In this document: one piece after another, positions 1 through 64,000 of the stretch
How positions within the stretch are numbered: the first letter of the stretch is position 1
Layout: every line of letters starts with the position of its first letter
The notes under the pieces: model-generated
Database searches by the model: none
The model's input: the letters and a program-made list of their open reading frames with translations, nothing else
What the model was told of the DNA's origin: nothing
Position numbers and translations under genes: made by a program
Sequence record: OQ174503.1
Length of the DNA: 64,000 nt
Direction: 5' to 3' (one strand)
Source: Escherichia phage REP4

Positions 1-383
1 GGTTGAGAAGCTAAGGCAGCAGTAAATTGAACCGGGGTTCCAATTACTCCAGCAGCAGGACTATCAGGAGTTACTGCCAAGGTAGTTGTCTGCGTCTTTT
101 TATTAACCGTTAATGATACTTCATTAGAAGTAACTTCCTTTGCATCATAATCTGTCGCGGTTACTTGAGCTACACACTTAATTGTTTTAACTCCGCTTGT
201 GGAAGGAGTGTAATTGAATGTAGCAGAAGTTGCTTCGCCTACAGGAGAACCGTCAACGTACCATTGATACGTAGCAGTTGCGCCAGATGGCTGTGAAGCT
301 AAGGCAGCAGTAAATTGAACCGGGGTTCCAATTACTCCAGCAGCAGGACTATCAGGAGTTACTGCTAAGGTAGTTGTTTGTGT
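1..383. repeat. Near-identical ~95-nt direct repeat (1-95 vs 289-383) inside hoc, one Ig-domain period apart
   Basis: Direct comparison of the two segments: only a few mismatches over ~95 nt, spacing 288 nt. Confidence 0.8.
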
Positions 384-663
384 CTTATTTTGAACTGTGA
401 TAGTTGTAGTAGCTTCTGCTGTTTCAGCATCAGTATCTGGAACTGGGTTTGTTGCAACTACTTTAATAGTTTTTTGACCGGCAGGTCCTTTTAGTACATA
501 ACTAAAAGTTGCTTCAGTTCCATCTTGTGGAACATCGTCTACAGTCCAAGCATATGTAATAGGTCCATCTCCAGTTTGACCACTGGGTGTAGCAGTAAAC
601 TGCTGAGTCTGATCTATAACTCCAGTAGGTGTTTTAGGAGTTATATCAACTGTAAAAGCCATA
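1..663 (-). CDS. hoc: Hoc outer capsid decoration protein, N-terminal ~221 codons (rest of gene lies before window start)
   Basis: Manual minus-strand translation from ATG at 663: MAFTVDITPKTPTGVIDQTQQFTATPSGQTGDGPITYAWTVDD...; frame stays open to position 1; tandem Ig-like domain repeats with ~96-codon period. Confidence 0.85.
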
Positions 664-671
664 AGTTATCC

Positions 672-1352
672 TTATTTTAATGTTACGAAAGAAGAATTGC
701 GTGTTTCACGAATTAGAACTGATCCGTCGCGATTAATGTAATAAATTAAGCTAAATAAAGTTTGGTGTGCCGACGCATGTTCAAAACTAGTTGGGTGAGA
801 TTTCCAATCCGGAGTTTCAGCAATCCACTGGTAAATCCACCAAGGAACCGTGCAAAATCCTGGATTTTTTCCAATCAGCTGAAGATTCGGACTAAAGTTT
901 TCCGGAAGAGTAAATACAGACGGCTTTTCAGATTCAATAATCTCAGCTACAGCCTGTTCGAATTTTTCTTCAACAAAAGGAGTATCTTCAATCAAAACAT
1001 CTGTATTTTCAGGAATTTTATCCGTTTCTACTACTTCAATTTTAATGTCAGATTTAACCGGAGAATCAATCAGAAGTGCTGCTTCTGGATTGACTTCTTC
1101 ATCGTCATATTTTAACCCTTCTGCGGCATCAGCAGCATCGATTAAGTCTTTAATAGATAACCCATCAGTCTCTGGCATAGGTTCACTAGCGAGCTTCTGG
1201 AGGGCTTCTTCAATATCAATAACGATATTATCAAAAGATTTATTCTTTTTGACCTTTATACCAAACTGTTCAGCATATTCAGCTAATTTAGCCTTAGCTT
1301 CTTTATTATCATCAAGAGCCTTCAGCTCTGCAATATAATCTTTATCTATCAT
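672..1352 (-). CDS. inh: Inh-like protein (inhibitor of prohead protease), acidic 226 aa
   Basis: 226-aa ORF between hoc and uvsW as in T4; acidic composition; identity by recall only. Confidence 0.7.
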   Translation of the reverse strand: MIDKDYIAELKALDDNKEAKAKLAEYAEQFGIKVKKNKSFDNIVIDIEEALQKLASEPMPETDGLSIKDLIDAADAAEGLKYDDEEVNPEAALLIDSPVKSDIKIEVVETDKIPENTDVLIEDTPFVEEKFEQAVAEIIESEKPSVFTLPENFSPNLQLIGKNPGFCTVPWWIYQWIAETPDWKSHPTSFEHASAHQTLFSLIYYINRDGSVLIRETRNSSFVTLK

Positions 1353-1366
1353 AATATTTCCTCAGT

Positions 1367-1374
1367 ATAAATAT
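1367..1374 (+). promoter_or_regulatory. T4-type late promoter TATAAATA upstream of uvsW
   Basis: Exact TATAAATA 29 nt upstream of uvsW ATG. Confidence 0.55.
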
Positions 1375-1402
1375 AGATATATTTATTACATGGTATTTAG
1401 AC

Positions 1403-2914
1403 ATGACTGACATTAAAGTACATTTTTATGATTTTAGTCACGTGAGAATTGATTGTGAAGAAAGTACATTTCATGAACTCCGTGATTTCTTTAGCTTTGA
1501 AGCTGATGGATATCGTTTTAATCCGAAATACAAATATGGTCACTGGGATGGACGAATCCGTCTTTTAGATTATAATCGCCTTCTTCCGTTTGGCTTAGTC
1601 GGGCAAATTAAAAAGTTCTGTGATAACTTTGGCTATAAAGCCTGGATTGACCCACAAATTAACGAAAAAGAAGAATTATCAAGAAAAGATTTTGATGAAT
1701 GGCTTTCTAAATTAGAAATCTATTCAGGAAATAAAAGAATTGAACCGCATTGGTATCAAAAAGATGCAGTGTTCGAAGGGTTAGTTAATCGTCGTAGAAT
1801 TCTTAATCTTCCAACATCCGCAGGTAAATCTTTAATTCAAGCTTTGCTTGCACGTTATTATTTGGAAAATTATGAAGGTAAAATTCTTATCATTGTTCCA
1901 ACAACTGCTCTGACAACTCAGATGGCTGATGACTTTGTTGATTATCGTTTATTCAGTCATGCAATGATAAAGAAAATTGGCGGCGGAGCATCAAAAGATG
2001 ATAAATATAAAAATGATGCACCGGTAATTGTTGGTACATGGCAAACTGTAGTAAAACAACCAAAAGAATGGTTCTCACAGTTTGGAATGATGATGAATGA
2101 TGAATGCCATCTTGCTACAGGAAAAAGTATTTCATCTATCATATCAGGTTTAAATAACTGCATGTTCAAATTCGGTTTGTCTGGTTCATTACGTGATGGC
2201 AAAGCCAATATCATGCAGTATGTTGGAATGTTTGGTGAAATATTTAAGCCAGTAACGACTTCTAAATTAATGGAAGATGGACAAGTAACTGAGCTAAAAA
2301 TTAATAGTATTTTTCTTCGCTATCCCGATGAGTTCACTACTAAATTAAAGGGAAAAACTTACCAAGAAGAAATAAAAATTATTACTGGGCTCAGTAAAAG
2401 AAATAAATGGATCGCTAAATTAGCTATTAAACTTGCGCAAAAAGATGAAAACGCTTTTGTCATGTTTAAACACGTATCGCACGGTAAAGCTATTTTCGAT
2501 TTAATTAAAAATGAATACGATAAAGTTTATTACGTATCAGGGGAAGTTGATACCGAAACTCGAAACATAATGAAAACCTTAGCTGAAAACGGTAAAGGAA
2601 TAATTATAGTAGCTAGTTATGGTGTATTTTCTACTGGTATTTCAGTTAAAAATCTGCATCATGTTGTTTTAGCGCACGGTGTTAAATCTAAAATTATTGT
2701 ATTGCAAACAATAGGTCGTGTATTACGTAAGCATGGTTCTAAAACAATCGCAACGGTCTGGGACCTCATTGATGATTGCGGTGTTAAGCCAAAATCTGCT
2801 AATACAAAAAAGAAATATGTTCATTTGAACTATCTTTTAAAACACGGCATTGATCGTATTCAGCGCTACGCAGATGAAAAATTTAATTACGTAATGAAAA
2901 CAGTTAATTTATAA
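1403..2914 (+). CDS. uvsW: UvsW SF2 helicase (recombination and replication-fork remodelling)
   Basis: 503 aa; Walker A-like PTSAGKS, DECH box (MMNDECH), helicase C-terminal motifs; matches T4 UvsW in length and sequence. Confidence 0.95.
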   Translation: MTDIKVHFYDFSHVRIDCEESTFHELRDFFSFEADGYRFNPKYKYGHWDGRIRLLDYNRLLPFGLVGQIKKFCDNFGYKAWIDPQINEKEELSRKDFDEWLSKLEIYSGNKRIEPHWYQKDAVFEGLVNRRRILNLPTSAGKSLIQALLARYYLENYEGKILIIVPTTALTTQMADDFVDYRLFSHAMIKKIGGGASKDDKYKNDAPVIVGTWQTVVKQPKEWFSQFGMMMNDECHLATGKSISSIISGLNNCMFKFGLSGSLRDGKANIMQYVGMFGEIFKPVTTSKLMEDGQVTELKINSIFLRYPDEFTTKLKGKTYQEEIKIITGLSKRNKWIAKLAIKLAQKDENAFVMFKHVSHGKAIFDLIKNEYDKVYYVSGEVDTETRNIMKTLAENGKGIIIVASYGVFSTGISVKNLHHVVLAHGVKSKIIVLQTIGRVLRKHGSKTIATVWDLIDDCGVKPKSANTKKKYVHLNYLLKHGIDRIQRYADEKFNYVMKTVNL

Positions 2915-2926
2915 GGGCTTCGGCCC
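2915..2926 (+). terminator. UUCG-tetraloop hairpin gggcttcggccc after uvsW
   Basis: Perfect 4-bp GC stem with UUCG loop immediately after uvsW stop, followed by TTT. Confidence 0.4.
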
Positions 2927-2939
2927 TTTGGAGAAAAAG

Positions 2940-3170
2940 ATGTTACTAGAATTTAAACAATTTCTTTATGAAGCTTCTATTGATGAATTTATGGGTAAAA
3001 TTGCCTCTTGTCAAACATTAGAAGGTCTAGAAGAACTTGAAGCTTATTATAAGAAAAGAGTTAAAGAAACTGAATTAAAAGATACTGATGACATCTCCGT
3101 GAGAGATGCTTTGGCAGGAAAAAGAGCTGAATTAGAAGATTCAGACGATGAAGTAGAAGAAAGCTTTTAA
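2940..3170 (+). CDS. uvsW.1: UvsW.1-like small acidic protein (76 aa)
   Basis: ATG at 2940 preceded by GGAG; the track ORF starting at 2928 uses TTG and is less likely. Confidence 0.75.
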   Translation: MLLEFKQFLYEASIDEFMGKIASCQTLEGLEELEAYYKKRVKETELKDTDDISVRDALAGKRAELEDSDDEVEESF

Positions 3171-3225
3171 ATTAAAAAAGGCCCAACCAAAAAGGAAGGG
3201 CCAAAACTATAGACTAAAGGTCACA

Positions 3226-3393
3226 CTATAGCAAAAGTTGCGTTTCATTTAATTGTTCTTCCGAACTTTCTGAAACTGGTAGTTCTTTGATGTAATTATA
3301 GCAAGGCCCAGGGTGTACAGGACCTTTGTCTGTTTCAACAACCAATGCAGAATCGATTGGAGTTTTACAGACAACACAAATCTTATCTGACAT
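3226..3393 (-). CDS. uvsY.-2: UvsY.-2-like small Cys-rich protein (55 aa)
   Basis: Manual ORF below the 60-aa track cutoff: MSDKICVVCKTPIDSALVVETDKGPVHPGPCYNYIKELPVSESSEEQLNETQLLL; CxxC plus distal Cys. Confidence 0.55.
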   Translation of the reverse strand: MSDKICVVCKTPIDSALVVETDKGPVHPGPCYNYIKELPVSESSEEQLNETQLLL

Positions 3394-3421
3394 GATTGTC
3401 TCCTCTAAATTATATATCTAT

Positions 3422-3646
3422 TTATATAACTCTCATATGCATATCAATGCCCATATCTTTAGAATAAAAATATTCATCAAGATATCCAGCAAATTTTCCT
3501 TTAATATAAAGTACATCTTCACCGCATTGGTGGTCGGCCAGGATACGAATATCCTGACGCTTGAGATTATACTTTTTCATTAAGAATTGAATTTCCGTTT
3601 CGAATTCTTCTTCATAATTAAAAGCATCATCAATGCTATATTTCAT
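3422..3646 (-). CDS. uvsY.-1: UvsY.-1-like protein (74 aa)
   Basis: ORF directly downstream of uvsY with stop/start overlap. Confidence 0.65.
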   Translation of the reverse strand: MKYSIDDAFNYEEEFETEIQFLMKKYNLKRQDIRILADHQCGEDVLYIKGKFAGYLDEYFYSKDMGIDMHMRVI

Positions 3647-4059
3647 TATTTTCCAGCCTCAAATGCTCGCATGTCTTGAATATGCTTGATAGCAAATCCA
3701 CGTGATTTAATAGCATCAAGAGCTCCGCTACAGAAATCCAATAAAATTCCCCAATATTGTAATGAAGTATCAACTTTTAAAACATCCTTATCAGCTGATA
3801 GAACTGTCTTCATTTCTGATTTCTCATAACGATCCATACTAAATTCATCACCATCTCCTCGTCCCGAGTAGTAGTCTAATTTAGCTTTAAGAGCAACTTT
3901 TTTCTGTGCGTCAATTCTAAGCATTTCCTTTTTAATACTTGAATGCTTATTGAGCCATTTACTATATAACATCACATTATTAGCTGCTTCATACTGTAAT
4001 TTAGTCGAATCTATAAACACATCTTTCTTCAATTCTTCTTGAAGATCTTCTAATCTCAT
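3646..4059 (-). CDS. uvsY: UvsY recombination mediator protein
   Basis: 137 aa, MRLEDLQEELKKDVF...; length and sequence match T4 UvsY. Confidence 0.95.
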   Translation of the reverse strand: MRLEDLQEELKKDVFIDSTKLQYEAANNVMLYSKWLNKHSSIKKEMLRIDAQKKVALKAKLDYYSGRGDGDEFSMDRYEKSEMKTVLSADKDVLKVDTSLQYWGILLDFCSGALDAIKSRGFAIKHIQDMRAFEAGK

Positions 4060-4099
4060 ATTGTTCTCTATTCAATTGTTATTGGATGGACTTAGATTC

Positions 4100-4125
4100 A
4101 TTATACCACGTTTACACGTGAAGCA
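4100..4125 (-). promoter_or_regulatory. Putative MotA-dependent middle promoter of uvsY (candidate ori(uvsY)-type origin promoter)
   Basis: On minus strand: MotA-box TGCTTCA, 13-nt spacer, TATAAT, about 40 nt upstream of uvsY ATG; overlaps gene 25 stop. Confidence 0.45.
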
Positions 4126-4524
4126 TTATACTCTATTACTGGAAGCCAGTTGTAGTTTTATCTGCTCAATATCATCAGGGTTATCGATGACCGAAAAGCG
4201 TATTTCTACTATCAGAGTATAATCATCATAAACTGGTATTACATTAACTGCTAATTTATCAATACGTGGCTCGTAGTTTCTTACTGCGCTTTCAATGTTA
4301 CGCTCAACAGTATCAGCAGTAAGAGGAGTCATATTCTCAAAAAGCTGATCAGATAAATCACATCCAAATTCCGGGTCAAATGGTCTCGACCCTTTTCTAG
4401 TTGTAATAATTCCCAAAAGGCTATTTTTAATTGACCTTAATCCAAGGGATCTAGAAACATCTTTGTCCCAATCCATTTTCATTTCTGGGTCAATGTCAGA
4501 ATAAAGCTTATTAATATTTGCCAT
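4126..4524 (-). CDS. 25: gp25 baseplate wedge subunit (lysozyme-like fold)
   Basis: 132 aa, [15 protein letters not shown]...; T4 gp25-like. Confidence 0.95.
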   Translation of the reverse strand: MANINKLYSDIDPEMKMDWDKDVSRSLGLRSIKNSLLGIITTRKGSRPFDPEFGCDLSDQLFENMTPLTADTVERNIESAVRNYEPRIDKLAVNVIPVYDDYTLIVEIRFSVIDNPDDIEQIKLQLASSNRV

Positions 4525-5150
4525 TACAATAGCTCAAAGAATTCTTTGAGTCCTCTTATTACATGAGCGTGAGTTTTTCCACACTCTGGACATTTAATTG
4601 GAACAGCCAAATAAACAGTAGGCTTTAAAAGCATATCTTTTATAGCTACAATATCTGACTCTGTGATGATAGAATATAAATCTTCCAACTCTTTTTCATT
4701 TAAGTCTTCAATTGGAATGCTTTCCCCGTTAGCATGAATCGTTTCTATACATGATACTATCATGTGGGCTATATTTTTATCATCAAAAATTTTAGGGTAA
4801 TGGAACTTAATTTTAATGTCACCCAGTGTATACCAGAGGTCTTCTGGTGCATCTATTTGTGTATGTAATAGATTTATATGGGTTGGTATTTCAGTTCCAC
4901 AGGTGCACTTCCAGGAGTTTTCGTGATTAACTTCTCCAAGAGAATGCGCCCATAAATGAATCAGCAGTAGTTCTGATTCTTGGCGGTTTAAATCTTTTGC
5001 ATTTGTACAGTCTTTGATTAGCTTTTTAACGATCTCTTCTACTGAACCGTTCTTTTTAGCAGTAATAAGTTCTAGATATTCTTTAAGAGTAAATGCGCGA
5101 CAGTTGATTATTTTAGAACCAACTCTCACGTCAAATTTGTATTCATACAT
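4524..5150 (-). CDS. 26: gp26 baseplate hub subunit
   Basis: 208 aa; position and length as T4 gp26. Confidence 0.9.
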
Positions 5151-5171
5151 ATTTAGCTCCTTTATTTATCA

Positions 5172-5183
5172 TATTTATAAATA
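5172..5183. promoter_or_regulatory. Palindromic bidirectional late promoter TATTTATAAATA between divergent genes 26 and 51
   Basis: Contains TATAAATA on both strands, 18 nt before gene 51 ATG and 22 nt before gene 26 ATG. Confidence 0.55.
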
Positions 5184-5200
5184 GAATAAAAGGAGCATCT

Positions 5201-5950
5201 ATGGCAAACATTATTCGTTGTAAATTACCAGATGGTGTTCATCGTTTTAAACCATTTACGGTAGAAGATTATCGAGATTTTTTGTTAGTTCGAAACGATA
5301 TAGAACATCGGTCACCACAAGAACAAAAAGAAATAATTGCTGATTTAATTGCTGATTATTTTGGAGACTATCCGAAGACTTGGCAACCATTTATATTTTT
5401 GCAGGTATTTGTAGGGTCAATAGGTAAAACTAAAGTACCGGTCACATTTGTATGTCCAAAATGTAAAAAAGAAAAGACAGTTCCATTTGAAATATATCAA
5501 AAAGAATTAAAGGAACCTGTTTTTGATGTAGCTAATGTTAAAATTAAATTAAAGTTTCCTTCTGAGTTTTATGAAAATAAAGCAAAGATGATTACTGAAA
5601 ATATTCATTCTGTTCAAGTAGATGAAACATGGTATGATTGGAAGGAAATTAGCGAATCAAGTCAAATAGAACTTGTTGATGCAATCGAGATAGAAACATT
5701 AGAAAAAATTCTCGATGCAATGAATCCTATTAATTTAACATTGCATATGTCGTGTTGTAATAAGTATGTAAAAAAATACACTGATATAGTAGATGTATTT
5801 AAGCTATTAGTTAACCCAGATGAAATATTTACTTTTTATCAAATTAATCACACACTCGTAAAAAGTAATTATAGCTTAAATTCAATAATGAAAATGATTC
5901 CTGCCGAGCGCGGATTCGTATTAAAACTGATTGAGAAGGATAAACAATAA
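5201..5950 (+). CDS. 51: gp51 baseplate hub assembly catalyst
   Basis: 249 aa; CxxC pairs; T4 gp51-like. Confidence 0.9.
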
Positions 5951-7125
5951 TGAGTATGTTGCAACGCCCAGGATATCCAAATCTCAGCGTTAAATTATTT
6001 GATAGCTACGACGCTTGGAGTAATAATAGATTTGTTGAATTAGCTGCTACTATTACCACATTAACTATGCGGGATTCTCTTTATGGCCGAAATGAAGGAA
6101 TGCTGCAGTTTTATGATTCTAAAAATATCCATACAAAAATGGATGGAAATGAAATAATTCAGATTTCTGTAGCTAATGCAAACGATATTAATAATGTTAA
6201 AACACGAATTTATGGATGTAAGCATTTTTCCGTGTCAGTAGATTCAAAGGGTGATAACATCATTGCTATTGAATTGGGAACTATTCATTCTATAGAAAAT
6301 CTTAAATTTGGCAGACCGTTTTTCCCTGATGCAGGTGAATCTATAAAGGAAATGCTTGGCGTCATTTATCAAGATCGCACGTTATTAACTCCAGCAATAA
6401 ATGCTATAAATGCTTATGTTCCTGATATTCCATGGACTAGCACATTTGAAAACTATTTGTCGTATGTTAGAGAAGTTGCTCTAGCTGTAGGAAGTGACAA
6501 ATTTGTATTTGTGTGGCAAGACATCATGGGAGTTAACATGATGGACTATGATATGATGATAAATCAAGAACCGTATCCAATGATTGTCGGTGAGCCATCT
6601 TTAATAGGTCAATTCATCCAAGAATTAAAATATCCATTAGCATATGATTTCGTTTGGTTGACTAAATCGAATCCTCACAAACGTGACCCAATGAAAAACG
6701 CTACTATCTATGCGCATTCATTTTTAGATTCTTCATTGCCAATGATTACTACAGGAAAGGGCGAAAACTCTATTGTAGTGTCAAGATCAGGTGCTTATTC
6801 TGAAATGACTTATAGGAACGGGTATGAAGAAGCTATTCGTCTTCAAACTATGGCACAATACGATGGTTATGCTAAATGTTCTACTGTCGGTAATTTTAAC
6901 TTGACACCTGGCGTTAAAATTATTTTTAATGATAGTAAAAACCAATTTAAAACAGAATTTTACGTTGATGAAGTCATCCATGAATTATCCAATAATAATT
7001 CAGTAACTCATCTATATATGTTCACTAATGCAACGAAACTGGAAACAATAGACCCAGTTAAGGTTAAAAATGAATTTAAATCTGATACTACCACTGAAGA
7101 AAGTAGTTCTTCCAATAAGCAATAA
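5950..7125 (+). CDS. 27: gp27 baseplate hub subunit
   Basis: 391 aa; T4 gp27-like. Confidence 0.95.
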
Positions 7126-7603
7126 AGAAGTTTCTATTCCTAAAATGGGTCTTAAACACTATAACATTTTAAAAGATGTTAAAGGTCCTGATGAAAATTT
7201 AAAACTTTTGATCGATTCTATTTGTCCAAATTTATCACCGGCAGAAGTTGATTTCGTTTCTATTCATTTATTGGAATTTAATGGAAAGATTAAATCTCGT
7301 AAAGAAATAGATGGTTATACTTATGACATTAATGATGTTTATGTATGCCAAAGATTGGAATTTCAATACCAAGGAAATACATTTTATTTTAGACCGCCTG
7401 GAAAATTTGAACAATTTTTAACTGTGAGCGATATGTTATCCAAATGCTTGCTTAAGGTCAATGATGAAGTTAAAGAAATTAATTTTCTTGAGATGCCAGC
7501 ATTCGTTTTAAAATGGGCAAATGATATTTTTACAACTTTAGCAATTCCTGGCCCTAATGGTCCAATAACCGGAATTGGCAATATTATTGGATTATTTGAA
7601 TGA
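7070..7603 (+). CDS. 28: gp28 baseplate hub distal subunit
   Basis: 177 aa, start overlaps 3' end of gene 27. Confidence 0.85.
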
Positions 7604-9372
7604 AAAAGCCACAAGAAATGCAAACGATGCGTAGAAAAGTTATTTCAGATAATAAACCAACACAGGAAGCGGCTAAATCCGCTTCTAACACTTTATCTGG
7701 ACTTAACGATATATCTACGAAATTGGATGATGCCCAAGCTGCTTCTGAATTAATTGCTCAAACTGTCGAAGAAAAATCGAATGAAATAATTGGAGCAATT
7801 GACAACGTAGAAAGCGCAGTGAGTGATACTACTGCCGGTTCTGAGTTAATTGCTGAAACTGTCGAAATTGGCAATAATATTAATAAAGAAATCGGTGAAT
7901 CACTCGGGAGCAAATTAGATAAATTAACAAGTTTACTAGAACAAAAAATTCAGACAGCTGGAATTCAACAGACGGGAACTAGTTTAGCTACGGTTGAAAG
8001 CGCTATTCCTGTTAAAGTTGTTGAGGATGATACAGCTGAATCTGTGGGTCCTTTATTACCGGCTCCTGAAGCAGTTAATAATGATCCTGATGCTGATTTT
8101 TTCCCTACCCCTCAGCCAGTTGAACCTAAACAAGAATCGCCAGAAGAAAAACAGAAAAAAGACGCATTTAACTTAAAATTATCTCAAGCTTTAGATAAAT
8201 TAACGAAGACTGTTGATTTTGGATTTAAGAAATCTATTTCAATTACTGATAAAATATCAAGCATGCTATTTAAGTATACCGTCAGTGCTGCTATTGAAGC
8301 TGCTAAAATGACTGCAATGATATTGGCTGTTGTTGTTGGAATAGATCTGCTGATGGTTCACTTTAAATATTGGTCAGATAAATTTTCGCAGGCTTGGGAT
8401 TTGTTTAGTTCAAACTTTACTAAATTCTCTAGCGAAACCGGAACATGGGGTCCTTTATTACAGAGCATCTTTAGTTCTATTGATGAAATTAAAAAATTCT
8501 GGGAAGAGGGAGATTGGGGCGGTTTGACGGTAGCTATTGTAGAAGGGCTTGGAAAGGTTCTTTATAATTTAGGTGAACTTATTCAATTAGGTATGGCTAA
8601 ATTATCTGCGGCAATTCTTCGAGTCATTCCTGGTATGAAGGATACTGCTGATGAAGTAGAAGGAAGAGCACTAGAAAATTTCCAAAATTCTACTGGAGCA
8701 TCTCTCAATAAAGAAGACCAGGAAAAAGTTGCAAATTATCAAGATAAACGAATGAACGGAGACCTTGGTCCGATAGCAAAAGGATTAGATAAAATTGCTA
8801 ATTGGAAAACTCGTGCATCTAACTGGATTCGTGGCGTTGATAATAAAGAAGCACTAACTACCGACGAAGAACGCGCAGCAGAAGAAGAAAAATTAAAGCA
8901 ACTTTCACCAGAAGAAAGAAAAAATGCTTTAATGAAGGCTAATGAAGCTCGGGCCGCGATGATTCGTTTTGAAAAATATGCTGATTCAGCTGATATGAGT
9001 AAAGACTCAACGGTTAAATCAGTTGAAGCTGCCTATGAAGACCTTAAAAAACGGATGGATGACCCGGATTTAAATAATTCACCGGCAGTTAAAAAAGAAC
9101 TTGCTGCTAGATTTTCTAAAATTGATGCTACTTATCAGGAGCTCAAGAAAAATCAGCCTAATGCCAAACCTCAAACTTCTGCTAAATCGCCAGAAGCAAA
9201 ACAAGTCCAGGTAATAGAAAAGAACAAAGCACAGCAAGCTCCTGTTCAACAAGCATCTCCTTCGATCAATAATACTAATAACGTTGTTAAGAAAAATACT
9301 GTCGTTCATAATATGACACCCGTAACGAGCACGACTGCTCCTGGTGTATTTGATGCGACTGGAGTTAATTAA
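7600..9372 (+). CDS. 29: gp29 baseplate hub subunit / tail length determinator
   Basis: 590 aa, ATGA overlap with gene 28, coiled-coil rich. Confidence 0.9.
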   Translation: MKKPQEMQTMRRKVISDNKPTQEAAKSASNTLSGLNDISTKLDDAQAASELIAQTVEEKSNEIIGAIDNVESAVSDTTAGSELIAETVEIGNNINKEIGESLGSKLDKLTSLLEQKIQTAGIQQTGTSLATVESAIPVKVVEDDTAESVGPLLPAPEAVNNDPDADFFPTPQPVEPKQESPEEKQKKDAFNLKLSQALDKLTKTVDFGFKKSISITDKISSMLFKYTVSAAIEAAKMTAMILAVVVGIDLLMVHFKYWSDKFSQAWDLFSSNFTKFSSETGTWGPLLQSIFSSIDEIKKFWEEGDWGGLTVAIVEGLGKVLYNLGELIQLGMAKLSAAILRVIPGMKDTADEVEGRALENFQNSTGASLNKEDQEKVANYQDKRMNGDLGPIAKGLDKIANWKTRASNWIRGVDNKEALTTDEERAAEEEKLKQLSPEERKNALMKANEARAAMIRFEKYADSADMSKDSTVKSVEAAYEDLKKRMDDPDLNNSPAVKKELAARFSKIDATYQELKKNQPNAKPQTSAKSPEAKQVQVIEKNKAQQAPVQQASPSINNTNNVVKKNTVVHNMTPVTSTTAPGVFDATGVN

Positions 9373-9380
9373 GGAATAAT

Positions 9381-10475
9381 ATGGCAATTGTTAAAGAAAT
9401 AACTGCTGATTTAATTAAAAAGTCCGGTGAGAAAATTTCAGCCGGACAGAGTACTAAATCAGAAGTAGCAACTAAAACATACACTGCCCAGTTTCCAACT
9501 GGGCGTGCTAGTGGTAATGACACTACAGGGGACTTCCAGGTAACAGATCTATATAAGAATGGATTATTATTTACTGCATACAATATGTCATCTAGGGATT
9601 CTGGAAGTCTTAGATCGATGAGATCTAACTACTCTTCTTCATCTTCGAGTATTTTAAGTACAGCTAGAAACACTATTAGTAGTACAGTATCAAAACTATC
9701 AAATGGATTAATATCAAACAATAATTCAGGAACAATAAGTAAAGCTCCTGTGGCAAATATTCTTTTACCGAGATCTAAATCTGATGTTGATACATCATCA
9801 CATAGATTTAATGATGTTCAAGAAAGTCTTATCAGCAGAGGCGGAGGTACTGCTACTGGCGTGTTAAGTAATATTGCTTCAACTGCAGTATTTGGTGCGC
9901 TAGAAAGTATAACACAAGGTATAATGGCTGATAATAATGAACAGATTTATACGACAGCCAGAAGTATGTATGGCGGTGCTGAGAATAGAACTAAAGTGTT
10001 TACATGGGATTTGACACCACGTTCAACAGAAGATTTGATGGCTATTATTAATATCTATCAGTATTTTAACTATTTTTCTTATGGTGAAACGGGTAAATCT
10101 CAATATGCTGCTGAAATAAAGGGGTATTTAGATGATTGGTATCGTTCTACGTTAATTGAACCTTTATCTCCGGAAGACGCGGCTAAAAATAAAACACTAT
10201 TTGAGAAAATGACATCGAGTTTAACTAACGTTCTAGTAGTTTCAAACCCGACAATTTGGATGGTGAAAAACTTTGGTGCAACATCTAAGTTTGATGGAAA
10301 AACGGAAATATTTGGCCCATGCCAAATACAGAGCATCAGATTTGATAAAACACCTAATGGTAACTTTAACGGATTAGCTATTGCTCCAAACCTCCCTAGT
10401 ACATTTACTCTTGAGATTACTATGAGAGAAATTATCACGTTAAACCGTGCTTCTTTATATGCGGGGACTTTTTAA
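9381..10475 (+). CDS. 48: gp48 baseplate tail-tube cap
   Basis: 364 aa; T4 gp48-like. Confidence 0.9.
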   Translation: MAIVKEITADLIKKSGEKISAGQSTKSEVATKTYTAQFPTGRASGNDTTGDFQVTDLYKNGLLFTAYNMSSRDSGSLRSMRSNYSSSSSSILSTARNTISSTVSKLSNGLISNNNSGTISKAPVANILLPRSKSDVDTSSHRFNDVQESLISRGGGTATGVLSNIASTAVFGALESITQGIMADNNEQIYTTARSMYGGAENRTKVFTWDLTPRSTEDLMAIINIYQYFNYFSYGETGKSQYAAEIKGYLDDWYRSTLIEPLSPEDAAKNKTLFEKMTSSLTNVLVVSNPTIWMVKNFGATSKFDGKTEIFGPCQIQSIRFDKTPNGNFNGLAIAPNLPSTFTLEITMREIITLNRASLYAGTF

Positions 10476-11440
10476 TGTATTCTTTAGAGGAATTTAATAA
10501 TCAAGCAATAAACGCAGATTTCCAACGTAATAATATGTTTAGCTGCGTTTTTGCGACAACTCCATCAACTAAAAGCTCTTCGTTGATAAGTTCAATTAGC
10601 AACTTTTCTTATAATAACTTGGGTCTAAATTCAGATTGGTTAGGATTGACTCAAGGCGATATTAATCAGGGAATTACCACGCTAATTACCGCTGGCACAC
10701 AAAAACTGATAAGAAAATCAGGGGTTAGTAAATATCTTATTGGTGCCATGAGTCAACGCACAGTTCAAAGTTTATTGGGCTCATTTACAGTTGGTACATA
10801 TTTAATTGACTTCTTTAATATGGCATATAACTCATCTGGATTGATGATATATTCCGTAAAAATGCCAGAGAATAGATTATCCTATGAAACTGACTGGAAC
10901 TATAATTCTCCCAATATTCGTATAACTGGGAGAGAATTAGACCCTTTGGTTATTTCATTTAGAATGGATTCAGAAGCTTGTAACTATCGTGCGATGCAAG
11001 ACTGGGTTAACGCTGTTCAAGACCCAGTAACTGGATTGCGTGCTTTGCCACAAGATGTCGAGGCAGATATTCAGGTTAATCTTCATGCTCGTAATGGATT
11101 ACCTCATACTGCGGTGATGTTTACTGGATGCATTCCAGTGTCAGTGAGCGCTCCTGAGTTATCATATGATGGAGATAACCAAATAACTACATTTGATGTT
11201 ACTTTTGCGTATAGAGTCATGCAGGCTGGGTCAGTTGATAGACAAGCTGCGCTTGAATGGCTTGAATCTGCTGCTATAAATGGCATTCAAAGCGTTCTCG
11301 GAAATAGTGGAGGTGTTACTGGACTATCTAATTCGCTTTCACGACTTAGTAGATTAGGAGGAACTGCGGGAAGCATTTCAAACATTAATACTATGACGGG
11401 AATTGTCAACTCGCAAAGTAAAATATTAGGAGCAATATAA
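10475..11440 (+). CDS. 54: gp54 baseplate tail-tube initiator
   Basis: 321 aa; T4 gp54-like. Confidence 0.9.
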   Translation: MYSLEEFNNQAINADFQRNNMFSCVFATTPSTKSSSLISSISNFSYNNLGLNSDWLGLTQGDINQGITTLITAGTQKLIRKSGVSKYLIGAMSQRTVQSLLGSFTVGTYLIDFFNMAYNSSGLMIYSVKMPENRLSYETDWNYNSPNIRITGRELDPLVISFRMDSEACNYRAMQDWVNAVQDPVTGLRALPQDVEADIQVNLHARNGLPHTAVMFTGCIPVSVSAPELSYDGDNQITTFDVTFAYRVMQAGSVDRQAALEWLESAAINGIQSVLGNSGGVTGLSNSLSRLSRLGGTAGSISNINTMTGIVNSQSKILGAI

Positions 11441-11444
11441 CAAT

Positions 11445-11462
11445 GGGGACCTTTCGGTCCCC
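11445..11462 (+). terminator. Intrinsic terminator hairpin ggggaccTTTCggtcccc after gene 54
   Basis: 7-bp GC-rich stem, tetraloop, followed by ATATTTTTATTT. Confidence 0.55.
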
Positions 11463-11468
11463 ATATTT

Positions 11469-11759
11469 TTATTTACGGAATGAAATAAAAGCAGCAACTG
11501 AAGCAACTAAACTGTCTTCAATATAAACTTCAATTTTTACCGGAGCTTCTGACTCAAATTTACCTGTTACTACACCTTGGAAAATACTTTCAGTCTGCTC
11601 TGGCTTTGAAAAATTTTCAGAAGGAAAAATTCCGAACTTTTTATCTGTTCCAAAAATTTTGATAAATTCATCGTAAACTGCTTCATTAAAAGCATTATCA
11701 GCAGGAATAACGCCTTCAACTACAAGTTCTTGACCTAAAAAGCGTAAAGAAGATTTCAT
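11469..11759 (-). CDS. Conserved hypothetical protein (96 aa) at the T4 alt.-3 position
   Basis: ORF with GAGG SD; first gene of its own early transcription unit. Confidence 0.6.
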   Translation of the reverse strand: MKSSLRFLGQELVVEGVIPADNAFNEAVYDEFIKIFGTDKKFGIFPSENFSKPEQTESIFQGVVTGKFESEAPVKIEVYIEDSLVASVAAFISFRK

Positions 11760-11790
11760 TTTGTGTTCCTCATGTTATGTAAGTAAAATT

Positions 11791-11820
11791 ATTATAACAC
11801 CACACGAGGGACTTGTAAAC
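11791..11820 (-). promoter_or_regulatory. T4-type early promoter (GTTTACA -35, TATAAT -10) for the 96-aa ORF
   Basis: rc on plus strand: ATTATA ...18 nt... TGTAAAC; the -35 overlaps the stop of the upstream alt paralog. Confidence 0.5.
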
Positions 11821-13877
11821 TACATTTTGAACTTTTTAGACATTCCGTTGATGTTAACCAAAGAAGCCAAGATTTGAGAAACTTCGTTTTCCTCTTCTTT
11901 TGATTCTTCTACAAGGAATTGATTAAATCCAGCCATTGGACGAACTTCACCAGTTTCCATCAGATGATCGCCATCATATACCGATTCTTCTAATTGTTCA
12001 GAAGGAGGAACGATTGTGCCTTCGATTAGATACTTGTTATAAGCAGTTTCTTTCATCATGTACGTACTCACTTTATTAATCTTCAGCAAAATTCCACGCG
12101 GTAGAATAACTTCAGCTTCTGATGGAAATCCTGATAAATGACCTGGAACGATAACTTTGATTCGCTCAGCTCCTTTAATTACCATACCCACGCTAGTTTC
12201 AGCATCTTCATTAGCATATGCAGAATGACTACCCATATGCATTAAATCTTCAGCATCAACTGAACCTTCTCCTTCACCAGAAAATACTGCACCGGAATCA
12301 TCTAGAGCCATATAGTTTTTACCATGCTCACCGAAGATATTTGGTTTAAGTGATGTGGATACGAAGTTCTTGAAATAGAACATTTTATTTTCAATATTAT
12401 GACGTAAAGTTTTAAAGGTAACTTCTTGTCCACGATAAAGCGTAGTTCCTGGAGGAAGAACTGAACCTTTGGCAAAGGCAGAATCCATTGTCTCGATGTG
12501 TTTAATAGCTCGTTCCATGTATTCTTCACGGGTAGAATCTGGTTTACCCAAGAGGAACGAGTTCATTTCAACATATGAATCTGCACAATAATCTTCAATT
12601 ACATCAGACTCAGCCTGAGTCAGTCCTTTTGGAGTTACTTCGGTGCTTGCGTATTCATATGCCTGAGCAGCAGATTCATTAATCAATTTATAAATGCCAT
12701 TCATGACAAATTGAATAATAGCTACCTTTTCATCTGGCGTGGCTTTAGAACCTTTAACTAAATCATTGACAATTTTCTTAATAACATCAAAGCTATTAGA
12801 AATATTAATGTCAGCAAGATCGCTTAAAATTTTATCGGTTTTATAATCAAAGAATTCTTTATTCTTTAAATATTCTTGAGAACCTTGATATGTTATATCG
12901 CTCTGCAGTCTGATAGACGGATCACGTAAACGTGCATGGGCCAATGCAATATGATTTCGGAAGCTTTCTAGTTCATAATCATTAGATTTAAAACGAGAAG
13001 CACTCCTCATACCACCGATAGCTCCTTTGCTGAAATTTGAACCAATCTGAATAACACCAGAGTTCATTGGTCCTTCTGCTTTATATACCGGAACTTTAGA
13101 TTCAAACTCTTGATATTTCTTAGCGGCGAAGCTATCACCCTGAAGTGAAGCATCGACAGTAGAATATTGAGCTTGTGCTGCTAATCGACGACTAATTTTA
13201 GTTTTCTGAATAACAGCTTGATCCGTGCGCTTATCATTTTCTAGAGCAATAGAAGCGGCAACAGCAACAGCTTTAGGAACAGCATTACCTGTTTTAACGT
13301 CTACATAAACATCACCAACCTTTGATTCAACTTTTGTGAATAACTCAGTTGAAATAGGAGGTACACCTGGAATGTCTTCTAAATTGGCACTTTTACGGTA
13401 AACCATAATATATGCGTACTTTTTATCGTAATCCCAGATTTCCTTTAAAAGAACATATCGACCCGCTCCTTTAGTACGTACTAAACGGTCGGCAATAACT
13501 TGCATTTGACGAGCTGCACCGTTTGTTTTACTCTTTAGTACGCGGAATAAGCATGCGTCAATTTTGTACTGTTTCATTGTCTGAAGAGCAGTATCAAAAA
13601 CCGCATTAATGACACCAATTGGATTTCCACCCAAGTTTTTAAGTTTAACGAGCGATAGTTTCTCATTGACACCTATCATTACGATATGCATCATTTTATC
13701 GCCTGGCTTAACGTTTTTATTTGTATCACCGCCAGAGGTGTATGTACAAAATCTAAATCCAGGAAGCACACTTTCTTCGCCGGCTTGAATAGAAAAAATT
13801 TGAGGTATTTTATGCTTAGGATTTAAGTTAACAACCGGCGCCGAAGCGCCGTCAAATAATTCTGTAATAAGTTCCAT
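11820..13877 (-). CDS. Alt-like ADP-ribosyltransferase paralog (685 aa)
   Basis: N-terminus MELITELFD... shared with Alt; ART motifs YRGQ / FVSTSL / EAEVILPRG; central region unrelated to upstream Alt. Confidence 0.85.
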   Translation of the reverse strand: MELITELFDGASAPVVNLNPKHKIPQIFSIQAGEESVLPGFRFCTYTSGGDTNKNVKPGDKMMHIVMIGVNEKLSLVKLKNLGGNPIGVINAVFDTALQTMKQYKIDACLFRVLKSKTNGAARQMQVIADRLVRTKGAGRYVLLKEIWDYDKKYAYIMVYRKSANLEDIPGVPPISTELFTKVESKVGDVYVDVKTGNAVPKAVAVAASIALENDKRTDQAVIQKTKISRRLAAQAQYSTVDASLQGDSFAAKKYQEFESKVPVYKAEGPMNSGVIQIGSNFSKGAIGGMRSASRFKSNDYELESFRNHIALAHARLRDPSIRLQSDITYQGSQEYLKNKEFFDYKTDKILSDLADINISNSFDVIKKIVNDLVKGSKATPDEKVAIIQFVMNGIYKLINESAAQAYEYASTEVTPKGLTQAESDVIEDYCADSYVEMNSFLLGKPDSTREEYMERAIKHIETMDSAFAKGSVLPPGTTLYRGQEVTFKTLRHNIENKMFYFKNFVSTSLKPNIFGEHGKNYMALDDSGAVFSGEGEGSVDAEDLMHMGSHSAYANEDAETSVGMVIKGAERIKVIVPGHLSGFPSEAEVILPRGILLKINKVSTYMMKETAYNKYLIEGTIVPPSEQLEESVYDGDHLMETGEVRPMAGFNQFLVEESKEEENEVSQILASLVNINGMSKKFKM

Positions 13878-13880
13878 GAT

Positions 13881-15974
13881 TTATCCTTGAACGAACTTGT
13901 AAGGCATGTTTGCAATATCTATGCAAGATGCAATAATTCCAAGAGATGATTCTACTTTTTGTTTAACATTTGATGAAACAAATGATGCAAAGTCAACTCT
14001 GTCTTCTATTTCAATATCACCTGTCATTGCAACTACTTCACCAGTTTCCATTAGACGGTCACCGTCATAAATTACTGATTCGGTGAGTTCTTCCGTAGTC
14101 ATAACTTCAGCTTGAATGAGTTTTGTATTATTAGATGTTGTTCCGTCATTATTAGAAGCATCAGTTATTTTATTAACTTTGACCATCAATCCGCGTGGTA
14201 GAATTACTTCAGCTTCTGTTGCTATTCCTAGACTTCCTGGATATACAACATTAACTTTATGAGCTCCATCAATTGCCCATCCTATTTGAACTTTAACGTA
14301 TTCAGGATTTTCTTTATACGCTCTTATTTCGTTTGGATTAATAGTTATTCCTTCTTCATTTTTATCAACTGTCAATTCATTACGAGCTTCTGGTTCTAAA
14401 AGACCAATACCAGCATGTGTAATTCCAAAACGTCCAAAAATGATAGGAGTTAAAGAAGTAGATACAAAATTTCTGAAATAGAACACTTTATTTTTAACTA
14501 GTGCTTCGTATATAGGAGCAGTCATGCTTTGAGCACGATAAACTGTAATGCCTTCTGGTATACGATCACCATTTTCAAAAGCTGAATCTAAGTTATTTAT
14601 AGCAGATTCAATTTCTTTTTCACTCATTACATCATATCGTTCTGGATTGTAACGACCCAAAAGAAGATTATTGATGTCAGTATATCCTGAACCACAATAC
14701 TCTCTAATGCCGCGCTTTTGTGATGGAGTATATTTAGAACCATCACGGGCAATAGTAATATCAATCATTGGACCTGCACCAATTCCAGAAAAGCTATAAA
14801 TCATTCTTTTAAGGAATTTAGTTTTTGCTGCGTTCCAGGAATTTTTAGTTATTTCTTCCCAGACTTCATCTGGCTGCCCTTTACGAGTTTTATTATGTTT
14901 ATCAAGCCAATTATCTTTATATTCTTCAAAGAATTGATTAACAGCTGCTGCGTATTTCTCTAAACATTTTATTGAAGTAGTTGGTTCATTTTTAATCGCA
15001 TTAAGAATTACATCTTTAATTTTTTCAGAAACTTCATTAACCTCACTTTTTGAAAAGAATTTATAATCATAGTGAAGTTCATCTGCAGTTCCTTCGGCAA
15101 TGATTTTTGCTGCCTTAGTTTTAGAAGCTAATGAATTAATTCCAAGTTTCATTTCTTCCGCTTCGGGAATTAAAGGAGCGGTAGCAGGTTTATTGAAATT
15201 AGCTGCGGTAGATTCATACTTCTGGAATAATTCGCTTTCAAATCTAGAAGATTCTAATGATTGACTTTGTGCAATTGCTCTACGGGAAATTTTAACTTTA
15301 ACGATTACAGCTTGGTCAGAACGTTTATCATTTTCTTGCGCAATAGATGCCGCAATTGCCTCATTTTTAGTTACTTGAGCTCCAGTATCTTTATTAATAT
15401 AAACATCGCCGACTTTCGATTCAACTTTAGTAAAGAGCTCGGTACTAATTTCCGGAACTCCTGGAATGTCTTCTAGTGATACATTTTTGCGATGTATAAG
15501 AATATATGCATACTTTTTATCATAATCCCAGAGTTCCTTAAGAAGGACGTATCTGCCACCTGAACGACTACGGATAAGTCTATCAGCAATAACTTGAATT
15601 TGTCGAGCTTGACCGGCAGTTTTAGACTTAAGAATACGAAGCATGCAGGCATCAATTTTATACTGACGCATTGTTTGCATTGCAACAGTAAAAACTGAAT
15701 TGATGTAATTAATTGGGCTTGGACCGAGACCTTTTAATTTAGCAATTGAACCTTTAGCAGTTAATGTAAAAGGAACAATATGCATCATTTTATCGCCCAT
15801 TTTTAAATCGCGATTAGTATCACCTCCAGATGTATAGGTACATAAACGAAAGCCTGGTTGTTCAATTGCATCATCAACGTGAACTGAAAAAATTTGCGGT
15901 ATTTTCTTCTTTGGATTTAAGTTTGTAATCGGAAGAGTAGTATCTTCGTCAAATAATTCTGTAATGAGTTCCAT
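13881..15974 (-). CDS. alt: Alt ADP-ribosyltransferase (virion-packaged, injected; 697 aa from second ATG)
   Basis: MELITELFDEDTTLPITNLNPKK...; ART motifs YRAQ / FVSTSL / EAEVILPRG; GAGG SD favours ATG at 15974 over 15977. Confidence 0.9.
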   Translation of the reverse strand: MELITELFDEDTTLPITNLNPKKKIPQIFSVHVDDAIEQPGFRLCTYTSGGDTNRDLKMGDKMMHIVPFTLTAKGSIAKLKGLGPSPINYINSVFTVAMQTMRQYKIDACMLRILKSKTAGQARQIQVIADRLIRSRSGGRYVLLKELWDYDKKYAYILIHRKNVSLEDIPGVPEISTELFTKVESKVGDVYINKDTGAQVTKNEAIAASIAQENDKRSDQAVIVKVKISRRAIAQSQSLESSRFESELFQKYESTAANFNKPATAPLIPEAEEMKLGINSLASKTKAAKIIAEGTADELHYDYKFFSKSEVNEVSEKIKDVILNAIKNEPTTSIKCLEKYAAAVNQFFEEYKDNWLDKHNKTRKGQPDEVWEEITKNSWNAAKTKFLKRMIYSFSGIGAGPMIDITIARDGSKYTPSQKRGIREYCGSGYTDINNLLLGRYNPERYDVMSEKEIESAINNLDSAFENGDRIPEGITVYRAQSMTAPIYEALVKNKVFYFRNFVSTSLTPIIFGRFGITHAGIGLLEPEARNELTVDKNEEGITINPNEIRAYKENPEYVKVQIGWAIDGAHKVNVVYPGSLGIATEAEVILPRGLMVKVNKITDASNNDGTTSNNTKLIQAEVMTTEELTESVIYDGDRLMETGEVVAMTGDIEIEDRVDFASFVSSNVKQKVESSLGIIASCIDIANMPYKFVQG

Positions 15975-15997
15975 CATATCCTCTCTAGTGTTTATTC

Positions 15998-16005
15998 TAT
16001 TTATA
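15998..16005 (-). promoter_or_regulatory. Late promoter (TATAAATA on minus strand) upstream of alt
   Basis: Plus-strand TATTTATA about 25 nt upstream of alt ATG. Confidence 0.5.
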
Positions 16006-16026
16006 AAATTAAAGGCCCGAAGGCCT

Positions 16027-16215
16027 TTAATAATCTAATGGTAAGAGAGTACGATATATTTCAAACTTCGGACCTTTTTCATAGGCATCAAATGTTTCTG
16101 TAAATTTATTATAAGCATATGCATCTACAAATTCGAGAATGACTTGTGATACAGAAGTAGAAACATCTCCACCTTCTTTTTGAGCCACGACAATTGTTTC
16201 TAAGTAAGCTTTCAT
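16027..16215 (-). CDS. Hypothetical small protein (62 aa) between ligase and alt
   Basis: Track ORF; stop followed by GAAG-type hairpin; 4-nt overlap with gene 30. Confidence 0.5.
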   Translation of the reverse strand: MKAYLETIVVAQKEGGDVSTSVSQVILEFVDAYAYNKFTETFDAYEKGPKFEIYRTLLPLDY

Positions 16216-17675
16216 AGACCAGTTACCTCATGAAAATCACCAAATACATCTTCGAATGTATTAGCTTTAGTTTTATCTTCACGTAAACGAATCGCAATCG
16301 GAAGAAATAATTTAACGTAATCAGTGCGGCCATCAGATTTTAACCAACCGTTGCATTCGCACTCTAGAATTTTTCCAATATAATAATTTTGGTTTTCCAT
16401 AATGCGAGTACGGTCAAGTTCATGCGATTTTACACCGGCTTTATCTTTTAAGCCTGAACCAGCATTTACTTTAATTTTTCCACATTCTGATTCAAGAATA
16501 AATCCACCAGCTTTAGTAGGGTCTTTACGGTGAGGATAAATTCCTACAATTTTTAAATCAACATCAATTACTTCTTTAAATTTATAAAGATTTTTTGAAC
16601 GAGCATTTTCCCATAATCCATCGATATTTTTGAGAATAATACCTTCAAGACCTTGGTCAATATACTTTTTATAAATTACCTTAGCTTCATCTAGGTTATT
16701 TACTACCTGGTTTTCAATTAAAATTACTTTATCATATCCTGATGTCATTTGTTCTAGTTTAGAAAAACGTACATCATATTTTAAACGAAACGCTGGAAGA
16801 CCGTATATTTCTACCAACGGGACATAATCCCAGACCTGAAACTTCATGCATTGAGCTTCTTTTTCAGAAATGGTTCCTTTTAAGGATTTATTGGCGATTC
16901 CATTAGAAGCAGTACGAGATTCCGCTACTTCGGCGAATTCTTTAGCTTTACTAATTTCAGGATAAGCATCAAAAAGAAAATCTAGGCCTTCTGGTTCCTT
17001 TTTAACTTGCTCATGGTATACCAATTCGCCATCAATTAACACACCTTCTGGATGAATCTGGCGGGCTTCAGCAGTCATTTTGATTAATTCTTCCTTAAGA
17101 AGATCTAATCCTAGATATTCATTACCAGCTCGTGATAAAAGACGAACATCATCTAATTCATCGCCTCGGACTTCAGCAAAACACCGGGCTCCATCTGCTT
17201 TTAACTGTGCAAAGGCTGGAAATTTGATATTCTTACTAATGCCCTTTTCATCATAAGAACTTGCCAGCATTTGAGGTTGTTCAGGAATTAAACCTGGCCA
17301 AACTTTATTTGCAATAGATACTGAAGCACCGCATTCAAGGTCTCGCATCATAACTCGACGCAAAACTTCAACATCATCCTTTTTACCATCAGTGATATAT
17401 CCAGTTAATTCCTCAATTGCAGCATTTCCAGTCAATTTCCGAGTAGCTAACGTGAATTCAATGAAGTCAAGCATATCGGTAATAGTCAGCATTCCAAAAC
17501 TCTGGGTAGCAATACCAGGTTTAGGCCATTTCTTGATATAATACTGTAACCCACGAGAATAAGTCAGACGATATACTCGTTTAAGCAATTCATTATCTTT
17601 ATTCTTTTCAAGAATTGCTTGCTTCTGCTTAGTTGATCCAATAGATGCTATTTCATTCAGAATTTTAAGAATCAT
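16212..17675 (-). CDS. 30: gp30 ATP-dependent DNA ligase
   Basis: 487 aa; adenylation motif KADGARC; length and sequence as T4 DNA ligase. Confidence 0.97.
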   Translation of the reverse strand: MILKILNEIASIGSTKQKQAILEKNKDNELLKRVYRLTYSRGLQYYIKKWPKPGIATQSFGMLTITDMLDFIEFTLATRKLTGNAAIEELTGYITDGKKDDVEVLRRVMMRDLECGASVSIANKVWPGLIPEQPQMLASSYDEKGISKNIKFPAFAQLKADGARCFAEVRGDELDDVRLLSRAGNEYLGLDLLKEELIKMTAEARQIHPEGVLIDGELVYHEQVKKEPEGLDFLFDAYPEISKAKEFAEVAESRTASNGIANKSLKGTISEKEAQCMKFQVWDYVPLVEIYGLPAFRLKYDVRFSKLEQMTSGYDKVILIENQVVNNLDEAKVIYKKYIDQGLEGIILKNIDGLWENARSKNLYKFKEVIDVDLKIVGIYPHRKDPTKAGGFILESECGKIKVNAGSGLKDKAGVKSHELDRTRIMENQNYYIGKILECECNGWLKSDGRTDYVKLFLPIAIRLREDKTKANTFEDVFGDFHEVTGL

Positions 17676-17941
17676 TGTTCATCCTTCAGAGTTTGATTTA
17701 CAGCTCTATTATAAATCAATTCATCATTAAGCTCAGTTAAAGACCTATGATATGTAGTTCTAACTTTATTTCCTTGCATCCAGTGCTTGATATAAATGAA
17801 ACCTTGCTCTACACATTTTTTAAAAATTCGTTCGTCTTTTTGAGCTCGGAATTCTGGATTGCATCTAAAGAATTGATTTACGTGACCGTAATCACGTGTA
17901 GTATTACCTTCATTTTCATAAATAGTGTGAACGACAAACAT
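17672..17941 (-). CDS. Conserved hypothetical protein of the gene 30.x cluster (89 aa)
   Basis: Track ORF, overlapping stop/start with neighbours. Confidence 0.6.
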   Translation of the reverse strand: MFVVHTIYENEGNTTRDYGHVNQFFRCNPEFRAQKDERIFKKCVEQGFIYIKHWMQGNKVRTTYHRSLTELNDELIYNRAVNQTLKDEQ

Positions 17942-18804
17942 TAGAATGCTCCTTGGAAAATATTATCACCACTAGTAAATCTATTAAAATACCCTGCATC
18001 ACCAGGCTTAGTATAACTCCACGTATGGAATGGATTCATATGATACGGGTGTGTATAATATGGATTATATGGATGTGTATAATATGGATTATACGGATTA
18101 AATCCAGGAGTTCTCCAGGTAGTGTTCCAACGAAAAGAATCGTTTTTAACCATCTTCTCAATTACATCTTTTATAGCTTTTTCACTATCAAAACTTTCTT
18201 TATTTTCCTTCGGCGAAAAAAGCTTATTTTCTACATCATTCCATGTATAAACTCGCTGCGCAGTTTTTGGAATATTGTCACGCTCTCCTCGAGCCATCCA
18301 ATAAACAGGAACATTTAATATTTCACTCGCATGATCGCAGTGGTGAGCAAGATCGTCAATATAACAAATTACGTTATATTTCTCTTTTGCCTTTTTGAAT
18401 AACTCTTCTTTTGAAGAATCATGACCACACATCATTACTTCTGAGAAGGCACCAGGAAAAAGAGCATTCAAATTAAATTGACGATTCAACAGAGCGTCAA
18501 TAGAATCACCCAATGCTGTAACAGCTACAAAATTATAATCTTCTTTTAATTTGTTAATTACACACAGGGCATCTTTATACGGAGACAAGTAACGAATAAA
18601 ATCTGAACGATTGTATTTTTCAATTAACTTGACACCAAGTTCTTCATCACAATTAAAGAGTTTACCTGGAGAAATAAATTTCTCATCTTGGATCATTTTT
18701 AAAATATGTTCTAACGGAAGATTATATTTCTGAGCAAAATAAGGAAGGCCTGATTGCCAGCTTAAACATACTCCATCAATATCAGTTAAAATAGTAGGCT
18801 TCAT
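17941..18804 (-). CDS. HAD-superfamily phosphatase-like protein with C-terminal Tyr/Pro-rich tandem repeat (287 aa)
   Basis: N-terminal ILTDIDGV (DxDGV motif I), later YIDDLAHH (DD motif); C-terminal NPYNPYYTHPYNPYYTHPY. Confidence 0.65.
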   Translation of the reverse strand: MKPTILTDIDGVCLSWQSGLPYFAQKYNLPLEHILKMIQDEKFISPGKLFNCDEELGVKLIEKYNRSDFIRYLSPYKDALCVINKLKEDYNFVAVTALGDSIDALLNRQFNLNALFPGAFSEVMMCGHDSSKEELFKKAKEKYNVICYIDDLAHHCDHASEILNVPVYWMARGERDNIPKTAQRVYTWNDVENKLFSPKENKESFDSEKAIKDVIEKMVKNDSFRWNTTWRTPGFNPYNPYYTHPYNPYYTHPYHMNPFHTWSYTKPGDAGYFNRFTSGDNIFQGAF

Positions 18805-19265
18805 AGAGAGTCTCTTAATAGGTTTAACACATCAATAAATTCAGCTTCGGTTAGTATTGTATCATCTTTTGTTAGACCACTAGCCATGCTGTGCTTCAAA
18901 ACTTTTCCTTTCGAGGCTTGTAATGCATCACGAAAGCCCTTGTTTTGGATTGCTGCTTCAAAATATGCATTTGTGTATAATTCTTTCCATGCTGGAGAGT
19001 ATCTTGAAAATGGAACTCCAAGCCAGAACAACGTGCCACGGTCCTGAGCTCTAGCATAAGACCTTCCAGCTTGTTGGGCGGCAAGCCCGGATAACCCAAA
19101 TATACGTCTTTGCTGTTCAACATTTTTCACCTTACATCCTTGGAGGAATCCTTCGAGACCTCCAAATTGGATACTATCCATAACAAAAGGCCATTGGGCG
19201 AAATTACTTAATGCACATGATGGCCATCTAAAATTGCTTCTAATCTCTAGTTCAGACATTTTCAA
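18801..19265 (-). CDS. Conserved hypothetical protein (154 aa), possibly YbiA/NADAR-like
   Basis: Track ORF; weak resemblance SNFAQWPF...FLQGCK to the YbiA motif. Confidence 0.6.
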   Translation of the reverse strand: MKMSELEIRSNFRWPSCALSNFAQWPFVMDSIQFGGLEGFLQGCKVKNVEQQRRIFGLSGLAAQQAGRSYARAQDRGTLFWLGVPFSRYSPAWKELYTNAYFEAAIQNKGFRDALQASKGKVLKHSMASGLTKDDTILTEAEFIDVLNLLRDSL

Positions 19266-19458
19266 TACTTATAATTTCAACATCAGCCCAATGACCATAG
19301 CAAGGAAGACGAAATTCAACTGGCCAATTAGGGTCCTTTTCTAATATAATAGACTTAACTTGTGGTTCTTCATGTTCATCGGTATACGGACCTTTATATG
19401 TTACTTTATATGTGACCTTAATGTACTGAATTCCAAAAATCTTATTAATTATATTCAT
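19252..19458 (-). CDS. Hypothetical protein (68 aa)
   Basis: Track ORF in tightly packed operon. Confidence 0.55.
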   Translation of the reverse strand: MNIINKIFGIQYIKVTYKVTYKGPYTDEHEEPQVKSIILEKDPNWPVEFRLPCYGHWADVEIISIENV

Positions 19459-19652
19459 ACTAATTCCTTTAATCCATAGATAGGAGATAATTCATCACCC
19501 ATACGAAGGTCTTCATTTCCATCTACCCAGGAAACAATATAAGCCTCTTTTATTTGAATACCACTCCATTTAAATGGAGGTAGAACCTTAGAAATTAATC
19601 CAGGTATACCAACTCCCTTTAATTCAACAGTTTGACCCAAAAAGAATTTCAT
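19455..19652 (-). CDS. Hypothetical protein (65 aa)
   Basis: Track ORF, ATGA overlap. Confidence 0.55.
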   Translation of the reverse strand: MKFFLGQTVELKGVGIPGLISKVLPPFKWSGIQIKEAYIVSWVDGNEDLRMGDELSPIYGLKELV

Positions 19653-19939
19653 TAGAACCTCATCTGAAAACCGTGCGATTTAACATTACCGCCGCCAATG
19701 TCAGAAATGTTAATTTCACGCGCAATTGAAGGGTCAATGTCAATTTCACGATTGAGTTTAGTGATAGCTAAAGTATCACGCCCATTTACAGTACGGAACT
19801 CTAAAGAGCAGACTACATTAACGTAGTTTTTAATTGATTCACTGGTAGGTTGCAAATGAGCAGGAAGGTCTTTAGGCGCCTTAGAGAAAACTACTTCACA
19901 GAAGTTTTTACGGGTATCAAAATAAGTAGTCATAAACAT
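19652..19939 (-). CDS. Hypothetical protein (95 aa)
   Basis: Track ORF; GAGG SD. Confidence 0.6.
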   Translation of the reverse strand: MFMTTYFDTRKNFCEVVFSKAPKDLPAHLQPTSESIKNYVNVVCSLEFRTVNGRDTLAITKLNREIDIDPSIAREINISDIGGGNVKSHGFQMRF

Positions 19940-19980
19940 AGTATTTTCCTCAGTAAGGGGCCGAAGCCCCTCATTTTATT

Positions 19981-20346
19981 TTAAATATCAAATTCGTTAA
20001 GAACTACATCAAAGATCGCTTCAAGATGCTCAGGTTTAGCTCTGTTACTCAGAATATGACGAATCCAAGTTTTAACCAGAAGCTTACGATTGACGCCATT
20101 CCAGCAAGGATGAGTACCTAAATCGCGTTGACGGAAATCATCATCTAATGCGATTTTAAAAGAAGAACCTTCTTTCGTGATTGAAACCGTGATGCCATTT
20201 TCAAATCGCATATAAACGTAGTTAGGAGTCATATACTGTTCAATTTCGCATACTGATCCATTTTGATGTTTCCAAAGGCAGATAGTATCAATAGAACCTG
20301 CAATACCATTAGAAACATATTTACGTTCAAAGTTGATGTAGTTCAT
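19981..20346 (-). CDS. Hypothetical protein (121 aa)
   Basis: Track ORF; followed by hairpin ggggccgaagcccc. Confidence 0.6.
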   Translation of the reverse strand: MNYINFERKYVSNGIAGSIDTICLWKHQNGSVCEIEQYMTPNYVYMRFENGITVSITKEGSSFKIALDDDFRQRDLGTHPCWNGVNRKLLVKTWIRHILSNRAKPEHLEAIFDVVLNEFDI

Positions 20347-20414
20347 TTTTATTCTCCGAGATGTTTAATTGCGGTACAGGTATATAATATCATATCCTGT
20401 ACCAAAGTAAACAA

Positions 20415-20747
20415 TTATTTTACTACTTTCCAATGTTGCATGTCAAGTTTACCAACTTTTTTCATCTTCTCAATTAAGCGTTCGGCACGTTGGCGAGCTG
20501 TAACATAATACCATTCACCCAATTCATTTTGTTCAATTTTTCCAACGATTACTGTATTCAATTCATAAATCCAACCAGTAAAGAAATTATGAACTTGAAT
20601 TGTAAAGGTGAAATCTGTTCCCATACCTTCTGTTGTTTCTACTTCAATAATATCACCTTCAACTGCCATTAAGAACCACATAGTTTCATCATATTTACCA
20701 TTGAAGCATTTAGTTTTAACTGTAGCGTTCAGATTAATCGTTTTCAT
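20415..20747 (-). CDS. Hypothetical protein (110 aa)
   Basis: Track ORF downstream of an early promoter-like element. Confidence 0.6.
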   Translation of the reverse strand: MKTINLNATVKTKCFNGKYDETMWFLMAVEGDIIEVETTEGMGTDFTFTIQVHNFFTGWIYELNTVIVGKIEQNELGEWYYVTARQRAERLIEKMKKVGKLDMQHWKVVK

Positions 20748-20834
20748 TTTATTCTCCTTTGTTTGTGTAAGATAATACTATCACAAAGGAGCCATACTGT
20801 AAACAACTTTGTGCAATCTTTGGAAAATAAAAAA

Positions 20835-20852
20835 GGACTCCCGAAGGAGTCC
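20835..20852 (-). terminator. Intrinsic terminator hairpin ggactccCGAAggagtcc
   Basis: 7-bp stem with CGAA loop followed on minus strand by a U-run. Confidence 0.5.
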
Positions 20853-20857
20853 TCAAC

Positions 20858-21034
20858 TTATGCTTTCTGCTTACCAAAACGAGAAGCATCATCTCGAAGA
20901 ACCGCACGTGCTCGGCGCATGATCTTCTCAACAGTTTGATTGATACGAGAGTTCGACCCACGCTTGTAACCAGCGCGTTTAGAATCACCAACTTTCTTTT
21001 CAACTGCTTTCTTTGCTTTAGCTTGTTTTGCCAT
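20858..21034 (-). CDS. Small lysine/arginine-rich basic protein (58 aa from internal ATG)
   Basis: MAKQAKAKKAVEKKVGDSKRAGYKRGSNSRINQ...; the track start at 21076 has no RBS. Confidence 0.5.
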   Translation of the reverse strand: MAKQAKAKKAVEKKVGDSKRAGYKRGSNSRINQTVEKIMRRARAVLRDDASRFGKQKA

Positions 21035-21154
21035 TATAAATTCTCTTTTAAATGAAAATGCAGGACTTATTGGCATTGCCTGCGCAAGCCCTCAAGGGGA
21101 ACATAGGTTTTTGAATATTTAACGACCAGGATAACCATAAACCCGTCATCATAC

Positions 21155-21403
21155 TTACTTCAGTGTTACCACAAAGTGACGAACTGCTTTTCGTGCGGCA
21201 GAAGCCAAAGGCTTAGCATATTTAAGTTCATCTTTTTCCTGAAGCTCAGCAGCTAATGCAGTTTGAGCAGGATTCAGATGTTTGAAATAACGCAGGATTT
21301 CAAGAGCTTCGGCTTCAACATCAATAGATGCGCCATAGTTTTCGTGACCATTATTCCATGCGTTTCGTTGCAGTTCAAGAGCGTGTTGTAATTGTTTAAT
21401 CAT
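21155..21403 (-). CDS. rIII: rIII lysis-inhibition accessory protein
   Basis: 82 aa, MIKQLQHALELQRNAWNNGHENYG...; matches T4 RIII. Confidence 0.9.
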   Translation of the reverse strand: MIKQLQHALELQRNAWNNGHENYGASIDVEAEALEILRYFKHLNPAQTALAAELQEKDELKYAKPLASAARKAVRHFVVTLK

Positions 21404-21529
21404 TTAAAAATTCTCGTTAGAGATTAAAACTCGGTAGTCACGTTCTTCTGAATTTCATCTTCTTTCGACAGATCTCTCAGTTGTAGACTACCACATAGAA
21501 TTGAAACTCAATTCATAATATTATTTATA

Positions 21530-21865
21530 TCACTTATAAAGACACGGAATAGCTTTATAGTGACAGGTTACGAATTTTTGTTTAATTTCTTTTGGCTGCT
21601 TAAGACCCAGAGCTACAAAAGGATGAGGAACGTTTCGAATTTGACCAACTGGAAGAGAAGTCAAATCACCAACTTCGCAGAAACCTTCAGGAACATCAGG
21701 ACCAACAGAGTGAACTACACACAGTTCAGGAACTTCACCTTGGACACGTTTACCGATAATAAGTCCTGATTCTGTAACTTCTTCATCACCGGCTTGTGCA
21801 GGTTCAGAAACTAAAATAACATATTCACCGACAGCACGAATTGGTAGCTGTTGTACTTCAGACAT
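21530..21865 (-). CDS. 31: gp31 co-chaperonin (GroES analogue for major capsid protein folding)
   Basis: 111 aa, [22 protein letters not shown]...; matches T4 gp31. Confidence 0.95.
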
Positions 21866-21921
21866 CGTTTTTCCTTTTTGTTAACAGATGAATTAATAAT
21901 AACAAATAATTCTTAAAGCAT

Positions 21922-22230
21922 TTATTTACCAATAAATTGAAGCAAATGCTCAACTTTCATACCATTAACGGAAATCAATTTGTCAATAGAAAAACCTCGC
22001 CATGCACCAAGCTCAACATCAAATACTGGAATCATATCAGTAGATTCTTTCCGAGTAGATTCAGTCAATTTACCGGTTTGCATGGTTGGCATAAAGTCTG
22101 CATCACGAGTACCTTTCATAGTACGAATAGTACCATCAGACTTTTCAAAAACCACGTTTGAAATACCCATGGACAATTTAGTTTTCAAAATTTCACGAAT
22201 TGCTACTTTCTGTTCAGTTGTCAATTTCAT
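21922..22230 (-). CDS. Conserved hypothetical protein (31.1-like, 102 aa)
   Basis: Track ORF downstream of gene 31. Confidence 0.6.
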   Translation of the reverse strand: MKLTTEQKVAIREILKTKLSMGISNVVFEKSDGTIRTMKGTRDADFMPTMQTGKLTESTRKESTDMIPVFDVELGAWRGFSIDKLISVNGMKVEHLLQFIGK

Positions 22231-22467
22231 TTATTTACCTATTACAGTTTTAATATGGGTTGTTCCACGTTCTTTAAGAGTGGAAAGCAATTTTTGGCAT
22301 TTTTCTAAATCAGATTTCCAACTATACGGTCTATCAATACAAACCCATTCTGACTTATAATACTGCTTCCATTTAGAGAAAAAATATTTCTTATACTCTA
22401 CAGCAAATGAAATGTTCTCGTTAGAATAAGAACTAATTGCTGTGAGCTGTACCAAACGAAATTTCAT
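22231..22467 (-). CDS. Conserved hypothetical protein (31.2-like, 78 aa)
   Basis: Track ORF. Confidence 0.55.
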   Translation of the reverse strand: MKFRLVQLTAISSYSNENISFAVEYKKYFFSKWKQYYKSEWVCIDRPYSWKSDLEKCQKLLSTLKERGTTHIKTVIGK

Positions 22468-23048
22468 TATTCACCACAGAATTCGTTGATATTTTCCCAG
22501 TTTAACTTATTCAAGTTTTTCTTAGGAACATTAAACACTTCAATACCTGCATTTCGCAGAATATCATCCCAGCCAGGTTTATTTTTATCGTATGTTTCGC
22601 AATAAACCAGCTTTTTAATACCAGATTGAGCTATTGCTTTTGCGCAATCTGGGCAAGGAGAAAGTGTTACATACATAGTAGCACCTTCAATTGAAGAACC
22701 GTTTCGTGCAGCAAACAAAATCGCATTTAGTTCAGCATGAATTTCATTTTTAGACGACCATTCAGAGTGAGCACTACGGTGTTCTTTCGCTAAGATAAAA
22801 CGATCAGTTGAACCAAATGATACACATTCGGGCTTATGACCTTGAATGATAGTATGTTTAGGCTTATTCAGCAACCAACCTTGCTCAGCAGCATAATCAC
22901 AACAATTCACACCACCTGCAGGTGAACCATTATATCCGGTAGAAATAATACGTCCATTCTTTTCAATTACTGCTCCTACCTTCCAGGAGCAACATTTGGA
23001 TTCTTGTGATACTAAATATGCAATTTGAAGTACTGTACTCGCTTTCAT
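22467..23048 (-). CDS. cd: dCMP deaminase
   Basis: 193 aa; zinc motifs HAELNA and PCPDCAK; matches T4 Cd. Confidence 0.95.
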   Translation of the reverse strand: MKASTVLQIAYLVSQESKCCSWKVGAVIEKNGRIISTGYNGSPAGGVNCCDYAAEQGWLLNKPKHTIIQGHKPECVSFGSTDRFILAKEHRSAHSEWSSKNEIHAELNAILFAARNGSSIEGATMYVTLSPCPDCAKAIAQSGIKKLVYCETYDKNKPGWDDILRNAGIEVFNVPKKNLNKLNWENINEFCGE

Positions 23049-23383
23049 TTCATAATCACCAGATAAGCAGATTTAGCAGTTTCAACACGATAAATTTCAT
23101 GACGAAGTTTAGTTATACTTTTAATAACAGAACTAATTATATTCTGCCCATCTTTAAAGCGGTTTTTCTTATCAATGAAAATTGCACCGACCATCTTTTT
23201 GTGAAGCTCAACCGGATACTTCGTCACAATAATAGCATCATACACAGAAGGATGAATACTATTCACTAGAGTATCATTCATTAAAGTTATTCTAATGAAC
23301 TGTGCTGTTTCAGAATCAAGCGCTCTATGATCGCCAGTATCATTTTCAAGACAATTATCAATTATATCAGTTAAATTCATCAT
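23045..23383 (-). CDS. Conserved hypothetical protein (cd.1 position, 112 aa)
   Basis: Track ORF. Confidence 0.6.
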   Translation of the reverse strand: MMNLTDIIDNCLENDTGDHRALDSETAQFIRITLMNDTLVNSIHPSVYDAIIVTKYPVELHKKMVGAIFIDKKNRFKDGQNIISSVIKSITKLRHEIYRVETAKSAYLVIMK

Positions 23384-23616
23384 AGTACGCCATACACCCT
23401 TTGTGCTTCAACTAATCCATCAAAATCCAGTTTGAGATGTGTTATTTGGTCACCATCGCCTGGATTCACAATTACTAATACTGAACGAGGAGTTTCGGTA
23501 ATAACACGAACCGACGTTTCAGGAAATCGTTCAGAAACCTTATTTACCAATTCTTGAGCAAATAGTTTAACTTTTTCTTGAAATTCTTTAACAGTAATTG
23601 GTTTTTCACTTAGCAT
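23380..23616 (-). CDS. Conserved hypothetical protein (78 aa)
   Basis: Track ORF. Confidence 0.6.
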   Translation of the reverse strand: MLSEKPITVKEFQEKVKLFAQELVNKVSERFPETSVRVITETPRSVLVIVNPGDGDQITHLKLDFDGLVEAQRVYGVL

Positions 23617-24137
23617 GTTGATCCCAGCTCCTTACTTTCAACGTTTTTAACTAATTTGACAGAAACTAATTCAGCATCTTGAGTAATCATTACCGGACCT
23701 TCTTCATACTCTTCGAGATATTCTAGAGCTTTCTTTTTAGCTTCTTCCTTCGTATCAGTTTGAGCATAGATATAAAACATACAACCAGTAATACCTACTA
23801 CTTTCCACTTAATTTCTTTATCAGTTTTAATTTCAAATTTACTTGTAGAATCATCTTTTTGAACTTCTTCGAAAAAAGAATATTCTAACATATAAGCAAT
23901 TGAAAATAACGGGCTAACTTTATAGGATTCGCCCATTACATCAACAGCTTTATACCAGCAATCATCAATTTCACGTTTAATGCTAATAACATTTTTCGCA
24001 GGATCTATTTTTACTTTAAATGAATTTTCCCCAATAAACTGGGCAATTCGTTTATTAGCCCCGCAGGTTTCATTAAAAATATCTTTATACCCAGCTTTAA
24101 AGCGATAAACCTTATCTTCTTCAAACCATTCGCTCAT
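23610..24137 (-). CDS. Conserved hypothetical protein (175 aa)
   Basis: Track ORF. Confidence 0.6.
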   Translation of the reverse strand: MSEWFEEDKVYRFKAGYKDIFNETCGANKRIAQFIGENSFKVKIDPAKNVISIKREIDDCWYKAVDVMGESYKVSPLFSIAYMLEYSFFEEVQKDDSTSKFEIKTDKEIKWKVVGITGCMFYIYAQTDTKEEAKKKALEYLEEYEEGPVMITQDAELVSVKLVKNVESKELGSTC

Positions 24138-24199
24138 TTCAATTTCCTCATTTGTTTTGGTAGAGCTATAATATCACAACTCTACCTTAAAGTAAACTA

Positions 24200-24475
24200 T
24201 TAAATTGCTTTGAATTCTGATGTCTGTGATTCAAAGCGAATATCGCCTTTGATGACTAGCTCAGCATCAAGACCGAATACGACAATAATATGAGCAGAAC
24301 CTGGATACAGCGTAATTGCAATAGAATCCACTTGGTCTGGAAGCAAAGCGTTCAATACATGAGTCACCTGAGCATGAATTCGAAGCTCAGCTGCGTTATC
24401 AAGCTTTTCAAACATATTATTAGCGATAATTTGGCTAAACACTACTTCTACGATTTTAGAGTAAGTCGGAAACAT
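24200..24475 (-). CDS. Hypothetical protein (91 aa)
   Basis: Track ORF preceded by early promoter-like element. Confidence 0.55.
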   Translation of the reverse strand: MFPTYSKIVEVVFSQIIANNMFEKLDNAAELRIHAQVTHVLNALLPDQVDSIAITLYPGSAHIIVVFGLDAELVIKGDIRFESQTSEFKAI

Positions 24476-24477
24476 AT

Positions 24478-24678
24478 TTACCTCACATAATTTTCTTCAA
24501 GCCAATCAATAACATCCAACGCATTATCAAAAGTTGAACCATCTACTTTGTCTTCTGTCTCATAATCAAGAACATCTAAGCCTACTCTTCCATCAACAAT
24601 AGGCCATAAACAAAATAGATATTTCTTTTCTTTTTCAATTTTATCACAAAGACGATAAATCTTTTCTATGTTATTCAT
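24478..24678 (-). CDS. Hypothetical protein (66 aa)
   Basis: Track ORF. Confidence 0.55.
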   Translation of the reverse strand: MNNIEKIYRLCDKIEKEKKYLFCLWPIVDGRVGLDVLDYETEDKVDGSTFDNALDVIDWLEENYVR

Positions 24679-24867
24679 AAGTTTTCCATGGTAAAGGCAG
24701 TTTAGTTTTCTTTACTGTTAGTTCAATATCAGGATTCTTTTCTCTTAATTTAAGGCATTCCTCCCAAGCTCTGATTTCACTAGTGAATACACAAAACTGC
24801 CCATTACTAGTACCAACTAAACCACTATTTACAATAACAATAGACCAAGTTTCATGATGCCACGCCA

Positions 24868-24868
<1 letters not shown>
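24671..24868 (-). CDS. Hypothetical protein (65 aa)
   Basis: Track ORF directly downstream of pseT. Confidence 0.55.
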
Positions 24869-26093
<1,225 letters not shown>

Positions 26094-26096
26094 TTA

Positions 26097-26327
26097 TTAT
26101 TTCTCAACCAACGATTGAATATAATCATGCAGGTCTTTAGATGCTTTACCCCACTTATTTTGGTATTCATTTTTAAGATTAGCCCGAGATTGAGCTAATA
26201 AAACATCATTAGTTGGAGGTAAAGATTCTAATCGTTGAATCTGGCGTCCATAAATCATTGCAGCCATCTCGGATTCATAAATCAATCCTTTGAGATGTTC
26301 AAATTGATGCCATGAAATCATTTGCAT
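26097..26327 (-). CDS. Hypothetical protein (76 aa)
   Basis: Track ORF. Confidence 0.55.
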   Translation of the reverse strand: MQMISWHQFEHLKGLIYESEMAAMIYGRQIQRLESLPPTNDVLLAQSRANLKNEYQNKWGKASKDLHDYIQSLVEK

Positions 26328-26617
26328 TTATCCTCTTTTAACTCTTGGCGATAATAACATATCATAGTTTTCTGATCATGTACATATCGTTTTACATCAT
26401 TAAGCCAAATACGAAATTCCTGGGAATCTTCAAATGGCATACCGACCCAAGCTTTACCATCGATAACTTTAACTTGCCAAGATAGTTTAGCTTCATCATA
26501 TGACTTTATTTGTACTGGCCAATTAGGATGAACTGTTTCTTTCTTTACTTCTAGAGGCTTTGTCGAACAACCAACTAGAAGACCAATAGATAATATTACT
26601 GCTGATAGTTTAATCAT
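26318..26617 (-). CDS. pseT.2: o-spanin (outer-membrane lipoprotein, Rz1 equivalent)
   Basis: Signal peptide with lipobox LLVGC; 99 aa; overlaps i-spanin stop by 4 nt. Confidence 0.75.
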   Translation of the reverse strand: MIKLSAVILSIGLLVGCSTKPLEVKKETVHPNWPVQIKSYDEAKLSWQVKVIDGKAWVGMPFEDSQEFRIWLNDVKRYVHDQKTMICYYRQELKEDKCK

Positions 26618-26967
26618 TTAGAAAGGTCCTGGATGTCTTCTGCGAACTTGTTGAAGGAGTTGTTGATTTGTTTTTCAACCAATCCTGGCTTATGAGCCAC
26701 CACATCCGCCTTCTTTGCGTCTTTGCGCAGTTTTTCATTTTCACGCTCAATAGCAGCAATTGCCTCACGATTTTTATTATTCATCGCATCAATATAATTA
26801 TACTGAATTCGCAAATTATCTAATGCTAAAGCGTTTTCATTGGCCGTTTTTGTAATTTCTACAACAGACGTTTCTAATCTTTCAATTTTACTTTTTAAAA
26901 TTAAAGAAGTTCCGCCCAATGCAATTACAATTAATAGCAAGCCTGCTGTCGTATTACTTAATTGCAT
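26614..26967 (-). CDS. pseT.3: i-spanin (inner-membrane, Rz equivalent)
   Basis: N-terminal TM helix (GLLLIVIALGGTSLIL) then coiled-coil; 117 aa. Confidence 0.75.
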   Translation of the reverse strand: MQLSNTTAGLLLIVIALGGTSLILKSKIERLETSVVEITKTANENALALDNLRIQYNYIDAMNNKNREAIAAIERENEKLRKDAKKADVVAHKPGLVEKQINNSFNKFAEDIQDLSK

Positions 26968-27464
26968 AAAGTTTTAATAACCTCTATAATATCGTCTTGA
27001 GAAAGACCGTTAATTAAAATATGATGTTCAGCAGGAGATTTAGAAATTTTAAAGCATGCCTCAACATCTTCTGCCATATCCGATGCGCTACGATTTGGAT
27101 TACTAATTCCAAGACGATGTTTTCCCGTTAAAGGATTAACGATGATATAGCATTTACAGTTATTGATATGAACATTAGGTTGAGTCTGATTAATGAACAC
27201 ATCACAATCATATTTCGCAAGCTGATTTTCTAAAAAGACTTTCATCTCCTCAACTGCATCAGGAAGCATATCACGGGCTTGCTCAAGACGACGATTTCGA
27301 TATTCTTTAATGGTCGTTTTCCGCTTGACTTGCTTAGCTAAATCTTTCTTAAGATCGGTGATATATCCAACTCGACGATTTCCTTTAAATACAGAAATCC
27401 CATCTGTAGTATCACCGTATGCTTCAACGACCATCTCAGTAGTAATAAGCTGCAAATCCATCAT
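26958..27464 (-). CDS. alc: Alc, inhibitor of host transcription on cytosine-containing DNA
   Basis: 168 aa, MMDLQLITTEMVVEAYGDTTDG...; recognised as T4 Alc. Confidence 0.85.
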   Translation of the reverse strand: MMDLQLITTEMVVEAYGDTTDGISVFKGNRRVGYITDLKKDLAKQVKRKTTIKEYRNRRLEQARDMLPDAVEEMKVFLENQLAKYDCDVFINQTQPNVHINNCKCYIIVNPLTGKHRLGISNPNRSASDMAEDVEACFKISKSPAEHHILINGLSQDDIIEVIKTLCN

Positions 27465-27492
27465 AAAGTCCTCATGTTATGTCAGTAAGACT

Positions 27493-27522
27493 ACTGTAAC
27501 ACAACACGAGGGACTTGTAAAC
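27493..27522 (-). promoter_or_regulatory. Early promoter (GTTTACA -35, TACAGT -10) upstream of alc; homologous to the element at 11791-11820
   Basis: Shares the module ...ACACGAGGGACTTGTAAAC and ...CCTCATGTTATGT.AGTAA with 11761-11820. Confidence 0.45.
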
Positions 27523-27525
27523 AGC

Positions 27526-29113
<1,588 letters not shown>

Positions 29114-29120
29114 AATAAAA

Positions 29121-29134
29121 TGGGCCTTGCGGCC
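29121..29134 (-). promoter_or_regulatory. Hairpin gggccGCAAggccc between the SD (GGAG) and start codon of denA
   Basis: SD lies 23 nt from the ATG in linear sequence but 9 nt if the 5-bp/tetraloop hairpin forms. Confidence 0.5.
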
Positions 29135-29140
29135 CACTCC

Positions 29141-30310
29141 TTAAAAATATTTTTTAAAACTCATCATAACTTTATCATCAACATCATTATCAATCTGTGC
29201 TACAAGGTAAGATGACAGTTCTACTTCTTGTGGCGCGGATTGAACATTATCAGAATTAAGATATTCACGAATCCAAGGATACGGGTGTTTAACCGGAGCA
29301 TCGGTAATTGGGCATGGAAGACCGCACTGTTTCATACGAGATACAGTTAAGTAATCAATAAAGCTCCACATGCTATTTGTATTTAATCCAGGAACATCGC
29401 CATCTTTAAATAAATGAACTGCCCAGTCTTTTTCTTGACGGTTAACTTCCATGAAAATATCAACTGCTTCTTGTTCACACTCTTGGGTGATTTTAACCCA
29501 TTCATCACCATCAGTGCCAAGTTGAAGTTGACGAATAATATATTGGGTGCCTTTAAGGTGAAGCTGCTCATCACGTGCAATGAACTTCATAATCTTGGCA
29601 TTACCTTCCATGATTTCCATGTTCTTATGGAAGTTAAAGGTACATGCGAAAGATACATAAAAACGAATAGCTTCCAATGCGTTGATTACGTGCAGGCAGA
29701 GGCAAAGAGATTTCATTAGTGCTCGTTTAGTACATTCAACAACTTTGCCTAACTCTTCTTTACGAAATCCTTCTGATAAAATTCCTTCATAATCTTCAAC
29801 CGCATTCTGATATTCACGAGTCTTAACTAGAACATCATCATAATAGCGACCGATAGATTCAGCACGTTTCATGATAGCTTCATCTAGTACAATCTCATCA
29901 AATACCTTCGATGGATCAGTATAAAGATTTCGCATGATATGAGTATATGAACGACTGTGAATAGTTTCACTAAAAGTCCATGTAGCAACCCATGTATCAA
30001 GACTTGGGTCTGAAATTAATGACATAAGTACAGCAGACGGTGCACGACCCTGAATGCTATCTAGAAGTGATTGATACTTCAAGTTATTAGTAAAAATATC
30101 TTGCTGATACTGAGGAAGCTTGTTAAATTGTGCAGCATCCATCATCAAGTTTACTTCTTCAGGACGCCAGAAAAATGATAATTGCTTTTCGGTTAAATCT
30201 TCAAAAACTTTATGGCGTTGAATATCATAACGCGCAATACCAAGACCTGAACCGAAGAACATAGGTTCTTTTAAAACATCAACTGGATTTGTATTAAAAA
30301 CTGTGCTCAT
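29141..30310 (-). CDS. nrdB: Ribonucleotide reductase small subunit NrdB (uninterrupted)
   Basis: 389 aa continuous ORF with di-iron/tyrosyl radical motifs; no intron. Confidence 0.95.
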   Translation of the reverse strand: MSTVFNTNPVDVLKEPMFFGSGLGIARYDIQRHKVFEDLTEKQLSFFWRPEEVNLMMDAAQFNKLPQYQQDIFTNNLKYQSLLDSIQGRAPSAVLMSLISDPSLDTWVATWTFSETIHSRSYTHIMRNLYTDPSKVFDEIVLDEAIMKRAESIGRYYDDVLVKTREYQNAVEDYEGILSEGFRKEELGKVVECTKRALMKSLCLCLHVINALEAIRFYVSFACTFNFHKNMEIMEGNAKIMKFIARDEQLHLKGTQYIIRQLQLGTDGDEWVKITQECEQEAVDIFMEVNRQEKDWAVHLFKDGDVPGLNTNSMWSFIDYLTVSRMKQCGLPCPITDAPVKHPYPWIREYLNSDNVQSAPQEVELSSYLVAQIDNDVDDKVMMSFKKYF

Positions 30311-30361
30311 AAATTTTCCGCTTAGTTAATAGATAGTGACTCGTCCGTGAGTCAAATTATA

Positions 30362-32626
30362 TCATAATTTACAGGATGAACAATCTTCAGCTTTTGGAGT
30401 TTCTATTTCATAATCATCAGTACCAGAACCGTCGCGAGTATTATGATAATAGAAATTTTTTCCGCCAAAATACCAAAAGTACAAAAGGTCATCAATCATT
30501 ATTGACATTGGAACCTTTCCTTTTGGAAAAATCTGCGGGTCATAATATGTATTCGCTGAAGCTGATTGACATACCCATTTCAGCATAATAGCTACCTGCG
30601 TAAGATAAGGTTTATTACCTTTCTTAGCTAATTTCCATGTATAATCATATAGGTCTATGTTATGTTCAATATTGGGCACGACTTGATTAAAGGAACCCTC
30701 TTTTGATTCTTTAACAGAGACTGGTCCACGTGGAGGCTCGATACCGTTTGTACTGTTAGAAACTTGGGAAGATGACTCACATGGCATAAGTGCTGATAAT
30801 GTGCTATTACGGATGCCAAAGAGCTTAAGGTCTTCCCGCAGCGACGACCAGTCACAAACGTATTTTGGAGCTGCGATTTGGTCAATCTTTTTATTGTACC
30901 AGTCGATAGGTAATTCGCCTCGAGACCAACGAGTGTCTGAATAATATTCGCAAGGTCCTTTTTCTTTGGCGAGCTTAATGGATGCTTTAATGAGTCCATA
31001 CTGTAATCTCTCAAATAGTTCATGTGTTAAATCGTTAGCATCTTCATAAGAAGCAAAGTTACTTGCCAGCCAAGCTGCATAGTTAGTAACACCTACACCA
31101 AGATTACGACGCTTTTTAGCTTTTTCTGCTTCAGGAACTGGATATCCTTGGTAGTCCAAAAGATTATCAAGAGCGCGAACTTGAACTTCTGCTAATTCAT
31201 TAATTTTATCTTGGTCTTGCCAGTCGAAGTTATCTAACACAAATGCAGATAACGTACATAATCCAATTTCAGCATCAGGACTATTCACATCATTTGTTGG
31301 AATAGCAATTTCACAGCACAAGTTACTCTGACGAATAGGTGCCTTTTCACGAATAAACGGAGTATAGTTATTCGTATTATCAATGAACTGTACATAAATC
31401 CTTGCTGTTCCTGAGCGTTCAGTCATGAGTAATTCAAACAGTTCACGGGCTTTAATACGCTTTTTACGAATATTAGGGTCTTTTTCTGCGGCTTCGTACA
31501 ATTCACGGAATCGGTCTTGGTCTTTAAAATAAGAATAATACAGCTCGCCACCCATTTCATGCGGACTGAACAGAGTAATATAATCGTTCTTTCCGAAACG
31601 TTCCATCATTAGATCATTCAGCTGGACGCCATAATCCATATGACGGATACGGTTTTCTTCTACGCCTTTGTTATTTTTCAAAACGAGAAGATTTTCAACT
31701 TCCAAATGCCAAATAGGATAATAAGCAGTAGCAGCGCCGCCACGAATTCCACCCTGTGAGCATGATTTAACAGCAGTCTGAAAATGTTTCCAAAAAGGAA
31801 TAACACCAGTATGGCGCACTTCACCTGTGCCAATCTTAGAACCTTCGGCACGAATCATACCAACGTTAATACCAATTCCAGCGCGTTTGGAGATATATTC
31901 AACAATTGAAGCAGAAGCTTTGTTAATAGACTTCAGCGAATCACCTGCCTCAATAACAACGCATGAACTAAACTGCCGAGTTGGAGTACGACATCCAGCC
32001 ATAATAGGAGTTGGCAATGAAATCTGTCGAGTAGATACTGCTTCATAAAAACGAATAACATGTTTTAATCTATCAACAGGTTCATCTTGATGCAATGCCA
32101 TTCCAATAGTCATAAATGCAAACTGTGGAGTTTCATAAATTTGACCAGTGGTTTTATCTTTAACGAGATATTTTTCTTTTAATTGCATCGCCCCGGAATA
32201 AGTAAATTCCATATCCCGCTCGTGCTTAATTTTTGATTCTAAAAATGTAATTTCTTCTGCAGAATATTTTGACAACAATTCAGGGTCATATTTACCTTCA
32301 TTTACACAGTAAGAAATATGGTCAATAAATGAACGTGGTTCATATTGCCCGTAAACATGCTTACGAAGAGCGAACATTAAACAGCGTGCAGCTACATATT
32401 GATAATCAGGCTCTTCAACTGAAATAGAATTCGCAGCAGCCTTAATGACAATGGTTTGAATGTCATCAGTTGTCATTCCATCACGGAGATATGATTTAAT
32501 ATTTTCATATAATTCATAAGGATCTACAGATGTTCCTTCAGCTGCCCAAGATAAAACTTTAATAATTTTTTGCGGGTCAAAGCTCTGAGAAACACCACTA
32601 CTTTTGATAACATTAATTAATTGCAT
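30362..32626 (-). CDS. nrdA: Ribonucleotide reductase large subunit NrdA
   Basis: 754 aa; ATP-cone N-terminus, catalytic Cys motifs, C-terminal CSSCKL-type tail. Confidence 0.97.
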   Translation of the reverse strand: MQLINVIKSSGVSQSFDPQKIIKVLSWAAEGTSVDPYELYENIKSYLRDGMTTDDIQTIVIKAAANSISVEEPDYQYVAARCLMFALRKHVYGQYEPRSFIDHISYCVNEGKYDPELLSKYSAEEITFLESKIKHERDMEFTYSGAMQLKEKYLVKDKTTGQIYETPQFAFMTIGMALHQDEPVDRLKHVIRFYEAVSTRQISLPTPIMAGCRTPTRQFSSCVVIEAGDSLKSINKASASIVEYISKRAGIGINVGMIRAEGSKIGTGEVRHTGVIPFWKHFQTAVKSCSQGGIRGGAATAYYPIWHLEVENLLVLKNNKGVEENRIRHMDYGVQLNDLMMERFGKNDYITLFSPHEMGGELYYSYFKDQDRFRELYEAAEKDPNIRKKRIKARELFELLMTERSGTARIYVQFIDNTNNYTPFIREKAPIRQSNLCCEIAIPTNDVNSPDAEIGLCTLSAFVLDNFDWQDQDKINELAEVQVRALDNLLDYQGYPVPEAEKAKKRRNLGVGVTNYAAWLASNFASYEDANDLTHELFERLQYGLIKASIKLAKEKGPCEYYSDTRWSRGELPIDWYNKKIDQIAAPKYVCDWSSLREDLKLFGIRNSTLSALMPCESSSQVSNSTNGIEPPRGPVSVKESKEGSFNQVVPNIEHNIDLYDYTWKLAKKGNKPYLTQVAIMLKWVCQSASANTYYDPQIFPKGKVPMSIMIDDLLYFWYFGGKNFYYHNTRDGSGTDDYEIETPKAEDCSSCKL

Positions 32627-32943
32627 AAGTCCTCAACTTGAAAATCGTCTTTAAACAATCGGTTAACTATATGGGCTATTATATCACCATGACACGGCTT
32701 TGGTTTACATGTGCATCCTAGCCTCATTCCACGTAAAGGCTCTAAATGTGCTTTAGTTATTTCTCCGGATTTAATTCGACGTATAAAATCTTTTTTGAAT
32801 AATTCAATGGCAGCCTCCCGGCTGCCAGCATCTTTACCGACGTAATTTCCCCAAAATGTACCACGGTGAATATTAACATCAAAGTCGGATTTATATTTAT
32901 TCACTACCCGGCATAGACGGCCCGCGCGGTAATAGTTCGTCAT
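32617..32943 (-). CDS. Conserved hypothetical protein (nrdA.1 position, 108 aa)
   Basis: Track ORF, Cys/His-rich C-terminal part. Confidence 0.6.
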
Positions 32944-33172
32944 ATTGTTTTTCCGTTAAAACAGTAATATCATAATAACAATCTGAAGAAGTTTTAACTG
33001 TAGAAATTTTATTATCAAAATACTCACGAGTCATTTTATGAGTATAATATTTTTTGCCATAAATGATAATAGGCTGTTCTGGCCCTGGAACTTCCAGTTC
33101 ACTTGGATTAGGAAGTGTAAAAAGAACAACACCAGAAGTATCCTTAAATCGTAAAATCATATATCCTCTCAA
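32897..33172 (-). CDS. Conserved hypothetical protein (nrdA.2 position, 91 aa)
   Basis: Track ORF. Confidence 0.6.
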
Positions 33173-33183
33173 TTAAATTAAAA

Positions 33184-34043
33184 TTACACCGCCATCTTTC
33201 CTTTCAAGACACCATGGGACTGATAATCTTTGAGAACGAAATCTCGTGCTGTCATATATTCAGTTAACCAATACATTTGAGTTTCAGTATCGCATTGACT
33301 GAATCCATTAGGCCAATTAATACTAAGTTTGCATAGATCCATAGGAGTTCTATTTAATATCTCTTTGCATTGCTCAATATGGTTAGAATAAATGTGTGTA
33401 TTACCACCCGAGAATACCAAATCGCCCGGAACTAGTTCACACATGTCAGCAACAATATGTAAAAGAGCAGCATAACTCGCGATGTTAAATGGAAGACCGA
33501 GGAAAACATCTACCGAACGTTGATACCATTGTAGGTCAAGGTATCCGTTACGCACATTAAACTGATAGAACATATGACAAGGTGGTAATGCCATCTGCTT
33601 GAGTTCAGCTGGATTCCATGCCGACACAATTTGACGTCTATCATTGGGAAATGTTTTAATACGATTAACAACTTCTACAATTTGATCTACACCACCAAAA
33701 TCACGCCACTGTTTTCCGTAAATTGGACCAAGTTCACCGCTATGATAACCTAAGTCTTTGGCCTGGTTTTCGTAGTTTTCATCCCAAATTGTTTTTCCTG
33801 CAATTAAAGATCCATGAGTACGTTGACGTAAATCATTTACGTTAGTACTTCCTGATAAGAACCACAATAACTCAGAAATACATGCATTCCAGGCGAGCTT
33901 CTTAGTCGTTACTGCAGGAAAACCTTTAGTTAAATCCCAGCGTAATTTAGTACCGAACAAAGCAATTGTTCCTGTGCCTGTTCGGTCATCGGTTTCATAG
34001 CCATTTTCCAGAATATCTTTAATTAAAAATTGGTATTGTTTCA

Positions 34044-34044
<1 letters not shown>
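33184..34044 (-). CDS. td: Thymidylate synthase (uninterrupted, no group I intron)
   Basis: Continuous ORF with catalytic PPCHMFYQF and folate-binding motifs; start taken at MKQYQ... (ATG 34044); the track ORF starts 4 codons earlier. Confidence 0.93.
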
Positions 34045-35073
<1,029 letters not shown>

Positions 35074-35081
35074 ATTATCTC

Positions 35082-35417
35082 CTAATATAAAGGATCGGGA
35101 ACATATCCACTGGCTTTAATCATTTTGATTAACGTTAGCAGTCCTTTATTAACTGCTTGTGAGATTTCATTAAAAACTTCATCACTAAAAAGTTCTAACA
35201 CTCCCTTCTGAACTTTTAATTTACAACCAACAATTTCGTCATCGCCTATAGTAAATTCGTTTCCGCCAATTCCACCGAAAAACTTAATTACACCAGTTAA
35301 CTGTGTTCCACGAGAATATGGGTCGTGTGATAAAGTAATATGAGTCACCCCAGGTACAGTTTTAAATTGGCAGCGAATGTTTACTTGGGAAATTCCAGTT
35401 ACATGAATGTCAGACAT
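35082..35417 (-). CDS. Conserved hypothetical protein (frd.2 position, 111 aa)
   Basis: Track ORF. Confidence 0.6.
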   Translation of the reverse strand: MSDIHVTGISQVNIRCQFKTVPGVTHITLSHDPYSRGTQLTGVIKFFGGIGGNEFTIGDDEIVGCKLKVQKGVLELFSDEVFNEISQAVNKGLLTLIKMIKASGYVPDPLY

Positions 35418-35427
35418 AATATTTTCC

Positions 35428-35670
35428 TCAGACAGACTTTTTCACAATTTTCCAATCAGCTTTAAACTGTTCAACGTCAGAATGATAAATCCAAAATCCT
35501 GCGCTTTCTCCATCCTCATAAAGAGGGCATCCATCACATTCATCTTCCCATCCCATATCACGTAAAAGATGTTCAGCTTTTTCAACAAGTTCAGAATCTT
35601 TACCGATGATATTAAAATACCATTTACCTCTAACTTCTGAATCTTTGATGCTCTGGCGTTGTAATCTCAT
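35428..35670 (-). CDS. Conserved hypothetical protein (frd.3 position, 80 aa)
   Basis: Track ORF preceded by early promoter-like element. Confidence 0.6.
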   Translation of the reverse strand: MRLQRQSIKDSEVRGKWYFNIIGKDSELVEKAEHLLRDMGWEDECDGCPLYEDGESAGFWIYHSDVEQFKADWKIVKKSV

Positions 35671-35724
35671 TTTATTCTCCTTAGTTGATAGGGTAATAGT
35701 ATCACACTACTACCCTTCTGTAAA

Positions 35725-36105
35725 CTACTTTTTGAAAGTTTTTCGCAAAAGTTCAATGATTTCATCTACATTGTTTTCGTCTACAATGCAGTGAATTTTT
35801 GTTACGCCAGAAACCTTATCTTCGATTTCATCTTCTTCAGAAGTCGGTTCTTTATACTCACGAAAACAATGAAATTCGTCTTCGCAAATTTCTAAAAGTC
35901 TATCTTTGAGATAAAAATGCTTTCCATTTGCACATTCAATGTGTTTTACTGCTTTGTATCCATTGGCGACGGAAACTTCTTTAACTTCAAACCATCCGCC
36001 ATTATCTCGAATAGCTTTAACTATTGATGAATTAGAACGTGGACTATAATTAATAAATGTATCAATAAGTCTTGGAACAAGTTCATACTTTCTACCAGTA
36101 TACAT
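35725..36105 (-). CDS. Hypothetical protein (126 aa) at the locus where T4 carries segG
   Basis: Track ORF; no GIY-YIG motif visible. Confidence 0.55.
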   Translation of the reverse strand: MYTGRKYELVPRLIDTFINYSPRSNSSIVKAIRDNGGWFEVKEVSVANGYKAVKHIECANGKHFYLKDRLLEICEDEFHCFREYKEPTSEEDEIEDKVSGVTKIHCIVDENNVDEIIELLRKTFKK

Positions 36106-36149
36106 TGCGTTTTCCTCATTTTAATAGGGGCTTGATAGCCCCTTGATAA

Positions 36150-36377
36150 TTACTGCTCAATAAATCCTGTGTAAAATTCTACATCTTCAGCATCCATACC
36201 GTCACAATATTCATTAACCATAAATTGTTTAAGACGATTTAAAGGACCTTCAATAACAACTGAAACATTGCAATTAGGATCATTTAGTGCGCTTATGATA
36301 CGGAGTTCAGGATAACGATTACGAATAATTTCTTCAATATATTCAAAATCAACAACATCAATATCAATTTTAGCCAT
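36150..36377 (-). CDS. Hypothetical acidic protein (75 aa from ATG 36377)
   Basis: [26 protein letters not shown]...; the track ORF is extended upstream through the promoter repeat. Confidence 0.55.
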
Positions 36378-36420
36378 GTTATTTTCCTCTTTAATCATCA
36401 GCAGTATTGCCGATAGTTGT

Positions 36421-36450
36421 ATAGTACCATAAAGCTTTATGCTTGTAAAC
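36421..36450 (-). promoter_or_regulatory. Early promoter cassette (GTTTACA - 17 nt - TACTAT), copy 1 of 3
   Basis: rc on plus strand ATAGTA ...17 nt... TGTAAAC, A/T-rich UP-like tract; near-identical copies at 53596-53625 and 57643-57672. Confidence 0.5.
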
Positions 36451-36482
36451 CGTTTTGTGAAAAAAATTTTTGAAATAAAAAA

Positions 36483-36501
36483 GGGGACCTCTAGGGTCCC
36501 C
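36483..36501 (-). terminator. Gene 32 intrinsic terminator hairpin ggggaccTCTAgggtcccc
   Basis: 8-bp stem 22 nt after gene 32 stop, followed on minus strand by U-run. Confidence 0.55.
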
Positions 36502-36523
36502 AATTAATTAATAATATAATCTA

Positions 36524-37432
36524 TTAAAGATCATTCAAAAGGTCATCCAGGTCCGTGTCATCAGCACTAGATGAACTGCCAGAGCTTGAGCTCATAAAAT
36601 CATCTTCAGTTTTTGTTTTGAAGTCATCAACATTGAATGCATCCAAATCATCAGCAACTTTATCAGCTTTCTTAGCGGCAGTTGCTGCGGCACCACCCAT
36701 AGCAGCAGTTCCCATAACTTGACTGAACTTAGTGCTCAGTTCTTCAAACGATTTGAATTTATCTTTAGAAGTCATTTCAGAAAGGTCAACCATTTGTTCG
36801 AACAGTTCTTTCTGGAAAGATTCATCATCAATGTTTGGAATCGCAGATTGATTCAGGAATTTAGATTCGTCGTAGTTACTAAAACCAGAAACTTGTTTAA
36901 CTTTCAGTACAAAGTTAGCACCTTCCCACGGACAAGTTACATCAACCGGAGTTTCACCCATTTCAACATCAACTGCAATCATTGCATTGATTTTATCCCA
37001 GATTTTCTTACCGAAACGGTATTTAAATACTTTACCTTCATTTTCTGGAGCAGCTGGGTCTTTTACTACAAGAATGTTAGCCCAGTAAGAAGTTTTACGT
37101 TTAACAAGACCGTACTCTTTATTGTCAGTGTTATACAAATCATTTTTACTGATGTACTGACATACTGGACAAGAATCGTAATCACCGTGGGTAGATGAAC
37201 AGTTTTCAATATACCATTTACCATTTTTCTTGAAACCGTGATTTACAAGAATTGCGAATGGTGCTTGTTCATCATTTTTAGACGGAAGAAAACGAATTAC
37301 TGCTTGACCGTTACCCGCATTGTCGAGTTTCAGTTTCCACTCGCCTTTATCTTCAGAAGAAAAACCACCTTTATTTCCAGCCAGTTTAGCCATTTGTGCA
37401 GCGAGTTCAGCAGTAGATTTACGTTTAAACAT
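36524..37432 (-). CDS. 32: gp32 single-stranded DNA-binding protein
   Basis: 302 aa, [17 protein letters not shown]...; zinc ligands in [14 protein letters not shown]; acidic Ser/Asp C-terminal tail. Confidence 0.97.
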
Positions 37433-37500
37433 TTTTATTTCCTTTTTAATTTAATTAACAGTTGGTGCTATGACGATGTATGACCTCATAGCTGGTCAGT
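37433..37500 (-). promoter_or_regulatory. Gene 32 translational operator: 5' leader pseudoknot plus AU-rich unstructured region
   Basis: Minus-strand leader contains UGACC...GCUAUGA...GGUCA...UCAUAGC (two interleaved stems) followed by UUAAAUUAAAAAGGAAAUAAAA-AUG. Confidence 0.6.
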
Positions 37501-37515
37501 GAGATAATTATAATC

Positions 37516-37523
37516 TATTTATA
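37516..37523 (-). promoter_or_regulatory. Late promoter TATAAATA (minus strand) upstream of gene 32
   Basis: Plus-strand TATTTATA between gene 59 stop and the gene 32 leader. Confidence 0.45.
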
Positions 37524-37531
37524 ATAAGCAA

Positions 37532-38185
37532 TTAATACTTACAAGATTTCACAGTTTCAATGAAAACACTTTTGGCTTTCTGTGAATCAATATTTAAAAT
37601 TTTTCTATAAGCTTTTAACTTTATAGAATAATTATTCCAGACTAAATTATCAGTCTGTTCATCATGTTTATCAATTATATTTAAAAACGAATCAAGCAAG
37701 ATAAACGTCTCAAACGAAATTATATTCGATTGAAGTAGTTTAAAAATATAACTTGATTGAACTTTTGGATTATATTCAAAAATTTCTTTAAAAGCAGAAA
37801 CTTCAACTTTTTTACTAAAATAATAAATGTTGCGAATATCTTCTTCAAACTTAAATTTAATTTGCTTTAAGCGTCCGATATATTCACGATAAAACACAAG
37901 TGCATCAGCGTCAGAGATGTCACCAATCCAAGCATCTTGGTTAGCAACAAGATTGCTTATAAAGATTAAAGCAAGTTCCTTTAATTTATATTTTTCTGAT
38001 AACTTCTGGAAAAAATACTTATCCCTTCGCTTTTGATAAGCGGCATCAGACACCCGCATGCACCAATTATACTTAATTACATCATACTTTCCATTCATAT
38101 GTTGTTTTATCATTAAGTATAATTTATAAACTGATTTACCATCAATGTATCTTTCACCACCAGCAGGCATGCGGAGTTTAATCAT
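37532..38185 (-). CDS. 59: gp59 helicase-loading protein
   Basis: 217 aa, MIKLRMPAGGERYIDGKSVYKLY...; T4 gp59-like. Confidence 0.95.
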   Translation of the reverse strand: MIKLRMPAGGERYIDGKSVYKLYLMIKQHMNGKYDVIKYNWCMRVSDAAYQKRRDKYFFQKLSEKYKLKELALIFISNLVANQDAWIGDISDADALVFYREYIGRLKQIKFKFEEDIRNIYYFSKKVEVSAFKEIFEYNPKVQSSYIFKLLQSNIISFETFILLDSFLNIIDKHDEQTDNLVWNNYSIKLKAYRKILNIDSQKAKSVFIETVKSCKY

Positions 38186-38520
38186 AGTAGAAAATCTAAT
38201 GTATTAGTTTTTTCACAACGAACAACAGAAGGACGTAAAAGATTTTCGTCAATAGCTTCTGACTGAATTTTTTCAATTATACCTGAAGGAATAAATTTAG
38301 CAAATTGAGTTTCAGGAATAGAATTTTCTTCTAAGAATGCTGTTGTAGCTTCAAGATAACTCATTCCAAACTCTTCTACCATTTTTTCAATAATAAATCC
38401 ATTTTCTTGGCGGTCAAGAAGTTTTGCTATTTCATCCTTTTCTTTCTTAATTGAAAGTTCTTTTTCTGAAAGACCGGTCTCATCGACCGGACGAATATCA
38501 TTTAGAGAAAACTGTGTCAT
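38182..38520 (-). CDS. 33: gp33 late-transcription co-activator
   Basis: 112 aa from ATG 38520, MTQFSLNDIRPVDETGL...; the track start is a TTG. Confidence 0.85.
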   Translation of the reverse strand: MTQFSLNDIRPVDETGLSEKELSIKKEKDEIAKLLDRQENGFIIEKMVEEFGMSYLEATTAFLEENSIPETQFAKFIPSGIIEKIQSEAIDENLLRPSVVRCEKTNTLDFLL

Positions 38521-38767
38521 AAAGTTCAACTACCTCTTCAGTTTCAGCTTCAAACACATCACGGTTATCTTTATGATACAAAGCTAACAAACGATTAAAC
38601 ATCTTGCCATCAACACCAAGTTCATCTTTGGCACGAATTCGAATATCTTTAATCAATTCATTATAACCAGAAATTTTCAGTTTATGGTCAGATGCTTCTT
38701 TAATAAATTTAGCTAAATCTTCGCCGTGGATAGCTTCATCAAATTCAACCATTTCTTTTTTAGCCAT
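38498..38767 (-). CDS. dsbA: DsbA double-stranded DNA-binding protein
   Basis: 89 aa; position between rnh and gene 33. Confidence 0.8.
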   Translation of the reverse strand: MAKKEMVEFDEAIHGEDLAKFIKEASDHKLKISGYNELIKDIRIRAKDELGVDGKMFNRLLALYHKDNRDVFEAETEEVVELYDTVFSK

Positions 38768-38775
38768 TATTCACC

Positions 38776-39693
38776 TCAAAATTCGTTAATGCTATTAGTT
38801 AATTTAGAAAGACCCGCTTTTACAAAATATGAATAAATTTTGCCACGCGGTGGTAATTTATATGAATTATAGTAATTCACAATGTTTGAAGCAATATTAT
38901 CAGGAATATAATCAAAATCAATTAGAACTAAATTTTCTTTATATCGATTATATTCAGATTCAGTGAGAAGCACCTTAGCTTGCTCGCGGTCATTAGCAAT
39001 AGCTTCAACAATAGAGGTTTTCATTGAAGGAGTTCGTTCACCTTCAACTCTGGTAAACCAAAAGTCAGATCGTACTTTAACTGAAGCAACGTTATCCTTT
39101 TTGTCGCCTTTAAGGATTTTAGTCATACAGTCAATTTCAGCAGAACCGCTTTTAATTTTAACCCATTTCTTGTGCATCGGTGACCATTGCTTAACATTTG
39201 GATATTTGTGAAGTTGAGTAAAGTCACCATCCGATGAAATGATTAAAATTTTATGTCCTTCTAAGGAGAACTTTTTAACAAGCACGGCAATATGGTCATC
39301 TGCTTCATACTTATCAATATCCATAACAATGTATGGCATATAAGCTTTCAATTCATCTATAACTTTATGACTGGATTCAAAATAACCTTCCCAGTCCCAA
39401 GTAGATTCTTCTCGTGCTTTTCCACGGTTTTTCTTATAATAATAAGCGAAATCACGACGCCAGTATCCAGATTTCGCGTTATCAATACACAATACAATCT
39501 TAGTGTATCCAAGAGTTTTTGCTTTTTTGACATTAAACTTAATTGAGTTCAATATCAAATGACGAACCATTGATAAATTAATTTTTTCTTTATCTGGGAA
39601 GTTTACTAGAGCAGTTGAAAGCGCAATTTGACTAAAGTCAATTAAGCAGATTCCTTCTTTGTAATCTTCATCCAGCATCATTTCTAAATCCAT
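38776..39693 (-). CDS. rnh: RNase H (5'-3' exonuclease / flap endonuclease)
   Basis: 305 aa from ATG 39693 with GAGG SD; FEN-family acidic motifs. Confidence 0.9.
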   Translation of the reverse strand: MDLEMMLDEDYKEGICLIDFSQIALSTALVNFPDKEKINLSMVRHLILNSIKFNVKKAKTLGYTKIVLCIDNAKSGYWRRDFAYYYKKNRGKAREESTWDWEGYFESSHKVIDELKAYMPYIVMDIDKYEADDHIAVLVKKFSLEGHKILIISSDGDFTQLHKYPNVKQWSPMHKKWVKIKSGSAEIDCMTKILKGDKKDNVASVKVRSDFWFTRVEGERTPSMKTSIVEAIANDREQAKVLLTESEYNRYKENLVLIDFDYIPDNIASNIVNYYNSYKLPPRGKIYSYFVKAGLSKLTNSINEF

Positions 39694-39755
39694 ATGAACC
39701 TCGTTCAATTAGTGAGATTTCTATTATATACTATCCAAATCTTAAAGTAAACAAG

Positions 39756-39763
39756 TATAAATA
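39756..39763 (+). promoter_or_regulatory. Late promoter TATAAATA upstream of gene 34
   Basis: Exact TATAAATA 35 nt upstream of gene 34 ATG. Confidence 0.55.
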
Positions 39764-39797
39764 CTTATTATTGAAAACACAATAGGAGCCCGGGAGA

Positions 39798-42700
39798 ATG
39801 GCCGAGATTAAAAGAAAGTTCAGAGCAGAAGACGGTCTGGACGCAGGTGGCGATAAAATAATCAACGTAGCTTTAGCTGATCGTACCGTAGGAACTGACG
39901 GTGTTAACGTTGATTACCTAATTCAAGAAAACACAGTTCAGCAATATGATCCAACTCGTGGATATTTAAAAGATTTTGTAATCATTTATGATAACCGCTT
40001 TTGGGCTGCTATAAATGATATTCCAAAACCGGCAGGAACTTTTAACAGTGGACGCTGGAGAGCATTGCGTACTGATGCTAACTGGATCACAGTCTCATCT
40101 GGTTCATATCAATTAAAATCCGGTGAAGCTATTTCGGTTAACACTGCAGCTGGTAATGATATTACGTTTACTTTACCATCTACTCCAATTGACGGTGATA
40201 CTATCGTTCTCCAAGACATTGGAGGAAAACCTGGGGTTAACCAAGTTTTAATTGTAGCTCCAGTGCAAAGTATTGTAAACTTCAGAGGTGAACAAGTACG
40301 TTCAGTACTAATGACTCATCCAAAGTCACAGTTAGTTTTAATTTTTAGTAATCGCCTGTGGCAAATGTATGTGGCTGATTATAGTAGAGAAGCTGTAGTT
40401 GTAACACCAGCGAATACTTATCAAGCGCAATCCAACGATTTTATCGTACGTAGATTTACTTCTGCTGCACCGATTAATATTAAACTTCCGAGATTTGCTA
40501 ATCACGGCGATATTATTAATTTCGTCGATTTGGATAAATTAAATCCACTTTATCATACAATTGTTACTACATACGATGAAACTACATCAGTACAAGAAGA
40601 TGGAACTCATTCTATTGAAGGCCGTACATCTATTGACGGTTTCTTGATGTATGATGATAATGAAAAATTGTGGAGATTGTTTGACGGAGACAACAAAGCA
40701 CGTTTACGTATCATAACGACTAATTCAAACATTCGTCCAAATGAAGAAGTTATGGTATTTGGTGCGAATAATGGAATAACTCAAACAATTGAACTCCAGC
40801 TTCCAACTAATATTTCTGTTGGTGATACTGTTAAAATTTCCATGAATTACATGAGAAAAGGACAAACAGTTAAAATCAAAGCTGCCGGTGAAGATAAAAT
40901 TGCTTCTTCAGTTCAATTGCTGCAGTTCCCAAAACGTTCAGAATATCCGCCTGAAGCTGAATGGGTAACTGTTCAAGAATTAGTTTTTAACGGTGAAACT
41001 AATTATGTTCCAGTTTTACAACTTGCTTATATAGAAGATTCTGACGGAAAATACTGGGTTGTACAGCAAAACGTTCCAACTGTAGAAAGAGTTGATTCTT
41101 TAAATGATTCTACTAGAGCAAGATTAGGCGTAATTGCTTTAGCTACACAAGCTCAAGCTAATGCTGATTTAGAAAATTCTCCACAAAAAGAATTAGCAAT
41201 TACTCCAGAAACATTAGCTAACCGTACTGCTACAGAAACTCGTAGAGGTATCGCAAGAATAGCAACTACTGCTCAAGTGAATCAGAACACTACATTCTCT
41301 TTTGCTGACGATATTATCATCACTCCTAAAAAGCTGAATGAAAGAACTGCTACAGAAACTCGTAGAGGTGTTGCTGAAATTGCTACGCAGCAGGAAACTA
41401 ATGCAGGTACTGATGATACTACAATCATCACTCCTAAAAAGCTTCAAGCTCGACAAGGTTCTGAGTCATTATCTGGTATTGTAACTTTTGTATCTACTAC
41501 AGGAGCTACTCCAGCTTCTAGTCGTGAATTAAATGGTACAAACGTTTATAATAAAAACACTAATAATTTAGTCGTTTCGCCTAAAGCTTTGGATCAGTAT
41601 AAAGCTACTCCAACGCAACAAGGTGCAGTAATTTTAGCAGTTGAAAGTGAAGTAATTGCTGGACAGAGTCAAGAAGGATGGGCAAATGCTGTTGTAACGC
41701 CAGAAACGTTACATAAAAAGACATCAACTGATGCAAGAATTGGTTTAATTGAAATTGCTACACAAAGTGAAGTTAATACAGGAACTGATTATACTCGTGC
41801 AGTCACTCCTAAAACTTTAAATGACCGTATAGCAACTGAAAGTTTAAGTGGTATAGCTGAAATTGCTACACAAGTTGAATTCGACGCAGGCGTCGACGAT
41901 ACTCGTATCTCTACACCATTAAAAATTAAAACCAGATTTAATAGTACTGATCGTACTTCTGTTGTTGCTCTATCTGGATTAGTTGAATCAGGAACTCTCT
42001 GGGACCATTATACCCTTAATATTCTTGAAGCAAATGAGACACAGCGTGGTACACTTCGTGTAGCTACACAAGTTGAAGCTGCTGCAGGAACATTGGATAA
42101 TGTTTTAATAACTCCTAAAAAGCTTTTAGGTACTAAATCTACTGAAGCACAGGAAGGTGTTATTAAAGTTGCGACTCAGTCTGAAACTGTGGCTGGAACG
42201 TCAGCAAATACTGCTGTATCTCCAAAAAATTTAAAATGGATTGTGCAGAGTGAACCTACTTGGGCAGCTACTACTGCAATAAGAGGCTTTGTTAAAACTT
42301 CATCTGGTTCAATTACATTCGTTGGTAATGATACAGTTGGTTCTACACAGAGCTTAGAGCTATACGAGAAAAATAGCTATGCAGTATCACCATATGAATT
42401 AAACCGTGTATTAGCAAATTATTTGCCGTTAAAAGCAAAAGCTGCTGACGCGAATTTATTAGATGGTCTAGATTCATCTCAGTTCATTCGTAGGGATATT
42501 GCACAGACGGTTAATGGTTCACTAACCTTAACCCAACAAACGAATCTGAATGCCCCTCTTGTATCATCTAGTACTGCTACGTTTGGTGGCTCGTTGGCTG
42601 CTAACTCCACATTTACTATACGTAACACAGGAACTCCGACCCGCATCGTTTTCGAAAAAGGTCCTGCATCCGGTGCAAACCCGGTTCAGTCAATGAGCAT

Positions 42701-43667
42701 CCGTGTATGGGGTAACCAGTATGGTGGCGGTTCAGATACAACACGTTCTACTGTATTTGAAGTTGGCGATGAAACATCTCATCACTTTTATTCTCAGCGT
42801 AATAAAAACGGTACTATAGCGTTTATCATTAATGGTACTGTAATGCCAATAAACATTAATGCTTCCGGTTTGATGAATGTGAATGGCACTGCAACATTTG
42901 GTAGTTCAGTTACAGCCAATGGTGAATTCATCAGCAAGTCTGCAAATGCTTTTAGAGCAATAAGTGGTAATTATGGATTCTTTATTCGCAATGATGCTAC
43001 TAACACCTATTTTATGCTTACTGCATCGGGTGATCAGACTGGCGGATTTAATGGATTACGTCCTTTAGCTATTAACAATGCATCTGGTCAAGTAACGATT
43101 GGTGAAAGCTTAATCATTGCCAAAGGTGCTACTATAAATTCAGGTGGTTTAACTGTTAACTCGAGAATTCGTTCTCAGGGCACTAAAACATCTGACTTAT
43201 ATACCCGTGCACCGACATCTGATACTGTAGGATTCTGGTCAATCGATATTAACGATTCAGCCACTTATAACCAGTTCCCAGGTTATTTTAAAATGGTTGA
43301 AAAAACTAATGAAGTGACTGGACTTCCATACTTAGAACGTGGTGAAGAAGTTAAATCTCCTGGTACATTGACTCAGTTTGGTAACACACTTGATTCACTT
43401 TACCAAGATTGGATTACTTATCCAACAACTCCAGAAGCACGTACAACCCGTTGGACACGTACATGGCAGAAAACTAAAAATTCTTGGTCGAGTTTTGTTC
43501 AGGTATTTGATGGTGGAAACCCTCCTCAACCGTCTGATATCGGTGCTTTACCATCTGATAATGCTACAATGGGGAATCTTACTATTCGTGATTTCTTACG
43601 AATTGGTAATGTTCGCATTATTCCTGACCCAGTGAATAAAACGGTTAAATTTGAATGGGTTGAATAA
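39798..43667 (+). CDS. 34: gp34 long tail fibre proximal subunit
   Basis: 1289 aa; repeated ...ETRRG.A.IAT...ITPKKL motifs. Confidence 0.97.
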   Translation: MAEIKRKFRAEDGLDAGGDKIINVALADRTVGTDGVNVDYLIQENTVQQYDPTRGYLKDFVIIYDNRFWAAINDIPKPAGTFNSGRWRALRTDANWITVSSGSYQLKSGEAISVNTAAGNDITFTLPSTPIDGDTIVLQDIGGKPGVNQVLIVAPVQSIVNFRGEQVRSVLMTHPKSQLVLIFSNRLWQMYVADYSREAVVVTPANTYQAQSNDFIVRRFTSAAPINIKLPRFANHGDIINFVDLDKLNPLYHTIVTTYDETTSVQEDGTHSIEGRTSIDGFLMYDDNEKLWRLFDGDNKARLRIITTNSNIRPNEEVMVFGANNGITQTIELQLPTNISVGDTVKISMNYMRKGQTVKIKAAGEDKIASSVQLLQFPKRSEYPPEAEWVTVQELVFNGETNYVPVLQLAYIEDSDGKYWVVQQNVPTVERVDSLNDSTRARLGVIALATQAQANADLENSPQKELAITPETLANRTATETRRGIARIATTAQVNQNTTFSFADDIIITPKKLNERTATETRRGVAEIATQQETNAGTDDTTIITPKKLQARQGSESLSGIVTFVSTTGATPASSRELNGTNVYNKNTNNLVVSPKALDQYKATPTQQGAVILAVESEVIAGQSQEGWANAVVTPETLHKKTSTDARIGLIEIATQSEVNTGTDYTRAVTPKTLNDRIATESLSGIAEIATQVEFDAGVDDTRISTPLKIKTRFNSTDRTSVVALSGLVESGTLWDHYTLNILEANETQRGTLRVATQVEAAAGTLDNVLITPKKLLGTKSTEAQEGVIKVATQSETVAGTSANTAVSPKNLKWIVQSEPTWAATTAIRGFVKTSSGSITFVGNDTVGSTQSLELYEKNSYAVSPYELNRVLANYLPLKAKAADANLLDGLDSSQFIRRDIAQTVNGSLTLTQQTNLNAPLVSSSTATFGGSLAANSTFTIRNTGTPTRIVFEKGPASGANPVQSMSIRVWGNQYGGGSDTTRSTVFEVGDETSHHFYSQRNKNGTIAFIINGTVMPININASGLMNVNGTATFGSSVTANGEFISKSANAFRAISGNYGFFIRNDATNTYFMLTASGDQTGGFNGLRPLAINNASGQVTIGESLIIAKGATINSGGLTVNSRIRSQGTKTSDLYTRAPTSDTVGFWSIDINDSATYNQFPGYFKMVEKTNEVTGLPYLERGEEVKSPGTLTQFGNTLDSLYQDWITYPTTPEARTTRWTRTWQKTKNSWSSFVQVFDGGNPPQPSDIGALPSDNATMGNLTIRDFLRIGNVRIIPDPVNKTVKFEWVE

Positions 43668-43675
43668 GAGGTATT

Positions 43676-44791
43676 ATGGAAAAATTTATGGCAGAGTTTG
43701 GACAAGGATATGTCCAAACGCCATTTTTATCGGAAAGTAATTCAGTAAGATATAAAATAAGCATAGCGGGTTCTTGCCCGCTTTCTACTGCAGGACCATA
43801 CGTTAAATTTCAGGATAATCCTGTTGGAAGTCAAACATTTAGCGCAGGACTTCATTTAAGAGTTTTTGACCCTTCTACAGGAGCATTAGTTGATAGTAAG
43901 TCATATGCTTTTTCTACTTCAAATGATACTACATCAGCGGCTTTTGTTAGTTTCATGAATTCTTTGACGAATAATAGACTTGTTGCTATATTAACTAGTG
44001 GAAAGGTTAATTTTCCTCCTGAAGTGGTGTCTTGGTTAAGAACCGCAGGAACGTCTGCTTTTCCATCTGATTCTATATTGTCAAGATTCGACGTATCATA
44101 TGCTGCTTTTTACACTTCTTCTAAAAGAGCTATTGCATTAGAGCATGTTAAACTAAGTAATAGAAAAAGCACAGATGATTATCAAACTATTTTAGATGTT
44201 GTATTTGACAGTTTAGAAGACGTTGGAGCTACCGGATTTCCAAGAAGAACGTATGAAAGCGTTGATCAATTTATGTCGGCAGTTGGCGGAACTAATAATG
44301 AAATTGCGCGATTGCCAACTTCAGCTGCCATAAGTAAATTATCTGACTATAATTTAATTCCTGGCGATGTTCTTTATCTTAAAGCTCAGTTATATGCTGA
44401 TGCCGATTTACTTGCGCTTGGAACTACAAATATATCTATCCGTTTTTATAATTCATCAAATGGATATATTTCTTCAACACAAGCTGAGTTCACCGGACAA
44501 GCTGGGTCTTGGGAATTAAAGGAAGATTATGTAGTTGTTCCAGAAAACGCTGTGGGATTTACGATATACGCGCAAAGAACTGCACAAGTCGGTCAAGGTG
44601 GCATGAGAAATTTAAGCTTTTCTGAAGTGTCAAGAAATGGAGGTATTTCGAAACCCACTGAATTTGGCGTCAATGGCATTCGTGTTAATTATATCTGTGA
44701 ATCTGCTTCACCTCCGGATATAATGGTACTTCCTACACAAGCATCGTCTAAAACTGGTAAAGTGTTTGGGCAAGAATTTAGAGAAGTATAA
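43676..44791 (+). CDS. 35: gp35 long tail fibre hinge (knee) protein
   Basis: 371 aa; position between genes 34 and 36. Confidence 0.9.
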   Translation: MEKFMAEFGQGYVQTPFLSESNSVRYKISIAGSCPLSTAGPYVKFQDNPVGSQTFSAGLHLRVFDPSTGALVDSKSYAFSTSNDTTSAAFVSFMNSLTNNRLVAILTSGKVNFPPEVVSWLRTAGTSAFPSDSILSRFDVSYAAFYTSSKRAIALEHVKLSNRKSTDDYQTILDVVFDSLEDVGATGFPRRTYESVDQFMSAVGGTNNEIARLPTSAAISKLSDYNLIPGDVLYLKAQLYADADLLALGTTNISIRFYNSSNGYISSTQAEFTGQAGSWELKEDYVVVPENAVGFTIYAQRTAQVGQGGMRNLSFSEVSRNGGISKPTEFGVNGIRVNYICESASPPDIMVLPTQASSKTGKVFGQEFREV

Positions 44792-44802
44792 ATTGAGGGA
44801 GC

Positions 44803-44820
44803 CTTCGGGTTCCCTTTTTC
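44803..44820 (+). terminator. Hairpin gggagccTTCGggttccc with U-tract after gene 35
   Basis: Imperfect 7-bp stem with UUCG loop followed by TTTTTCTTT. Confidence 0.45.
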
Positions 44821-44822
44821 TT

Positions 44823-44830
44823 TATAAATA
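44823..44830 (+). promoter_or_regulatory. Late promoter TATAAATA upstream of gene 36
   Basis: Exact TATAAATA 24 nt upstream of gene 36 ATG. Confidence 0.55.
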
Positions 44831-44853
44831 CTATTAAAATAAAGGGGCATACA

Positions 44854-45519
44854 ATGGCTGATTTAAAAGTAGGTTCAACAACTGGAGGCTCTGTCATTTG
44901 GCATCAAGGAAATTTTCCATTGAATCCAGCCGGTGACGATGTACTCTATAAATCATTTAAAATATATTCAGAATACAATAAACCACAAGCTGCTGATAAC
45001 GATTTCGTTTCTAAAGCTAATGGTGGTACTTATGCGTCAAAGGTAACATTTAACAGTGGCGTGCAAATACCATATGCTATAAACAATACAAACCAAAGCG
45101 GTATTTATCCTGGCAATGGTGATGCAGCTACTTTTGCTACAGCAAATATTGATATTGTTTCATGGTATGGTATTGGTTTTAAATCATCACAGGGTTCAGC
45201 AGCCAGAACTGTTGTAATTAATACGCGTAATGGTGATATTAGTACAAAAGGTGTCGTGTCGGCAACTGGTCAAGTAAGAAGTGATGCGACTGCTCCTATA
45301 GCAGCGAATGACCTTACTAGAAAAGACTATGTTGACGGAGCAATAAATACTGTTACGGCAAATGCAGATTCTAGAGTTTTCCGTAAAGGAGACACTATGA
45401 CTGGAAACTTAACCGCACCAAACTTTTTCTCGCAGAATCCTGCATCTCAACCTTCACATGTTCCACGATTTGACCAAATCGTAATTAAGGATTCTGTTCA
45501 AGATTTCGGCTATTATTAA
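44854..45519 (+). CDS. 36: gp36 long tail fibre distal connector
   Basis: 221 aa; T4 gp36-like. Confidence 0.9.
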   Translation: MADLKVGSTTGGSVIWHQGNFPLNPAGDDVLYKSFKIYSEYNKPQAADNDFVSKANGGTYASKVTFNSGVQIPYAINNTNQSGIYPGNGDAATFATANIDIVSWYGIGFKSSQGSAARTVVINTRNGDISTKGVVSATGQVRSDATAPIAANDLTRKDYVDGAINTVTANADSRVFRKGDTMTGNLTAPNFFSQNPASQPSHVPRFDQIVIKDSVQDFGYY

Positions 45520-45527
45520 GAGGACTT

Positions 45528-48500
45528 ATGGCTACTTTAAAACAAATACAATTTAAAAGAAGCAAAACCGCAGGTGCACGTCCTGCTGCTTCAGTATTAG
45601 CCGAAGGTGAATTGGCTATAAACTTAAAAGATAGAACAATTTTTACTAAAGACGATTCAGGAAATATCATTGACTTAAGCATTTCTGCTGGCGGTAGTAT
45701 CAGTGGAAATATCACTCAAACTGGCGATTATTTACAAAATGGAACATATAATCTTAATGGAAACCAGTTTGTTTATGCAGGAAAATATATTGAATTTTTA
45801 CCTAAAACTGCTGGTAATGGTGCTTGGGCAAATCAACATAAAAATAAAGCTCCTATCTTTACCGATTTGAGTTCAACGACTTCTACTTCAGAATACCATC
45901 CGCTAATTAAACAACGCTATAAAGATGGAACTTTTTCTGTTGGTACGTTAGTAAACGAAGGTAGTTTTAAAATTCAATATATCAATGAATCTGGTGATTC
46001 AAAATATTGGACTTTTAATCGTAACGGTAGTTTTATTGTAGATAATGGCAGTATTGAAGTCCGTGCAGGTAATATTTCTGCATCAGGCAATATTAACTCG
46101 GCAACTGGATTTGTTTCTGCACCGCGCGTCAATACAAAAAATATTAACCTGAGTTCTAAAACCTTTATACCGAATAATGACACGGGTTATGACATTGTTT
46201 CTTTACCTACTTGGATTTATAATCCACCAGCAGATGGTTCTGACCGTGATACAAACGGATTGAACTACATGCGTAAAATGCGGGCTTCAAATACTTCTAG
46301 CATTTTCCATGAAATAGTTGACTGTCGTTCAGGAAAGCCACAAGAAATTTCTTGGTGGACCGGCGTAGGACCTTCGTCTTTCCAGTGGGCATTTGATACC
46401 TCTGGACGTATTACCGCAGGTAAATCTATTTCAGTAGGTCTTCCTGATAGTGGTACAAATGGCCGTTATCCACTTGATTCTGCAATTTCTATTGGTATTG
46501 CGATTGGCGATAACGATACCGGTATTAAATGGGTCCGCGATGGCGTTTATGACCTGATGGCTAACGGTATTTCATCCGCTACCATTTTGAACAACGGTAT
46601 TAATAGTACTAAAAAATTGATGGTTGGTTATAGCCGTGATTCCGGCTCTACTTGGGATTTCCCAAATAACAACCAAGCAATGTTTACTGCGCGTACCGAT
46701 ATTGATGGTAATAATAACGGCGATGGTCAGACTCATATTGGTTATAGCAGCAATTCTAAAATGTATCACTATTTCCGTGGCACGGGTCGTATGGCTGTCG
46801 GAATGGCTGAAGGTTTAATTGTTGAGCCGGGTATTTTAGATATTAAAACTGGGTCCAATAGAGTTGCTATTAGAGCAGATGGTACATTTGACTCAACCCA
46901 ACGTATTTCAATGCGTACTGGATTATTTTTATCAGGTGATGATAATACCAATGCTTTGTCATTTAAAGCGCCTACAGGTGTTGACGGGACAAAAACCATT
47001 AACTGGGATGCAGGCACTCGTAATGGTCAGAATAAAAATACTGTAACCATTAAAGCGTGGGGTAACTCATTTAACTCAACTCCAGGTAATAGAGAAACTG
47101 TATTCGAAGTTTCAGATTCACAAGGTTATTATTTCTACGCTCAACGTACTAATCCTGCGTCAGGTCAAACAGTAGGTCCTATTAATTTTAAATTTAATGG
47201 TACTGTAGAAACTGGACATATTGTTGGGCTCGGAAATATAAGTGCCTCTGGTACAGGTTCTTTTGGTGGCAATGTTACCATGTCTAATGGTTTGTTTGTC
47301 CAAGGTGGTTCTTCTATTACTGGGCAAGTTAAAATCGGCGGAACATCAGATGCATTAAGAATTTGGAATGCTGAATATGGCGCAATTTTCCGTCGTTCTG
47401 AAGATAAGTTTTATATTATTCCAACTCCGCAGAATGCCGGTGAATCAGGTGGTATTTCTAATTTACGTCCGTTCTATATTACATTAAGTAATGGTAAAGT
47501 TTCCATGGATCATGATGTAGATATCGGCGGCGGTAGATTTAAAGTAGAAGTGGCTGGAACTACGGCTGGTCAACGTATTACAGTTAATGCAAGTAGCGAT
47601 GCTATTAGAATAAATGCTCCAACACAAGAGTCTTCTAACTTCATTCAAGGACGTAAGGCTGATGTGCCTAAATGGTATTTGGGTATTGGTGATGGCGGCA
47701 ATGTCGTTCGTATGCACAGCTACACACATTCACATGGTATTGCATTAAATTCTGATTCTGTCGATATTACTAAGCCTCTTAAAGTCGGCAATGCCCAACT
47801 AGGAACTGACGGTAATATTACCAATGGTTCAGGAAACTTTGCCAACTTAAATACCACGTTAAATCGTAAAGTTAATTCTGGATTTATTACTTATGGAGCA
47901 ACCTCTGGATGGTATAAGTTTGCAACTGTAACAATGCCACAATCCACTTCAACAGTCTTCTTTAAAATAGTTGGAGGTTCTGGATTTAATAGCGGATTAT
48001 TCACCCAATGTAATATTGCTGAAATTGTTTTACGTACTGGTAATGAAAGACCTTCTGACTTAAATGCTGTATTATACACAAGAACAACTGGAATGTATAG
48101 CGCAGCATTTAGAAATATTGCAGTTAACAATGTCTCTGGAAATACATATGACATTTATGTTTATGCTGGAACATATTGTAATCAACTAGTTTGTGAATGG
48201 TCATGTACCGAAAATGCTACTGTTAGCGTTATTGGTATTAACTCATCTACCCAATCACCTGTGGATGCTCTTCCAGATACAGCAGTTGATGGGCAAGTTG
48301 CTAATGTTCTTAATAACTTGGTTGATCGCGGTAAAGTTAAGCGTTATGAAGCCGATTCTGAAATAGCTATTAATAGCCCAACCGGTATTCGTATCAGAAG
48401 CAATGGCGATAAAACTGGTTCTGTTGCTACAATGCTACGAAATGATGGCGGCAGTTTTTATATTCTGTTTACAGATAAAAATGCCACCGATGGCGCAGCA

Positions 48501-49316
48501 ACTGTTAATGGTGATTGGAATAGTAAACGTCCTTTCGCAATTAACTTAACAACCGGCGAAGTGATGATGAATAATGGCATAGCTGTTCGCAGCGCTGCTT
48601 TATTCTATAATAGCATAAACGTCAAAGATAATGGTTCTATTAACTTTGATAAATCAGGTGCTAACCCGAGAAATATGAGAATATTTCATGCTGGCGATGC
48701 TTCTCGCGGTAACCGCATTGAAATTGCAGATGAAACTAACTATATTGCTTACTTTGAAAAGACTCCAGGTGGAGCTAACCGCTTTGTAGTAAATAATGCT
48801 ACTGTAGCTGGTGTTAACCAAATGAATTCATTTGGTATTAATATCAATAACGCACTTGGTGGAAATAGTATAGCATTTGGTGATAATGACACTGGAATTA
48901 AACAATCCGGTGACGGACTTCTTGATATTATTACTAACGCCGCACGCCGAATGAGATTCCAGACAGGTGACACCTATTCTGACATGAATATAAACGCTCC
49001 AAACGTTTATATTCGTTCTGATATTCGTTTGAAATCTAATTTCAGACCTATTGAAAATGCTCTTGAAAAGGTTGAACAGCTTGATGGTTTAATCTATGAT
49101 AAAGCTGACTATATAGGTGGTGAAATTGTTCAGACTGAAGCGGGTATTGTGGCTCAAACACTGCAAGATGTTTTACCAGAAGCAGTTCGTGAAGTTGAAG
49201 ATATTAAAGGTAATAAAATACTCACTGTTTCTTCTCAATCCCAGATTGCTCTTCTAGTTGAAGCTGTGAAAACACTTTCTGCTCGTGTAAAAGAACTTGA
49301 ATCTAAACTTATGTAA
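45528..49316 (+). CDS. 37: gp37 long tail fibre distal subunit, T2-type with C-terminal intramolecular-chaperone-like domain
   Basis: 1262 aa, MATLKQIQFKRSKTAGARPAASVLAEGELAINLKDR...; C-terminal RSDIRLK...GIVAQTLQDVLPEAV...ALLVEAVK motif. Confidence 0.95.
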   Translation: MATLKQIQFKRSKTAGARPAASVLAEGELAINLKDRTIFTKDDSGNIIDLSISAGGSISGNITQTGDYLQNGTYNLNGNQFVYAGKYIEFLPKTAGNGAWANQHKNKAPIFTDLSSTTSTSEYHPLIKQRYKDGTFSVGTLVNEGSFKIQYINESGDSKYWTFNRNGSFIVDNGSIEVRAGNISASGNINSATGFVSAPRVNTKNINLSSKTFIPNNDTGYDIVSLPTWIYNPPADGSDRDTNGLNYMRKMRASNTSSIFHEIVDCRSGKPQEISWWTGVGPSSFQWAFDTSGRITAGKSISVGLPDSGTNGRYPLDSAISIGIAIGDNDTGIKWVRDGVYDLMANGISSATILNNGINSTKKLMVGYSRDSGSTWDFPNNNQAMFTARTDIDGNNNGDGQTHIGYSSNSKMYHYFRGTGRMAVGMAEGLIVEPGILDIKTGSNRVAIRADGTFDSTQRISMRTGLFLSGDDNTNALSFKAPTGVDGTKTINWDAGTRNGQNKNTVTIKAWGNSFNSTPGNRETVFEVSDSQGYYFYAQRTNPASGQTVGPINFKFNGTVETGHIVGLGNISASGTGSFGGNVTMSNGLFVQGGSSITGQVKIGGTSDALRIWNAEYGAIFRRSEDKFYIIPTPQNAGESGGISNLRPFYITLSNGKVSMDHDVDIGGGRFKVEVAGTTAGQRITVNASSDAIRINAPTQESSNFIQGRKADVPKWYLGIGDGGNVVRMHSYTHSHGIALNSDSVDITKPLKVGNAQLGTDGNITNGSGNFANLNTTLNRKVNSGFITYGATSGWYKFATVTMPQSTSTVFFKIVGGSGFNSGLFTQCNIAEIVLRTGNERPSDLNAVLYTRTTGMYSAAFRNIAVNNVSGNTYDIYVYAGTYCNQLVCEWSCTENATVSVIGINSSTQSPVDALPDTAVDGQVANVLNNLVDRGKVKRYEADSEIAINSPTGIRIRSNGDKTGSVATMLRNDGGSFYILFTDKNATDGAATVNGDWNSKRPFAINLTTGEVMMNNGIAVRSAALFYNSINVKDNGSINFDKSGANPRNMRIFHAGDASRGNRIEIADETNYIAYFEKTPGGANRFVVNNATVAGVNQMNSFGININNALGGNSIAFGDNDTGIKQSGDGLLDIITNAARRMRFQTGDTYSDMNINAPNVYIRSDIRLKSNFRPIENALEKVEQLDGLIYDKADYIGGEIVQTEAGIVAQTLQDVLPEAVREVEDIKGNKILTVSSQSQIALLVEAVKTLSARVKELESKLM

Positions 49317-49317
49317 A

Positions 49318-49335
49318 AGAGGGCTTCGGCCCTCT
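49318..49335 (+). terminator. UUCG-tetraloop hairpin agagggcTTCGgccctct after gene 37
   Basis: 7-bp stem; weak U-tract, may be an RNA-stability element rather than a terminator. Confidence 0.35.
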
Positions 49336-49346
49336 AAGGATTTTTA

Positions 49347-50138
49347 ATGGCAATTGTAGGTGTTCCTGGCTGGATTGGTGAATCTGCCGTGAATGAAACT
49401 GGACAACGTTGGATGGATGCTGCAATGAAAGCAGTTCGTGTTTCAGTTCCTGGTTGGATGAGCTCAATGGCTGGACAATCTAAAGAAGTATATTACAGCA
49501 TTGGTGCTAGCAATTCTTATAATAAAGATACGCTAATAAATTGGATAAAAGCCCAAGGAAGTACTCCTGTTGTTATTACTATTACAGGAAATATTGTTTC
49601 TCAATCTACTGGTGTTCCATGCTTAGATTTTCCTAGCTCATTAACTAATGCATATGTTACCTTAAATATTAATAGTGGGGTTCATGTATTAGGTCGGGGA
49701 GGAAATGGCGGAAGTAACTCTGCTGGTGGAGCAGGAGGAACTGCAATAAATAACGGAATTGGAACTCGTTTAAGAATAAACAATAATGGTATTATTGGTG
49801 GCGGCGGCGGTGGCGGCGCAGGTGCTAGATACAATCCTTTCCCTCAAATGGATATGAAATTTGGTGGCGGCGGAGGTCGTCCATTTGGCGCAGCTGGCGC
49901 AGCAGGAGGTGGCGCAGCTGCAGCATCTGCTGGTACAATTTCTGCTCCCGGTAAAGGCACTGTTTCTGGGGTTCACCATGGAGGAGATGGTGGAGATTTA
50001 GGAGCTGCTGGCAAATCTTCATATATTCAAGGTGGTACTGGAGGAACTATTCACTCGGGTGGCGCAGCAGGTAAAGCTGTTACTGGTAATGCTCCAACTT
50101 GGACTAAAGTTGGTACAATATATGGTGCAAGAGTATAA
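49347..50138 (+). CDS. 38: gp38 T2-type receptor-recognising adhesin with glycine-rich motifs
   Basis: 263 aa; poly-Gly motifs (GGGGGGGAGA, FGGGGGRPFGAAGAAGGG, GGDGGDLGAAG, GGTGGTIHSGGAAG) separating short variable segments. Confidence 0.85.
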   Translation: MAIVGVPGWIGESAVNETGQRWMDAAMKAVRVSVPGWMSSMAGQSKEVYYSIGASNSYNKDTLINWIKAQGSTPVVITITGNIVSQSTGVPCLDFPSSLTNAYVTLNINSGVHVLGRGGNGGSNSAGGAGGTAINNGIGTRLRINNNGIIGGGGGGGAGARYNPFPQMDMKFGGGGGRPFGAAGAAGGGAAAASAGTISAPGKGTVSGVHHGGDGGDLGAAGKSSYIQGGTGGTIHSGGAAGKAVTGNAPTWTKVGTIYGARV

Positions 50139-50169
50139 TTTTGAATAAATATCCTTAAAAGGAGGGTCT

Positions 50170-50826
50170 ATGGCAGCACCTAGAATATCATTTTCGCCCT
50201 CTGATATTCTGTTGGGTGTTCTAGATCGCTTGTTCAAAGATAACGCTACCGGGAAGGTTCTTGCTTCCCGGGTAGCTGTCGTAATTCTTTTGTTTATAAT
50301 GGCGATTGTTTGGTATAGGGGAGATAGTTTCTTTGAGTACTATAAGCAATCAAAGTATGAAACATACAGTGAAATTATTGAAAAGGAAAGAAATGCACGC
50401 TTTGAATCTGTCGCCCTGGAACAACTCCAGATAGTTCATATATCATCTGAGGCAGACTTTAGTGCGGTGTATTCTTTCCGCCCTAAAAACTTAAACTATT
50501 TTGTTGATATTATAGCATATGAAGGAAGATTACCTTCAACAATAACCGAAAAATCACTTGGAGGATATCCTGTTGATAAAACTATGGATGAATATACAGT
50601 TCATTTAAATGGACGTCATTATTATTCCAACTCAAAATTTGCTTTTTTACCGACTAAAAAGCCTACTCCCGAAATAAATTACATGTACAGTTGTCCATAT
50701 TTTAATTTGGATAATATCTATGCTGGAACAATAACCATGTACTGGTATAGAAATGATCATATAAGTAATGACCGCCTTGAATCAATATGTTCTCAGGCGG
50801 CCAGAATATTAGGAAGGGCTAAATAA
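50170..50826 (+). CDS. t: Holin T
   Basis: 218 aa; single TM near N-terminus and large periplasmic domain; matches T4 gpt. Confidence 0.95.
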   Translation: MAAPRISFSPSDILLGVLDRLFKDNATGKVLASRVAVVILLFIMAIVWYRGDSFFEYYKQSKYETYSEIIEKERNARFESVALEQLQIVHISSEADFSAVYSFRPKNLNYFVDIIAYEGRLPSTITEKSLGGYPVDKTMDEYTVHLNGRHYYSNSKFAFLPTKKPTPEINYMYSCPYFNLDNIYAGTITMYWYRNDHISNDRLESICSQAARILGRAK

Positions 50827-51099
50827 TTATTTGTTTGTATACATCTCTAGATATCGATATACACCCTCAAAACCCTCGTTGAATTCGTCGATGAGGGTTT
50901 TCTTATCTTCTTGGGTTAATTCAGAAACAATTTTACGGAATGAATTCTGATTCAACTTTCTACCTTCATGCGTTACTCCAATCTCATTCAGAAATGCAAT
51001 AAAATTAGCACGATTCTCAACAATATCTTCTCTGGAAAATTTAATCAAAATAGACGCAACAGTAATAATTTCACGAACTGTATCAATGTTTTTATTCAT
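50827..51099 (-). CDS. asiA: AsiA anti-sigma70 factor
   Basis: 90 aa, MNKNIDTVREIITVASILIKFSRED... Confidence 0.95.
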   Translation of the reverse strand: MNKNIDTVREIITVASILIKFSREDIVENRANFIAFLNEIGVTHEGRKLNQNSFRKIVSELTQEDKKTLIDEFNEGFEGVYRYLEMYTNK

Positions 51100-51111
51100 T
51101 AACTATACCAC

Positions 51112-51264
51112 TCAATTAGTTGACTTTATTATAATATCATCAGACGTTTGATTTGTAAACTGGTCTGTGTTATTTTCTTCAAAAATTTTTTCTACGAATT
51201 CCTTGAACGACTCACGTTCCTGAGCTACATTATGCTCGATTACCTTTTCAAGATTATGACTCAT
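51112..51264 (-). CDS. Small acidic ORF (50 aa) between arn and asiA
   Basis: Manual ORF MSHNLEKVIEHNVAQERESFKEFVEKIFEENNTDQF...; ATGA overlap with arn stop; contains a promoter-like element for asiA. Confidence 0.35.
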   Translation of the reverse strand: MSHNLEKVIEHNVAQERESFKEFVEKIFEENNTDQFTNQTSDDIIIKSTN

Positions 51265-51539
51265 TCGAAATAATCTTCAATTTCATAATCATGGACATAA
51301 ATCATTATAGTTTTTAATACATCATCAATATTTTTTCCTGGAGCTGGAATTACGTAAAAATATCCCGCCTTTGAGTTATCTTTATAAGTTCCAACCAAGA
51401 AATCATTATTCTCGAGATGCAGTTCTTCAACTAATTCATTGACAATTGAGTTGTATAAATTTGGTAGAAACTTATATAGCTTTTCTAAAATATCAATTTT
51501 GATTGTATATTGAACCACAGACTGAGAATCAATAATCAT
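51261..51539 (-). CDS. arn: Arn anti-restriction protein (McrBC inhibitor)
   Basis: 92 aa, MIIDSQSVVQYTIKIDILEKLYKFLPNLYNSIVNELVEELHLENNDF... Confidence 0.9.
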   Translation of the reverse strand: MIIDSQSVVQYTIKIDILEKLYKFLPNLYNSIVNELVEELHLENNDFLVGTYKDNSKAGYFYVIPAPGKNIDDVLKTIMIYVHDYEIEDYFE

Positions 51540-51622
51540 AGACCTTCCCCTTATGTTTCTGTTTGCGATTAGATTCTTTAAACGCTTTCTTCTTATCTTT
51601 ATGAACAGAAGCTTTATTAAAA

Positions 51623-51841
51623 TTATGTTTTGCGACTAAATTGTTCATAGTGCTGAATTACCTCTCTTAAACATTTGCATGTGAATGAAAACTTTTTAGC
51701 TACACCACATTCAAATATATGTTCTCTTAAATCACGTGTGTCAGTATATCCCATCTCAACGATAAAATGCCGTATTAGATTTTTATCTTTATCATTGAGA
51801 GAATTAAAATAATCAGATTTTGAATTAATTTCCCTGGCCAA
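51623..51841 (-). CDS. Hypothetical protein (72 aa)
   Basis: Track ORF. Confidence 0.55.
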   Translation of the reverse strand: MAREINSKSDYFNSLNDKDKNLIRHFIVEMGYTDTRDLREHIFECGVAKKFSFTCKCLREVIQHYEQFSRKT

Positions 51842-52121
51842 ATTGAATCACCTTCAGTTGACGTTTTAGCTCTTTTATCATCTCTTCGTTCATCGCAATA
51901 TAAAGATCGCGTAAAGCAGGCTTTAGCATTCCATTTATTGGGGAACTAAATGGACATACATAATCTTTTCCTACGAGCTTTTTAGTGAATTCCATATTAC
52001 AGAACTGAAATGCCGGTTCATTGGCATAAATTCCCCATTTGGTTGACATCATTTTATTGGCATATTCTAATGCCTGGATTTGATTCATAATTCCATCAAT
52101 TTGAAACTTTTTAATATTCAT
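51825..52121 (-). CDS. Hypothetical protein (98 aa)
   Basis: Track ORF. Confidence 0.55.
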   Translation of the reverse strand: MNIKKFQIDGIMNQIQALEYANKMMSTKWGIYANEPAFQFCNMEFTKKLVGKDYVCPFSSPINGMLKPALRDLYIAMNEEMIKELKRQLKVIQFGQGN

Positions 52122-52582
52122 TAGTAAAGGTCCTCAGAGTAAAGTTCTTTTTCACTACCACCACGTTCAATACGCACTTGTCCAGCATAAGTTGCAATAA
52201 TCATTGCTTCTTCACGTGTCCAATAATTACTATATTGGTCAATAAACCCTTGGTCATCATCACAAACTTGCTGAGTAACTAATTGGGGTTTAACTACATC
52301 TAAAACTGCTGCCATATCTTTAGAATAATGACGAGCACCCGGAATAATAAGAGTTCGTCCATCTTTTAATCTAAAACGGTTGGCTGCGCAAACAATCCGT
52401 CGTTGGTATTTTTGGTTTTCATCCCAGTATGCAGACTGCCAACAGATTTCCGGAACTTCTTTCAGAATATCTTCTTCTGTACATTTATAACCATGTGCTT
52501 TAAATTTTTGAACAAGACTTTCTGGAGTTTCACGAGATAAAGGAACATTCAGCATTTTTAAACGATTAATAAATGGATTCAT
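52121..52582 (-). CDS. Hypothetical protein (153 aa)
   Basis: Track ORF. Confidence 0.6.
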
Positions 52583-52908
52583 TTAAACCATCCTTTAATA
52601 CGTTGCCACAAAGTTTTCTGTTGAGCTTTGTTAACACCAATTGAGCGAATAACTGGTTGAGATTCCTGGAATTCTTTATAATCAGCAAGGTAAATTTCGT
52701 AAGCTGAATCTGTAAAGGAACTTATCGCTGCCATGAAATTATTGCGAATACCTACTGGAGCATCTTTACTTTCACGAATAATCATGTATTTGCCAGTCTT
52801 AATCTTTACAATAGTTCCAAGATAAGCCCCATGGTACCAGATGTCCCATCCCTCTTGAGTAGGTTCTGCGCAACGACGAAGTTCATTGATAATTTCTAAC
52901 TTGTTCAT
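52579..52908 (-). CDS. Hypothetical protein (109 aa)
   Basis: Track ORF. Confidence 0.6.
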
Positions 52909-52918
52909 TATTTATTCC

Positions 52919-53554
52919 TCACAGTTCAGATGCTACGGTGATTACTGCTTCAATGTTTTCTGCCGAGCGTTTAATGTCAAGATACACATTACCATTTTTA
53001 GCGATTTTACATGACATTCCGATATCAGTAAATTTCTGAATATGATGTTCCATCATTTTGTATCCAAAAATTCGCATATTTCCATTGTTGTTAATTTCAA
53101 AATTACGAATTCCGTGAGTGCGTTTTTCTAAAATAGCGAGATAGTTACTACGATAAGTTTCAACTTTTTTAAGAACAAATCCATTTTCATCTAAAAGTTT
53201 TAGCATGAGGTCTTTATCTTCTTCCATATCGGAAGTAATCTCACGAGCTTTACGAGTTGCTCGTTTTTTCAGTAGTTCAGGAGCATTTTCCTGCGCATAT
53301 AAAGTTGCTGCATTTGAAATAATATCCTGAGCTTCACCAGTAATGATTAATCCATCGCCAGATTTCTCCACCAGGCCTTTTTTAATCAATACACCAATAT
53401 TACTATTAACTACTGCATTACCTAAATCTGGATGCACCTCACGAACTTCTGCAGCTGTAATGAAATCTTTCTTAGCAATGGTAATTAAAATCGCAGCAGT
53501 TTTTTCATTCAGAACATCGTTAGAAGCTTTGATGATGTAAGTTACTTTAGACAT
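52919..53554 (-). CDS. motA: MotA middle-transcription activator
   Basis: 211 aa, MSKVTYIIKASNDVLNEKTAAILITIAKKDFITAAEVREVHPDLG... Confidence 0.95.
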   Translation of the reverse strand: MSKVTYIIKASNDVLNEKTAAILITIAKKDFITAAEVREVHPDLGNAVVNSNIGVLIKKGLVEKSGDGLIITGEAQDIISNAATLYAQENAPELLKKRATRKAREITSDMEEDKDLMLKLLDENGFVLKKVETYRSNYLAILEKRTHGIRNFEINNNGNMRIFGYKMMEHHIQKFTDIGMSCKIAKNGNVYLDIKRSAENIEAVITVASEL

Positions 53555-53595
53555 TTTCTAATCTCCGTAATTCTGTATCAGTAGTTGATAGTTGT

Positions 53596-53625
53596 ATAGT
53601 ACCACAGTATGCTTTGGTTGTAAAC
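53596..53625 (-). promoter_or_regulatory. Early promoter cassette for motA, copy 2 of 3
   Basis: rc ATAGTA ...17 nt... TGTAAAC; near-identical to 36421-36450 and 57643-57672. Confidence 0.5.
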
Positions 53626-53655
53626 CGTTTTGTGAAAAAATTTTGAAATAAAAAA

Positions 53656-53675
53656 GGGAGAGCCTCGGCTCTCCC
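53656..53675 (-). terminator. Intrinsic terminator hairpin gggagagcCTCGgctctccc
   Basis: 8-bp stem, followed on minus strand by a U-run. Confidence 0.55.
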
Positions 53676-53680
53676 TAAAA

Positions 53681-53830
53681 TTACTGCATGACTGTGATAA
53701 CTGTCATGATAACACGTTGAATGCCGAACGCAAGAAGACCTCCTGCTACGGCTGGAACAACACCTAAACCCGCCAGTAAAATGCTACCAGATACTAATGC
53801 TGCGCTTGTAATACCAATGAATGGACTCAT
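53681..53830 (-). CDS. Small hydrophobic membrane protein (49 aa)
   Basis: Manual ORF MSPFIGITSAALVSGSILLAGLGVVPAVAGGLLAFGIQRVIMTVITVMQ; ATGA overlap with gene 52 stop. Confidence 0.5.
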   Translation of the reverse strand: MSPFIGITSAALVSGSILLAGLGVVPAVAGGLLAFGIQRVIMTVITVMQ

Positions 53831-55155
53831 TTGATTTCCTCTAAATCTTTAGTGTATTCTGTAACTACATCAGTAGTTTTCCAATATTCGTTTTCTTCTT
53901 TCTTAGCTTTAGCTTCTTCAGCAAGTTTCTTTGCTTCGTCGGAAGTCATATGAAAAATATTCATTCCGACTAGTTTATCAACATAAGAAGAATACATCTC
54001 AATTTTAGAAAGTTCTTCGGTCAGTTCTTTGCGAGTTTTACCCTGTACAACGATTTCACCTGAAATTACTTTCTTAATGAAATGTGCCTTGGCAAAGGCT
54101 AAACGAAATGCTGATTCAGTTTCTTTGATTTTGTTATCAATTCGTTTTTGGACATAAGTTTTACGAACTTCAACGAAGTCTTTAATTAAATCAACTACGT
54201 TATCGTAAACTTGTAACTTTCCTTTCTCGTTGATGACTGTAATATTTTGGGAACGACGCTCAATCAACCCGAAGTCTTTCATGATTTTTGCATGGCGTTC
54301 TTCTTCGTTATCGCTCAAAGAATATTCTTTGCGAAATTTAACTTTAAAGCCAAAACCATGCTCACCACAAGCATCATCCCATGTAATGAAGCCCTTATCT
54401 TCAAGCGGGTCTAAGATTTTACTCACATAAGTTTCACGATCATACTTATACGGAATCTCAGTGATATTCATTTGAGTTCGTGAAGTAAACTTGTACGTTC
54501 CACGAATTTCATATTGACCGTCAATTTCAACGACTTCACCACGAAATTCTGGGAATTCTACCTTCGGTTTAGTTACTTTCTTTCCTTGAAGAACTTGTAA
54601 TACAGCTTTCTTAACAGAAGAAACGCTATGAGGAAGAATGTAAGTTGCATAACCAGTTGCAATACCGGAAACACCATTAAGAAGAACAGTAGGAATAATA
54701 GGCAAATAGAAAGCAGGAGGAATGTGTTCTTTATCTTGATGTACCGGAGCATATTCAGTATCTTTATACACGCTATAGAAATTTTTACTTACACGAGCAA
54801 AAATATAACGACTTGCCGCTGCTTTTTGAACAGTACGAGAACCAAAGTTTCCTTGACCATCTAACAAAGGAAAGTTATTATTCCATGTGTTAGCCATCAA
54901 AGCCCCCGCATCTTGTGCAGAGTTTTCGCCATGATGATACCCAAGGTCAGCTACACCACCTGCAATAGAAGCAAGTTTGTGAAACTTATCTTTATTTCCC
55001 CGTGCCAAATCAAGAGCTCGAGCGATAACAAATCGTTGAACTGGCTTAAATCCATCAATCATATTTGGAATAGCACGATTTTCAACCGTGTACATAGCAT
55101 AAGCCAATGCTTCATTATCAATGATACTTTTTAAATCGCGATTATTCAGTTGCAT
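53827..55155 (-). CDS. 52: gp52 topoisomerase II medium subunit
   Basis: 442 aa; GyrA-like active-site region; T4 gp52 length. Confidence 0.95.
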   Translation of the reverse strand: MQLNNRDLKSIIDNEALAYAMYTVENRAIPNMIDGFKPVQRFVIARALDLARGNKDKFHKLASIAGGVADLGYHHGENSAQDAGALMANTWNNNFPLLDGQGNFGSRTVQKAAASRYIFARVSKNFYSVYKDTEYAPVHQDKEHIPPAFYLPIIPTVLLNGVSGIATGYATYILPHSVSSVKKAVLQVLQGKKVTKPKVEFPEFRGEVVEIDGQYEIRGTYKFTSRTQMNITEIPYKYDRETYVSKILDPLEDKGFITWDDACGEHGFGFKVKFRKEYSLSDNEEERHAKIMKDFGLIERRSQNITVINEKGKLQVYDNVVDLIKDFVEVRKTYVQKRIDNKIKETESAFRLAFAKAHFIKKVISGEIVVQGKTRKELTEELSKIEMYSSYVDKLVGMNIFHMTSDEAKKLAEEAKAKKEENEYWKTTDVVTEYTKDLEEIK

Positions 55156-55159
55156 AAAT

Positions 55160-55300
55160 TTACCATACTAGTGAATGTAGTGCCATAATAACATCAGAAA
55201 TGAAAAGCACGACTTGAATTAATCCGAACATTACTCCATAATATAGTGCTACCAATAAAGCAGCAAGGGCTAACGAGTAGCCCAAGATTTTCTTAATCAT
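55160..55300 (-). CDS. Tiny hydrophobic protein (46 aa)
   Basis: Manual ORF MIKKILGYSLALAALLVALYYGVMFGLIQVVLFISDVIMALHSLVW; one predicted TM. Confidence 0.45.
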   Translation of the reverse strand: MIKKILGYSLALAALLVALYYGVMFGLIQVVLFISDVIMALHSLVW

Positions 55301-55445
55301 TTTTATCCAATAATTTAAATAGTGATAAAACTGCTACCATGCCTTGGGCTAAAGATTGTGAAAACACCGAAGTTTCTCCGGTTACTAATGTTCCGACAAA
55401 TACAAATGACCAGCAGAAAAAAGCTATACTATAAACAAATTTCAT
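55293..55445 (-). CDS. Tiny hydrophobic protein (50 aa)
   Basis: Manual ORF MKFVYSIAFFCWSFVFVGTLVTGETSVFSQ...LLDKND; GAGG SD. Confidence 0.45.
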   Translation of the reverse strand: MKFVYSIAFFCWSFVFVGTLVTGETSVFSQSLAQGMVAVLSLFKLLDKND

Positions 55446-55474
55446 AATTTCCTCATTATTAAATATAGGATTTC

Positions 55475-55636
55475 TTAATCATTTTTAATCATCTTAAGTA
55501 AACCGACAAAAGTAGAAAGAACCCAGCCAATAAACAGAAAACTTAAGAATATCGGACCAGGGGTCCATACGCCTAAAAAGAAGCAAACCGAACAGACTAT
55601 AGCCATAATAAGTTCAATAAAAATTAGGATAATCAT
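55475..55636 (-). CDS. Tiny hydrophobic protein (53 aa), possible ac-like
   Basis: Manual ORF MIILIFIELIMAIVCSVCFFLGVWTPGPIFLSFLFIGWVLSTFVGLLKMIKND; GAGG SD. Confidence 0.45.
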   Translation of the reverse strand: MIILIFIELIMAIVCSVCFFLGVWTPGPIFLSFLFIGWVLSTFVGLLKMIKND

Positions 55637-55646
55637 ATTTTCCTCA

Positions 55647-55724
55647 TTAGCGTCCGAAGACGCCTTTAGTTTTAAGATTGTTACGATAGAACTGCATTAC
55701 ATGTTCGTTATGGAAATTACTCAT
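55647..55724 (-). CDS. stp: Stp peptide (25 aa)
   Basis: Manual [28 protein letters not shown] directly after ndd (TAATG overlap), followed by hairpin gcgtcCGAAgacgc. Confidence 0.6.
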
Positions 55725-56179
55725 TAGTATGCCTGCAAAACAAATTTAAAGTTATCAGCCAACATACGGTTCATTTCTTCAAGTGTTTGATACTCAGAAT
55801 GATGATTACGAGTAAACGCTAAAGCTAACTGACCTTTTCCAAATCCCGTCGTCAGAGGTTTCATCTTAGAAGCAGGTAGATAAAATACTGTGTATGGAAC
55901 ATTGTTATTTGCAATAGTACGCGCAAGCTGAGACCGACGCTGACGAATATGACTTAGAACTGCACTGAACCCTTGCTTAGAACGCTGATTACCTACATAA
56001 AATCGTGCAGATACACACGGACTATCAAATGGACCACCAAATTTGCTCACTAAAAAGTAAAATCCAGGGTTAGACAAAATGTCTTTATGCGGAGTTCCAA
56101 AAACCCATTCACCGCCCTTGATTGTACCAATAACAGTTGCGCCTGCATTATTCAGATCAGTAACAGTCATATATTTCAT
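55724..56179 (-). CDS. ndd: Ndd nucleoid disruption protein
   Basis: 151 aa from ATG 56179 (GAGG SD), [25 protein letters not shown]... Confidence 0.9.
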
Positions 56180-56239
56180 TTTAATTTCCTCTAAATTATT
56201 TTCTACTCCAAGGCCGCATGAATACATACGGCCGATAAA

Positions 56240-56455
56240 TTAATCGTCGCAATCGACGCTTAATTCCCAGAACTCTTCTACGGTATAAGTTTCAGTATCA
56301 TTTTCAATACAGAAACGTTCATTACTGTTATTTGCTAAAGTAGCGTTAACTGTCATTTTCTCGCTAGTGCTCTTAAGAGGTGAAATACGAATTAACTGAT
56401 CACCATTATCTAAACAGAAAATTTCACCAACTTTTACATCTTTAAAAATTTTCAT
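56240..56455 (-). CDS. Hypothetical acidic protein (71 aa)
   Basis: Track ORF. Confidence 0.55.
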   Translation of the reverse strand: MKIFKDVKVGEIFCLDNGDQLIRISPLKSTSEKMTVNATLANNSNERFCIENDTETYTVEEFWELSVDCDD

Positions 56456-56570
56456 AATTCACCTCAGGGAGTATAAAATCCAAATGCAGTTGTTGACCAT
56501 CCCATCCAATATGGGATATTTGCGCCAATGTAAAATACAAGAATATAAAACCAAATGCTTAGTAAATTCA

Positions 56571-56768
56571 TTATTTTACACCATTCCAAATTGTTTCAAC
56601 CACAGATTTCAAACCATTTTGGTGAATATCCATTCCGACAACTGCCATCAAATAAATTCCAACTACAACTGAACCCAAGGCGAAAATCAGCATGAAAATG
56701 AATAAAGCTGGAAAAATATTATCGAAAAACCATTCCATAAATGTAAAAGCACTGCGTTTACGCTTCAT
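56571..56768 (-). CDS. Small membrane protein (65 aa from ATG 56768)
   Basis: MKRKRSAFTFMEWFFDNIFPALFIFMLIFALGSVVVGIYLMAVVG...; GAGG SD. Confidence 0.5.
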   Translation of the reverse strand: MKRKRSAFTFMEWFFDNIFPALFIFMLIFALGSVVVGIYLMAVVGMDIHQNGLKSVVETIWNGVK

Positions 56769-56775
56769 ATTTTCC

Positions 56776-56889
56776 TCACATAAATCCAAAGTAAGCGTTT
56801 AATACATCAATCATTAAAACGATTGGGAATATACTCAAAACTACTAGTATTATAACTACATTCCATATAGCTTTAACAATCTTTTTCAT
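56776..56889 (-). CDS. Tiny membrane protein (37 aa)
   Basis: MKKIVKAIWNVVIILVVLSIFPIVLMIDVLNAYFGFM with GGAGG SD; the track ORF is extended upstream through a promoter element. Confidence 0.4.
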   Translation of the reverse strand: MKKIVKAIWNVVIILVVLSIFPIVLMIDVLNAYFGFM

Positions 56890-57132
56890 TTTCTGTTCCT
56901 CCGTAGTTGATAGAGTAATAATACCACAGAGGAACAGTCTTGTAAACAACTTTTTTAAAAATATTCGTAATAAATGTGAATACCAACTACTACTGCTGAA
57001 ACTTGCGCAACCCACCATGCACAAGCAATAAGTACAGAATTCAAAATTTTCATAATAACCTCATCACAAAAGTAAATGTTAAACAAATTAATGGAATACT
57101 AATTAACCAAACAAAACACCACCATAATGAAC

Positions 57133-57405
57133 TCATAGTTCAATCTCAGCGATTTTCATTTCATTACTATTAATAGCCGCTTTAAGACTATCTGAAAGAA
57201 TTACATTCCAGTGGTCATTCATATGACCATTAACTAAGCGTGTAATTTCTTCGGGAGTTGAAAAATAAGGCGTATCAGACTCCCAATGCGATAGTCCCAA
57301 GCGAGTATAAATCATACCTTCATCATCGCTAGAATATTCAACTGACACAAACTCATCAGTTATTTTATGTTTAGCGTAATAAAATTTAAATTTCATTTTA
57401 CTCAA
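57133..57405 (-). CDS. Hypothetical protein (90 aa)
   Basis: Track ORF. Confidence 0.55.
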   Translation of the reverse strand: MSKMKFKFYYAKHKITDEFVSVEYSSDDEGMIYTRLGLSHWESDTPYFSTPEEITRLVNGHMNDHWNVILSDSLKAAINSNEMKIAEIEL

Positions 57406-57608
57406 TAATCCGCTAAAAGATCGACGATTGCATCACGAAGACACTTATTCGCAATACGTTTAAGAGCAATTTCAGTTTCTGGAGCATTTTGAATAATCAT
57501 CGAATTCAATTCAACCTCAGCAAACTGAAGTTCTTTAACTAATTCAGCTTTATATTTTCCTTGCCCTTTCTTAGCTTTTGCTCGTTTTAATTCAGCCGTA
57601 GTAAACAT
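57402..57608 (-). CDS. Hypothetical basic protein (68 aa from ATG 57608)
   Basis: MFTTAELKRAKAKKGQGKYKAELVKELQF...; GGAG SD; track ORF extended through promoter repeat. Confidence 0.55.
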   Translation of the reverse strand: MFTTAELKRAKAKKGQGKYKAELVKELQFAEVELNSMIIQNAPETEIALKRIANKCLRDAIVDLLADY

Positions 57609-57642
57609 TTTATTCTCCAAATCCGTATCAGTTGATAGTTGT

Positions 57643-57672
57643 ATAGTACCACAGTCCTTGTGGTATGTAAAC
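57643..57672 (-). promoter_or_regulatory. Early promoter cassette, copy 3 of 3
   Basis: rc ATAGTA ...17 nt... TGTAAAC immediately after denB stop. Confidence 0.5.
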
Positions 57673-57688
57673 CGTTTTGTGAAAATTT

Positions 57689-58246
57689 TTAAATGGAAAG
57701 ATACCATCCGCTGTAGTTGCTTTTTCTTACAACCTTACGAAGGTCTTCTCTATCACCGATGAACTTCGGAGTGTACTGGATGACACCTGGGTGAATTTCT
57801 TTAGTGTTGAATATAATTATACAGTCAGCGACCTGATGATTCAGAATGGGCCCTAGATTTATTCCAGAACCGTATGGATACTCTCCGCTGCATCCTGTTG
57901 TTACAGAAATCCAACGTGAGTCAGTTTGATGTGTCTTAACTTCTACACGAAGCCCGCAGTATCTTGGATGCGCCAATACATCCCATGCGTATGTATACGG
58001 GTCATTAACATCCTCTTGGCCTTTGTTAACATACCCGCTTAACCAATCTGCTACAAAAAACTCTGCATACACAGCGATACGGCATCTTTCGATGACTTCT
58101 GCTTTATCCTGATTAGGATTTTGCTTTAAAGAGTATCTTGCTGTATCAGCAATTTTGACCTTCATTTCACTAGTCAAGTCATTGTTCGACATGGTAAATG
58201 CCGGAATCTGAAATAGTCTCTGTAAACCCGGATTCGTTTTCTGCAT
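57689..58246 (-). CDS. denB: Endonuclease IV
   Basis: 185 aa ORF at the T4 denB position and length; identity by recall. Confidence 0.75.
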   Translation of the reverse strand: MQKTNPGLQRLFQIPAFTMSNNDLTSEMKVKIADTARYSLKQNPNQDKAEVIERCRIAVYAEFFVADWLSGYVNKGQEDVNDPYTYAWDVLAHPRYCGLRVEVKTHQTDSRWISVTTGCSGEYPYGSGINLGPILNHQVADCIIIFNTKEIHPGVIQYTPKFIGDREDLRKVVRKSNYSGWYLSI

Positions 58247-58332
58247 TAAACTTTCCTTTTACGTCGGAATCACTGATATTCATACAATAAATCATAACTT
58301 CCCTTAAAACAAAAGGGCCGAAGCCCCTTATT

Positions 58333-58527
58333 TTATTTGAATTGTGCAATTCTTTTTTCTAAACAATCTGCGTAAGATTTCATTGAGATGAACTGTGAAA
58401 GCAGTAATTCTTGCTCAACTGCATTAACCGTTGAAAACTTTTCACTTTCTAAAAATTTGCTCAGCGCATTAATTTTGAGCATTAATTGATCGTATTCTTC
58501 TTTTACTCGTGCTTGATAACCTAACAT
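58333..58527 (-). CDS. Hypothetical protein (64 aa)
   Basis: Track ORF flanked by GAAG-loop hairpins. Confidence 0.55.
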   Translation of the reverse strand: MLGYQARVKEEYDQLMLKINALSKFLESEKFSTVNAVEQELLLSQFISMKSYADCLEKRIAQFK

Positions 58528-58555
58528 AATTTTCCTTAGTTAAGGGCCGAAGCCC

Positions 58556-59494
58556 TTATTTGAATTGTTCAGTAACGTCTTCAACTACTTCGTATTGGCA
58601 AGTACGCATTTTAGCATCGTTGTAATCAATCGGAATTGATACTACATCGCGAGGATGCACTTTAACTTTTACAACTCGACTGGTTGAACTACCAAAGTGA
58701 CGAATATAAGATTTAGAACACACATGCAGACCACGAGAACAAGTTTGTGTATCATCGTCATTCACACGAGTACGTGGCATTTTAACTACTTTACCAGGAC
58801 TGTTATCAAAAGTATTTGAATGGCAGTCAAAGTAATTACTGCGAACTACTTTCCAAGCATAGAAGTAACCGTCTTCTGTAATTTCAATATCGTTTGCTAC
58901 CAAGAAATCAAAGAGTCGAGATACCGCTTTTTGGCTTGGGTTTTCCAGCAGATTTTCCAAGAACGGAAAATAAAATTCAAAGTTTTCGCCTTTTTCCATC
59001 GAATCGAGAATACGATCAACTAAACCAGACCGCAATTCAATGTTTTGATAGAACAAGCTTCCACCTTCAATTCGAACATCACCGGAAATATATTTTTCAA
59101 CAGCGCGACGAACGTTAATTTTTTGTGCTGCTTCTTCCAATTTATCTGCAACAAGCAGGTTAAGAATTTCCTGGAAGTTTGAATGAGTATTAGGAGTTGC
59201 GTTATAAGTTACGCCGTCAACAGTAATTGAAATGAATTTTTTAGATGCATTCCAAATAATGTCAGATTTAGCAACTGGAGCAATAGCTACATCACTCTTA
59301 ACTTCAACTGTAATGTCACCGCTAATAGTAACTTTGGAGCGTTCAGCTTCTTCAGCATTTTTCAAAACACGACGGATGGTGTCAACCGATACATCTTTCC
59401 AATAAGCCAATTCCTGTTGGGTATAATTACCGCTTGAATACAGTTTAACAATTTCAGCTTGTTCGTTTTTGGTCAGGCATTTAATATTGTACAT
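58556..59494 (-). CDS. rIIB: rIIB membrane-associated protein
   Basis: 312 aa, MYNIKCLTKNEQAEIVKLYSSGNYTQQELA... Confidence 0.95.
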   Translation of the reverse strand: MYNIKCLTKNEQAEIVKLYSSGNYTQQELAYWKDVSVDTIRRVLKNAEEAERSKVTISGDITVEVKSDVAIAPVAKSDIIWNASKKFISITVDGVTYNATPNTHSNFQEILNLLVADKLEEAAQKINVRRAVEKYISGDVRIEGGSLFYQNIELRSGLVDRILDSMEKGENFEFYFPFLENLLENPSQKAVSRLFDFLVANDIEITEDGYFYAWKVVRSNYFDCHSNTFDNSPGKVVKMPRTRVNDDDTQTCSRGLHVCSKSYIRHFGSSTSRVVKVKVHPRDVVSIPIDYNDAKMRTCQYEVVEDVTEQFK

Positions 59495-59505
59495 AATTTT
59501 CCTTA

Positions 59506-61683
59506 TTAGGCCGCAAGGGCCTTCATAGTTTTAGCGATTTGGGAAACTTCATCATCACTTAAAGAGTTGCGATAACCGATGAAGTCGGAAACAATACGGA
59601 ATTTCTTGGTAAACTCAGCAACCATTTTATCACTGTTTTTTGAAGCATTATTTGATAATACATCAAAAAGATTAGTTACTGTCCAGATGTCATGACCAAT
59701 GGTATCTTTTCCACCATTAAAATATACACCCTGTAATGAACTAACCATATTAGCGAGTCGTGTATATTCTTCAGAAACTTCATCTACACTGAAGTACTTC
59801 ATCATAAAATCTAACTCAGGATACTTGATAATTTTATCAATATATCGTTTAGCTGAACTTGAATAACCTACATACTTATCATAATCTACATCATCAAAAG
59901 CATCTACATATAAATCACGCAGAGTTTCAAAAATACATTGGCACTGACCAAGTTCTTTTACCTTTTTCTGCAAAAGCGGACGAATAACATAAAATTCATT
60001 AATGCCAATAAGATTAGCCATACGAGTCAAAATACTCGTAGATGGATGACAAAGCGATGTAGTACCATCCATAGAGAAAATATCAGAACGATGCATGTAT
60101 GCTACATAACCAGTAATTTCATCTGCTTCTGACGTAAGTGTAAATAGTTCCTCTTTTTCCCAGCGTCCGTCTTTAATTTCAAACTTAAATGCAGTAGCAG
60201 CTTTAGGACGAGGAGCTTTACTTTTAACTGCCTTCGGAATATAACTTTTAACTAAAGCTTCAATTTCTGACAAATAATGAATGTTAACTTCATCACTTTC
60301 AAACATTGCCATAATATCAGGAAGCAAATCAATCTGCGATTCTACTTCCGGATTAATAAACAAAAGGCGTTCATTGTGATGAATATTCAAAGTGTTATTA
60401 AATTCGCTATCATCTAATGCACGTGCTAATCCACGGACAATATTAACACGATTTTTAATATTATCAATAATGATATTAATTTTTGTTGTGTTAATACCAA
60501 ACAGACGATAACTTGATGCAACGGCTGAAGTTTCATGGCTTTGCTTAATGCGTTTCAGTCGAGGGTCAAGATTTACTTCATACACAACTCCTGCATTGCA
60601 TAACTTACTGTCAGGTTCAAACATGCTTTGCATCTTCTTATATGACAGATTTTTAGTCGTGAATTTGACCGAATTACTAATCATATAATCTCGAGCAGAA
60701 TATCCCATCTTCATTAATTCACGGTATGTATGACGAGGAGATGTAGATTCTTTAAATCGTTTTACATCTTCATTGAATGCCTTTTCACTAAGCTCTTTAA
60801 CACGCTCAATAATATTTTTACGAGTACGATCATCTAATGAAAGAGCTTCGCGTGATGGAGCAATATCAAGTGAACCCATTGGAAACTTAATGTAATTCAC
60901 TTCATTGCGGATGCTTAACCAGTTACGATCTCTAATAACACCTTCGATAGGATAAACAATGCCGCCATAGATAGCATACAATCCACCGCGATCTGGCCAG
61001 TATCTTTCTGGATTTACGCCGTAATAATCATCAAAATCCGGAAAATAATCAATTTCGCGGTCAAGACCGTTAATGATAGCTAAATCTTTGAATGGTCGCA
61101 TGATATAAGAAACTTCATAAGCAAAGTTTCTAAAATCTTTTTCTTCAACTGGAACTACGATTTCAATACCAGTTTTATCATTTGGACCCATTTCTTTTAC
61201 GAATGTAGGTTTAATTTGCGGACCGTCACCATCCATGTAAGCTACATAACCGCGAATTTCGCCTTTATGATATGAAGTAATACTGAATGTATCAGTATAA
61301 CTAAACGGGGATTTAGAACCTAAACCAAATCCGCCAATGAAATCGTTAGATTCAGCCTTAGATGAACTAAAGTATGAATTATACAACCCAGGAGAATTAT
61401 CATCACCCTGAATATCAAAATCGCTCATACCCGGACCAAAATCTCGACAAACAAATCGCGGATCTAATCGTCCTGGAACTTGAATGATAAATTTTTCAGG
61501 ATTTCCATTGAGAGCATGGGCATCAATCATGTTGGTAATCAATTCACGGACTACTGCACGAATCTTGTTTGTATACAAATCAGATGATAGAATTTTAAAT
61601 ACTTTAGGATTTGCTGCGATGCTAAATGCTTTTGATTTAGAACCATTACCAAGAATTGTTTCTTTTTCAGTGGTGATAATCAT
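59506..61683 (-). CDS. rIIA: rIIA protein (GHKL-type ATPase fold)
   Basis: 725 aa; N-terminal [10 protein letters not shown] Bergerat-fold motif. Confidence 0.97.
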
Positions 61684-61693
61684 AATTTCCTCA

Positions 61694-61897
61694 TTAATTC
61701 ATATTGCGTTTAATAACTTCAGCAACTTCTAGTAGTTCATCTTTAGTTGCAGTGTCGGATTGAATTTTATCTCTAATGTCCTTAAAGCGGTTTTTAAACT
61801 CTTCGGCTTCTCCCATATCGAAAAAGCGTTGAATGATTCTATATTCTCGATGAACTGCTTTATCAAAAAGTTCTAAATTTACTCTATATGATTTCAT
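61694..61897 (-). CDS. Hypothetical protein (rIIA.1 position, 67 aa)
   Basis: Track ORF. Confidence 0.6.
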
Positions 61898-61951
61898 TTC
61901 AATATCCTCATTTACCCAATTAATTATACCACATCCTTGTGGTAAAGTAAA

Positions 61952-63772
61952 CTACTGGCTCATCCATTCTTTACGAAGGTCAGCATTATCTCCCATGAGC
62001 ATTTCAAAAAGCTCTTTCCAATTCTCAGGAAGTTTAACAACATCATATACTGGATTTTGAATCATCTCACGATATTCAGATTTTTCCAAAGAGCCAAGTC
62101 CTTTAATATAACGGATGCTATGTTTAGGTAGAGCATCTTTGGCACTCTCATATTCAGCGACTGTATAAAACCATTCTTGTTTTTTACCGACCTGAGCGAT
62201 GATTACAGGAGTTTTGACAAAGCGAATTCTTCCTTGTTCAAACAATTCTGGCCAATTACTAAAAAATCCGAGCAGAGAAGGATAAATGCTTCCTAGACCA
62301 TCATGGTCAGCATCAGTCATAATAGCAATATTATGATAATTCAAGTTTTCGGCTTTTTCACCAAGAACTAATCCAGTGATTGCGCAAATATCAAACAGTT
62401 CTTTGTTTTTAAGCATATCAGCATATGACATACCCCAACTGTTGAGAACTTTACCACGCAATGGATAACCGCCATGAAGTTCTTTATCACGAACATCAAT
62501 AAGATATCCGATAGCAGAATCACCCTCAGTCAAGAAAAGAGTAGTGTCAGCATCTTTACCACAAAGATTCGCTTTAATATGTTTATGAACCTTAGCTTTA
62601 GAGGCCTTTTTAGCTGCTTTAGTTTCAGCTGCTTTTTCTGCCGCCAATTTACGAGCCAAGGCAGCTTCAATAATTGGCATTAAAATTGCTTCATTATTCA
62701 AAATAGCACGTGAAATCTTTTTAGCATCAAGCTGAATATGACTACGGATTTCACCAAATGGAGAAGTCAAACGCTCTTTAGTTTGAGAATCAAATCGCAT
62801 GTTTTTCATATCACGAACAAACATAACGATAGTCAAGCATTCTTTAACACGTGCTTTAGTTACATCAATTTTGAATTTACGTTTGATTTGTGGAATAAGG
62901 TCTTCACAAATATCATCCATAACACAGTCAATATGATGGCCACCATTCTTAGTATGAATGTTATTGACGTATGTTAATTGACGAAAACCATCAGGTGAAC
63001 GACCGACCGCAATAGAACAATTTTCTTGTTCTTGAACAATAGCATGTTCATCATATTGGCGTGCATATTTCTTAAAATTACCCTGAACCTTTTTACCATT
63101 AAATGTAAATTGAATATCAGGATAAACTACTGCAAGTGTCTGGAGACGATCCAGTGTAATGTCAAGATAAACTTGAGATAGCTCATTAGTTTCAAATGAC
63201 ATAAAATCAGGAATGAAAGTAACGCGAGTTCCTTTCCATTTTCCAGGAATATCTTCCCACGATTTATTTTCCATGCCGTTTGAACAACGAACTACAATAT
63301 TATTTTGACCATCACCAGTTTCACCGACAAACATCACAGAAAAAATGTTAGTTAAACTAGAACCAACACCGTTCATACCACCAGTGACGCGTTCTTTATC
63401 ATCACCGAAGTTACCACCTGCTTTTGGAATAGTCCATGCAGCAACTGGACCAGGAATTTCTTCACCAGTAGGTGTTTTAACCATCGCCTGCGGAATACCA
63501 CGACCGTTATCTTCAACTGTTACTTGATTGTTTTTAATAGTAACATTAATTTTATTTGCGAATTTAAACTTAGTACGAATACCTTCATCTACTGAGTTAT
63601 CGATAATTTCATCAATAAGCTTAACAAGACCAGGTACATACTGAACACTTTCCCATTTACCAAACAGAAAGCGCTCATGCATTTCATTAGCAGAAGAACC
63701 AATGTACATGCCGCTACGCTTTTTGATATGTTCAATATCGCTCAGAATTTTAATTTCATTCTTAATCATCAC
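61952..63772 (-). CDS. 39: Topoisomerase II large (ATPase/Toprim) subunit, unsplit gene 39
   Basis: 606 aa continuous ORF covering GHKL ATPase (EIIDNSVDEG), transducer and Toprim (LFLTEGDSA, DADHDG) regions. Confidence 0.95.
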   Translation of the reverse strand: MMIKNEIKILSDIEHIKKRSGMYIGSSANEMHERFLFGKWESVQYVPGLVKLIDEIIDNSVDEGIRTKFKFANKINVTIKNNQVTVEDNGRGIPQAMVKTPTGEEIPGPVAAWTIPKAGGNFGDDKERVTGGMNGVGSSLTNIFSVMFVGETGDGQNNIVVRCSNGMENKSWEDIPGKWKGTRVTFIPDFMSFETNELSQVYLDITLDRLQTLAVVYPDIQFTFNGKKVQGNFKKYARQYDEHAIVQEQENCSIAVGRSPDGFRQLTYVNNIHTKNGGHHIDCVMDDICEDLIPQIKRKFKIDVTKARVKECLTIVMFVRDMKNMRFDSQTKERLTSPFGEIRSHIQLDAKKISRAILNNEAILMPIIEAALARKLAAEKAAETKAAKKASKAKVHKHIKANLCGKDADTTLFLTEGDSAIGYLIDVRDKELHGGYPLRGKVLNSWGMSYADMLKNKELFDICAITGLVLGEKAENLNYHNIAIMTDADHDGLGSIYPSLLGFFSNWPELFEQGRIRFVKTPVIIAQVGKKQEWFYTVAEYESAKDALPKHSIRYIKGLGSLEKSEYREMIQNPVYDVVKLPENWKELFEMLMGDNADLRKEWMSQ

Positions 63773-63838
63773 TTATCCTCGTTTGGTTTCGGGAATATTA
63801 TACTCCGGTAATCATAAAGCTAAAGGCCCGAAGGCCTT

Positions 63839-64000
63839 TTATTTAAAACGGATAGTCGAATCCTTGAAGAAAAGACCAGAACATACTGTTCCTTCTACTT
63901 TCTGCCCGGTAGGTCCAATAGCACGAAATCCAGTATGTTGGAAATCATTTTCAGAGCAACCGAACCAATTATATCCAGTGATTTCAATATTAGTAAAACC
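63839..64000 (-). CDS. C-terminal 53 codons of a gene whose start lies beyond the window end
   Basis: Manual minus-strand translation ...GFTNIEITGYNWFGCSENDFQHTGFRAIGPTGQKVEGTVCSGLFFKDSTIRFK*; preceded by hairpin ggcccgaaggcc. Confidence 0.45.
   Translation of the reverse strand, partial: GFTNIEITGYNWFGCSENDFQHTGFRAIGPTGQKVEGTVCSGLFFKDSTIRFK

Follow-up and report, generated by a model that had tools for sequence, protein, structure and literature searches.

The immediate-early genes alc and alt.-3 of the Tequatrovirus genome studied here are each preceded by a copy of the same 54-nt cassette, in which an early (sigma-70) promoter appears to be joined to a short leader and to drive the gene that follows. 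We infer that this cassette blocks translation of mRNA reading in from upstream, and we consider it rather probable that it confines the translation of alc and alt.-3 to mRNA initiated at the embedded promoter. The repeat itself, the promoter consensus, the folding thermodynamics, the covariation of the stem and the absence of terminators are established here, and the start site, the occurrence of read-through and the extent of the translational effect are deduced. In the mechanism that we propose, the DNA between the -35 and -10 hexamers would be read in two ways, as the spacer of the promoter and, once transcribed from upstream, as an arm directed against the Shine-Dalgarno sequence (SD). 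This anti-SD arm would pair with the leader and bury the SD, with the -10 hexamer and the start site held in the loop. The mRNA made from the embedded promoter would lack this 5' arm and leave the SD free, and mRNA entering from rnlA or as part of the late alt transcript would carry both arms and support only poor translation of alc or alt.-3. Alc and Alt.-3 would likely be made only while the early promoters fire, though transcription across their genes continues.

Two copies of a promoter-leader cassette

The 64,000-nt stretch of DNA analysed here (the window) is from a Tequatrovirus, a close relative of T4; about 500 T4-like phages match a 2-kb probe around the alt.-3 cassette at 90-98% identity, with Shigella phage SH-2 as the best match (98.3%). 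The gene order on the minus strand is that of T4, and the ORF list together with the T4 annotation places rnlA at 27526-28686, alc (168 aa) at 26958-27464 and alt.-3 (96 aa) at 11469-11759. Between alc and alt.-3 lie, on the same strand, gene 30 (16212-17675), alt.1, alt (13881-15977) and an intact alt paralogue (11820-13877). T4 retains only the remnants alt.-1 and alt.-2 at the place of this paralogue.

A repeat search of the window, followed by alignment, returned a 54-nt direct repeat on the minus strand, with copy A at 11767-11820 upstream of alt.-3 and copy B at 27469-27522 upstream of alc, identical at 48/54 positions (89%). The module of about 55 nt that the original prediction had claimed for the 96-aa ORF and alc is thus present. 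Copy A reads GTTTACAAGTCCCTCGTGTGGTGTTATAATAATTTTACTTACATAACATGAGGA, with ACACAAA and then the alt.-3 ATG (11759) after it; in copy B, which reads GTTTACAAGTCCCTCGTGTTGTGTTACAGTAGTCTTACTGACATAACATGAGGA, CTTT separates the repeat from the ATG at 27464, the first of two tandem alc start codons (27464 and 27461). In both copies the cassette spans the region from the -35 hexamer to the SD, and similarity is bounded exactly by the G of GTTTAC at its start and by GAGGA at its end, the SD standing 8 nt from the ATG of alt.-3 and 5 nt from that of alc. Upstream, the cassette abuts the stop codon of the preceding gene, at a distance of 0 nt from GTTTAC in copy A, where the TAG of the alt paralogue (11822-11820) overlaps the G, and of 3 nt in copy B, where the stop is the TAA of rnlA.

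The repeat is specific to these two places. When up to 3 mismatches are allowed, the 19-mer GTTTACAAGTCCCTCGTGT at its 5' end occurs only at the two cassette sites, against a chance expectation of 0.00, and this cassette sequence has only 2 copies per genome. Two copies were found in all 499 of the 499 Tequatrovirus records searched (997 places), and those of T4 itself are identical at 53/54 positions.

Each copy contains a promoter of consensus type on the minus strand, as had been claimed. Promoter A (11791-11819) is made up of TTTACA (11819-11814), a 17-nt spacer with TGn, and TATAAT (11796-11791), with 11/12 consensus matches; promoter B (27493-27521) has TTTACA (27521-27516), again a 17-nt spacer with TGn, and TACAGT (27498-27493), with 9/12 matches. 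In their hexamers, 17-bp spacing and extended -10 (TGn), both conform to the T4-type early (sigma-70) promoter. The record of fPS-90 annotates the alc-copy stretch as a 'predicted early promoter', and the T4 GenBank records NC_000866 and AF158101 carry no promoter features. The start site was assumed from the consensus to lie 5-9 nt past the -10, and a motif scan found no late-promoter motif TATAAATA inside the cassette. The copies resemble the T4 early promoters described as UP / -35 GTTTAC / TGn / -10 in TTTACA, 17-bp spacer, TGn, TAnnnT -10, A-rich upstream region and the early genes served (Hinton, 2010, PMC2988021); they differ in that they share spacer and leader well past this consensus, and in that the extra shared sequence is self-complementary.

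Transcripts from upstream would be expected to enter both cassettes, as originally proposed, given the presence of TATAAATA upstream of alt and the lack of intervening terminator-like sites. The late-promoter motif (15998-16005, minus strand) stands 21 nt upstream of the alt ATG, and late read-through RNA into alt.-3 probably originates there. From this motif to the end of alt.-3, the minus strand has a single terminator-like site, at 11464-11443, past the gene, and late alt mRNA should therefore run across the ribosome-binding site of alt.-3; according to the terminator scan this site is a bidirectional hairpin (11443-11464, both strands) 3' of alt.-3, on which alt.-3 and gene 54 converge. 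In the rnlA-alc interval the scan flagged no terminator-like site. In T4, the middle promoters PnrdB and PI-TevIII have been mapped upstream (Hinton, 2010, PMC2988021). Time-resolved omics of T4 assigned alc and alt.-3 to early RNA and early protein, rnlA to early RNA and late protein, and alt to the late class (PMC9697503); the searchable literature yielded no 5' ends, read-through transcripts or translation rates for alc or alt.-3.

Predicted occlusion of the Shine-Dalgarno sequence in read-through RNA

The segment between -35 and -10 had been claimed to be complementary to the segment containing the SD, and it is: CCUCGUGU and ACAUGAGG form 8 pairs, one of them G.U. The predicted helix extends past the pairing originally named, the spacer segment GUCCCUCGUGU... 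pairing with ...ACAUGAGGA(C). When folded, read-through RNA forms a hairpin whose 5' arm is the promoter spacer, whose loop contains the -10 and the presumed start, and whose 3' arm is the leader with the SD. In copy A, on the minus strand, the anti-SD 5' arm within the spacer is GU.CCUCGUGU.GUGU (11797-11812) and the 3' arm is ACAU.ACAUGAGG.AC (11765-11780), with the SD GAGG at 11771-11768. In copy B, on the same strand, the 5' arm within the spacer is GUCC[C]UCGUGUUGUGU (27499-27514) and the 3' arm is ACAUAACAUGAGGAC (27468-27482), with the SD GAGG at 27473-27470. With the 5' arm in the spacer, ahead of every plausible start site, and the SD within the 3' arm, the arrangement agrees with the claim that initiation at the promoter would exclude the upstream half of the stem.

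The two stems differ in strength. Copy B folds at -28.6 kcal/mol (z = -4.9), a value matched by 0/200 shuffles, and copy A at -15.2 kcal/mol (z = -1.9), matched by 9/200. The stem at alc is clearly non-random, and that at alt.-3 in the window (11761-11820 in the original prediction), judged on copy A alone, is only marginal. Three substitutions weaken the inner helix of copy A, and one of them improves the -10 to TATAAT.

The consequence for the ribosome-binding site was calculated as the SD opening energy, defined as the free-energy cost of rendering positions -15 to -4 unpaired. For T4, where 33 annotated genes of the region were folded in read-through context (-100 to +40), the three highest values were those of alt.-3 (17.5 kcal/mol), alc (12.7 kcal/mol) and 30.8 (9.6 kcal/mol), with a median of about 3-4 kcal/mol. 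Among the 95 predicted genes of the window, alc (13.6 kcal/mol) and alt.-3 (11.1 kcal/mol) ranked second and third, behind a denA start that is probably mis-called, and the 30.8 homologue reached 7.5 kcal/mol; the median was 3.9 kcal/mol. Promoter-initiated RNAs folded as essentially unstructured, with opening energies in the window of 1.4 kcal/mol for alt.-3 and 1.7 kcal/mol for alc, and ranges overall of 1.0-1.5 (alt.-3), 1.3-2.9 (alc) and 0.2 kcal/mol (30.8). The prediction that the SD is free in promoter-started RNA is thus matched by computed opening energies of 1-3 kcal/mol, compared with 11-17.5 kcal/mol in read-through RNA. From the established work of de Smit and van Duin on SD accessibility, one would infer that a difference of 10-16 kcal/mol reduces initiation by orders of magnitude.

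This behaviour is not general to early promoters. As a class, those of the window are not enriched for SD occlusion (Mann-Whitney p = 0.46), and the notion that all early promoters occlude the SD was rejected, as only 3/12 promoter-preceded genes in the window do so. Unrelated promoter hairpins are frequent elsewhere in the window, and those at the promoters at 20411, 24196 and 35724 have no SD contact. A search of the whole window against Rfam 15 gave 0 matches at gathering score. A DNA cruciform was also considered and is disfavoured for the T4-type stem, whose sense RNA is 8-9 kcal/mol more stable than the antisense owing to its G.U pairs; in the other genera the stems are fully Watson-Crick and the comparison is uninformative.

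The upstream stop codons lie 0-3 nt from the -35 hexamer, and only 8-12 nt separate them from where the 5' arm begins. These positions could instead indicate translational coupling, in which the base of the stem would be unzipped, and the SD exposed, only by a ribosome completing rnlA or the alt paralogue, and the output of alc or alt.-3 on long mRNA would be proportional to upstream translation. For alt.-3 in the window, SD opening falls from 11.1 to 2.3 kcal/mol once a ribosome footprint covers the 12 nt past the stop. The same footprint, however, leaves 14-18 kcal/mol at alc and 8-11 kcal/mol at T4 alt.-3, the start codon lies about 60 nt past the stop, which is far for reinitiation, and in T4 the RnlA protein is late and Alc is early, the opposite of a coupled output. 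We regard coupling as quite unlikely. Under the promoter-confined reading that we favour, the block at the alt.-3 copy of the window may nonetheless be leaky, because a ribosome terminating upstream would open its weakened stem (2.3 kcal/mol).

Long transcripts that hide their own SD are known from T4, where SD-sequestering hairpins have been described for e (lysozyme), soc, 49 and I-TevI, and from mobE of Aeh1, and where the difference between the long and short lysozyme RNAs is about 100-fold (Uzan and Miller, 2010, PMC3014915). As in the e-type genes, whose long transcripts fold the SD or AUG into a helix and whose short, translated RNA starts at a promoter within the helix region and lacks the 5' arm, the SD of alc and alt.-3 is predicted to be paired in the long transcript and the promoter transcript, with its start placed by consensus, would be without the 5' arm. 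The timing differs. The e-type genes are switched on late: their internal promoter is a late (or middle) one, and it is the early RNA that is blocked. The internal promoter of the alc / alt.-3 cassette, by contrast, is an early sigma-70 promoter, not a late or middle one, its own -35/-10 spacer serves as the 5' arm, and translation is predicted to be restricted to the early period. The suggestion of a lysozyme-type logic with reversed timing thus fits, by analogy, the early class of the internal promoter. Neither alc nor alt.-3 nor 30.8 is among the e-type examples listed by Uzan and Miller (2010, PMC3014915).

Intrinsic (Rho-independent) terminators share with the cassette a stable intergenic hairpin, but the cassette stem has no U-tract and is only moderately G+C rich. 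The terminator consensus scan flagged neither hairpin (tails ACACAAAAUG and UUUAUGAUGG), and we rejected a terminator reading for want of a T-run after either one.

Covariation of spacer and leader across genera

The alc region was compared in 13 sampled lineages, 12 besides Tequatrovirus. An anti-SD arm directly after the -35 hexamer and paired with the SD occurs at alc in six further genera, with 5' and 3' arms of UCUCCAUUUG / CAAAUGGAGA in AS6 (Karamvirus), AUCCUCAUCAG / CUGAUGAGGAU in KPN6 (Jiaodavirus), UCUCCUCAU / AUGAGGAGA in QL01 (Dhakavirus), AUCUCCGUUUAGU / ACUAAACGGAGAU in NP4 (Gelderlandvirus), AACCUCUCAUUUU / AAAAUGAGAGGUU in SdyM006 (Bragavirus) and UCCUCAUUUCGUU / AACGAAAUGAGGA in Vettismorki (Winklervirus). 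These stems are 9-13 bp long, with SD opening of 11.4-15.1 kcal/mol, and the parts outside the SD are specific to the lineage (CAUUUG, CAUCAG, CAU, GUUUAGU, UCAUUUU and AUUUCGUU). The spacer:SD stem was absent at alc in 6/13 sampled lineages. Mosigvirus, a Providencia phage, Acinetobacter phage Ac42, Aeromonas phage phiAS4 and Cronobacter phage LPCS28 are without it, and Gaprivervirus has a variant stem upstream of an alc-like ORF.

The mean duplex energy is about -20 kcal/mol between a spacer and its own SD region and about -10 kcal/mol with those of other lineages. When every one of the 13 sampled lineages is counted, none being selected out, a duplex of -15 kcal/mol or lower is reached by the own pair in 7/13, compared with 6.4% of cross-lineage pairs. 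None of 200,000 permutations of the spacer:SD pairing reached the observed sum, a result independent of any alignment. In a MAFFT alignment, 84% of cells were paired, against 68% after shuffling (reached in 0/500) and 39-55% in slid controls, and 7/12 pairs had changed on both sides (6/500 shuffles). Since the alignment misplaces two single-base gaps (in QL01 and KPN6) and T4 pairs in a different register, this column-based count understates the pairing. Taken together, the own-versus-cross permutation and the MAFFT pairing counts argue that the spacer:SD helix at alc is maintained by compensatory evolution, and these comparisons point to an alc version that is ancient and maintained by selection.

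Such covariation bears on the possibility that the leader is a binding or processing site, for a RegA-type repressor, an RNase or a factor co-regulating alc and alt.-3, to which complementarity would be secondary. Among the roughly 25 distinct Tequatrovirus copies sampled, none departs from TTAC..ACATAACATGAGGA in the 3' arm and leader, and at least 7 positions of the 5' arm vary, as a binding site in the leader would have it, and ACAUGAGGA is kept upstream of alt.-3 in genera that have no stem there. Between genera, however, the alc leaders differ completely and each is complementary to its own spacer, and nothing in the window matches Rfam. We know of no such factor for alc or alt.-3, and the stems, at 9-16 bp, are shorter than would be expected of an RNase III substrate. 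A binding site thus seems highly improbable.

In its architecture the cassette fits the published class of PeSL (promoter-early stem-loop) cassettes of T4-type phages (Arbiol et al., 2010, PMC2839356, the paper of Arbiol, Comeau, Kutateladze, Adamia and Krisch; Comeau, Arbiol and Krisch, 2014, PMC4122927, the PST/T4 paper). Like these, it is an intergenic unit that extends between the upstream stop codon and the downstream ATG, with a strong sigma-70-type early promoter, an SD at its 3' end and a stable stem-loop overlapping the promoter, just as PeSL stem-loops may overlie the -35 and -10 boxes or sit between them; and like these it is repeated in the genome with signs of exchange between copies. 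It differs in that its 3' arm is the SD itself, in that no T-run follows and neither stem is terminator-like in the scan, and in its two copies per genome, PeSLs being typically present in numerous related copies gathered in hyperplastic regions beside variable ORFs. The published reading of PeSLs is as terminators or attenuators and recombination linkers, and translation is never mentioned (Arbiol et al., 2010, PMC2839356); the PST/T4 paper draws the stems upstream of the promoter, unlike the cassette of alc and alt.-3 (Comeau et al., 2014, PMC4122927).

It could accordingly be asked whether alc and alt.-3 have an ordinary PeSL cassette in which the overlap with the SD is incidental, the stem attenuating or terminating transcription, as proposed for the PeSL stems of RB49 and phi1, and the cassette acting as a homology patch for recombinational shuffling (Arbiol et al., 2010, PMC2839356). 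One PeSL stem-loop did terminate transcription in a reporter (Arbiol et al., 2010, PMC2839356), different phages carry identical 5'-arm and -10 variants, some at alc and others at alt.-3, and the window itself has the three promoter hairpins that do not touch an SD. Yet there is no T-run and no terminator-like flag, the tails in other genera being A-rich too, and recombination between the two copies would delete about 15.7 kb, including genes 30 and 31. Of the 8 sampled lineages with an alc hairpin, 7 have the SD within the 3' arm and CUCC or CCUC in the 5' arm. We judge this account unlikely.

The same architecture recurs at other genes. A third, unrelated case was found by folding and SD opening upstream of the 30.8 homologue of the window (20754-20803, minus strand), where the spacer arm CUCCUUUGU (20791-20783) pairs with ACAAAGGAG (20762-20754), which includes the SD; VR7 (UCCAGUG / CACUGGA) and NHEP11 (UCUCC / GGAGA) maintain the pairing with sequences of their own, three genera in all. 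In Karamvirus and Gelderlandvirus, the strongest stem of this kind, at 17.6-20 kcal/mol, precedes the 30.7 homologue. We put forward, tentatively, that a subset of immediate-early genes in the Straboviridae could be subject to 'promoter-gated translation', in which the anti-SD strand would be encoded by the 17-bp spacer of the gene's own sigma-70 promoter and the identity of the promoter would decide whether the mRNA is translatable; the set would comprise alc (7 genera or more), 30.8 (3 or more), the 30.7 homologues of Karamvirus and Gelderlandvirus, and alt.-3 in Tequatrovirus.

The shut-off of early proteins in T4 is usually ascribed to promoter switching, mRNA decay (RegB) and repression by RegA. 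If our reading is true, the read-through hairpin would add a simple cis-acting layer for alc, alt.-3 and 30.8, a protein-free, post-transcriptional shut-off that sets in once the early promoters fall silent, despite middle and late transcription, and that would account for the early-protein behaviour of Alc and Alt.-3 despite later transcripts crossing their genes. The spacer of a sigma-70 promoter, usually regarded as nearly free of sequence constraint, could then be constrained by RNA function, PeSL stem-loops would gain a possible role besides termination, and a dual-coded segment of DNA would have gone unnoticed in one of the most studied genomes. Our literature search, which covered sources other than the older T4 reviews, so that an earlier mention of the alc hairpin is possible, returned no account of a spacer:SD switch for alc, alt.-3 or 30.8. 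In practice, read-through RNA-seq coverage of these three genes should then not be taken as expression, and the dosage of Alc might shift in engineered T4-like phages according to whether the embedded promoter is retained or lost.

The alt.-3 copy and variation within Tequatrovirus

The stem at alt.-3 has a narrower distribution, being absent in Mosigvirus, Gaprivervirus, Dhakavirus, Karamvirus, Jiaodavirus and Gelderlandvirus. Outside Tequatrovirus, alt.-3 has an ordinary early promoter, a short hairpin lying wholly in the spacer, and a free SD (2.4-4.3 kcal/mol). Because the stem at alt.-3 is found only in Tequatrovirus, this copy looks like a genus-specific acquisition of an alc-type cassette, probably placed by recombination between promoter cassettes and, as we propose, kept similar to the alc copy by occasional exchange.

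Exchange of this kind is suggested by variants shared between loci. GTTCCTTATG stands at alc in U115 and at alt.-3 in L003; PP01 and UFV11 carry TATAATAATC at alc, and L002 and L022 carry it at alt.-3. The presence of the same variants at both loci in different phages indicates occasional transfer between the copies.

The absence of the alt.-3 stem outside Tequatrovirus would also be consistent with a duplication that is a neutral by-product of recombination and a stem at alt.-3 that has no function of its own. It is degraded in the window (-15.2 kcal/mol) and in AREG1 (-17.1 kcal/mol), and Tequatrovirus sequences are, by their identity, too similar for conservation alone to prove selection. 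Against this, most alt.-3 copies of the genus keep -23 to -28 kcal/mol, and in slur11 and L003 the alt.-3 copy has GUU in place of GUC, so that more of the alt.-3-specific flank GAGGAAC is paired. The neutral account is inapplicable to alc, where covariation is strong, and for alt.-3 we think it very unlikely.

Among the sampled Tequatrovirus copies, the 5'-arm variants CUCGUG, CUCAUG, CUUAUG and CUUGUG all keep the pairing, and three variants break pairs (AREG1, L002 and copy A of the window). Of the 5'-arm sites that vary by transition, 4/5 are sites where the transition keeps the pair; these are the same G/C sites that AT-biased mutation favours, and the within-genus substitution pattern was discounted as evidence of constraint since mutation bias favours the same GC-to-AT transitions. 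In metagenomes, a scan anchored on the 3' arm, and by design blind to variation in that arm, returned 12 loci, 4 of them chance matches, and protein-anchored searches of IMG/VR with alt.-3 and alc, informative on variants and not on covariation, recovered only 5-6 loci each, all near-identical.

Spacer:SD stems and promoters within hairpins

The strongest pairing seen anywhere between a 5' arm in the -35/-10 spacer and a 3' arm containing the SD was that of the 30.7 homologues of the phages AS6 (L041) and NP4 (L044), where the stem reads GTTTACA[UCCUCCGUUGUAU]...[AUACAACGGAGA] and the computed energy needed to make the SD region single-stranded in read-through RNA is 20.0 and 17.6 kcal/mol, respectively. 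In T4 30.7, the hairpin loop holds the -10 and the SD stays free.

Three further early-type promoters on the minus strand of the window lie inside strong hairpins, at 20346-20411 (z = -5.4), 24137-24196 (z = -4.1) and, before the frd.1 homologue, 35670-35724 (z = -4.0). In each of them, the spacer holds the 5' arm, the -10 is located in the loop or the stem, and the 3' arm stops short of the SD. The hairpin of the frd.1-homologue promoter (35724) is retained with compensatory changes in Mosigvirus and Gaprivervirus, its paired arms being GGGUAGUAGUG / UACUAUUACCC, GAUAGGGCUA / UAGCCCUAUC and AGGGCUAUGGUA / UACUAUAGCCUU.

Several early promoters were also observed to carry a short hairpin confined to the -35/-10 spacer, with an SD-like loop (CCACAAGGAUGUGG, CCACAAGGACUGUGG). 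Such hairpins occur in the window in the minus-strand promoters starting at 61951, 57671 and 36449 and, in five genera besides this one, in the promoter of alt.-3 (e.g., GCACAAGGAAGUGC, AUCACAAGGACGUGAU).

Promoter-cassette repeats and gene content

The repeat search (families D1 and D5) recovered an 80-nt family at 36412-36491, 53587-53666 and 57634-57713 (64-75% identity), which spans three early promoters together with the A/T-rich regions upstream of them and represents more promoter-cassette similarity of the kind described for the promoter-early stem-loop (PeSL) cassettes of T4-type phages. A 175-aa ORF (23610-24137, minus strand), located between cd.3 and cd.2, is absent from T4; in VR7, a similarly sized ORF annotated as JS98-like occupies the same place. 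The hairpin-embedded promoter at 24196 precedes the window's ORF, consistent with gain or loss of the gene via cassettes.

Start codons of denA and alc

At the denA start, a G+C-rich hairpin (GGGCCGCAAGGCCC, then AUUUUAUU; about 29113-29140, minus strand) occludes the ATG at 29113, and the SD opening energy of 14.9 kcal/mol is the maximum for the window. The T4 annotation starts denA at an upstream GTG instead, in which case this terminator-like hairpin would fall within the coding region; it was not among the sites called by the consensus-based search for terminators. The start of alc is a tandem ATG ATG (27459-27464, minus strand), annotated at the second ATG in T4 and at the first in other records; the SD lies 4 or 7 nt away.

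Other duplications in the window

Two full-length alt (ADP-ribosyltransferase) paralogues of 685 and 698 aa lie in tandem at 11820-13877 and 13881-15977 and share 70-78% identity in patches; in T4, just the remnants alt.-1 and alt.-2 occupy the place of the paralogue at 11820-13877. A terminator-like hairpin, GGGGCCGAAGCCCC, followed by a T-run is repeated in three copies (19943-19980, 58300-58337 and 58529-58566; repeat families D7 and D17). The window carries a 110-nt direct repeat (1-110 and 289-398; 92% identity) at its left edge, and around 41-42 kb (41140-42124) a tail-fibre-like gene contains several repeat families of 25-68 nt.

Follow-up and report, generated by a model that had tools for sequence, protein, structure and literature searches.

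The window analyzed here is the whole 64,000-nucleotide stretch of Escherichia phage REP4 (OQ174503.1). Two intact minus-strand alt genes sit between alt.1/ligase and alt.-3/gp54 of this Tequatrovirus locus. Copy 1 (alt, A1; nt 13881–15974, minus strand) is of the T2/T6/RB type and encodes 697 residues. Its start contains two adjacent ATGs; the first, at nt 15977, gives a protein of 698 residues, and that at nt 15974 gives the 697-residue protein beginning with MELITE. Copy 2 (A2; nt 11820–13877, minus strand), elsewhere annotated as "alt.-2" or "Alt-like", encodes 685 residues. Both reading frames are intact, pass the PF03496 search and retain the catalytic motifs, bearing out the two full-length Alt-type ADP-ribosyltransferase (ART) genes proposed in a sequence-only reading of this DNA.

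A T4-type late promoter box, TATAAATA, is located at nt 15998–16005 on the minus strand. The start of copy 1 is about 21 nt downstream, and a GC hairpin directly precedes the box. The octamer occurs at chance frequency across the whole window (10 found, 9.3 expected), and the case for promoter function therefore comes from position and conservation: both its place and its sequence are kept in T4, T2, RB14 and RB51, in agreement with the late promoter that had been read ahead of the pair. The GC-rich hairpin (AAAGGCC-TTCG-GGCCTTT, then a T-run; nt 16011–16028, minus strand) lies directly after alt.1, upstream of the alt pair, and is identical in the same four phages. It is terminator-like, and a consensus terminator scan did not include it among the listed sites. 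A conserved terminator upstream of alt has been reported (Nolan 2006, PMC1524935).

At the junction of the two genes, the copy 1 stop codon TAA (nt 13881–13883) is followed by a 3-nt spacer and the copy 2 ATG (nt 13875–13877). A Shine-Dalgarno (SD) sequence for copy 2, AAGGA (nt 13884–13888, minus strand), overlaps the end of copy 1, so the second start indeed falls just past the first stop with an SD of its own. T4 has the identical SD sequence ahead of alt.-1, and it also conserves the region that holds the promoter, hairpin and SD. No late promoter is found directly upstream of copy 2. Since the terminator scan detected no terminator-like site between the copies on the minus strand, copy 2 is probably expressed from the promoter ahead of copy 1. 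This fits co-transcription, or translational linkage, of copy 2 behind copy 1. Both genes would then be transcribed late from the box upstream of copy 1, and copy 2 would be translated from its own SD.

Copy 1 comprises a propeptide (residues 1–6), an N-domain (7–238), a helical middle (239–410), an ART domain (411–632) and a C-propeptide (633–697). The corresponding limits in copy 2 are 1–6, 7–237, 238–415, 416–631 and 632–685. The ART domain of A1 (nt 14079–14744, minus strand) was assigned by PF03496 (E 1.9e-37) and its motifs, and that of A2 (nt 11985–12632, minus strand) contains R482, S507-T-S509 and E587-x-E589. In an ART-family HMM search both copies exceed the PF03496 gathering cut-off of 23.4, with 129 bits for copy 1 and 72.9 bits for copy 2. 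The catalytic Arg in YR(A/G)Q is R480 of copy 1 (nt 14535–14537) and R482 of copy 2 (nt 12432–12434). FVSTSL spans residues 503–508 and 505–510, respectively, placing S505-T-S507 at nt 14454–14462 and S507-T-S509 at nt 12351–12359. EAEVILPRG provides E587 and E589 in both copies (E587-A-E589; nt 14208–14216 in A1 and 12111–12119 in A2). When aligned, the R/STS/ExE residues of copy 2 are in register with those of copy 1 and T4 Alt, as had been claimed, and they are invariant in all 20–21 aligned family members. The T4 Alt mutant E577A, which alters an ExE glutamate, is catalytically dead (PMC11404850); we take E577 to be the second of the two glutamates in EMEVILPRG, which is E576 when numbered on the 682-aa protein.

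The two proteins have the ART fold of R-S-E (C3/VIP2/Alt-type) mono-ADP-ribosyltransferases. They also show the marks of a Tevenvirinae Alt, namely a conserved N-terminal Alt domain fused to the ART, a position from gene 30/alt.1 to alt.-3/gene 54 with a late promoter before copy 1, and, at motif level, gp21 sites at both ends. Both match phrog_802 ("Alt-like") at full length, with E values of 3e-272 for copy 1 and 3e-255 for copy 2. PF26846 (Tevenvirinae_ADPRT) and PF03496 are precomputed annotations on homologs with 99% identity to copy 2. The pair is usually annotated as "Alt-like RNA polymerase ADP-ribosyltransferase (x2)"; the RNA polymerase label on copy 2 is a transfer by homology only.

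The gp21 site motifs are present and aligned in both proteins: ITE-6 at the N-terminus, and LTE-632 in A1 and LEE-631 in A2 against LTE-619 of T4 Alt. The predicted C-terminal propeptides begin after EELTE632/S in A1 (nt 13881–14078, minus strand), which aligns with the LTE-619 site, and after EQLEE631/S in A2 (nt 11820–11984, minus strand). The same site mapping on T4 Alt gives its published mature mass of 68.2 kDa. The A1 propeptide is acidic (pI 4.2) and modeled with low pLDDT, and that of A2 has a pLDDT below 50. The motif YDGDxLMETGE, YDGDHLMETGE in A2, is invariant and lies within the C-propeptide of both copies. YDGD(R/H)LMETGEV had earlier been placed in the ART core; it belongs instead to the propeptide that is removed. 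Nor does the N-domain of about 230 residues fit the part assigned to it as the protease-trimmed region, since T4 Alt loses only 6 N-terminal (ITE-6) and 63 C-terminal (LTE-619) residues (PMC5694885).

These elements suggest a common delivery chassis, which would consist of a 6-residue N-propeptide ending in ITE, a basic N-domain of about 230 residues and an acidic C-propeptide after L-x-E. By analogy with T4 Alt, the chassis would direct both proteins to the prohead core; gp21 protease would trim them to about 70.1 and 69.1 kDa, and they would be ejected with the DNA. T4 Alt is present at about 40 copies per mature head. Packaging was demonstrated only for T4 Alt (PMC9026906, PMC5694885), and copy 2 might be an active ART that stays unpackaged, acting late in the producing cell, or that is packaged inefficiently. 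We regard this as unlikely. Copy 2 keeps the ITE-6 propeptide, an N-domain with 67% identity, the L-x-E site and the invariant propeptide motif (dN 0), and these features have no evident use beyond prohead targeting and processing. A mainly structural role as a core component of the head is very improbable. Selection would then act on the N-domain and propeptides, with ART activity incidental or lost. This would suit the description of Alt as a core protein (PMC11404850) and the pattern of conservation in the family, which is highest in the N-domain and C-propeptide. However, the invariance of R, STS and ExE and the low dN/dS of the ART domain (0.02–0.05) speak against it, and head assembly does not require Alt (PMC9026906).

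Copies 1 and 2 exhibit 41% identity by BLASTP (E 2e-157). The identity is about 67% over residues 1–237, which upholds the shared N-terminal region of about 230 residues noted before, 7–20% over residues ~238–415, and about 40% in the C-terminal tail. The A1 middle segment (class I; nt 14745–15260, minus strand) and the A2 middle segment (class II; nt 12633–13166, minus strand) are both all-helical. Profile-profile comparison of the two classes detected no homology (hhalign probability 0.1%). The central segments are therefore unrelated in sequence, as first described, but they cover about 180 residues and not about 250. The A1 middle displays 26–33% identity to the middles of the T4 and P0016/18 types and shows no resemblance to class II. 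Relatives of the A2 middle are found in P0009 (60%) and the JS10 type (47–50%), with no match among 1.84 billion representative proteins and no Pfam match. The AlphaFold models, both built on alignments mixing the two middle classes, place about 10 helices at matching positions; the pLDDT of the A1 middle is 75–92. By these models the two middles may share a fold, and "unrelated domains" may be an overstatement. The matching helix patterns weaken the case for distinct recognition modules.

The two copies differ not just in a central module but also in their ART domains, which are only about 36% identical overall. Identity is 30–57% in the ART helices and strands, and 3–17% in the stretch between STS and ExE. 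This divergence bears on whether copy 2 is a redundant back-up Alt, packaged and active on the same targets as copy 1 (e.g., RNA polymerase alpha), that affects dose only. The common chassis, catalytic motifs and overall helix pattern would fit such a back-up, as would the loss of copy 2 from T4 with no obvious defect. Yet the middles have no detectable homology, the ART domains differ as above, and each type is under strong purifying selection where redundant copies are expected to homogenize or decay; redundancy thus appears rather unlikely. In the reading that we prefer, each copy would carry a different effector, made of the all-helical middle and an R-S-E (ExE, arginine-specific type) ART domain, and the sequence divergence suggests that their targets may differ.

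T4 Alt (NP_049811) is a capsid-packaged, injected arginine mono-ADP-ribosyltransferase encoded in the same slot (ligase, alt.1, alt, alt.-3, gp54). It has the promoter region, ITE-6/L-x-E, R/STS/ExE and C-propeptide motif in common with both copies. Its N-domain is about 100% identical in copy 1 and 67% identical in copy 2. Copy 1 displays 70% identity to T4 Alt overall, with about 100% over residues 1–245, 14–40% over ~255–410 and 55–80% in the ART domain. At the nucleotide level, A1 and T4 alt are 93–100% identical in codons 1–220 and 28–60% identical in the middle, with high identity returning at the 3′ end. Copy 1 belongs to the same class as T4 Alt but is another allele. The middle of copy 2 is of a different class, without detectable homology to T4 Alt, and its ART is 36% identical.

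T4 nevertheless retains traces of copy 2, in place of the full gene. T4 alt.-1 (61 aa) is 93% identical to copy 2 residues 1–56, and alt.-2 (67 aa) is 98% identical to residues 62–116. Their upstream SD and downstream sequence are the same as those of copy 2, and PHROGs families 23015 and 15247 match copy 2 with much higher scores than copy 1. Comparison of T4 with the window by blastn located an A5 run at nt 13714–13718 (minus strand), which is A4 in T4; this frameshift is what divides the remnant in T4 into two ORFs, alt.-1 and alt.-2. The segment at nt 11831–13538 (minus strand) is bounded by the 9-bp direct repeats CTAAAGAGT (nt 13530–13538) and CTAAAAAGT (nt 11831–11839), and T4 lacks the 1,699 bp between them. 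Copy 2 residues ~117–685, including the whole ART, are thereby gone. T4 alt.-1/alt.-2 thus derive from the second copy by a 1-nt deletion in the A-run and a 1,699-bp deletion, which settles in the affirmative the question of whether they are remnants of exactly this paralog. That alt.-1/alt.-2 represent an alt duplication is already stated in the GenBank note for T4 and by Nolan et al. (2006, PMC1524935).

The T4-type deletion junction occurs in roughly 100 of 502 matching records, which might suggest that copy 2 is a decaying duplicate heading to the T4 state. We give this almost no credence. The 685-aa gene is intact in all five phages compared (including T2, RB14, RB51 and ime09), with a dN/dS of 0.04–0.05 overall, 0.07–0.11 in the middle and 0.02–0.05 in the ART, and dN is 0 in the C-propeptide. 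The dS is 0.1–0.28, and 0.05 for the closely related RB14–RB51 pair. Copy 2 is under strong purifying selection (dN/dS ~0.05), and its effector part is kept in 401 phage records at 93–98% nucleotide identity.

Both genes occur together in about 400 phage genomes, T2, RB14 and RB51 among them. Phage fD1 (PMC8309999) likewise has orthologs of the pair, g200 and g201. The second Alt of T2, RB14, RB51, RB32, ime09 and others is the same gene (685 aa, 93–98% nucleotide identity, same position), of which the window copy is simply another allele with no substantive difference. The alt pair is not new; it is standard and already annotated in T2-like phages. Its novelty had been made to depend on whether the paralog was a functionally characterized T2-like gene: a standard annotated gene it is, but no functional study of the second Alt was found in the literature.

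The segment made up of the middle and the ART domain behaves like a cassette that can be exchanged, and A1 and T4 Alt also differ there. The slot-1 type and slot-2 state assort independently. Single-breakpoint A1::A2 chimeras are the sole alt gene in contigs of 65 kb and 110 kb; such single chimeric genes arise by unequal crossover. A tblastn survey located the N-domain at 1,816 places across 1,201 records, showing that multi-copy loci are common. The conserved flanks would act as recombination handles, through which the effector part could be exchanged between phages, lost as in T4, or fused by unequal crossover.

On balance, the locus probably represents the ancestral two-gene Tequatrovirus form of alt, although our confidence in this is modest, and an infecting particle would deliver two packaged, injected ARTs with different host target spectra. 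Because T4 does not require Alt and thrives despite lacking copy 2, any benefit of copy 2 would be conditional. More tentatively, the Alt family may be a modular effector delivery system, with a conserved capsid-targeting and ejection chassis and interchangeable "helical middle + ART" cassettes that are shuffled through flank recombination like polymorphic toxins. Copy 2 would then be a second injected ART, lost from T4 and directed at another host target, perhaps a protein of defence or of the stress response.

As a sequence feature the pair is ordinary. Its significance lies in that the injected ADP-ribosyltransferases of T-even phages are known mainly from T4, which keeps a stump of the second gene, while its sequenced relatives with both genes, T2 included, have two full-length Alt enzymes that are strongly conserved and differ in their effector parts. 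If copy 2 is packaged and has its own targets, typical T-even host takeover would include a modification invisible to T4 studies; if the modular reading is true, studies built on T4 would have overlooked half of the ARTs that typical T-even phages inject. The cassette swaps, deletions and fusions that occur naturally at the locus could also be used to map the parts of Alt that serve packaging and target choice.

Bacterial R-S-E toxins of the C3/VIP2/iota/Vis type (PF03496) are without the Tevenvirinae N-domain and the protease-removed propeptides, and are delivered by secretion or binary toxin partners, not by a phage capsid. T4 ModA and ModB are small, early-expressed and unpackaged. They fall in the same Alt/VIP2 R-S-E clade (PMC5512222). 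Aeromonas phage 44RR has a full-length alt duplication (ORF187c), and partial duplicates exist in RB49 and 44RR (Nolan et al. 2006, PMC1524935). Compared by description only, these are likewise tandem, with a diverged copy beside alt, in a different genus.

The tandem alt feature is real, and its outline description is correct. The segment belongs to a T4-like (Tequatrovirus) genome whose minus strand carries, in this order, DNA ligase gp30 (16212–17675), alt.1 (16027–16215, Pfam Phage_blade), copy 1 (A1, 697 residues, 13881–15974, with an extra in-frame ATG 3 nt upstream), copy 2 (A2, 685 residues, 11820–13877) and alt.-3 (11469–11759, DUF5498). Baseplate gene 54 lies on the plus strand and is convergent with the alt genes. 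The two copies display 41% identity (BLASTP, E 2e-157), and PHROG 802, "Alt-like RNA polymerase ADP-ribosyltransferase", matches each of them from end to end. The sequence-only reading of two Alt-type genes with a common N-terminus and common ADP-ribosyltransferase (ART) motifs was confirmed. The catalytic Arg (R480 in copy 1, R482 in copy 2), S-T-S (505–507 and 507–509) and E-x-E (residues 587 and 589 of each copy) line up in register with those of T4 Alt, and do not vary among 20–21 aligned family members. The ART-family HMM agrees, both copies passing Pfam PF03496 with 129 bits for copy 1 and 72.9 bits for copy 2.

In T4 Alt, the ExE glutamate mutant E577A (authors' numbering) is catalytically dead, as reported by Pozhydaieva et al. 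(PMC11404850). The residue is equated here with the second Glu of T4 EMEVILPRG, which is E576 counting from MELITE; the difference of one fits numbering from the upstream ATG of T4. The copy 1 start has adjacent in-frame ATGs at 15972–15977 on the minus strand, the same as in T4.

By mass spectrometry of T4 heads, gp21, the prohead protease, cuts T4 Alt twice, removing six N-terminal residues (ITE-6) and 63 C-terminal residues (LTE-619) and leaving a mature protein of 68.2 kDa (PMC5694885; PMC9026906). Residues 7–619 of T4 Alt compute to this published value, 68.2 kDa. ITE-6 is kept in both copies, and the aligned L-x-E site reads EELTE632/S in copy 1 and EQLEE631/S in copy 2, predicting mature masses of 70.1 and 69.1 kDa, respectively. 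It had been proposed that the N-domain of about 230 residues is trimmed and that YDGD(R/H)LMETGEV belongs to the ART core. The mapped gp21 sites contradict both points: at its N-terminus T4 Alt loses only six residues, and therefore the N-domain stays in the mature protein, while the motif falls within the C-terminal propeptide that gp21 cleaves off (11820–11984 in copy 2, 13881–14078 in copy 1). All 20–21 aligned members of the Alt family have YDGDxLMETGE and its neighbouring residues without variation, and the copy 2 C-terminal propeptide has a dN of 0 among five phages. The propeptide is strongly acidic (pI 4.2–4.6), against a strongly basic N-domain (pI 9.5–9.7). Because its motif is invariant and its charge opposite to that of the N-domain, yet it is cut off by gp21 in T4, a conserved role of the propeptide is suggested, for instance in core targeting or pre-cleavage inhibition.

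The similarity between the copies varies sharply along the alignment. Residues 1–237 are about 67% identical, residues ~238–415 (the middle) 7–20%, the ART region 30–57% with 3–17% in the stretch from STS to ExE, and the C-terminal tail about 40%. The claim of a central segment with no detectable similarity thus stands, but its length is about 180 residues rather than about 250. AlphaFold models of the two copies (pLDDT 74.8 and 76.4) have the same architecture, with an alpha/beta N-domain at ~12–225 that a short linker of low confidence joins to an all-helical region at ~240–470 (pLDDT 80–92), the ART beta core at ~480–625, and a low-confidence tail corresponding to the propeptide. About ten helices per middle are predicted at nearly matching positions in both copies, from alignments that mixed both classes of middle. 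Since the helices coincide in position, these models suggest that the middles may be one fast-evolving all-alpha domain, not two unrelated domains. In a transitive comparison of the two middles through a common target, SP18 Alt as modelled in BFVD, copy 2 reached a TMq of 0.63 and copy 1 one of 0.41. A sequence search of the PDB returned no Alt structure; copy 2 had 0 matches, and copy 1 had weak matches only, to helices of CdtA and iota toxin.

Middles from 120 retrieved homologs were sorted into class I, the A1 kind, and class II, the A2 kind. Class I comprises the A1, T4 and P0016/18 types, with 26–33% mutual identity. Class II comprises the A2 type, P0009 (60%), the JS10 type (47–50%) and P0013–15 (23–26%). 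The middle of one further homolog, P0017, is a singleton. With the middles delimited by alignment columns, hhalign gave a probability of 0.1% between classes I and II. The A2 middle had 0 phmmer matches among 1.84 billion representative proteins (50%-identity library), only sub-threshold noise in Pfam (CesA, Noc2), and nothing in NCBIfam. The phmmer search did not recover a representative even of A2's own family; presumably the representative of the A2 cluster has another middle cassette.

A reading of copy 2 as a decaying duplicate was rejected. The gene is intact and of equal length in the window, T2, RB14, RB51 and ime09, with dS of 0.1–0.28 for most pairs (0.05 for the nearly identical RB14 and RB51), and dN/dS is 0.04–0.05 overall, 0.07–0.11 in the middle and 0.02–0.05 in the ART domain. 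Because the open reading frame is intact and dN/dS is low in five phages, a pseudogene is ruled out. In the mechanism we propose, both Alt proteins would be made late in infection, and the two enzymes would ADP-ribosylate arginines of partly different host protein sets; all steps beyond late production are inferred by homology to T4 Alt. Rival readings are that copy 2 is redundant with copy 1, mainly structural, not packaged or decaying, and decay is the only one of them that the data exclude. A literature search found no functional or proteomic/packaging study of the second Alt copy; preprints on bNACHT11 and on contingency loci had no bearing on it.

T4 (NC_000866) carries alt (682 residues) followed by alt.-1 (61 residues) and alt.-2 (67 residues), and its GenBank note already explains the latter two by an old duplication of the beginning of alt. 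Whether they are remnants of a paralog such as copy 2 was a question raised from the sequence, and the answer is that they are the deleted remnant of exactly this paralog. Alt.-1 is 93% identical to copy 2 residues 1–56 and alt.-2 98% identical to residues 62–116, against only 56–62% to T4's own Alt. The T4 DNA aligns collinearly with copy 2 (95% identity) apart from two deletions. One removes 1 nt from an A-run (window 13714–13718), and the other removes 1,699 bp and ends in 9-bp direct repeats, CTAAAGAGT at 13530–13538 and CTAAAAAGT at 11831–11839. The T4-type junction is found in about one fifth of the matching records, including wild isolates; the other ~400 retain the full gene.

Copy 1 and T4 Alt occupy the same position, yet share only 70% identity. 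At the nucleotide level, codons 1–220 are 93–100% identical, the middle and part of the ART domain 28–60%, and the 3′ end 83–98%. The allele at the copy 1 position and the state of the copy 2 position assort independently: slur14 has the remnant with an A1-type alt, and phiC600P9 and WilhelmHis have a full copy 2 with a T4-type alt. Four homologs (P0003, P0004, P0005 and P0007) are clean single-breakpoint chimeras, A1-type at the N-terminus and A2-type after residue ~45, ~105, ~175 or ~220. The metagenomic Tequatrovirus contigs L003 (5001–7061), L007 (4001–6055) and L008 (4001–6061) each have a single chimeric alt gene between alt.1 and alt.-3, with the N-terminus of the copy 1 type and the middle, ART and C-terminus of the copy 2 type; in a 65-kb and a 110-kb contig the chimera is the sole alt gene there. 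Single chimeras are the expected product of unequal crossover between tandem paralogs, and the crossover points, which differ by contig, indicate that such recombination is recurrent. An assembly artefact is unlikely, because the longest exact word common to both window genes is 20 nt and one chimera lies in a 110-kb k99 ENA contig.

At the junction of the two genes, the three nucleotides ATC separate the copy 1 stop from the copy 2 ATG. The Shine-Dalgarno sequence claimed for copy 2 is present as AAGGA, overlapping the end of copy 1. Upstream of copy 1 are a GC hairpin (16011–16028) and a T4-type late promoter octamer, TATAAATA (15998–16005). By itself the octamer carries no significance in the AT-rich window (10 found, 9.3 expected), but T2, RB14 and RB51 share the entire hairpin-box-SD-ATGATG stretch unchanged, and T4 has it in nearly identical form. 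Copy 1 itself contains another octamer at 14594–14601 (minus strand), some 720 nt before copy 2 begins, which may be either an internal late promoter or, as the octamer occurs at chance frequency in the window, a chance match.

A strong sigma-70/T4-early-type promoter (11791–11819, minus strand; TTTACA, 17 nt, TG-TATAAT; 11/12 matches) lies upstream of alt.-3, beginning immediately past the stop codon of copy 2. Given this placement, alt.-3 is probably expressed early on its own, apart from the late alt pair. Between genes 54 and alt.-3, which converge, is a perfect hairpin with a 9-bp stem (11443–11464). Only its plus strand has a T-run, so that it resembles a gene 54 terminator, perhaps one acting in both directions.

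The 4.9-kb locus is present with at least 80% coverage and 90–98% identity in 380 phage records, many of them annotated "Alt-like RNA polymerase ADP-ribosyltransferase (x2)". T2, RB14, RB51 and ime09 have the same pair of 697 and 685 residues, and a T6 alt of the copy 1 type is a separate GenBank record (X69894). Alt duplicates listed by Nolan et al. 2006 include T4 alt.-1/alt.-2, RB49ORF183c, 44RRORF188c and the full-length 44RRORF187c (PMC1524935). The gene pair is thus an annotated standard of T2-like phages and is not new; what interest it retains lies in the second enzyme, which the model phage T4 lacks and for which the literature search found no functional study. With tblastn, the N-domain was found at 1,816 places in 1,201 Straboviridae records. 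The final 126 nt (32047–32172) of the 32-kb record MG010123.1 (Staphylococcus phage SAJK-IND) are 96% identical to the copy 2 gene of E. coli phages of this group, most likely by contamination or a chimeric record end. Among BFVD matches, "split" Alt genes with the N-domain and ART parts in separate ORFs are annotated in several phages, for example Acinetobacter ZZ1 and Henu6, Citrobacter CF1 and Aeromonas 50AhydR13PP.

What the first reader, a model, noticed from the sequence alone, without database searches (positions are those of the whole stretch)
17941..18804. HAD-phosphatase-like early protein with a 24-nt tandem duplication encoding a Tyr/Pro-rich tail
The 287-aa protein begins with the HAD motif I signature (ILTDIDGV) and has a downstream DD motif, suggesting a nucleotide phosphatase. 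Its C-terminus contains NPYNPYYTHPYNPYYTHPY, produced by an exact tandem duplication of about 24 nt near 18046-18093.
Basis: partly seen in the sequence, partly recalled or inferred. Interest (0 to 1): 0.35.

Follow-up and report, generated by a model that had tools for sequence, protein, structure and literature searches.

The report
T4 gp30.2: nucleotidase-like enzyme, variable tail
This is the T4-phage gene 30.2, an uncharacterised but very probably active phosphatase related to 5'(3')-deoxyribonucleotidases. It carries a floppy Pro/Tyr/Trp-rich tail, and the 24-base duplication in that tail is an ordinary length polymorphism shared by about 60 related phages.

Summary
Window 17941-18804 (-) encodes a 287-aa protein with DIDGV (D8, D10), DD (150-151) and NPYNPYYTHPYNPYYTHPY (236-254). 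The 24-nt units are 22/24 identical, not exact: both differences are synonymous and a 20-nt core is exact. Shuffles give no such repeat.

The gene is the ortholog of T4 30.2 in a Tequatrovirus, lying between 30.3 (AdfN, an anti-DarT NADAR) and 30.1/DNA ligase, with overlapping stops and starts.

Residues 233-287 are predicted disordered and evolve fast: dN/dS 0.2-0.45 against ≤0.05 in the core, with repeated in-frame indels. Phage D5505 has one repeat unit; about 57 records share the two-unit allele. More distant homologs have no tail or other tails, which end in conserved short motifs.

Some GenBank records already call this gene HAD or deoxyribonucleotidase. Interest is modest.

The parts
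17941..18804 (-). Gene 30.2 ortholog, 287 codons plus stop
   Evidence: ORF list. It is 94% identical to T4 gp30.2, which is annotated 'conserved hypothetical'. phrog_420 matches at E 3e-89.
18220..18804 (-). HAD-fold catalytic domain, residues 1-195
18775..18783 (-). HAD motif I, D8-I-D10: nucleophile Asp and Asp+2 acid/base
   Evidence: Invariant in 90 homologs and in 35 tail-less homologs. It sits at the end of strand 4-7 in the model.
18547..18759 (-). Helical insert, residues 16-86: a C1-type cap plus the first core helix. It includes W16-Q17-S18-G19-L20.
   Evidence: Helices 16-26, 32-40, 46-49, 54-65, 68-72 and 77-86. WQSGL aligns with FESGL of deoxyribonucleotidase 2jao.
18517..18519 (-). 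HAD motif II, T96
   Evidence: At least 90% conserved. It lies at the end of strand 91-96.
18409..18411 (-). HAD motif III, K132
   Evidence: Invariant in 90, 35 and 140 sequences.
18352..18357 (-). HAD motif IV, D150-D151
   Evidence: At least 90% conserved. It lies at the end of strand 145-150.
18109..18219 (-). Linker with one helix (residues 207-220; 18145-18186)
   Evidence: The AF2 model shows helix 207-220, and the 211-220 block has mean pLDDT 86.
17944..18108 (-). Predicted disordered Tyr/Pro/Asn/His-rich tail, residues 233-287
   Evidence: pLDDT is 37-59 for the blocks after residue 220, and residues 242-245 and 251-287 are below 50. A second model from a tail-class alignment also gives low confidence. 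dN/dS is 0.2-0.45 against 0.05 or less in the core.
18043..18099 (-). Repeat array NPY + NPYYTHPY (18090-18067) + NPYYTHPY (18066-18043)
   Evidence: TRF period 24, 2.3 copies, 90% match. Codon map and exact 20-mers at 18093-18074 and 18069-18050. Absent from 100 shuffles.
17944..17994 (-). C-terminal short motifs GYFNRFT (17974-17994) and NIFQGAF (17944-17964)
   Evidence: NIFQGAF is invariant in 10 Tequatrovirus alleles. GYFNRFT is a degenerate form of GxGIEYLxxQPT, which 16 of 53 long-tailed homologs share.
18801..19265 (-). Upstream neighbour 30.3 (AdfN, NADAR). Its stop overlaps the 30.2 start (ATGA).
   Evidence: PF08010 matches at E 2.9e-69. Function is from bioRxiv 10.1101/2024.07.11.602962 and PMC11125620.
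16212..17941 (-). Downstream neighbours 30.1 (17672-17941, DUF3045) and DNA ligase gp30 (16212-17675), with overlapping stops and starts

Best explanation
**What it is.** The gene is the T4 30.2 ortholog. It encodes a Mg2+-dependent phosphomonoesterase of the HAD superfamily, from a divergent and largely phage-borne branch related to the 5'(3')-deoxyribonucleotidase (NT5C) family.

**Inferred mechanism (from the HAD paradigm).**
- Asp8 attacks the phosphate and forms an aspartyl-phosphate.
- Asp10 acts as general acid/base.
- Thr96 and Lys132 hold the phosphate.
- Asp150 and Asp151 hold Mg2+.
- A helical C1-type cap (about residues 16-72) closes over a small substrate, most likely a deoxy- or ribonucleoside monophosphate. 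Trp16 takes the place of the base-stacking Phe of the deoxyribonucleotidases.

**Expression.** It is made early in infection from the translationally coupled 30.3-30.2-30.1-30 cluster.

**Tail.** Residues 196-287 form one helix followed by a disordered Pro/Tyr/Trp-rich tail that ends in short conserved motifs. The tail most likely tethers or docks the enzyme to a partner that is not identified.

**Duplication.** The 24-nt duplication arose by slippage or unequal exchange among degenerate 9-nt (N/H)PY units. It adds one NPYYTHPY unit to this spacer and probably has little functional consequence.

**Shown versus inferred.** Shown: the fold, motif conservation, family links, the polymorphism, and early expression of the T4 ortholog. 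Inferred: the substrate, the role of the tail, and the physiological role.
For: - **Motifs.** D8, D10, K132, R108, N111, R172, W16 and S18 are invariant. T96, D150 and D151 are at least 90% conserved.
- **Family.** A profile search of 1.84 billion representatives finds 1383 relatives at E<=1e-3. Of 140 scanned, 39 hit Pfam NT5C (PF06941), the most frequent family. P0200 (32.6 bits) and P0242 (36.8 bits) exceed its cut-off of 24.8 bits. P0242 in turn finds T4-like phages by tblastn. In the BFVD viral library, several matches beyond the close homologs are named 5' nucleotidase.
- **Expression.** The T4 ortholog has early RNA and middle protein.
- **Tail.** It is low-confidence in two models. 53 of 90 homologs have tails of 40 aa or more, enriched 2.5-fold in Pro and Trp, with recurring terminal motifs. 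Tail dN/dS is below 1 and all indels are in frame.
- **Duplication.** D5505 carries one unit in a tail that otherwise aligns without amino-acid difference. TRF finds a 9-nt substructure.
Against: - The protein itself matches no Pfam or NCBIfam model. The NT5C link is transitive, and the direct PDB profile hit is only E=0.05.
- No T4 nucleotidase activity has been assigned to this gene. I found no paper that studies it.
- A dNMP-destroying enzyme looks counterproductive for a phage that recycles host dNMPs.
- No partner for the tail is known, and a class-specific AF2 run showed no docking.
Confidence: 0.6

Rival explanations
1. It is a counter-defence enzyme. By dephosphorylating dNMPs (dAMP, m6-dAMP, dIMP) released when the phage degrades host DNA, it removes precursors or triggers of nucleotide-sensing immunity. 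T5 Dmp does this against Kongming. The fast-evolving tail would be the arms-race interface. This is the same chemistry as the main explanation with a specific physiological role.
For: - T5 Dmp has HAD motifs (WDLDGT, MIDDH). Its dNMPase activity blocks Kongming by depleting dAMP (10.1101/2024.12.20.629578).
- PUA-Cal-HAD is triggered by m6-dAMP produced by T-even host-DNA degradation (PMC12871103).
- 30.2 is translationally coupled to the proven anti-DarT gene 30.3/AdfN and lies near alt.
- It is expressed early.
- The tail varies while the core stays 98-100% identical.
Against: - T2 carries 30.2 yet is sensitive to PUA-Cal-HAD and escapes only through denA loss.
- The Kongming paper text does not mention T4-like phages.
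- gp30.2 is not detectably related to Dmp beyond motif I (hhalign probability 2.7%).
- Tail dN/dS is below 1, so positive selection is not shown.
Confidence: 0.15
2. It is a polynucleotide 3'-phosphatase: an end-healing enzyme that prepares nicked or broken DNA (or RNA) for the adjacent DNA ligase.
For: - 30.2 lies next to or near an ATP-dependent DNA ligase gene in divergent T4-like phages. One contig has the order inverted, with ligase upstream.
- There is a weak PHROG hit to polynucleotide kinase (E 1.2e-3).
Against: - The model has a roughly 60-residue helical cap between motifs I and II.
- T4-like phages already encode PNK with its own HAD phosphatase (L010, L013).
- The ligase linkage may simply be inherited T4 gene order. 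In Rhodobacter phage RcJoli and the jumbo phage Phosso the homolog is not next to a ligase.
Confidence: 0.1
3. It is a HAD phosphatase or mutase acting on a non-nucleotide metabolite, such as a sugar phosphate, phosphoglycolate or a cofactor precursor.
For: - One source names a homolog 'FMN phosphatase YigB'.
Against: - The only specific Pfam family reached by relatives is NT5C. The rest are generic HAD models or DUF2608.
- The motif-I extension DGVxxxWQSGL matches deoxyribonucleotidase DGVLADFESGL.
- The DxD motif with Asp+2 argues against a dehalogenase (established HAD knowledge).
Confidence: 0.12

Closest known systems
T4 gp30.2 (UniProt P32275), 'conserved hypothetical protein'
   Same: It is the ortholog. 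It sits in the same position between 30.3 and 30.1/ligase, and 196 of 199 N-terminal residues are identical.
   Different: - T4 is 278 aa with the other tail haplotype (NPYNPYHPYQTHPFQTWNYIKPGGIEYLYNRPT), with no NPYYTHPY unit as such.
- The window allele has two units and a degenerate GDAGYFNRFT motif.
5'(3')-deoxyribonucleotidase family (Pfam NT5C PF06941; mammalian cdN/mdN such as 2jao, 2i7d, 1mh9; bacterial 3bwv)
   Same: - HAD core plus helical C1 cap.
- DxD, T, K and DD motifs.
- DGVxxx[F/W][E/Q]SGL after motif I.
- Best target TM-scores, and 22% identity to 3bwv.
- 39 of 140 relatives hit the Pfam model.
   Different: - The window protein does not hit PF06941.
- The direct profile hit to PDB is E=0.05.
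- It has a roughly 90-residue C-terminal extension that the roughly 170-200-residue solved deoxyribonucleotidase chains lack.
- Activity is untested.
Phage T5 Dmp, deoxynucleoside-5'-monophosphatase (anti-Kongming)
   Same: - Early phage protein with HAD motifs I (DLDGT) and IV (DD).
- dNMP phosphatase activity that depends on D22.
- It is a functional analogue of what is proposed here.
   Different: - No family-level similarity (hhalign probability 2.7%).
- No Pfam hit either.
- No P/Y-rich tail.
T4 polynucleotide kinase 3'-phosphatase domain (1ltq, 5uj0)
   Same: - HAD fold and DxD chemistry, from the same phage group.
   Different: - PNK's phosphatase is cap-less, fused to a kinase, and acts on polynucleotide ends.
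- gp30.2 has a helical cap and no kinase domain.

Membership tests
HAD superfamily | Rossmann-like alpha/beta core shared with solved HAD enzymes | tested here: met
HAD superfamily | Four catalytic motifs: DxD, T/S, K, DD | tested here: met
   D8, D10, T96, K132, D150 and D151 sit at the ends of strands 1, 2 and 4 and before helix 133. They are invariant or at least 90% conserved.
HAD superfamily | Mg2+-dependent phosphoryl transfer through an aspartyl-phosphate | not testable with these tools
   This needs an enzyme assay with a D8N control.
NT5C / 5'(3')-deoxyribonucleotidase (PF06941) | Scores above the Pfam gathering threshold | tested here: not met
   The window protein has no Pfam hit even at E<=1. 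Relatives P0200 (32.6 bits) and P0242 (36.8 bits) pass the 24.8-bit cut-off, and 39 of 140 hit at E<=1e-3.
NT5C / 5'(3')-deoxyribonucleotidase (PF06941) | Helical C1 cap inserted after motif I, with an aromatic residue four positions after DxDG[VT] | tested here: met
   Helices span residues 16-72. W16 aligns with the Phe of DGVLADFESGL in 2jao. That this Phe stacks the base is from my own knowledge of cdN/mdN structures.
NT5C / 5'(3')-deoxyribonucleotidase (PF06941) | Hydrolyses 5'- and 3'-(deoxy)nucleoside monophosphates | not testable with these tools
   This needs a biochemical assay.
T5 Dmp-type deoxynucleoside-5'-monophosphatase | Sequence or profile similarity to T5 Dmp | tested here: not met
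   hhalign of A2 against Dmp gives probability 2.7% and aligns only the 34 residues around motif I.
Polynucleotide kinase-phosphatase (PNKP) HAD domain | Cap-less phosphatase domain, usually fused to a P-loop kinase | tested here: not met
   A cap is present. There is no kinase domain or PF25109 hit. Only a weak PHROG hit, E 1.2e-3.

The most novel reading that the evidence does not exclude
gp30.2 is an early counter-defence enzyme of T4-like phages. It would clear dNMP-type immune triggers or precursors produced by host-DNA breakdown. Its interchangeable, indel-prone disordered tail, which ends in several distinct conserved motif classes, would be a targeting or evasion module that is swapped among phages during conflict with the host.
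Probability: 0.12. Interest if true: 0.6.

Novelty: new member of a known kind. Interest (0 to 1): 0.3.

Why it matters
T4 is the reference phage, yet 30.2 is still annotated as hypothetical although it is conserved across T4-like and other phages: 1383 representative relatives and 1407 phage records. Assigning it to a deoxyribonucleotidase-like branch gives a directly testable activity.

The question is timely. dNMPs released by T-even host-DNA degradation are now known to feed bacterial immune signalling (Kongming, PUA-Cal-HAD), and an unrelated HAD-type dNMPase of T5 is a proven counter-defence.

The conserved catalytic core joined to a fast-changing disordered tail with conserved end motifs may offer a small model for how phage enzymes acquire docking modules. 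The duplication itself is a routine polymorphism.

Tried and rejected
- **Direct family searches.** Pfam, NCBIfam and single-sequence PDB searches with the protein returned nothing useful.
- **Literature.** Searches for gp30.2 or gene 30.2 found no functional study. Only the neighbour 30.3 (AdfN) has been characterised.
- **Tail docking on the core.** A second AF2 run used a T4-type sequence and a tail-class-specific alignment. The tail stayed at pLDDT 30-40 with only a 4-residue helix at EYLY, so there is no evidence for intramolecular docking.
- **Sliding-clamp binding.** gp33 in this window ends in TLDFLL (38199-38182, -). The 30.2 tail (…DNIFQGAF) has no such motif, and no other ORF in the window shares the tail motifs.
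- **Relation to T5 Dmp.** Both carry HAD motifs I and IV, but no family-level similarity was detectable.
- **Ligase linkage.** It holds in T4-like phages but not in Rhodobacter or jumbo-phage homologs. It is probably inherited gene order.
- **Promoter and terminator scan.** Counts were no higher than in shuffles, so the 'early' claim rests on the T4 omics data.
- **Exact-pattern scans of IMG/VR.** Scans for the one-unit and two-unit junctions found nothing. Copy-number counts come from the GenBank phage collection instead.

Full report
**1. Observation**

The minus-strand ORF 17941-18804 encodes 287 aa starting MKPTILTDIDGV. D8 and D10 form a DxD motif, YIDDLA places D150 and D151, and NPYNPYYTHPYNPYYTHPY occupies residues 236-254, window 18099-18043.

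Tandem Repeats Finder reports a period-24 array at 18043-18098 with 2.3 copies, 90% matches and no indels. It also reports a weaker period-9 array, consensus ATATGGATT, which encodes N-P-Y on the coding strand.

The two 24-nt units are 22/24 identical. Both differences are synonymous (His CAT/CAC, Pro CCA/CCG). The longest exact repeat is 20 nt, at 18093-18074 and 18069-18050. This 20-mer occurs nowhere else in the window even with two mismatches, and in none of 100 shuffles.

**2. Identity and context**

The window is a Tequatrovirus. The gene matches 617 phage records by megablast, up to 99.3% identity. It is the ortholog of T4 30.2, annotated 'conserved hypothetical protein'.

| Window coordinates (-) | Gene | Note |
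|---|---|---|
| 18801-19265 | 30.3 | PF08010 |
| 17941-18804 | 30.2 | this finding |
| 17672-17941 | 30.1 | DUF3045 |
| 16212-17675 | 30 | DNA ligase |

Every junction overlaps (ATGA or TAATG), which suggests translational coupling.

gp30.3 has recently been shown to be AdfN, a NADAR DNA ADP-ribosylglycohydrolase that neutralises DarTG1 (bioRxiv 10.1101/2024.07.11.602962; PMC11125620). In the T4 omics study, 30.2 is classed as early at the RNA level and middle at the protein level (PMC9697503 supplements 4 and 6).

**3. The catalytic domain**

- **Direct family searches.** Pfam and NCBIfam give no hit. PHROGs places the protein in phrog_420, function unknown.
- **Homologs.** A word-indexed search returned 100 homologs. 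A core of about 200 residues is conserved, while total lengths range from 176 to 347 aa.
- **Conservation.** In a 90-sequence alignment D8, D10, W16, S18, R108, N111, K132 and R172 are invariant. T96, D150 and D151 are at least 90% conserved (the same in 35 tail-less sequences).
- **Model.** AlphaFold2 on this alignment gives mean pLDDT 82.7, above 93 for residues 1-190. The motif residues sit at the ends of strands 4-7, 91-96 and 145-150 and before helix 133-142. A helical insert spans residues 16-86 between motifs I and II, which is a C1-type cap plus the first core helix.
- **Foldseek against PDB.** There are 112 matches at E<=1e-3. All of the top hits are HAD enzymes. The 5'(3')-deoxyribonucleotidases (2jao, 3bwv, 2i7d, 4yih, 1mh9) have the highest target TM-scores (0.63-0.70) and the lowest rmsd.
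- **PDB profile search.** The top hit is mouse cytosolic deoxyribonucleotidase 2jao at E=0.05, aligning DGVxxxWQSGL with DGVLADFESGL.
- **Library-wide profile search.** In 1.84 billion representatives there are 1383 relatives at E<=1e-3. Of 140 scanned, 39 match Pfam NT5C (PF06941). The other families hit are the generic HAD models PF00702 (13) and PF13419 (11), and DUF2608 (2). P0200 and P0242 exceed the NT5C gathering score.
- **Spread in phages.** P0242 finds 1407 phage records by tblastn. These include the T4-likes, jumbo phages and Rhodobacter siphophages, whose records call the protein 'phosphatase'. In BFVD, several matches beyond the close homologs are named 5' nucleotidase.

I conclude that this is an active HAD phosphatase on a divergent, largely phage-borne branch next to the NT5C family. 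The DxD motif indicates phosphoryl transfer rather than dehalogenation (established HAD knowledge). The substrate is inferred, not shown.

**4. The tail**

- **Disorder.** After the core come a linker, one helix (207-220) and a segment with pLDDT below 50 (242-245, 251-287).
- **Length variation.** Across 499 phage records, the region homologous to window 17941-18210 ranges from 231 to 339 nt, against 270 here.
- **Ten Tequatrovirus alleles.** The N-terminal 199 residues are 98-100% identical. The tail differs by in-frame indels and falls into two haplotypes: the window/T2 type …HTWSY.KPGDAGYFNR[FL]T and the T4 type …QTWNYIKPGGIEYLYNRPT. The final NIFQGAF is invariant.
- **Independent indels.** D5505 has a tail that aligns with this one without amino-acid difference but carries one NPYYTHPY unit. 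CT01 carries an independent duplication of about 30 residues. Shfl2, T2 and ECML-134 have an extra Ser-Gly.
- **Origin of the first unit.** It ends in CATCCATAT, a variant seen in ECML-134-type alleles. This fits unequal exchange or slippage among degenerate 9-nt (N/H)PY units better than a recent clean duplication.
- **Frequency.** About 57 of the 60 records that match an 81-nt probe carry the two-unit allele.
- **Selection.** Nei-Gojobori dN/dS is 0-0.05 in the core and 0.2-0.45 in residues 233-287, from small counts. Constraint is relaxed but not absent.
- **Wider family.** 53 of 90 homologs have tails of 40 aa or more, enriched about 2.5-fold in Pro and Trp. The rest have short tails or none. 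Long tails end in recurring motifs: GxGIEYLxxQPT (16), L[RK]AYY (12) and others such as DYxLLNKVxAND. The window allele is the only member of its class lacking the near-invariant Glu of the IEY motif.

The tail therefore looks like a disordered appendage carrying short linear motifs. A tether or docking role is my inference, and no partner is known.

**5. Function in the phage**

Linkage to DNA ligase holds in divergent T4-like contigs, including one with the order inverted. It does not hold in Rhodobacter or jumbo phages, so I treat it as inherited gene order.

Phage T5 Dmp, an early dNMP phosphatase, also has HAD motifs. It counters the Kongming system by depleting dAMP, but it is not detectably related to gp30.2.

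m6-dAMP released by T-even host-DNA degradation triggers the PUA-Cal-HAD system. However, T2 carries 30.2 and is still sensitive to that system.

A counter-defence role is thus attractive but unsupported.

**6. Novelty**

The gene is known, and some GenBank records already label it 'haloacid dehalogenase-like hydrolase domain-containing protein', '5'-3' deoxyribonucleotidase' or '5' nucleotidase deoxy pyrimidine cytosolic type protein' (source names). No experimental work on it was found.

It is a new, divergent member of a known kind. The duplication is an ordinary polymorphism.

Noticed in passing
window 18801-19265 (-): The upstream gene is 30.3 (PF08010). It was recently characterised as AdfN, a NADAR DNA ADP-ribosylglycohydrolase that counters the DarTG1 defence. 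Its stop overlaps the 30.2 start (ATGA). The ORF tool starts it at a TTG two codons upstream of the ATG implied by the 459-nt T4 annotation.
   Followed up: partly
window 18896-19123 (-): A 75-aa out-of-frame ORF lies inside 30.3. It corresponds in position and size to T4's annotated 30.3' ('internal translation in a different reading frame').
   Followed up: no
L014:124-858 (-) (phage T5 dmp): T5 Dmp carries HAD motif I (VMIWDLDGT, D22) and a DD motif (MIDDH), yet it hits no Pfam model and shows no profile similarity to gp30.2. It appears to be an unclassified HAD-type dNMP phosphatase.
   Followed up: partly
L006 (Shigella phage CT01) 701-1633 (-): The CT01 30.2 allele carries an independent tandem duplication of about 30 residues in the tail (NHLYHPYQTHPFQTWNYIKPGGIEYLYNRP x2). 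This duplicates the conserved GIEYLYNRP motif itself.
   Followed up: partly
window 17974-17994 (-): The window/T2-type tail haplotype (GDAGYFNRFT) has lost the near-invariant Glu and the Pro of the GxGIEYLxxQPT motif, which T4-type and Klebsiella/Citrobacter-phage homologs keep. Synonymous divergence between the two haplotypes is about 0.5 in the tail against about 0.15 in the core, which suggests an old, recombining dimorphism.
   Followed up: partly
window 20775-20854 (-): A terminator-like hairpin (20854-20833) is followed by a TTTACA-17-TAGTAT promoter-like site (20803-20775) upstream of the 30.8-like ORF. This may be the start of the transcription unit that contains 30.2. The overall promoter count was no higher than in shuffles.
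   Followed up: no
window 38182-38199 (-): A 116-aa reading frame (stop to stop) ending in TNTLDFLL is gp33, with its sliding-clamp-binding C-terminus. It was used only as a comparison for the 30.2 tail.
   Followed up: no
P0014, P0082, P0154, P0221 (homologs): Several homologs have unusual architectures. P0014 is a 30.2-30.1 (DUF3045) fusion. P0082 has a Cys-rich C-terminal extension. P0154 (591 aa) and P0221 (660 aa) carry the domain at the C-terminus of larger proteins whose N-terminal parts have no Pfam match.
   Followed up: no

Follow-up and report, generated by a model that had tools for sequence, protein, structure and literature searches.

A putative hairpin-bridged ribosome-binding site at the nrdB-denA junction of T4-like phages

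The stretch of Escherichia phage REP4 DNA analysed here (sequence record OQ174503.1, 64,000 nucleotides; referred to as the window) belongs to a Tequatrovirus, and an 801-nt query taken around the site of interest matched 500 records at an identity of at least 95%. On its minus strand the window carries the gene order nrdA-nrdB-denA-rnlA. The list of open reading frames places nrdA at 32626-30362 and an intronless nrdB of 389 amino acids at 29141..30310, the latter annotated in near-identical records as the beta subunit of ribonucleotide reductase. It is followed by denA (28703..29113), encoding endonuclease II of 136 amino acids when read from the AUG at 29113-29111, and then by rnlA on the same strand. 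The protein translated from position 29113 matched T4 endonuclease II (PDB 2WSH) with E = 1.5e-87, and this match, together with the synteny, confirmed the names nrdB and denA that an initial annotation of the sequence had assigned. The 61-nt junction between both genes is identical in the window and in phage T2.

Read on the minus strand, the junction corresponded base for base to the sequence given in the initial annotation. The nrdB stop codon UAA (29143-29141) overlaps a Shine-Dalgarno (SD) sequence, AAGGAG (29137..29142, with the GGAG core at 29140-29137), that was recognised from its duplex with the anti-SD and from the presence of such a motif in all of the 27 junctions described below. 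A single U (29136) separates this core from the 5′ arm GGGCC (29135-29131) of a hairpin, which continues into a GNRA tetraloop GCAA (29130-29127) and the 3′ arm GGCCC (29126-29122). With the flanking U and A included, the hairpin U-GGGCC-GCAA-GGCCC-A (29121..29136) comprises six Watson-Crick pairs, as delimited by its predicted fold and by covariation. The tail running from the hairpin to the start codon (AUUUUAUU as RNA, ATTTTATT as DNA; 29121-29114) includes the U-rich and SD-free spacer UUUUAUU (29114..29120), which might also constitute the U-tract of a weak terminator.

The choice of start codon determines how this junction is to be read, as the hairpin would be coding sequence if denA started at an alternative in-frame GUG (29135..29137), from which the T4 reference records AF158101.6 and NC_000866.4 annotate a denA of 144 codons (137517..137951). 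Translation from GUG 29137-29135 would then proceed by termination-reinitiation, with no need for a split ribosome-binding site (RBS). In keeping with this, the GUG is in frame with denA without an intervening stop, it lies 3 nt after the nrdB stop, and an in-frame ATG occupies this position in Dhakavirus WG01, whose record takes it as the denA start. However, an in-frame start at –24 was found in only three lineages (Tequatrovirus, Dhakavirus and Serratia phage 92A1), while in the remaining lineages the upstream frame is closed or lacks a start codon. The GUG also overlaps the SD, giving a spacing below 0, and sits within the stem's 5′ arm, and the eight extra codons amount to the hairpin read as protein. 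The ATG and an MK(E/D/Q)IA N-terminus, on the other hand, are conserved in all genera, many other records annotate the 136-aa denA, and the crystallised functional enzyme (PDB 2WSH) was built as a His-tag followed by MKEIA. For these reasons the AUG at 29113 is the best-supported denA start in the sequences compared, and the GUG is probably not a real start, which makes an account built on it very improbable.

From the last G of GGAG to the A of this AUG, the linear distance is 23 nt. It is reduced to 9 nt when the 5-bp stem is folded out and to 7 nt if U29136 and A29121 pair as well, so that both the 23-nt gap and the spacing of about 9 nt proposed in the initial annotation were reproduced. 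The duplex of AAGGAGU with the 3′ end of 16S rRNA was computed at –7.9 kcal/mol. Between hairpin and AUG no complement to the anti-SD was detected in the window, where the best duplex reached +2.8 kcal/mol; with nothing below 0 kcal/mol 3′ of the hairpin, the SD at 23 nt is, as originally claimed, the only one.

The hairpin itself is more than a chance structure. For its 71-nt context a folding energy of –16.8 kcal/mol was predicted (z-score –2.6 relative to dinucleotide shuffles), and for the core denA hairpin alone one of –11.6 kcal/mol. All-GC stems of 5 bp with a tetraloop occur three times in the 64-kb window against 0.055 expected from dinucleotide shuffles. For all-GC tetraloop stems of 4 bp, the count is nine against 1.2 expected. 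Because GC tetraloop hairpins exceed expectation in this way, they form a selected class in this genome. The loop is UUCG in eight of these nine window hairpins; that of the denA hairpin is of the GNRA type. Searching 28600-29600 against Rfam with a permissive threshold returned only sub-threshold chance matches, the best being L20_leader with 23 bits versus a gathering score of 58.7.

With DenA as the probe, nrdB-denA junctions were collected for comparison from IMG/VR contigs and annotated records of phages. The collection comprised 27 different junctions, drawn from more than ten genera of Tevenvirinae, including Tequatrovirus, Mosigvirus, Dhakavirus, Gelderlandvirus, Winklervirus, Gaprivervirus, Karamvirus and Roskildevirus, as well as from Klebsiella and Serratia phages. 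The order of stop, SD, GC hairpin, SD-free spacer and AUG was the same in 27 of 27, and an AGGA, GGAG or AAGG block was always present between stop and stem, invariably at –2 to +2 nt from the 5′ foot of the latter. The homologous stems are GC-rich with 4-7 Watson-Crick pairs, and they are mostly capped by UUCG, with GCAA, GUAA, UUAG, UUUG and one 5-nt loop (CUUGA) making up the other loops. Between hairpin and AUG there are 6-10 nt (median 7), and no SD was found in this spacer among the homologue junctions for which the duplex was correctly computed (thus excluding the few in which the loop pattern had matched GUAA at the stop codon), in agreement with a motif check of the window. Linear SD-AUG spacings ranged from 19 to 28 nt and folded-out spacings from 4 to 10 nt, so across the 27 junctions the linear spacing is always outside the working range and the folded-out spacing always inside it.

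Base pairing of the stem was preserved by covariation. Across the alignment of the 27 junctions, 95% of the stem cells are paired, and four of the six stem pairs display compensatory changes on both sides, exchanging GC for AU or GC for CG (for example, 15 GC and 11 AU at one pair, and 19 GC, 5 CG and 2 AU at another). The observed covariation score was reached by none of 500 shuffles, and pairing fell to 64-71% when the partners were shifted by one column.

The covarying helix (29136-29121) excludes both the SD and the start codon and hence does not itself sequester the RBS. Nevertheless, both the minimum free energy fold and the centroid fold predicted for the T4-type sequence add four further pairs, leaving the SD only 12% unpaired, and several homologues are able to form similar pairs between purines and the U-rich tail. 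Since the SD is so rarely unpaired in this fold, the structure could mask the SD instead of presenting it, in which case an extended GGAGU:AUUUU helix would act as a translational repressor that keeps the SD sequestered until opened. Such structures are known from T4, in which a hairpin at the translation initiation region of e, soc, I-TevI and segB controls ribosome access (PMC2988022). In those genes the SD, the AUG or both are part of the stem, and transcription from a late promoter within the structured region yields an open message. The covarying denA stem, in contrast, includes neither, and we found no late promoter of this sort from which an unmasked transcript might arise, unlike in the known masking cases (PMC2988022). 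The additional pairs also fail to behave as a conserved element, as they show one-sided changes, 19-41% unpaired cells and no compensatory change, and composition alone yields pairing of this kind when a purine-rich SD has a U-rich tail beside it. As G-U and A-U pairs they are weak and contribute about 5 kcal/mol, compared with –7.9 kcal/mol for the SD:anti-SD duplex, and the AUG itself is never part of the helix. Finally, the experimentally validated gene 38 site of T4 is predicted to form the same SD-masking extension. Masking of the SD is therefore a highly improbable function of the denA hairpin.

A more serious alternative is that the hairpin mainly serves nrdB as a 3′ element, being a weak intrinsic terminator and/or a barrier to 3′-exonucleases, while a low level of denA would arise from reinitiation by ribosomes that have completed nrdB or from SD-independent initiation on the AU-rich spacer and the AGGA would be incidental. 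The GC stem, tetraloop and UUUUAUU resemble T4 terminators (PMC2988022), and the intercistronic C(UUCG)G hairpins or weak terminators of T4 share with the denA hairpin the same small GC stem, four-base loop and U-rich tail. Several deposited genomes annotate the denA hairpin as a predicted terminator, and the excess of GC tetraloop hairpins in the window (9 versus 1.2 expected) fits such a role as well. DenA being a toxic nuclease, its low expression would be plausible. The terminator scan of the window did not list the denA hairpin, because the G-T pairs that it allowed stretch the stem into the U-tract.

Against a purely terminating role stands the composition of this tract, which is short and interrupted in T4-type phages. 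The eight nucleotides after the six-pair stem contain six U in the window (A-UUUU-A-UU) and from two to seven in the homologues, and in the junctions L052 and L053 the spacer GUAAAGCU is not U-rich (two U of eight), so that the U-tract is absent although SD, hairpin and the spacing of 8 nt are all kept. As these two junctions retain the geometry without the U-rich spacer, we argue that the geometry, and not a terminator U-tract, is the conserved constraint. Moreover, neither a late (TATAAATA) nor a MotA-type promoter was found between nrdA and denA, the only relaxed promoter match being located at 28702, upstream of rnlA. This implies that denA is read from transcripts that cross the hairpin, and efficient termination would silence denA given that no promoter was found downstream of it. 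Termination by such elements can be inefficient, the internal terminator of mobE stopping only about 30% of transcripts (PMC2790892). With 5-6 nt between the nrdB stop and the stem, a terminating ribosome would, we infer, occupy the 5′ arm and keep the hairpin from folding. A pure 3′-end element would also leave the conserved GGA(G/A) block and the fixed 6-10 nt spacer of the 27 junctions unexplained. Taken as the main function, an nrdB 3′ element thus appears unlikely, if still deserving some weight. A partial role in termination, processing or stabilisation after nrdB is compatible with a split RBS, and both functions could possibly coexist.

Stop-start coupling, on which the 3′-element account could draw for denA translation, is seen in the natural variant L047. 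In this variant the stop, SD, hairpin and spacer are lost and the nrdB UGA overlaps the denA AUG (ATGA), so denA can rely on coupling alone; the element is therefore dispensable, and coupling is able to replace it. Similarly, the Tulanevirus denA overlaps its upstream open reading frame by 4 nt. Both overlaps suggest that, as a rule, translation of denA is linked to the cistron before it. In the window, 27 nt lie between the nrdB UAA and the denA AUG, which is neither the overlap nor the proximity that marks coupling. Stop-start overlap was found only in L047 and Tulanevirus, and in the window only the non-conserved GUG, 3 nt after the stop, would lie close enough.

The arrangement at denA closely parallels the T4 gene 37/38 junction, which reads UAAGGAGA-GGGGC-UUCG-GCCCU-UCUAAAU-AUG and is near-identical to the denA cassette. 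Ahead of gene 38, as ahead of denA, the UAA of the preceding gene overlaps the SD, and a GC stem closed by a stable tetraloop is connected to the AUG through a short spacer rich in A and U. At this prototype of the split SD site the hairpin cuts the linear spacing of 22 nt to 5 (PMC3014915), compared with 23 nt and 7-9 nt at denA. The predicted stabilities are also similar, with –13.0 kcal/mol for the gene 38 hairpin and –11.6 kcal/mol for that of denA. The two sites differ in their loops (UUCG in gene 38, GCAA in T4-type denA) and in the slightly longer denA spacer, and they sit at different junctions, gene 38 being a late tail-fibre assembly gene and denA an early nuclease gene. Furthermore, the gene 38 site was validated by experiment, whereas the denA site is known from sequence comparison.

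We scanned both strands of the window for an SD at most 8 nt 5′ of a Watson-Crick-only hairpin, followed by 4-12 SD-free nucleotides, an ATG and an open reading frame of at least 50 amino acids. Only two sites emerged from the whole window: denA and the ATG at 4524 on the minus strand, which belongs to gene 25 (132 amino acids, downstream of gene 26). Gene 25 of T4, at the gene 26-25 junction, has an experimentally validated split RBS with a 27-nt spacing (Nivinskas 1999 and Malys and Nivinskas 2009, as summarised in PMC3014915), and the site in the window (4555-4522, minus strand) consists of GAGG, a 7-bp hairpin, 8 SD-free nucleotides and the AUG, likewise at a linear spacing of 27 nt. Like the denA site, it is kept in close T-even phages and missing from more distant T4-like phages (PMC3014915 for gene 25). 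Its hairpin, however, is AU-rich and weaker (–6.4 kcal/mol) and lies within the gene 26 coding sequence, with the gene 26 stop overlapping the gene 25 start (UAAUG), whereas the denA element is wholly intercistronic with the upstream stop overlapping the SD. The resemblance to the discontinuous RBS of a few T4 genes that the initial annotation had noted is thus substantiated by both the gene 25 and the gene 37/38 sites.

Other GC tetraloop hairpins that precede start codons have their SD after the hairpin, in contrast to denA, in which it comes before the hairpin and none is present in the spacer. This was the case for the hairpins at 2915-2940 and 49321-49347 (both on the plus strand), the latter preceding the T2-type gene 38 that the window phage carries, and also for the Krischvirus denA. 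The order in which the SD precedes the hairpin is therefore specific to the nrdB-denA junction. All three of these hairpins are nevertheless preceded by a UAAGG-like motif, and as SD-like UAAGG also occurs before hairpins with a proper SD behind them, which fits the 3′-element account, the motif alone proves nothing.

We consider it probable that the denA element is a discontinuous ("split" or "accommodated") RBS bridged by the hairpin. The site combines a good but distant SD, no alternative SD, a stable bridging hairpin that brings the spacing to about 5-11 nt, and covarying conservation. The split-RBS reading is well supported on account of its conserved geometry, the covariation, gene 25 as the lone second match of the scan and the likeness to gene 37/38, and the comparison of the 27 junctions, which lack an SD at normal distance, thus sustains the interpretation first offered in the initial annotation. 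According to this reading, nrdB and denA would be co-transcribed, and the AAGGAG at the nrdB stop, 23 nt from the AUG, would be too distant for direct SD-guided initiation. A compact six-pair hairpin (with the GNRA loop here and C(UUCG)G in most relatives) would fold between SD and AUG, making the SD abut the 5′ foot of the helix and leaving the AUG 7-8 nt past its 3′ foot. With the SD and AUG in these positions, a 30S subunit paired to the SD could set the AUG in its P site with the hairpin looped out, and we infer that ribosomes really initiate in this manner at the denA AUG.

While the mechanism is already known, the denA instance did not turn up in the literature searched, and it runs counter to what the T4 reference annotation implies. 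A full-text literature search returned no mention of a split RBS at denA, an earlier listing in the T4 genome review or in Malys 2012 being possible, and it likewise gave no experiment on the translation of denA. Only two natural hairpin-bridged SD sites are usually cited, those of T4 genes 38 and 25, to which denA would add a third. With its 27 variants, covariation and natural deletion, the denA set offers a ready comparison for the geometric rules of such sites, namely stem length, foot-to-AUG distance and loop type. The site also suggests how expression of a nuclease that degrades host DNA is tied to the ribonucleotide reductase operon.

The T4-type SD carries GGAG, and many homologues have only GGA(A/C/U). 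GGAG is the motif at which RegB cleaves the SDs of early genes (PMC9409239). That it could make denA translation sensitive to RegB is a lead only.

More speculatively, UAAGGAG followed by a tetraloop hairpin, about 7 nt and AUG might be a reusable T-even cassette, employed at 37/38 and nrdB/denA at least, in which one hairpin performs three jobs tied to upstream translation; we regard this broader proposal as tentative and rather doubtful. A ribosome terminating at the upstream UAA would cover the SD and melt the 5′ arm, thereby blocking both transcription termination and denA initiation. Once this ribosome had left, the fast-folding hairpin would re-form, protect the upstream message and assemble the downstream RBS. 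Traffic over nrdB would in this way set denA output, and RegB cutting the same SD would shut denA off in the GGAG-carrying phages.

In practical terms, the comparison lends no support to the GUG start of the T4 reference records, and in many other records the hairpin appears solely under the label of terminator. Phage 55 carries an automatically called ribosome_binding_site of 3 nt, placed within the hairpin; this feature is uninformative.

The cassette at the nrdB/denA junction of the window is nearly identical to that at the gene 37/38 junction of T4 (L069, the T4 NC_000866 region, 1118-1152; about 159617-159651 in NC_000866), which reads UAAGGAGA-GGGGC-UUCG-GCCCU-UCUAAAU-AUG, and this likeness poses the question of independent origin or copying. 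The window phage carries a T2-type gene 38 (window 49321-49349, plus strand, for the upstream hairpin region and the ATG at 49347 of its 263-aa ORF). Because the 5′ side of this gene consists of AGAGGGC-UUCG-GCCCUCU followed by a normal Shine-Dalgarno (SD) sequence (AAGGA), the split ribosome-binding site (RBS) of the T4-type gene 38 is absent from the window phage. The published split RBS of gene 25 is located at the gene 26/25 junction (window 4522-4555, minus strand), where GAGG (4555-4552) precedes the hairpin CUCAAAG-AAUU-CUUUGAG (4550-4533), an 8-nt spacer and the AUG (4524-4522), with the gene 25 start overlapping the gene 26 stop as UAAUG.

In the T4 references AF158101.6 and NC_000866.4, denA is annotated from a GUG (137949-137951 in both; window 29135-29137, minus strand) inside the hairpin arm, yielding 144 aa versus 136 aa from the AUG. 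Sequence comparison favours the AUG start, so that the GUG is probably an annotation error. The denA gene of the Dhakavirus phage WG01 is likewise annotated from an ATG upstream of the favoured start.

The entire stop-SD-hairpin-spacer block is absent from a natural variant (L047, IMGVR_UViG_2974786931_000001, 395-405), in which the denA AUG overlaps the nrdB UGA (ATGA). As its nrdB 3′ end is T4-like while its denA stems from another lineage, this junction appears to be recombinant. In Krischvirus E26 (L013, 540-600), denA is not adjacent to nrdB and is preceded by UAAGGUG-GGCGGGA-GAAA-UCCCGCC, with a normal SD 25 nt further (GAGGAAAGGAUA-AUG), indicating that an SD-like UAAGG 5′ of hairpins can exist without a split RBS.

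GC-stem tetraloop hairpins are strongly over-represented in the window (9 found versus 1.2 expected). The eight besides that of denA (starting at 2915, 13837, 16014, 19957, 49321, 58315, 58544 and 63825, plus-strand coordinates) all have a UUCG loop on their own coding strand, and most lie directly 3′ of stop codons.

Since nrdB is intronless (window 29141-30310, minus strand) and only 51 nt separate it from nrdA (30311-30361, minus strand), the window lacks three T4 features, mobE, nrdB.1 and the I-TevIII intron, as does T2. The T4 nrdB middle promoter, located within mobE, is consequently missing as well. On the other side of denA (window 28650-28702, minus strand), rnlA opens at GTG 28686 in the mechanically generated ORF list, whereas the conserved start (MQELF) is the ATG at 28650; the denA-rnlA gap contains a relaxed MotA-box-like promoter match (TGCTT...TATATT) beginning at 28702.

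Follow-up and report, generated by a model that had tools for sequence, protein, structure and literature searches.

The td gene of Escherichia phage REP4 (record OQ174503.1) forms one uninterrupted ORF within the window, i.e. the whole 64-kb stretch of DNA (64 000 nt) that was analysed (Table 1). An automatic ORF listing puts the start further out, at a TTG at position 34056; with the ATG at 34044 the protein begins with MKQYQ, like that of T4, and the gene has the 861 nt given in the annotations of all close relatives. The predicted product matches the Pfam family PF00303 (Thymidylat_synt) over the full profile (positions 1–266 of 266; E 1.6e-94; 316.4 bits against a curated cut-off of 24.3), and its residues 1–286 correspond to residues 1–286 of T4 thymidylate synthase (PDB 1TIS; E 1e-158). 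The active-site motifs are all as in T4, i.e. DRTGTGT (residue 20), DRR (135), PPCH (154), YQRS (174), DVFLGLPFN (179, with LPFN at 184) and NTHIY (215), and the phage-specific C-terminal segment of the T4 enzyme is present as well, at only about 30 % identity. A preliminary description of the stretch had called td a single continuous ORF with all catalytic motifs, with which the ORF, both matches and the motif list agree. With ORF and motifs intact, a pseudogene was ruled out. By family match, td is a predicted T4-type ThyA. Neither the gene nor the allele is new, and its state is a common one.

The gene is part of the conserved frd-td-nrdA.2-nrdA.1-nrdA-nrdB nucleotide-metabolism cluster. 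Its ATG shares the sequence TAATG with the stop codon of the preceding ORF, and because start and stop codons overlap, td is probably co-translated with its neighbours. The preceding ORF encodes a basic protein of 68 aa and overlaps the stop codon of frd at one end and the start codon of td at the other. The frd/td junction is a three-state variable slot: the 68-aa ORF is 100 % identical to an ORF at the same spot in the intron-bearing phage sutha, an unrelated 115-aa ORF is found there in SA20RB, JoYop, KAW1E185 and G2540-3, and T4 has no ORF at this place. A promoter and terminator scan around td gave promoter-like sites at chance level. Further upstream, between frd and frd.1, REP4 carries a 516-nt insert relative to T4 (34845–35360) with an 81-aa ORF (phrog_3183) and a 111-aa DUF7247 ORF.

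Table 1. Features in the 64-kb window of REP4 and their state relative to T4
Feature	Position	Strand	Remarks
Empty inh/uvsW junction (T4: segE)	1390..1408		T4 112044 joins 112680
nrdB	29141..30310	-	Uninterrupted, 389 aa; T4 nrdB intron site empty at 29643/29646
Empty nrdB/nrdA junction (T4: nrdB.1 and mobE)	30311..30365		T4 139719 joins 140420
nrdA.2 homologue (DUF5496)	32897..33160	-	Directly downstream of td; Pfam PF17600, 1.9e-60
td (thymidylate synthase)	33184..34044	-	One uninterrupted 286-codon ORF, 286 aa; ATG at 34044, stop codon ending at 33184
Equivalent of 38-bp I-TevI homing site (-27..+11)	33485..33522	-	Ungapped alignment to T4 exons
CAACG, 5'-CNNNG-3' I-TevI cleavage motif (-27..-23)	33518..33522	-	Read from sequence
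68-aa basic ORF at frd/td junction	34044..34250	-	phrog_9550, 1.3e-45, full length; no Pfam match; absent in T4
frd (dihydrofolate reductase)	34247..34828	-	Upstream of td; Pfam DHFR_1
Empty gene 32/gene 59 junction (T4, SA20RB: segG)	37496..37530		T4 147918 joins 148542
Gene 39 (topoisomerase II large subunit)	61952..63772	-	Unsplit, single ORF, 606 aa

When the REP4 gene was compared by blastn with the td locus of T4 (NC_000866), td nt 1–549 matched T4 td nt 1–549 (exon 1) with 85.4 % identity, and td nt 550–861 matched T4 td nt 1567–1878 (exon 2) with weaker identity. The break falls exactly at the T4 intron, and the missing part is the 1017-nt intron and nothing more, so that the insertion site is a contiguous exon 1/exon 2 junction, between positions 33496 and 33495. 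Since td has the length of the spliced T4 gene, it contains neither an intron nor an intein, and the latter was ruled out for the same reason, i.e. a length equal to that of T4 thymidylate synthase. The preliminary description had considered td to be intron-less and had proposed its alignment to T4 exons 1 and 2; both exons are matched from end to end, the insertion site is intact and free of indels, and neither an intron nor an intein, either of which had been named beforehand as speaking against the proposal, emerges from the alignment.

Rfam searches gave no group I intron match in the whole window at gathering scores, and no Intron_gpI match at E≤1 between positions 28500 and 35500 (nrdB to frd), where two weak unrelated matches (L20_leader and beta_tmRNA) were obtained. 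In control searches at the gathering score, Intron_gpI detected the ORF-less 320-nt td intron of HP3 (70 bits) and missed the ORF-containing td and nrdB introns of T4, which calls for caution in intron screens. Therefore, the Rfam result weighs little alone, and the blastn collinearity is decisive.

An alignment of the whole window to T4 shows that the T4 segments with segE, the nrdB intron, mobE, the td intron, segG and mobA are each absent, while their flanks still align (Table 1). In nrdB, T4 138457 joins directly to 139058, i.e. T4 138458–139057 with the I-TevIII intron is absent, and gene 39 lacks T4 2794–3910 (gene 60 bypass, 60.1 and mobA). Homing endonucleases were searched for with tblastn and phmmer and with custom-made GIY-YIG and HNH profiles (HMMs) derived from the seg and mob proteins of T4, at a threshold of E 0.01. 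None of 12 T4 homing-endonuclease proteins (seg, mob and I-Tev), nor one from sutha, had a significant match in any of the six frames, and no GIY-YIG endonuclease ORF was found below the threshold in the whole window by tblastn, phmmer or HMM. The best endonuclease match, denA (EndoII; E 0.098), is a plausible distant GIY-YIG relative and was rejected as a homing gene. Pfam and PHROG scans found no nuclease or endonuclease domain in the ORFs absent from T4. What had been proposed from the letters alone, i.e. no GIY-YIG ORF and, with observations on nrdB and gene 39 included, a backbone free of introns and homing endonucleases, holds within the 64-kb window.

Several other features of the window differ from T4. 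The alt gene (ADP-ribosyltransferase) is present as two tandem full-length paralogues (11820–13877 and 13881–15977, minus strand; 685 and 698 aa), whereas T4 has one alt gene and the short remnants alt.-1 and alt.-2. Nucleotide similarity to T4 is low or absent in the distal tail-fibre region (45674–50144, genes 37/38), which was to be expected of modules for host range. T4 also lacks the small ORFs at 23610–24137, 25773–26093 and 57133–57707 (all minus strand); they encode 175, 106, 90 and 101 aa, each with a match to a PHROG of unknown function and none with a nuclease domain. Outside REP4, a free-standing I-TevI-like gene of 243 aa (GIY-YIG, NUMOD3 and I-TevI DNA-binding domain) was seen at 4087–4818 of the sutha locus; there, as also in TB004 (about 5028–5366), it takes the place of nrdA.1 directly downstream of an intron-bearing td and is on the opposite strand.

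The REP4 window belongs to a Tequatrovirus, the best-matching record being vB_EcoM_SA20RB (96.9 % over 25 kb), with whose annotated td (OL960581, UIU28175.1) the REP4 gene is 99.1 % identical at the nucleotide level. Matches to td were obtained in 543 phage records, around 225 of them contiguous, i.e. intron-less, and the T4 td intron was matched by 260 records, nearly at full length in 197 and in ORF-less or truncated form in others. The intron-less state of td is common, as it is found in roughly half of the sequenced relatives, and it has been on record since the late 1980s that the td intron and free-standing homing endonucleases are patchily spread among close relatives of T4 (PMC2988022, PMC2993671).

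Compared with T4, td is a sharp divergence island, with 85 % identity in exon 1 and 59 % (ungapped) in exon 2, in a surrounding backbone of 88–100 % (frd 94.5 %, nrdA 95.2 %, nrdA.2 and nrdA.1 88–100 %). Identity falls off more steeply from approximately the place of the T4 intron and rises again about 25 nt ahead of the stop codon of td, and the longest run of exon 2 identical to T4 before nt 801 is 11 nt. Three td alleles, 59–86 % identical to each other, sit in backbones that are around 95 % identical. Allele A, the REP4 type, is also found in SA20RB and JoYop; all 25 records with a full A-type exon 2 are intron-less, and in 25 records a gene of the REP4 type (92.9–99.1 % identity) bears the annotation thymidylate synthase. 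Allele B, e.g. in vB_EcoM_KAW1E185, is intron-less too and is the commonest intron-less form, while allele C, the T4 type (T4, sutha and HP3), provides the sequence that flanks the intron in every intron-bearing gene examined. The A type is a minority td allele, with a 3' third strongly unlike that of T4. A second divergence island was seen in nrdB, the 5' part of which (29646–30310, minus strand) is 83.6 % identical to T4 compared with 96 % in the 3' part; it adjoins the place of mobE and the I-TevIII intron in T4.

I-TevI requires a 5'-CNNNG-3' motif for cleavage (PMC2988022, PMC4065259). In REP4 this motif reads CAACG; its C opens the Gln codon and its G is the middle base of the Arg codon of the conserved YQRS motif, and its spacing to the insertion site is as in T4, with no indels. 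Around the insertion site (^), the T4 sequence is TATCAACGCTCAGTAGATGTTTTCTTGGGT^CTACCGTTTAATATTGCGTC and the REP4 sequence is TATCAACGTTCGGTAGATGTTTTCCTCGGT^CTTCCATTTAACATCGCGAG. Across the 38-bp site the two differ at six positions (-22, -19, -6, -4, +3 and +6), all of them synonymous, and 16 of the 20 positions of the primary binding region are as in T4, the changes being those at -6, -4, +3 and +6. Two more changes, both T to C, are located just past the 38-bp site, at +12 and +15, where the cytosines would carry glucosyl-hydroxymethyl groups if REP4 modifies its cytosines like T4.

I-TevI is generally tolerant of substitutions (PMC2988022, PMC4065259), and it binds its operator, which matches the homing site at 15 of 20 positions, with equal affinity (PMC2988022). 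The spacer is sensitive to changes at positions 2, 3, 6 and 8 (PMC4065259); these four are unchanged in REP4, which has changes at positions 1 and 4. In addition, the I-TevI nuclease and linker fused to a TALE DNA-binding domain cut the motif and spacer of natural phage td sequences 53–87 % identical to T4, with reduced activity on one only of these td substrates (PMC4065259). Among codons for the same amino acid, the T4 codon is used by 9 of 16 in the site, as against 110 of 154 elsewhere in exon 1 and 17 of 39 where exon 2 begins, i.e. there is no excess of synonymous divergence at the homing site relative to the surrounding td codons. The site has diverged to much the same degree as its neighbourhood, which gives no hint that resistance was selected for, and this, together with the intact motif and spacing and the published tolerance of the enzyme, makes it likely that the REP4 site can be cleaved by I-TevI.

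Evidence in this direction is also given by other phages in which an A-type gene carries the intron. With td exon 1 alone as the query, an A-type exon 1 (94–96 % identical to REP4) combined with an intron was found in four phages, i.e. G2540-3, 121/2022-2B, pSe_SNUABM_01 and TB004, each with a 1016-nt I-TevI intron at nt 549/550. Eight loci were then painted by allele, using the 208 sites that separate REP4 td from T4 td. In the three chimeras with a T4-type intron (G2540-3, 121/2022-2B and pSe_SNUABM_01), exon 1 is of the A type as far as nt 462 and of the T4 type from nt 498, the switch lying inside a 35-nt block of identity (463–497) just 5' of the I-TevI cut, and exon 2 is T4-type up to about nt 800, with the last 60 nt or so A-type again. 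The TB004 intron is a different variant, about 90 % identical to that of T4; here exon 1 is largely A-type, exon 2 is T4-type and the last 60 nt or so are mostly not A-type.

Homing into a gene of the A type, with the flanking exons co-converted, would be expected to leave this pattern, which is supportive of such an event. It also accounts for the lack of any record in which the intron and an entirely A-type exon 2 occur together. However, similar mosaics could be given by ordinary recombination, and for this reason the chimeras are supportive rather than proof. If they did arise by ordinary homologous recombination and not by I-TevI-initiated homing, they would be silent on the cleavability of the REP4 site. 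T4-like genomes are indeed highly mosaic, and REP4 itself switches partner at the td borders, from the 68-aa ORF shared with sutha to a td shared with SA20RB. Nevertheless, the T4-type tract is short, is centred on the intron, starts in the identity block just 5' of the cut and recurs with two different intron variants, which makes such an origin rather unlikely.

Our data are best explained, with a probability that we put at about 0.9, by a functional, never-interrupted Tequatrovirus td of the A type with an empty I-TevI homing site, which would be expected to act as a homing recipient. If REP4 and an intron-bearing relative infected the same cell, I-TevI would presumably bind around the exon junction and cut 23/25 nt upstream of the insertion site, at CAACG, and donor-templated repair would then be predicted to introduce the intron along with adjacent exon sequence. 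Because exon 2 shares little homology with T4-type donors, with no identical run beyond those 11 nt before nt 801, homing from such donors would work less well than it does between closely similar alleles. The suggestion that this phage would be a recipient in mixed infections, also made in the preliminary description, is thereby supported as far as sequence comparison goes, both by the intact motif and spacing and by the natural chimeras with what seem to be co-converted flanks.

Conversely, the A allele might be refractory to I-TevI, either because drift or selection has made the target resistant or because the divergence of exon 2 blocks repair, and might be intron-less because it cannot be invaded. 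The intron is found in nearly half of all td records but in none of the 25 whose exon 2 is A-type throughout, and the six substitutions in the site, those at +12 and +15 and the low identity of exon 2 also point this way. On the other hand, the absence from these 25 records is exactly the prediction of co-conversion, as an invaded allele loses its A-type exon 2, and the combination of an A-type exon 1 with the intron exists in the four chimeric phages. As the codon identity at the site gives no special signal either, and the CNNNG motif is preserved at the T4 distance for an enzyme that tolerates many substitutions (PMC2988022, PMC4065259), we consider refractoriness very unlikely. A related idea, to which we give similarly little credence, is that td is a hot spot shaped by the intron and its endonuclease, in which the A allele would have stayed intron-free as a poor target, owing to the divergence of exon 2 or to glucosylated cytosines at +12 and +15, i.e. 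a natural partial resistance. Finally, it is most improbable that td is a formerly intron-bearing gene from which the intron was precisely deleted, e.g. through recombination with a spliced cDNA or an intron-less allele: degenerate td introns in relatives, ORF-less or truncated (320 nt in HP3; others keeping 24–45 % of the T4 intron), do indicate that intron decay and loss occur in the T4-like group, but both sides of the REP4 insertion site are A-type, unlike the T4-type flanks of every intron examined, the painting reveals no co-conversion scar (T4-type diagnostic bases are not clustered at nt 498–800), and the exon junction is in frame and bears no footprint.

The td allele of REP4 is already in GenBank at 99 % identity, and the homing mechanism is established biology. 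With the A-type gene seen both uninvaded, in REP4, and invaded, in G2540-3 and similar phages, and with co-conversion boundaries that can be read, the pair makes a clean natural example, which could be of use in teaching or as a benchmark for the analysis of homing tracts.

Among known systems, the closest counterparts are the td genes of SA20RB, ime09, Shfl2, G50 and CrRp10, which are the same intron-less A-type allele (98–99.1 % nucleotide identity, all 861 nt). In SA20RB, exon 2 is 100 % identical to that of REP4 and the flanking nrdA.2, nrdA.1 and nrdA genes are the same, but the ORF between frd and td is the unrelated 115-aa one, and segG, absent in REP4, is present between genes 32 and 59. 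The B-type td of KAW1E185 is likewise uninterrupted (861 nt) and in the same context, at about 80 % nucleotide identity overall; its active-site Arg codon is AGA, which gives CAAAG in place of the CAACG of REP4, and it differs from REP4 at 11 positions within the 38-bp site. T4 td (NP_049848; 1TIS) encodes the same 286 aa at the same cluster position with the same catalytic motifs, with exon 1 90 % identical to REP4 at the amino acid level and exon 2 57 %, residues 240–275 being essentially different; in contrast to REP4, it has the 1017-nt group IA intron and I-TevI. The G2540-3-like chimeras, in turn, differ from REP4 by the intron and the T4-type tract from about nt 498 to about nt 800, both absent from REP4, and by this comparison REP4 td appears to be the uninvaded form of the very A allele that is found invaded in G2540-3 and similar phages.
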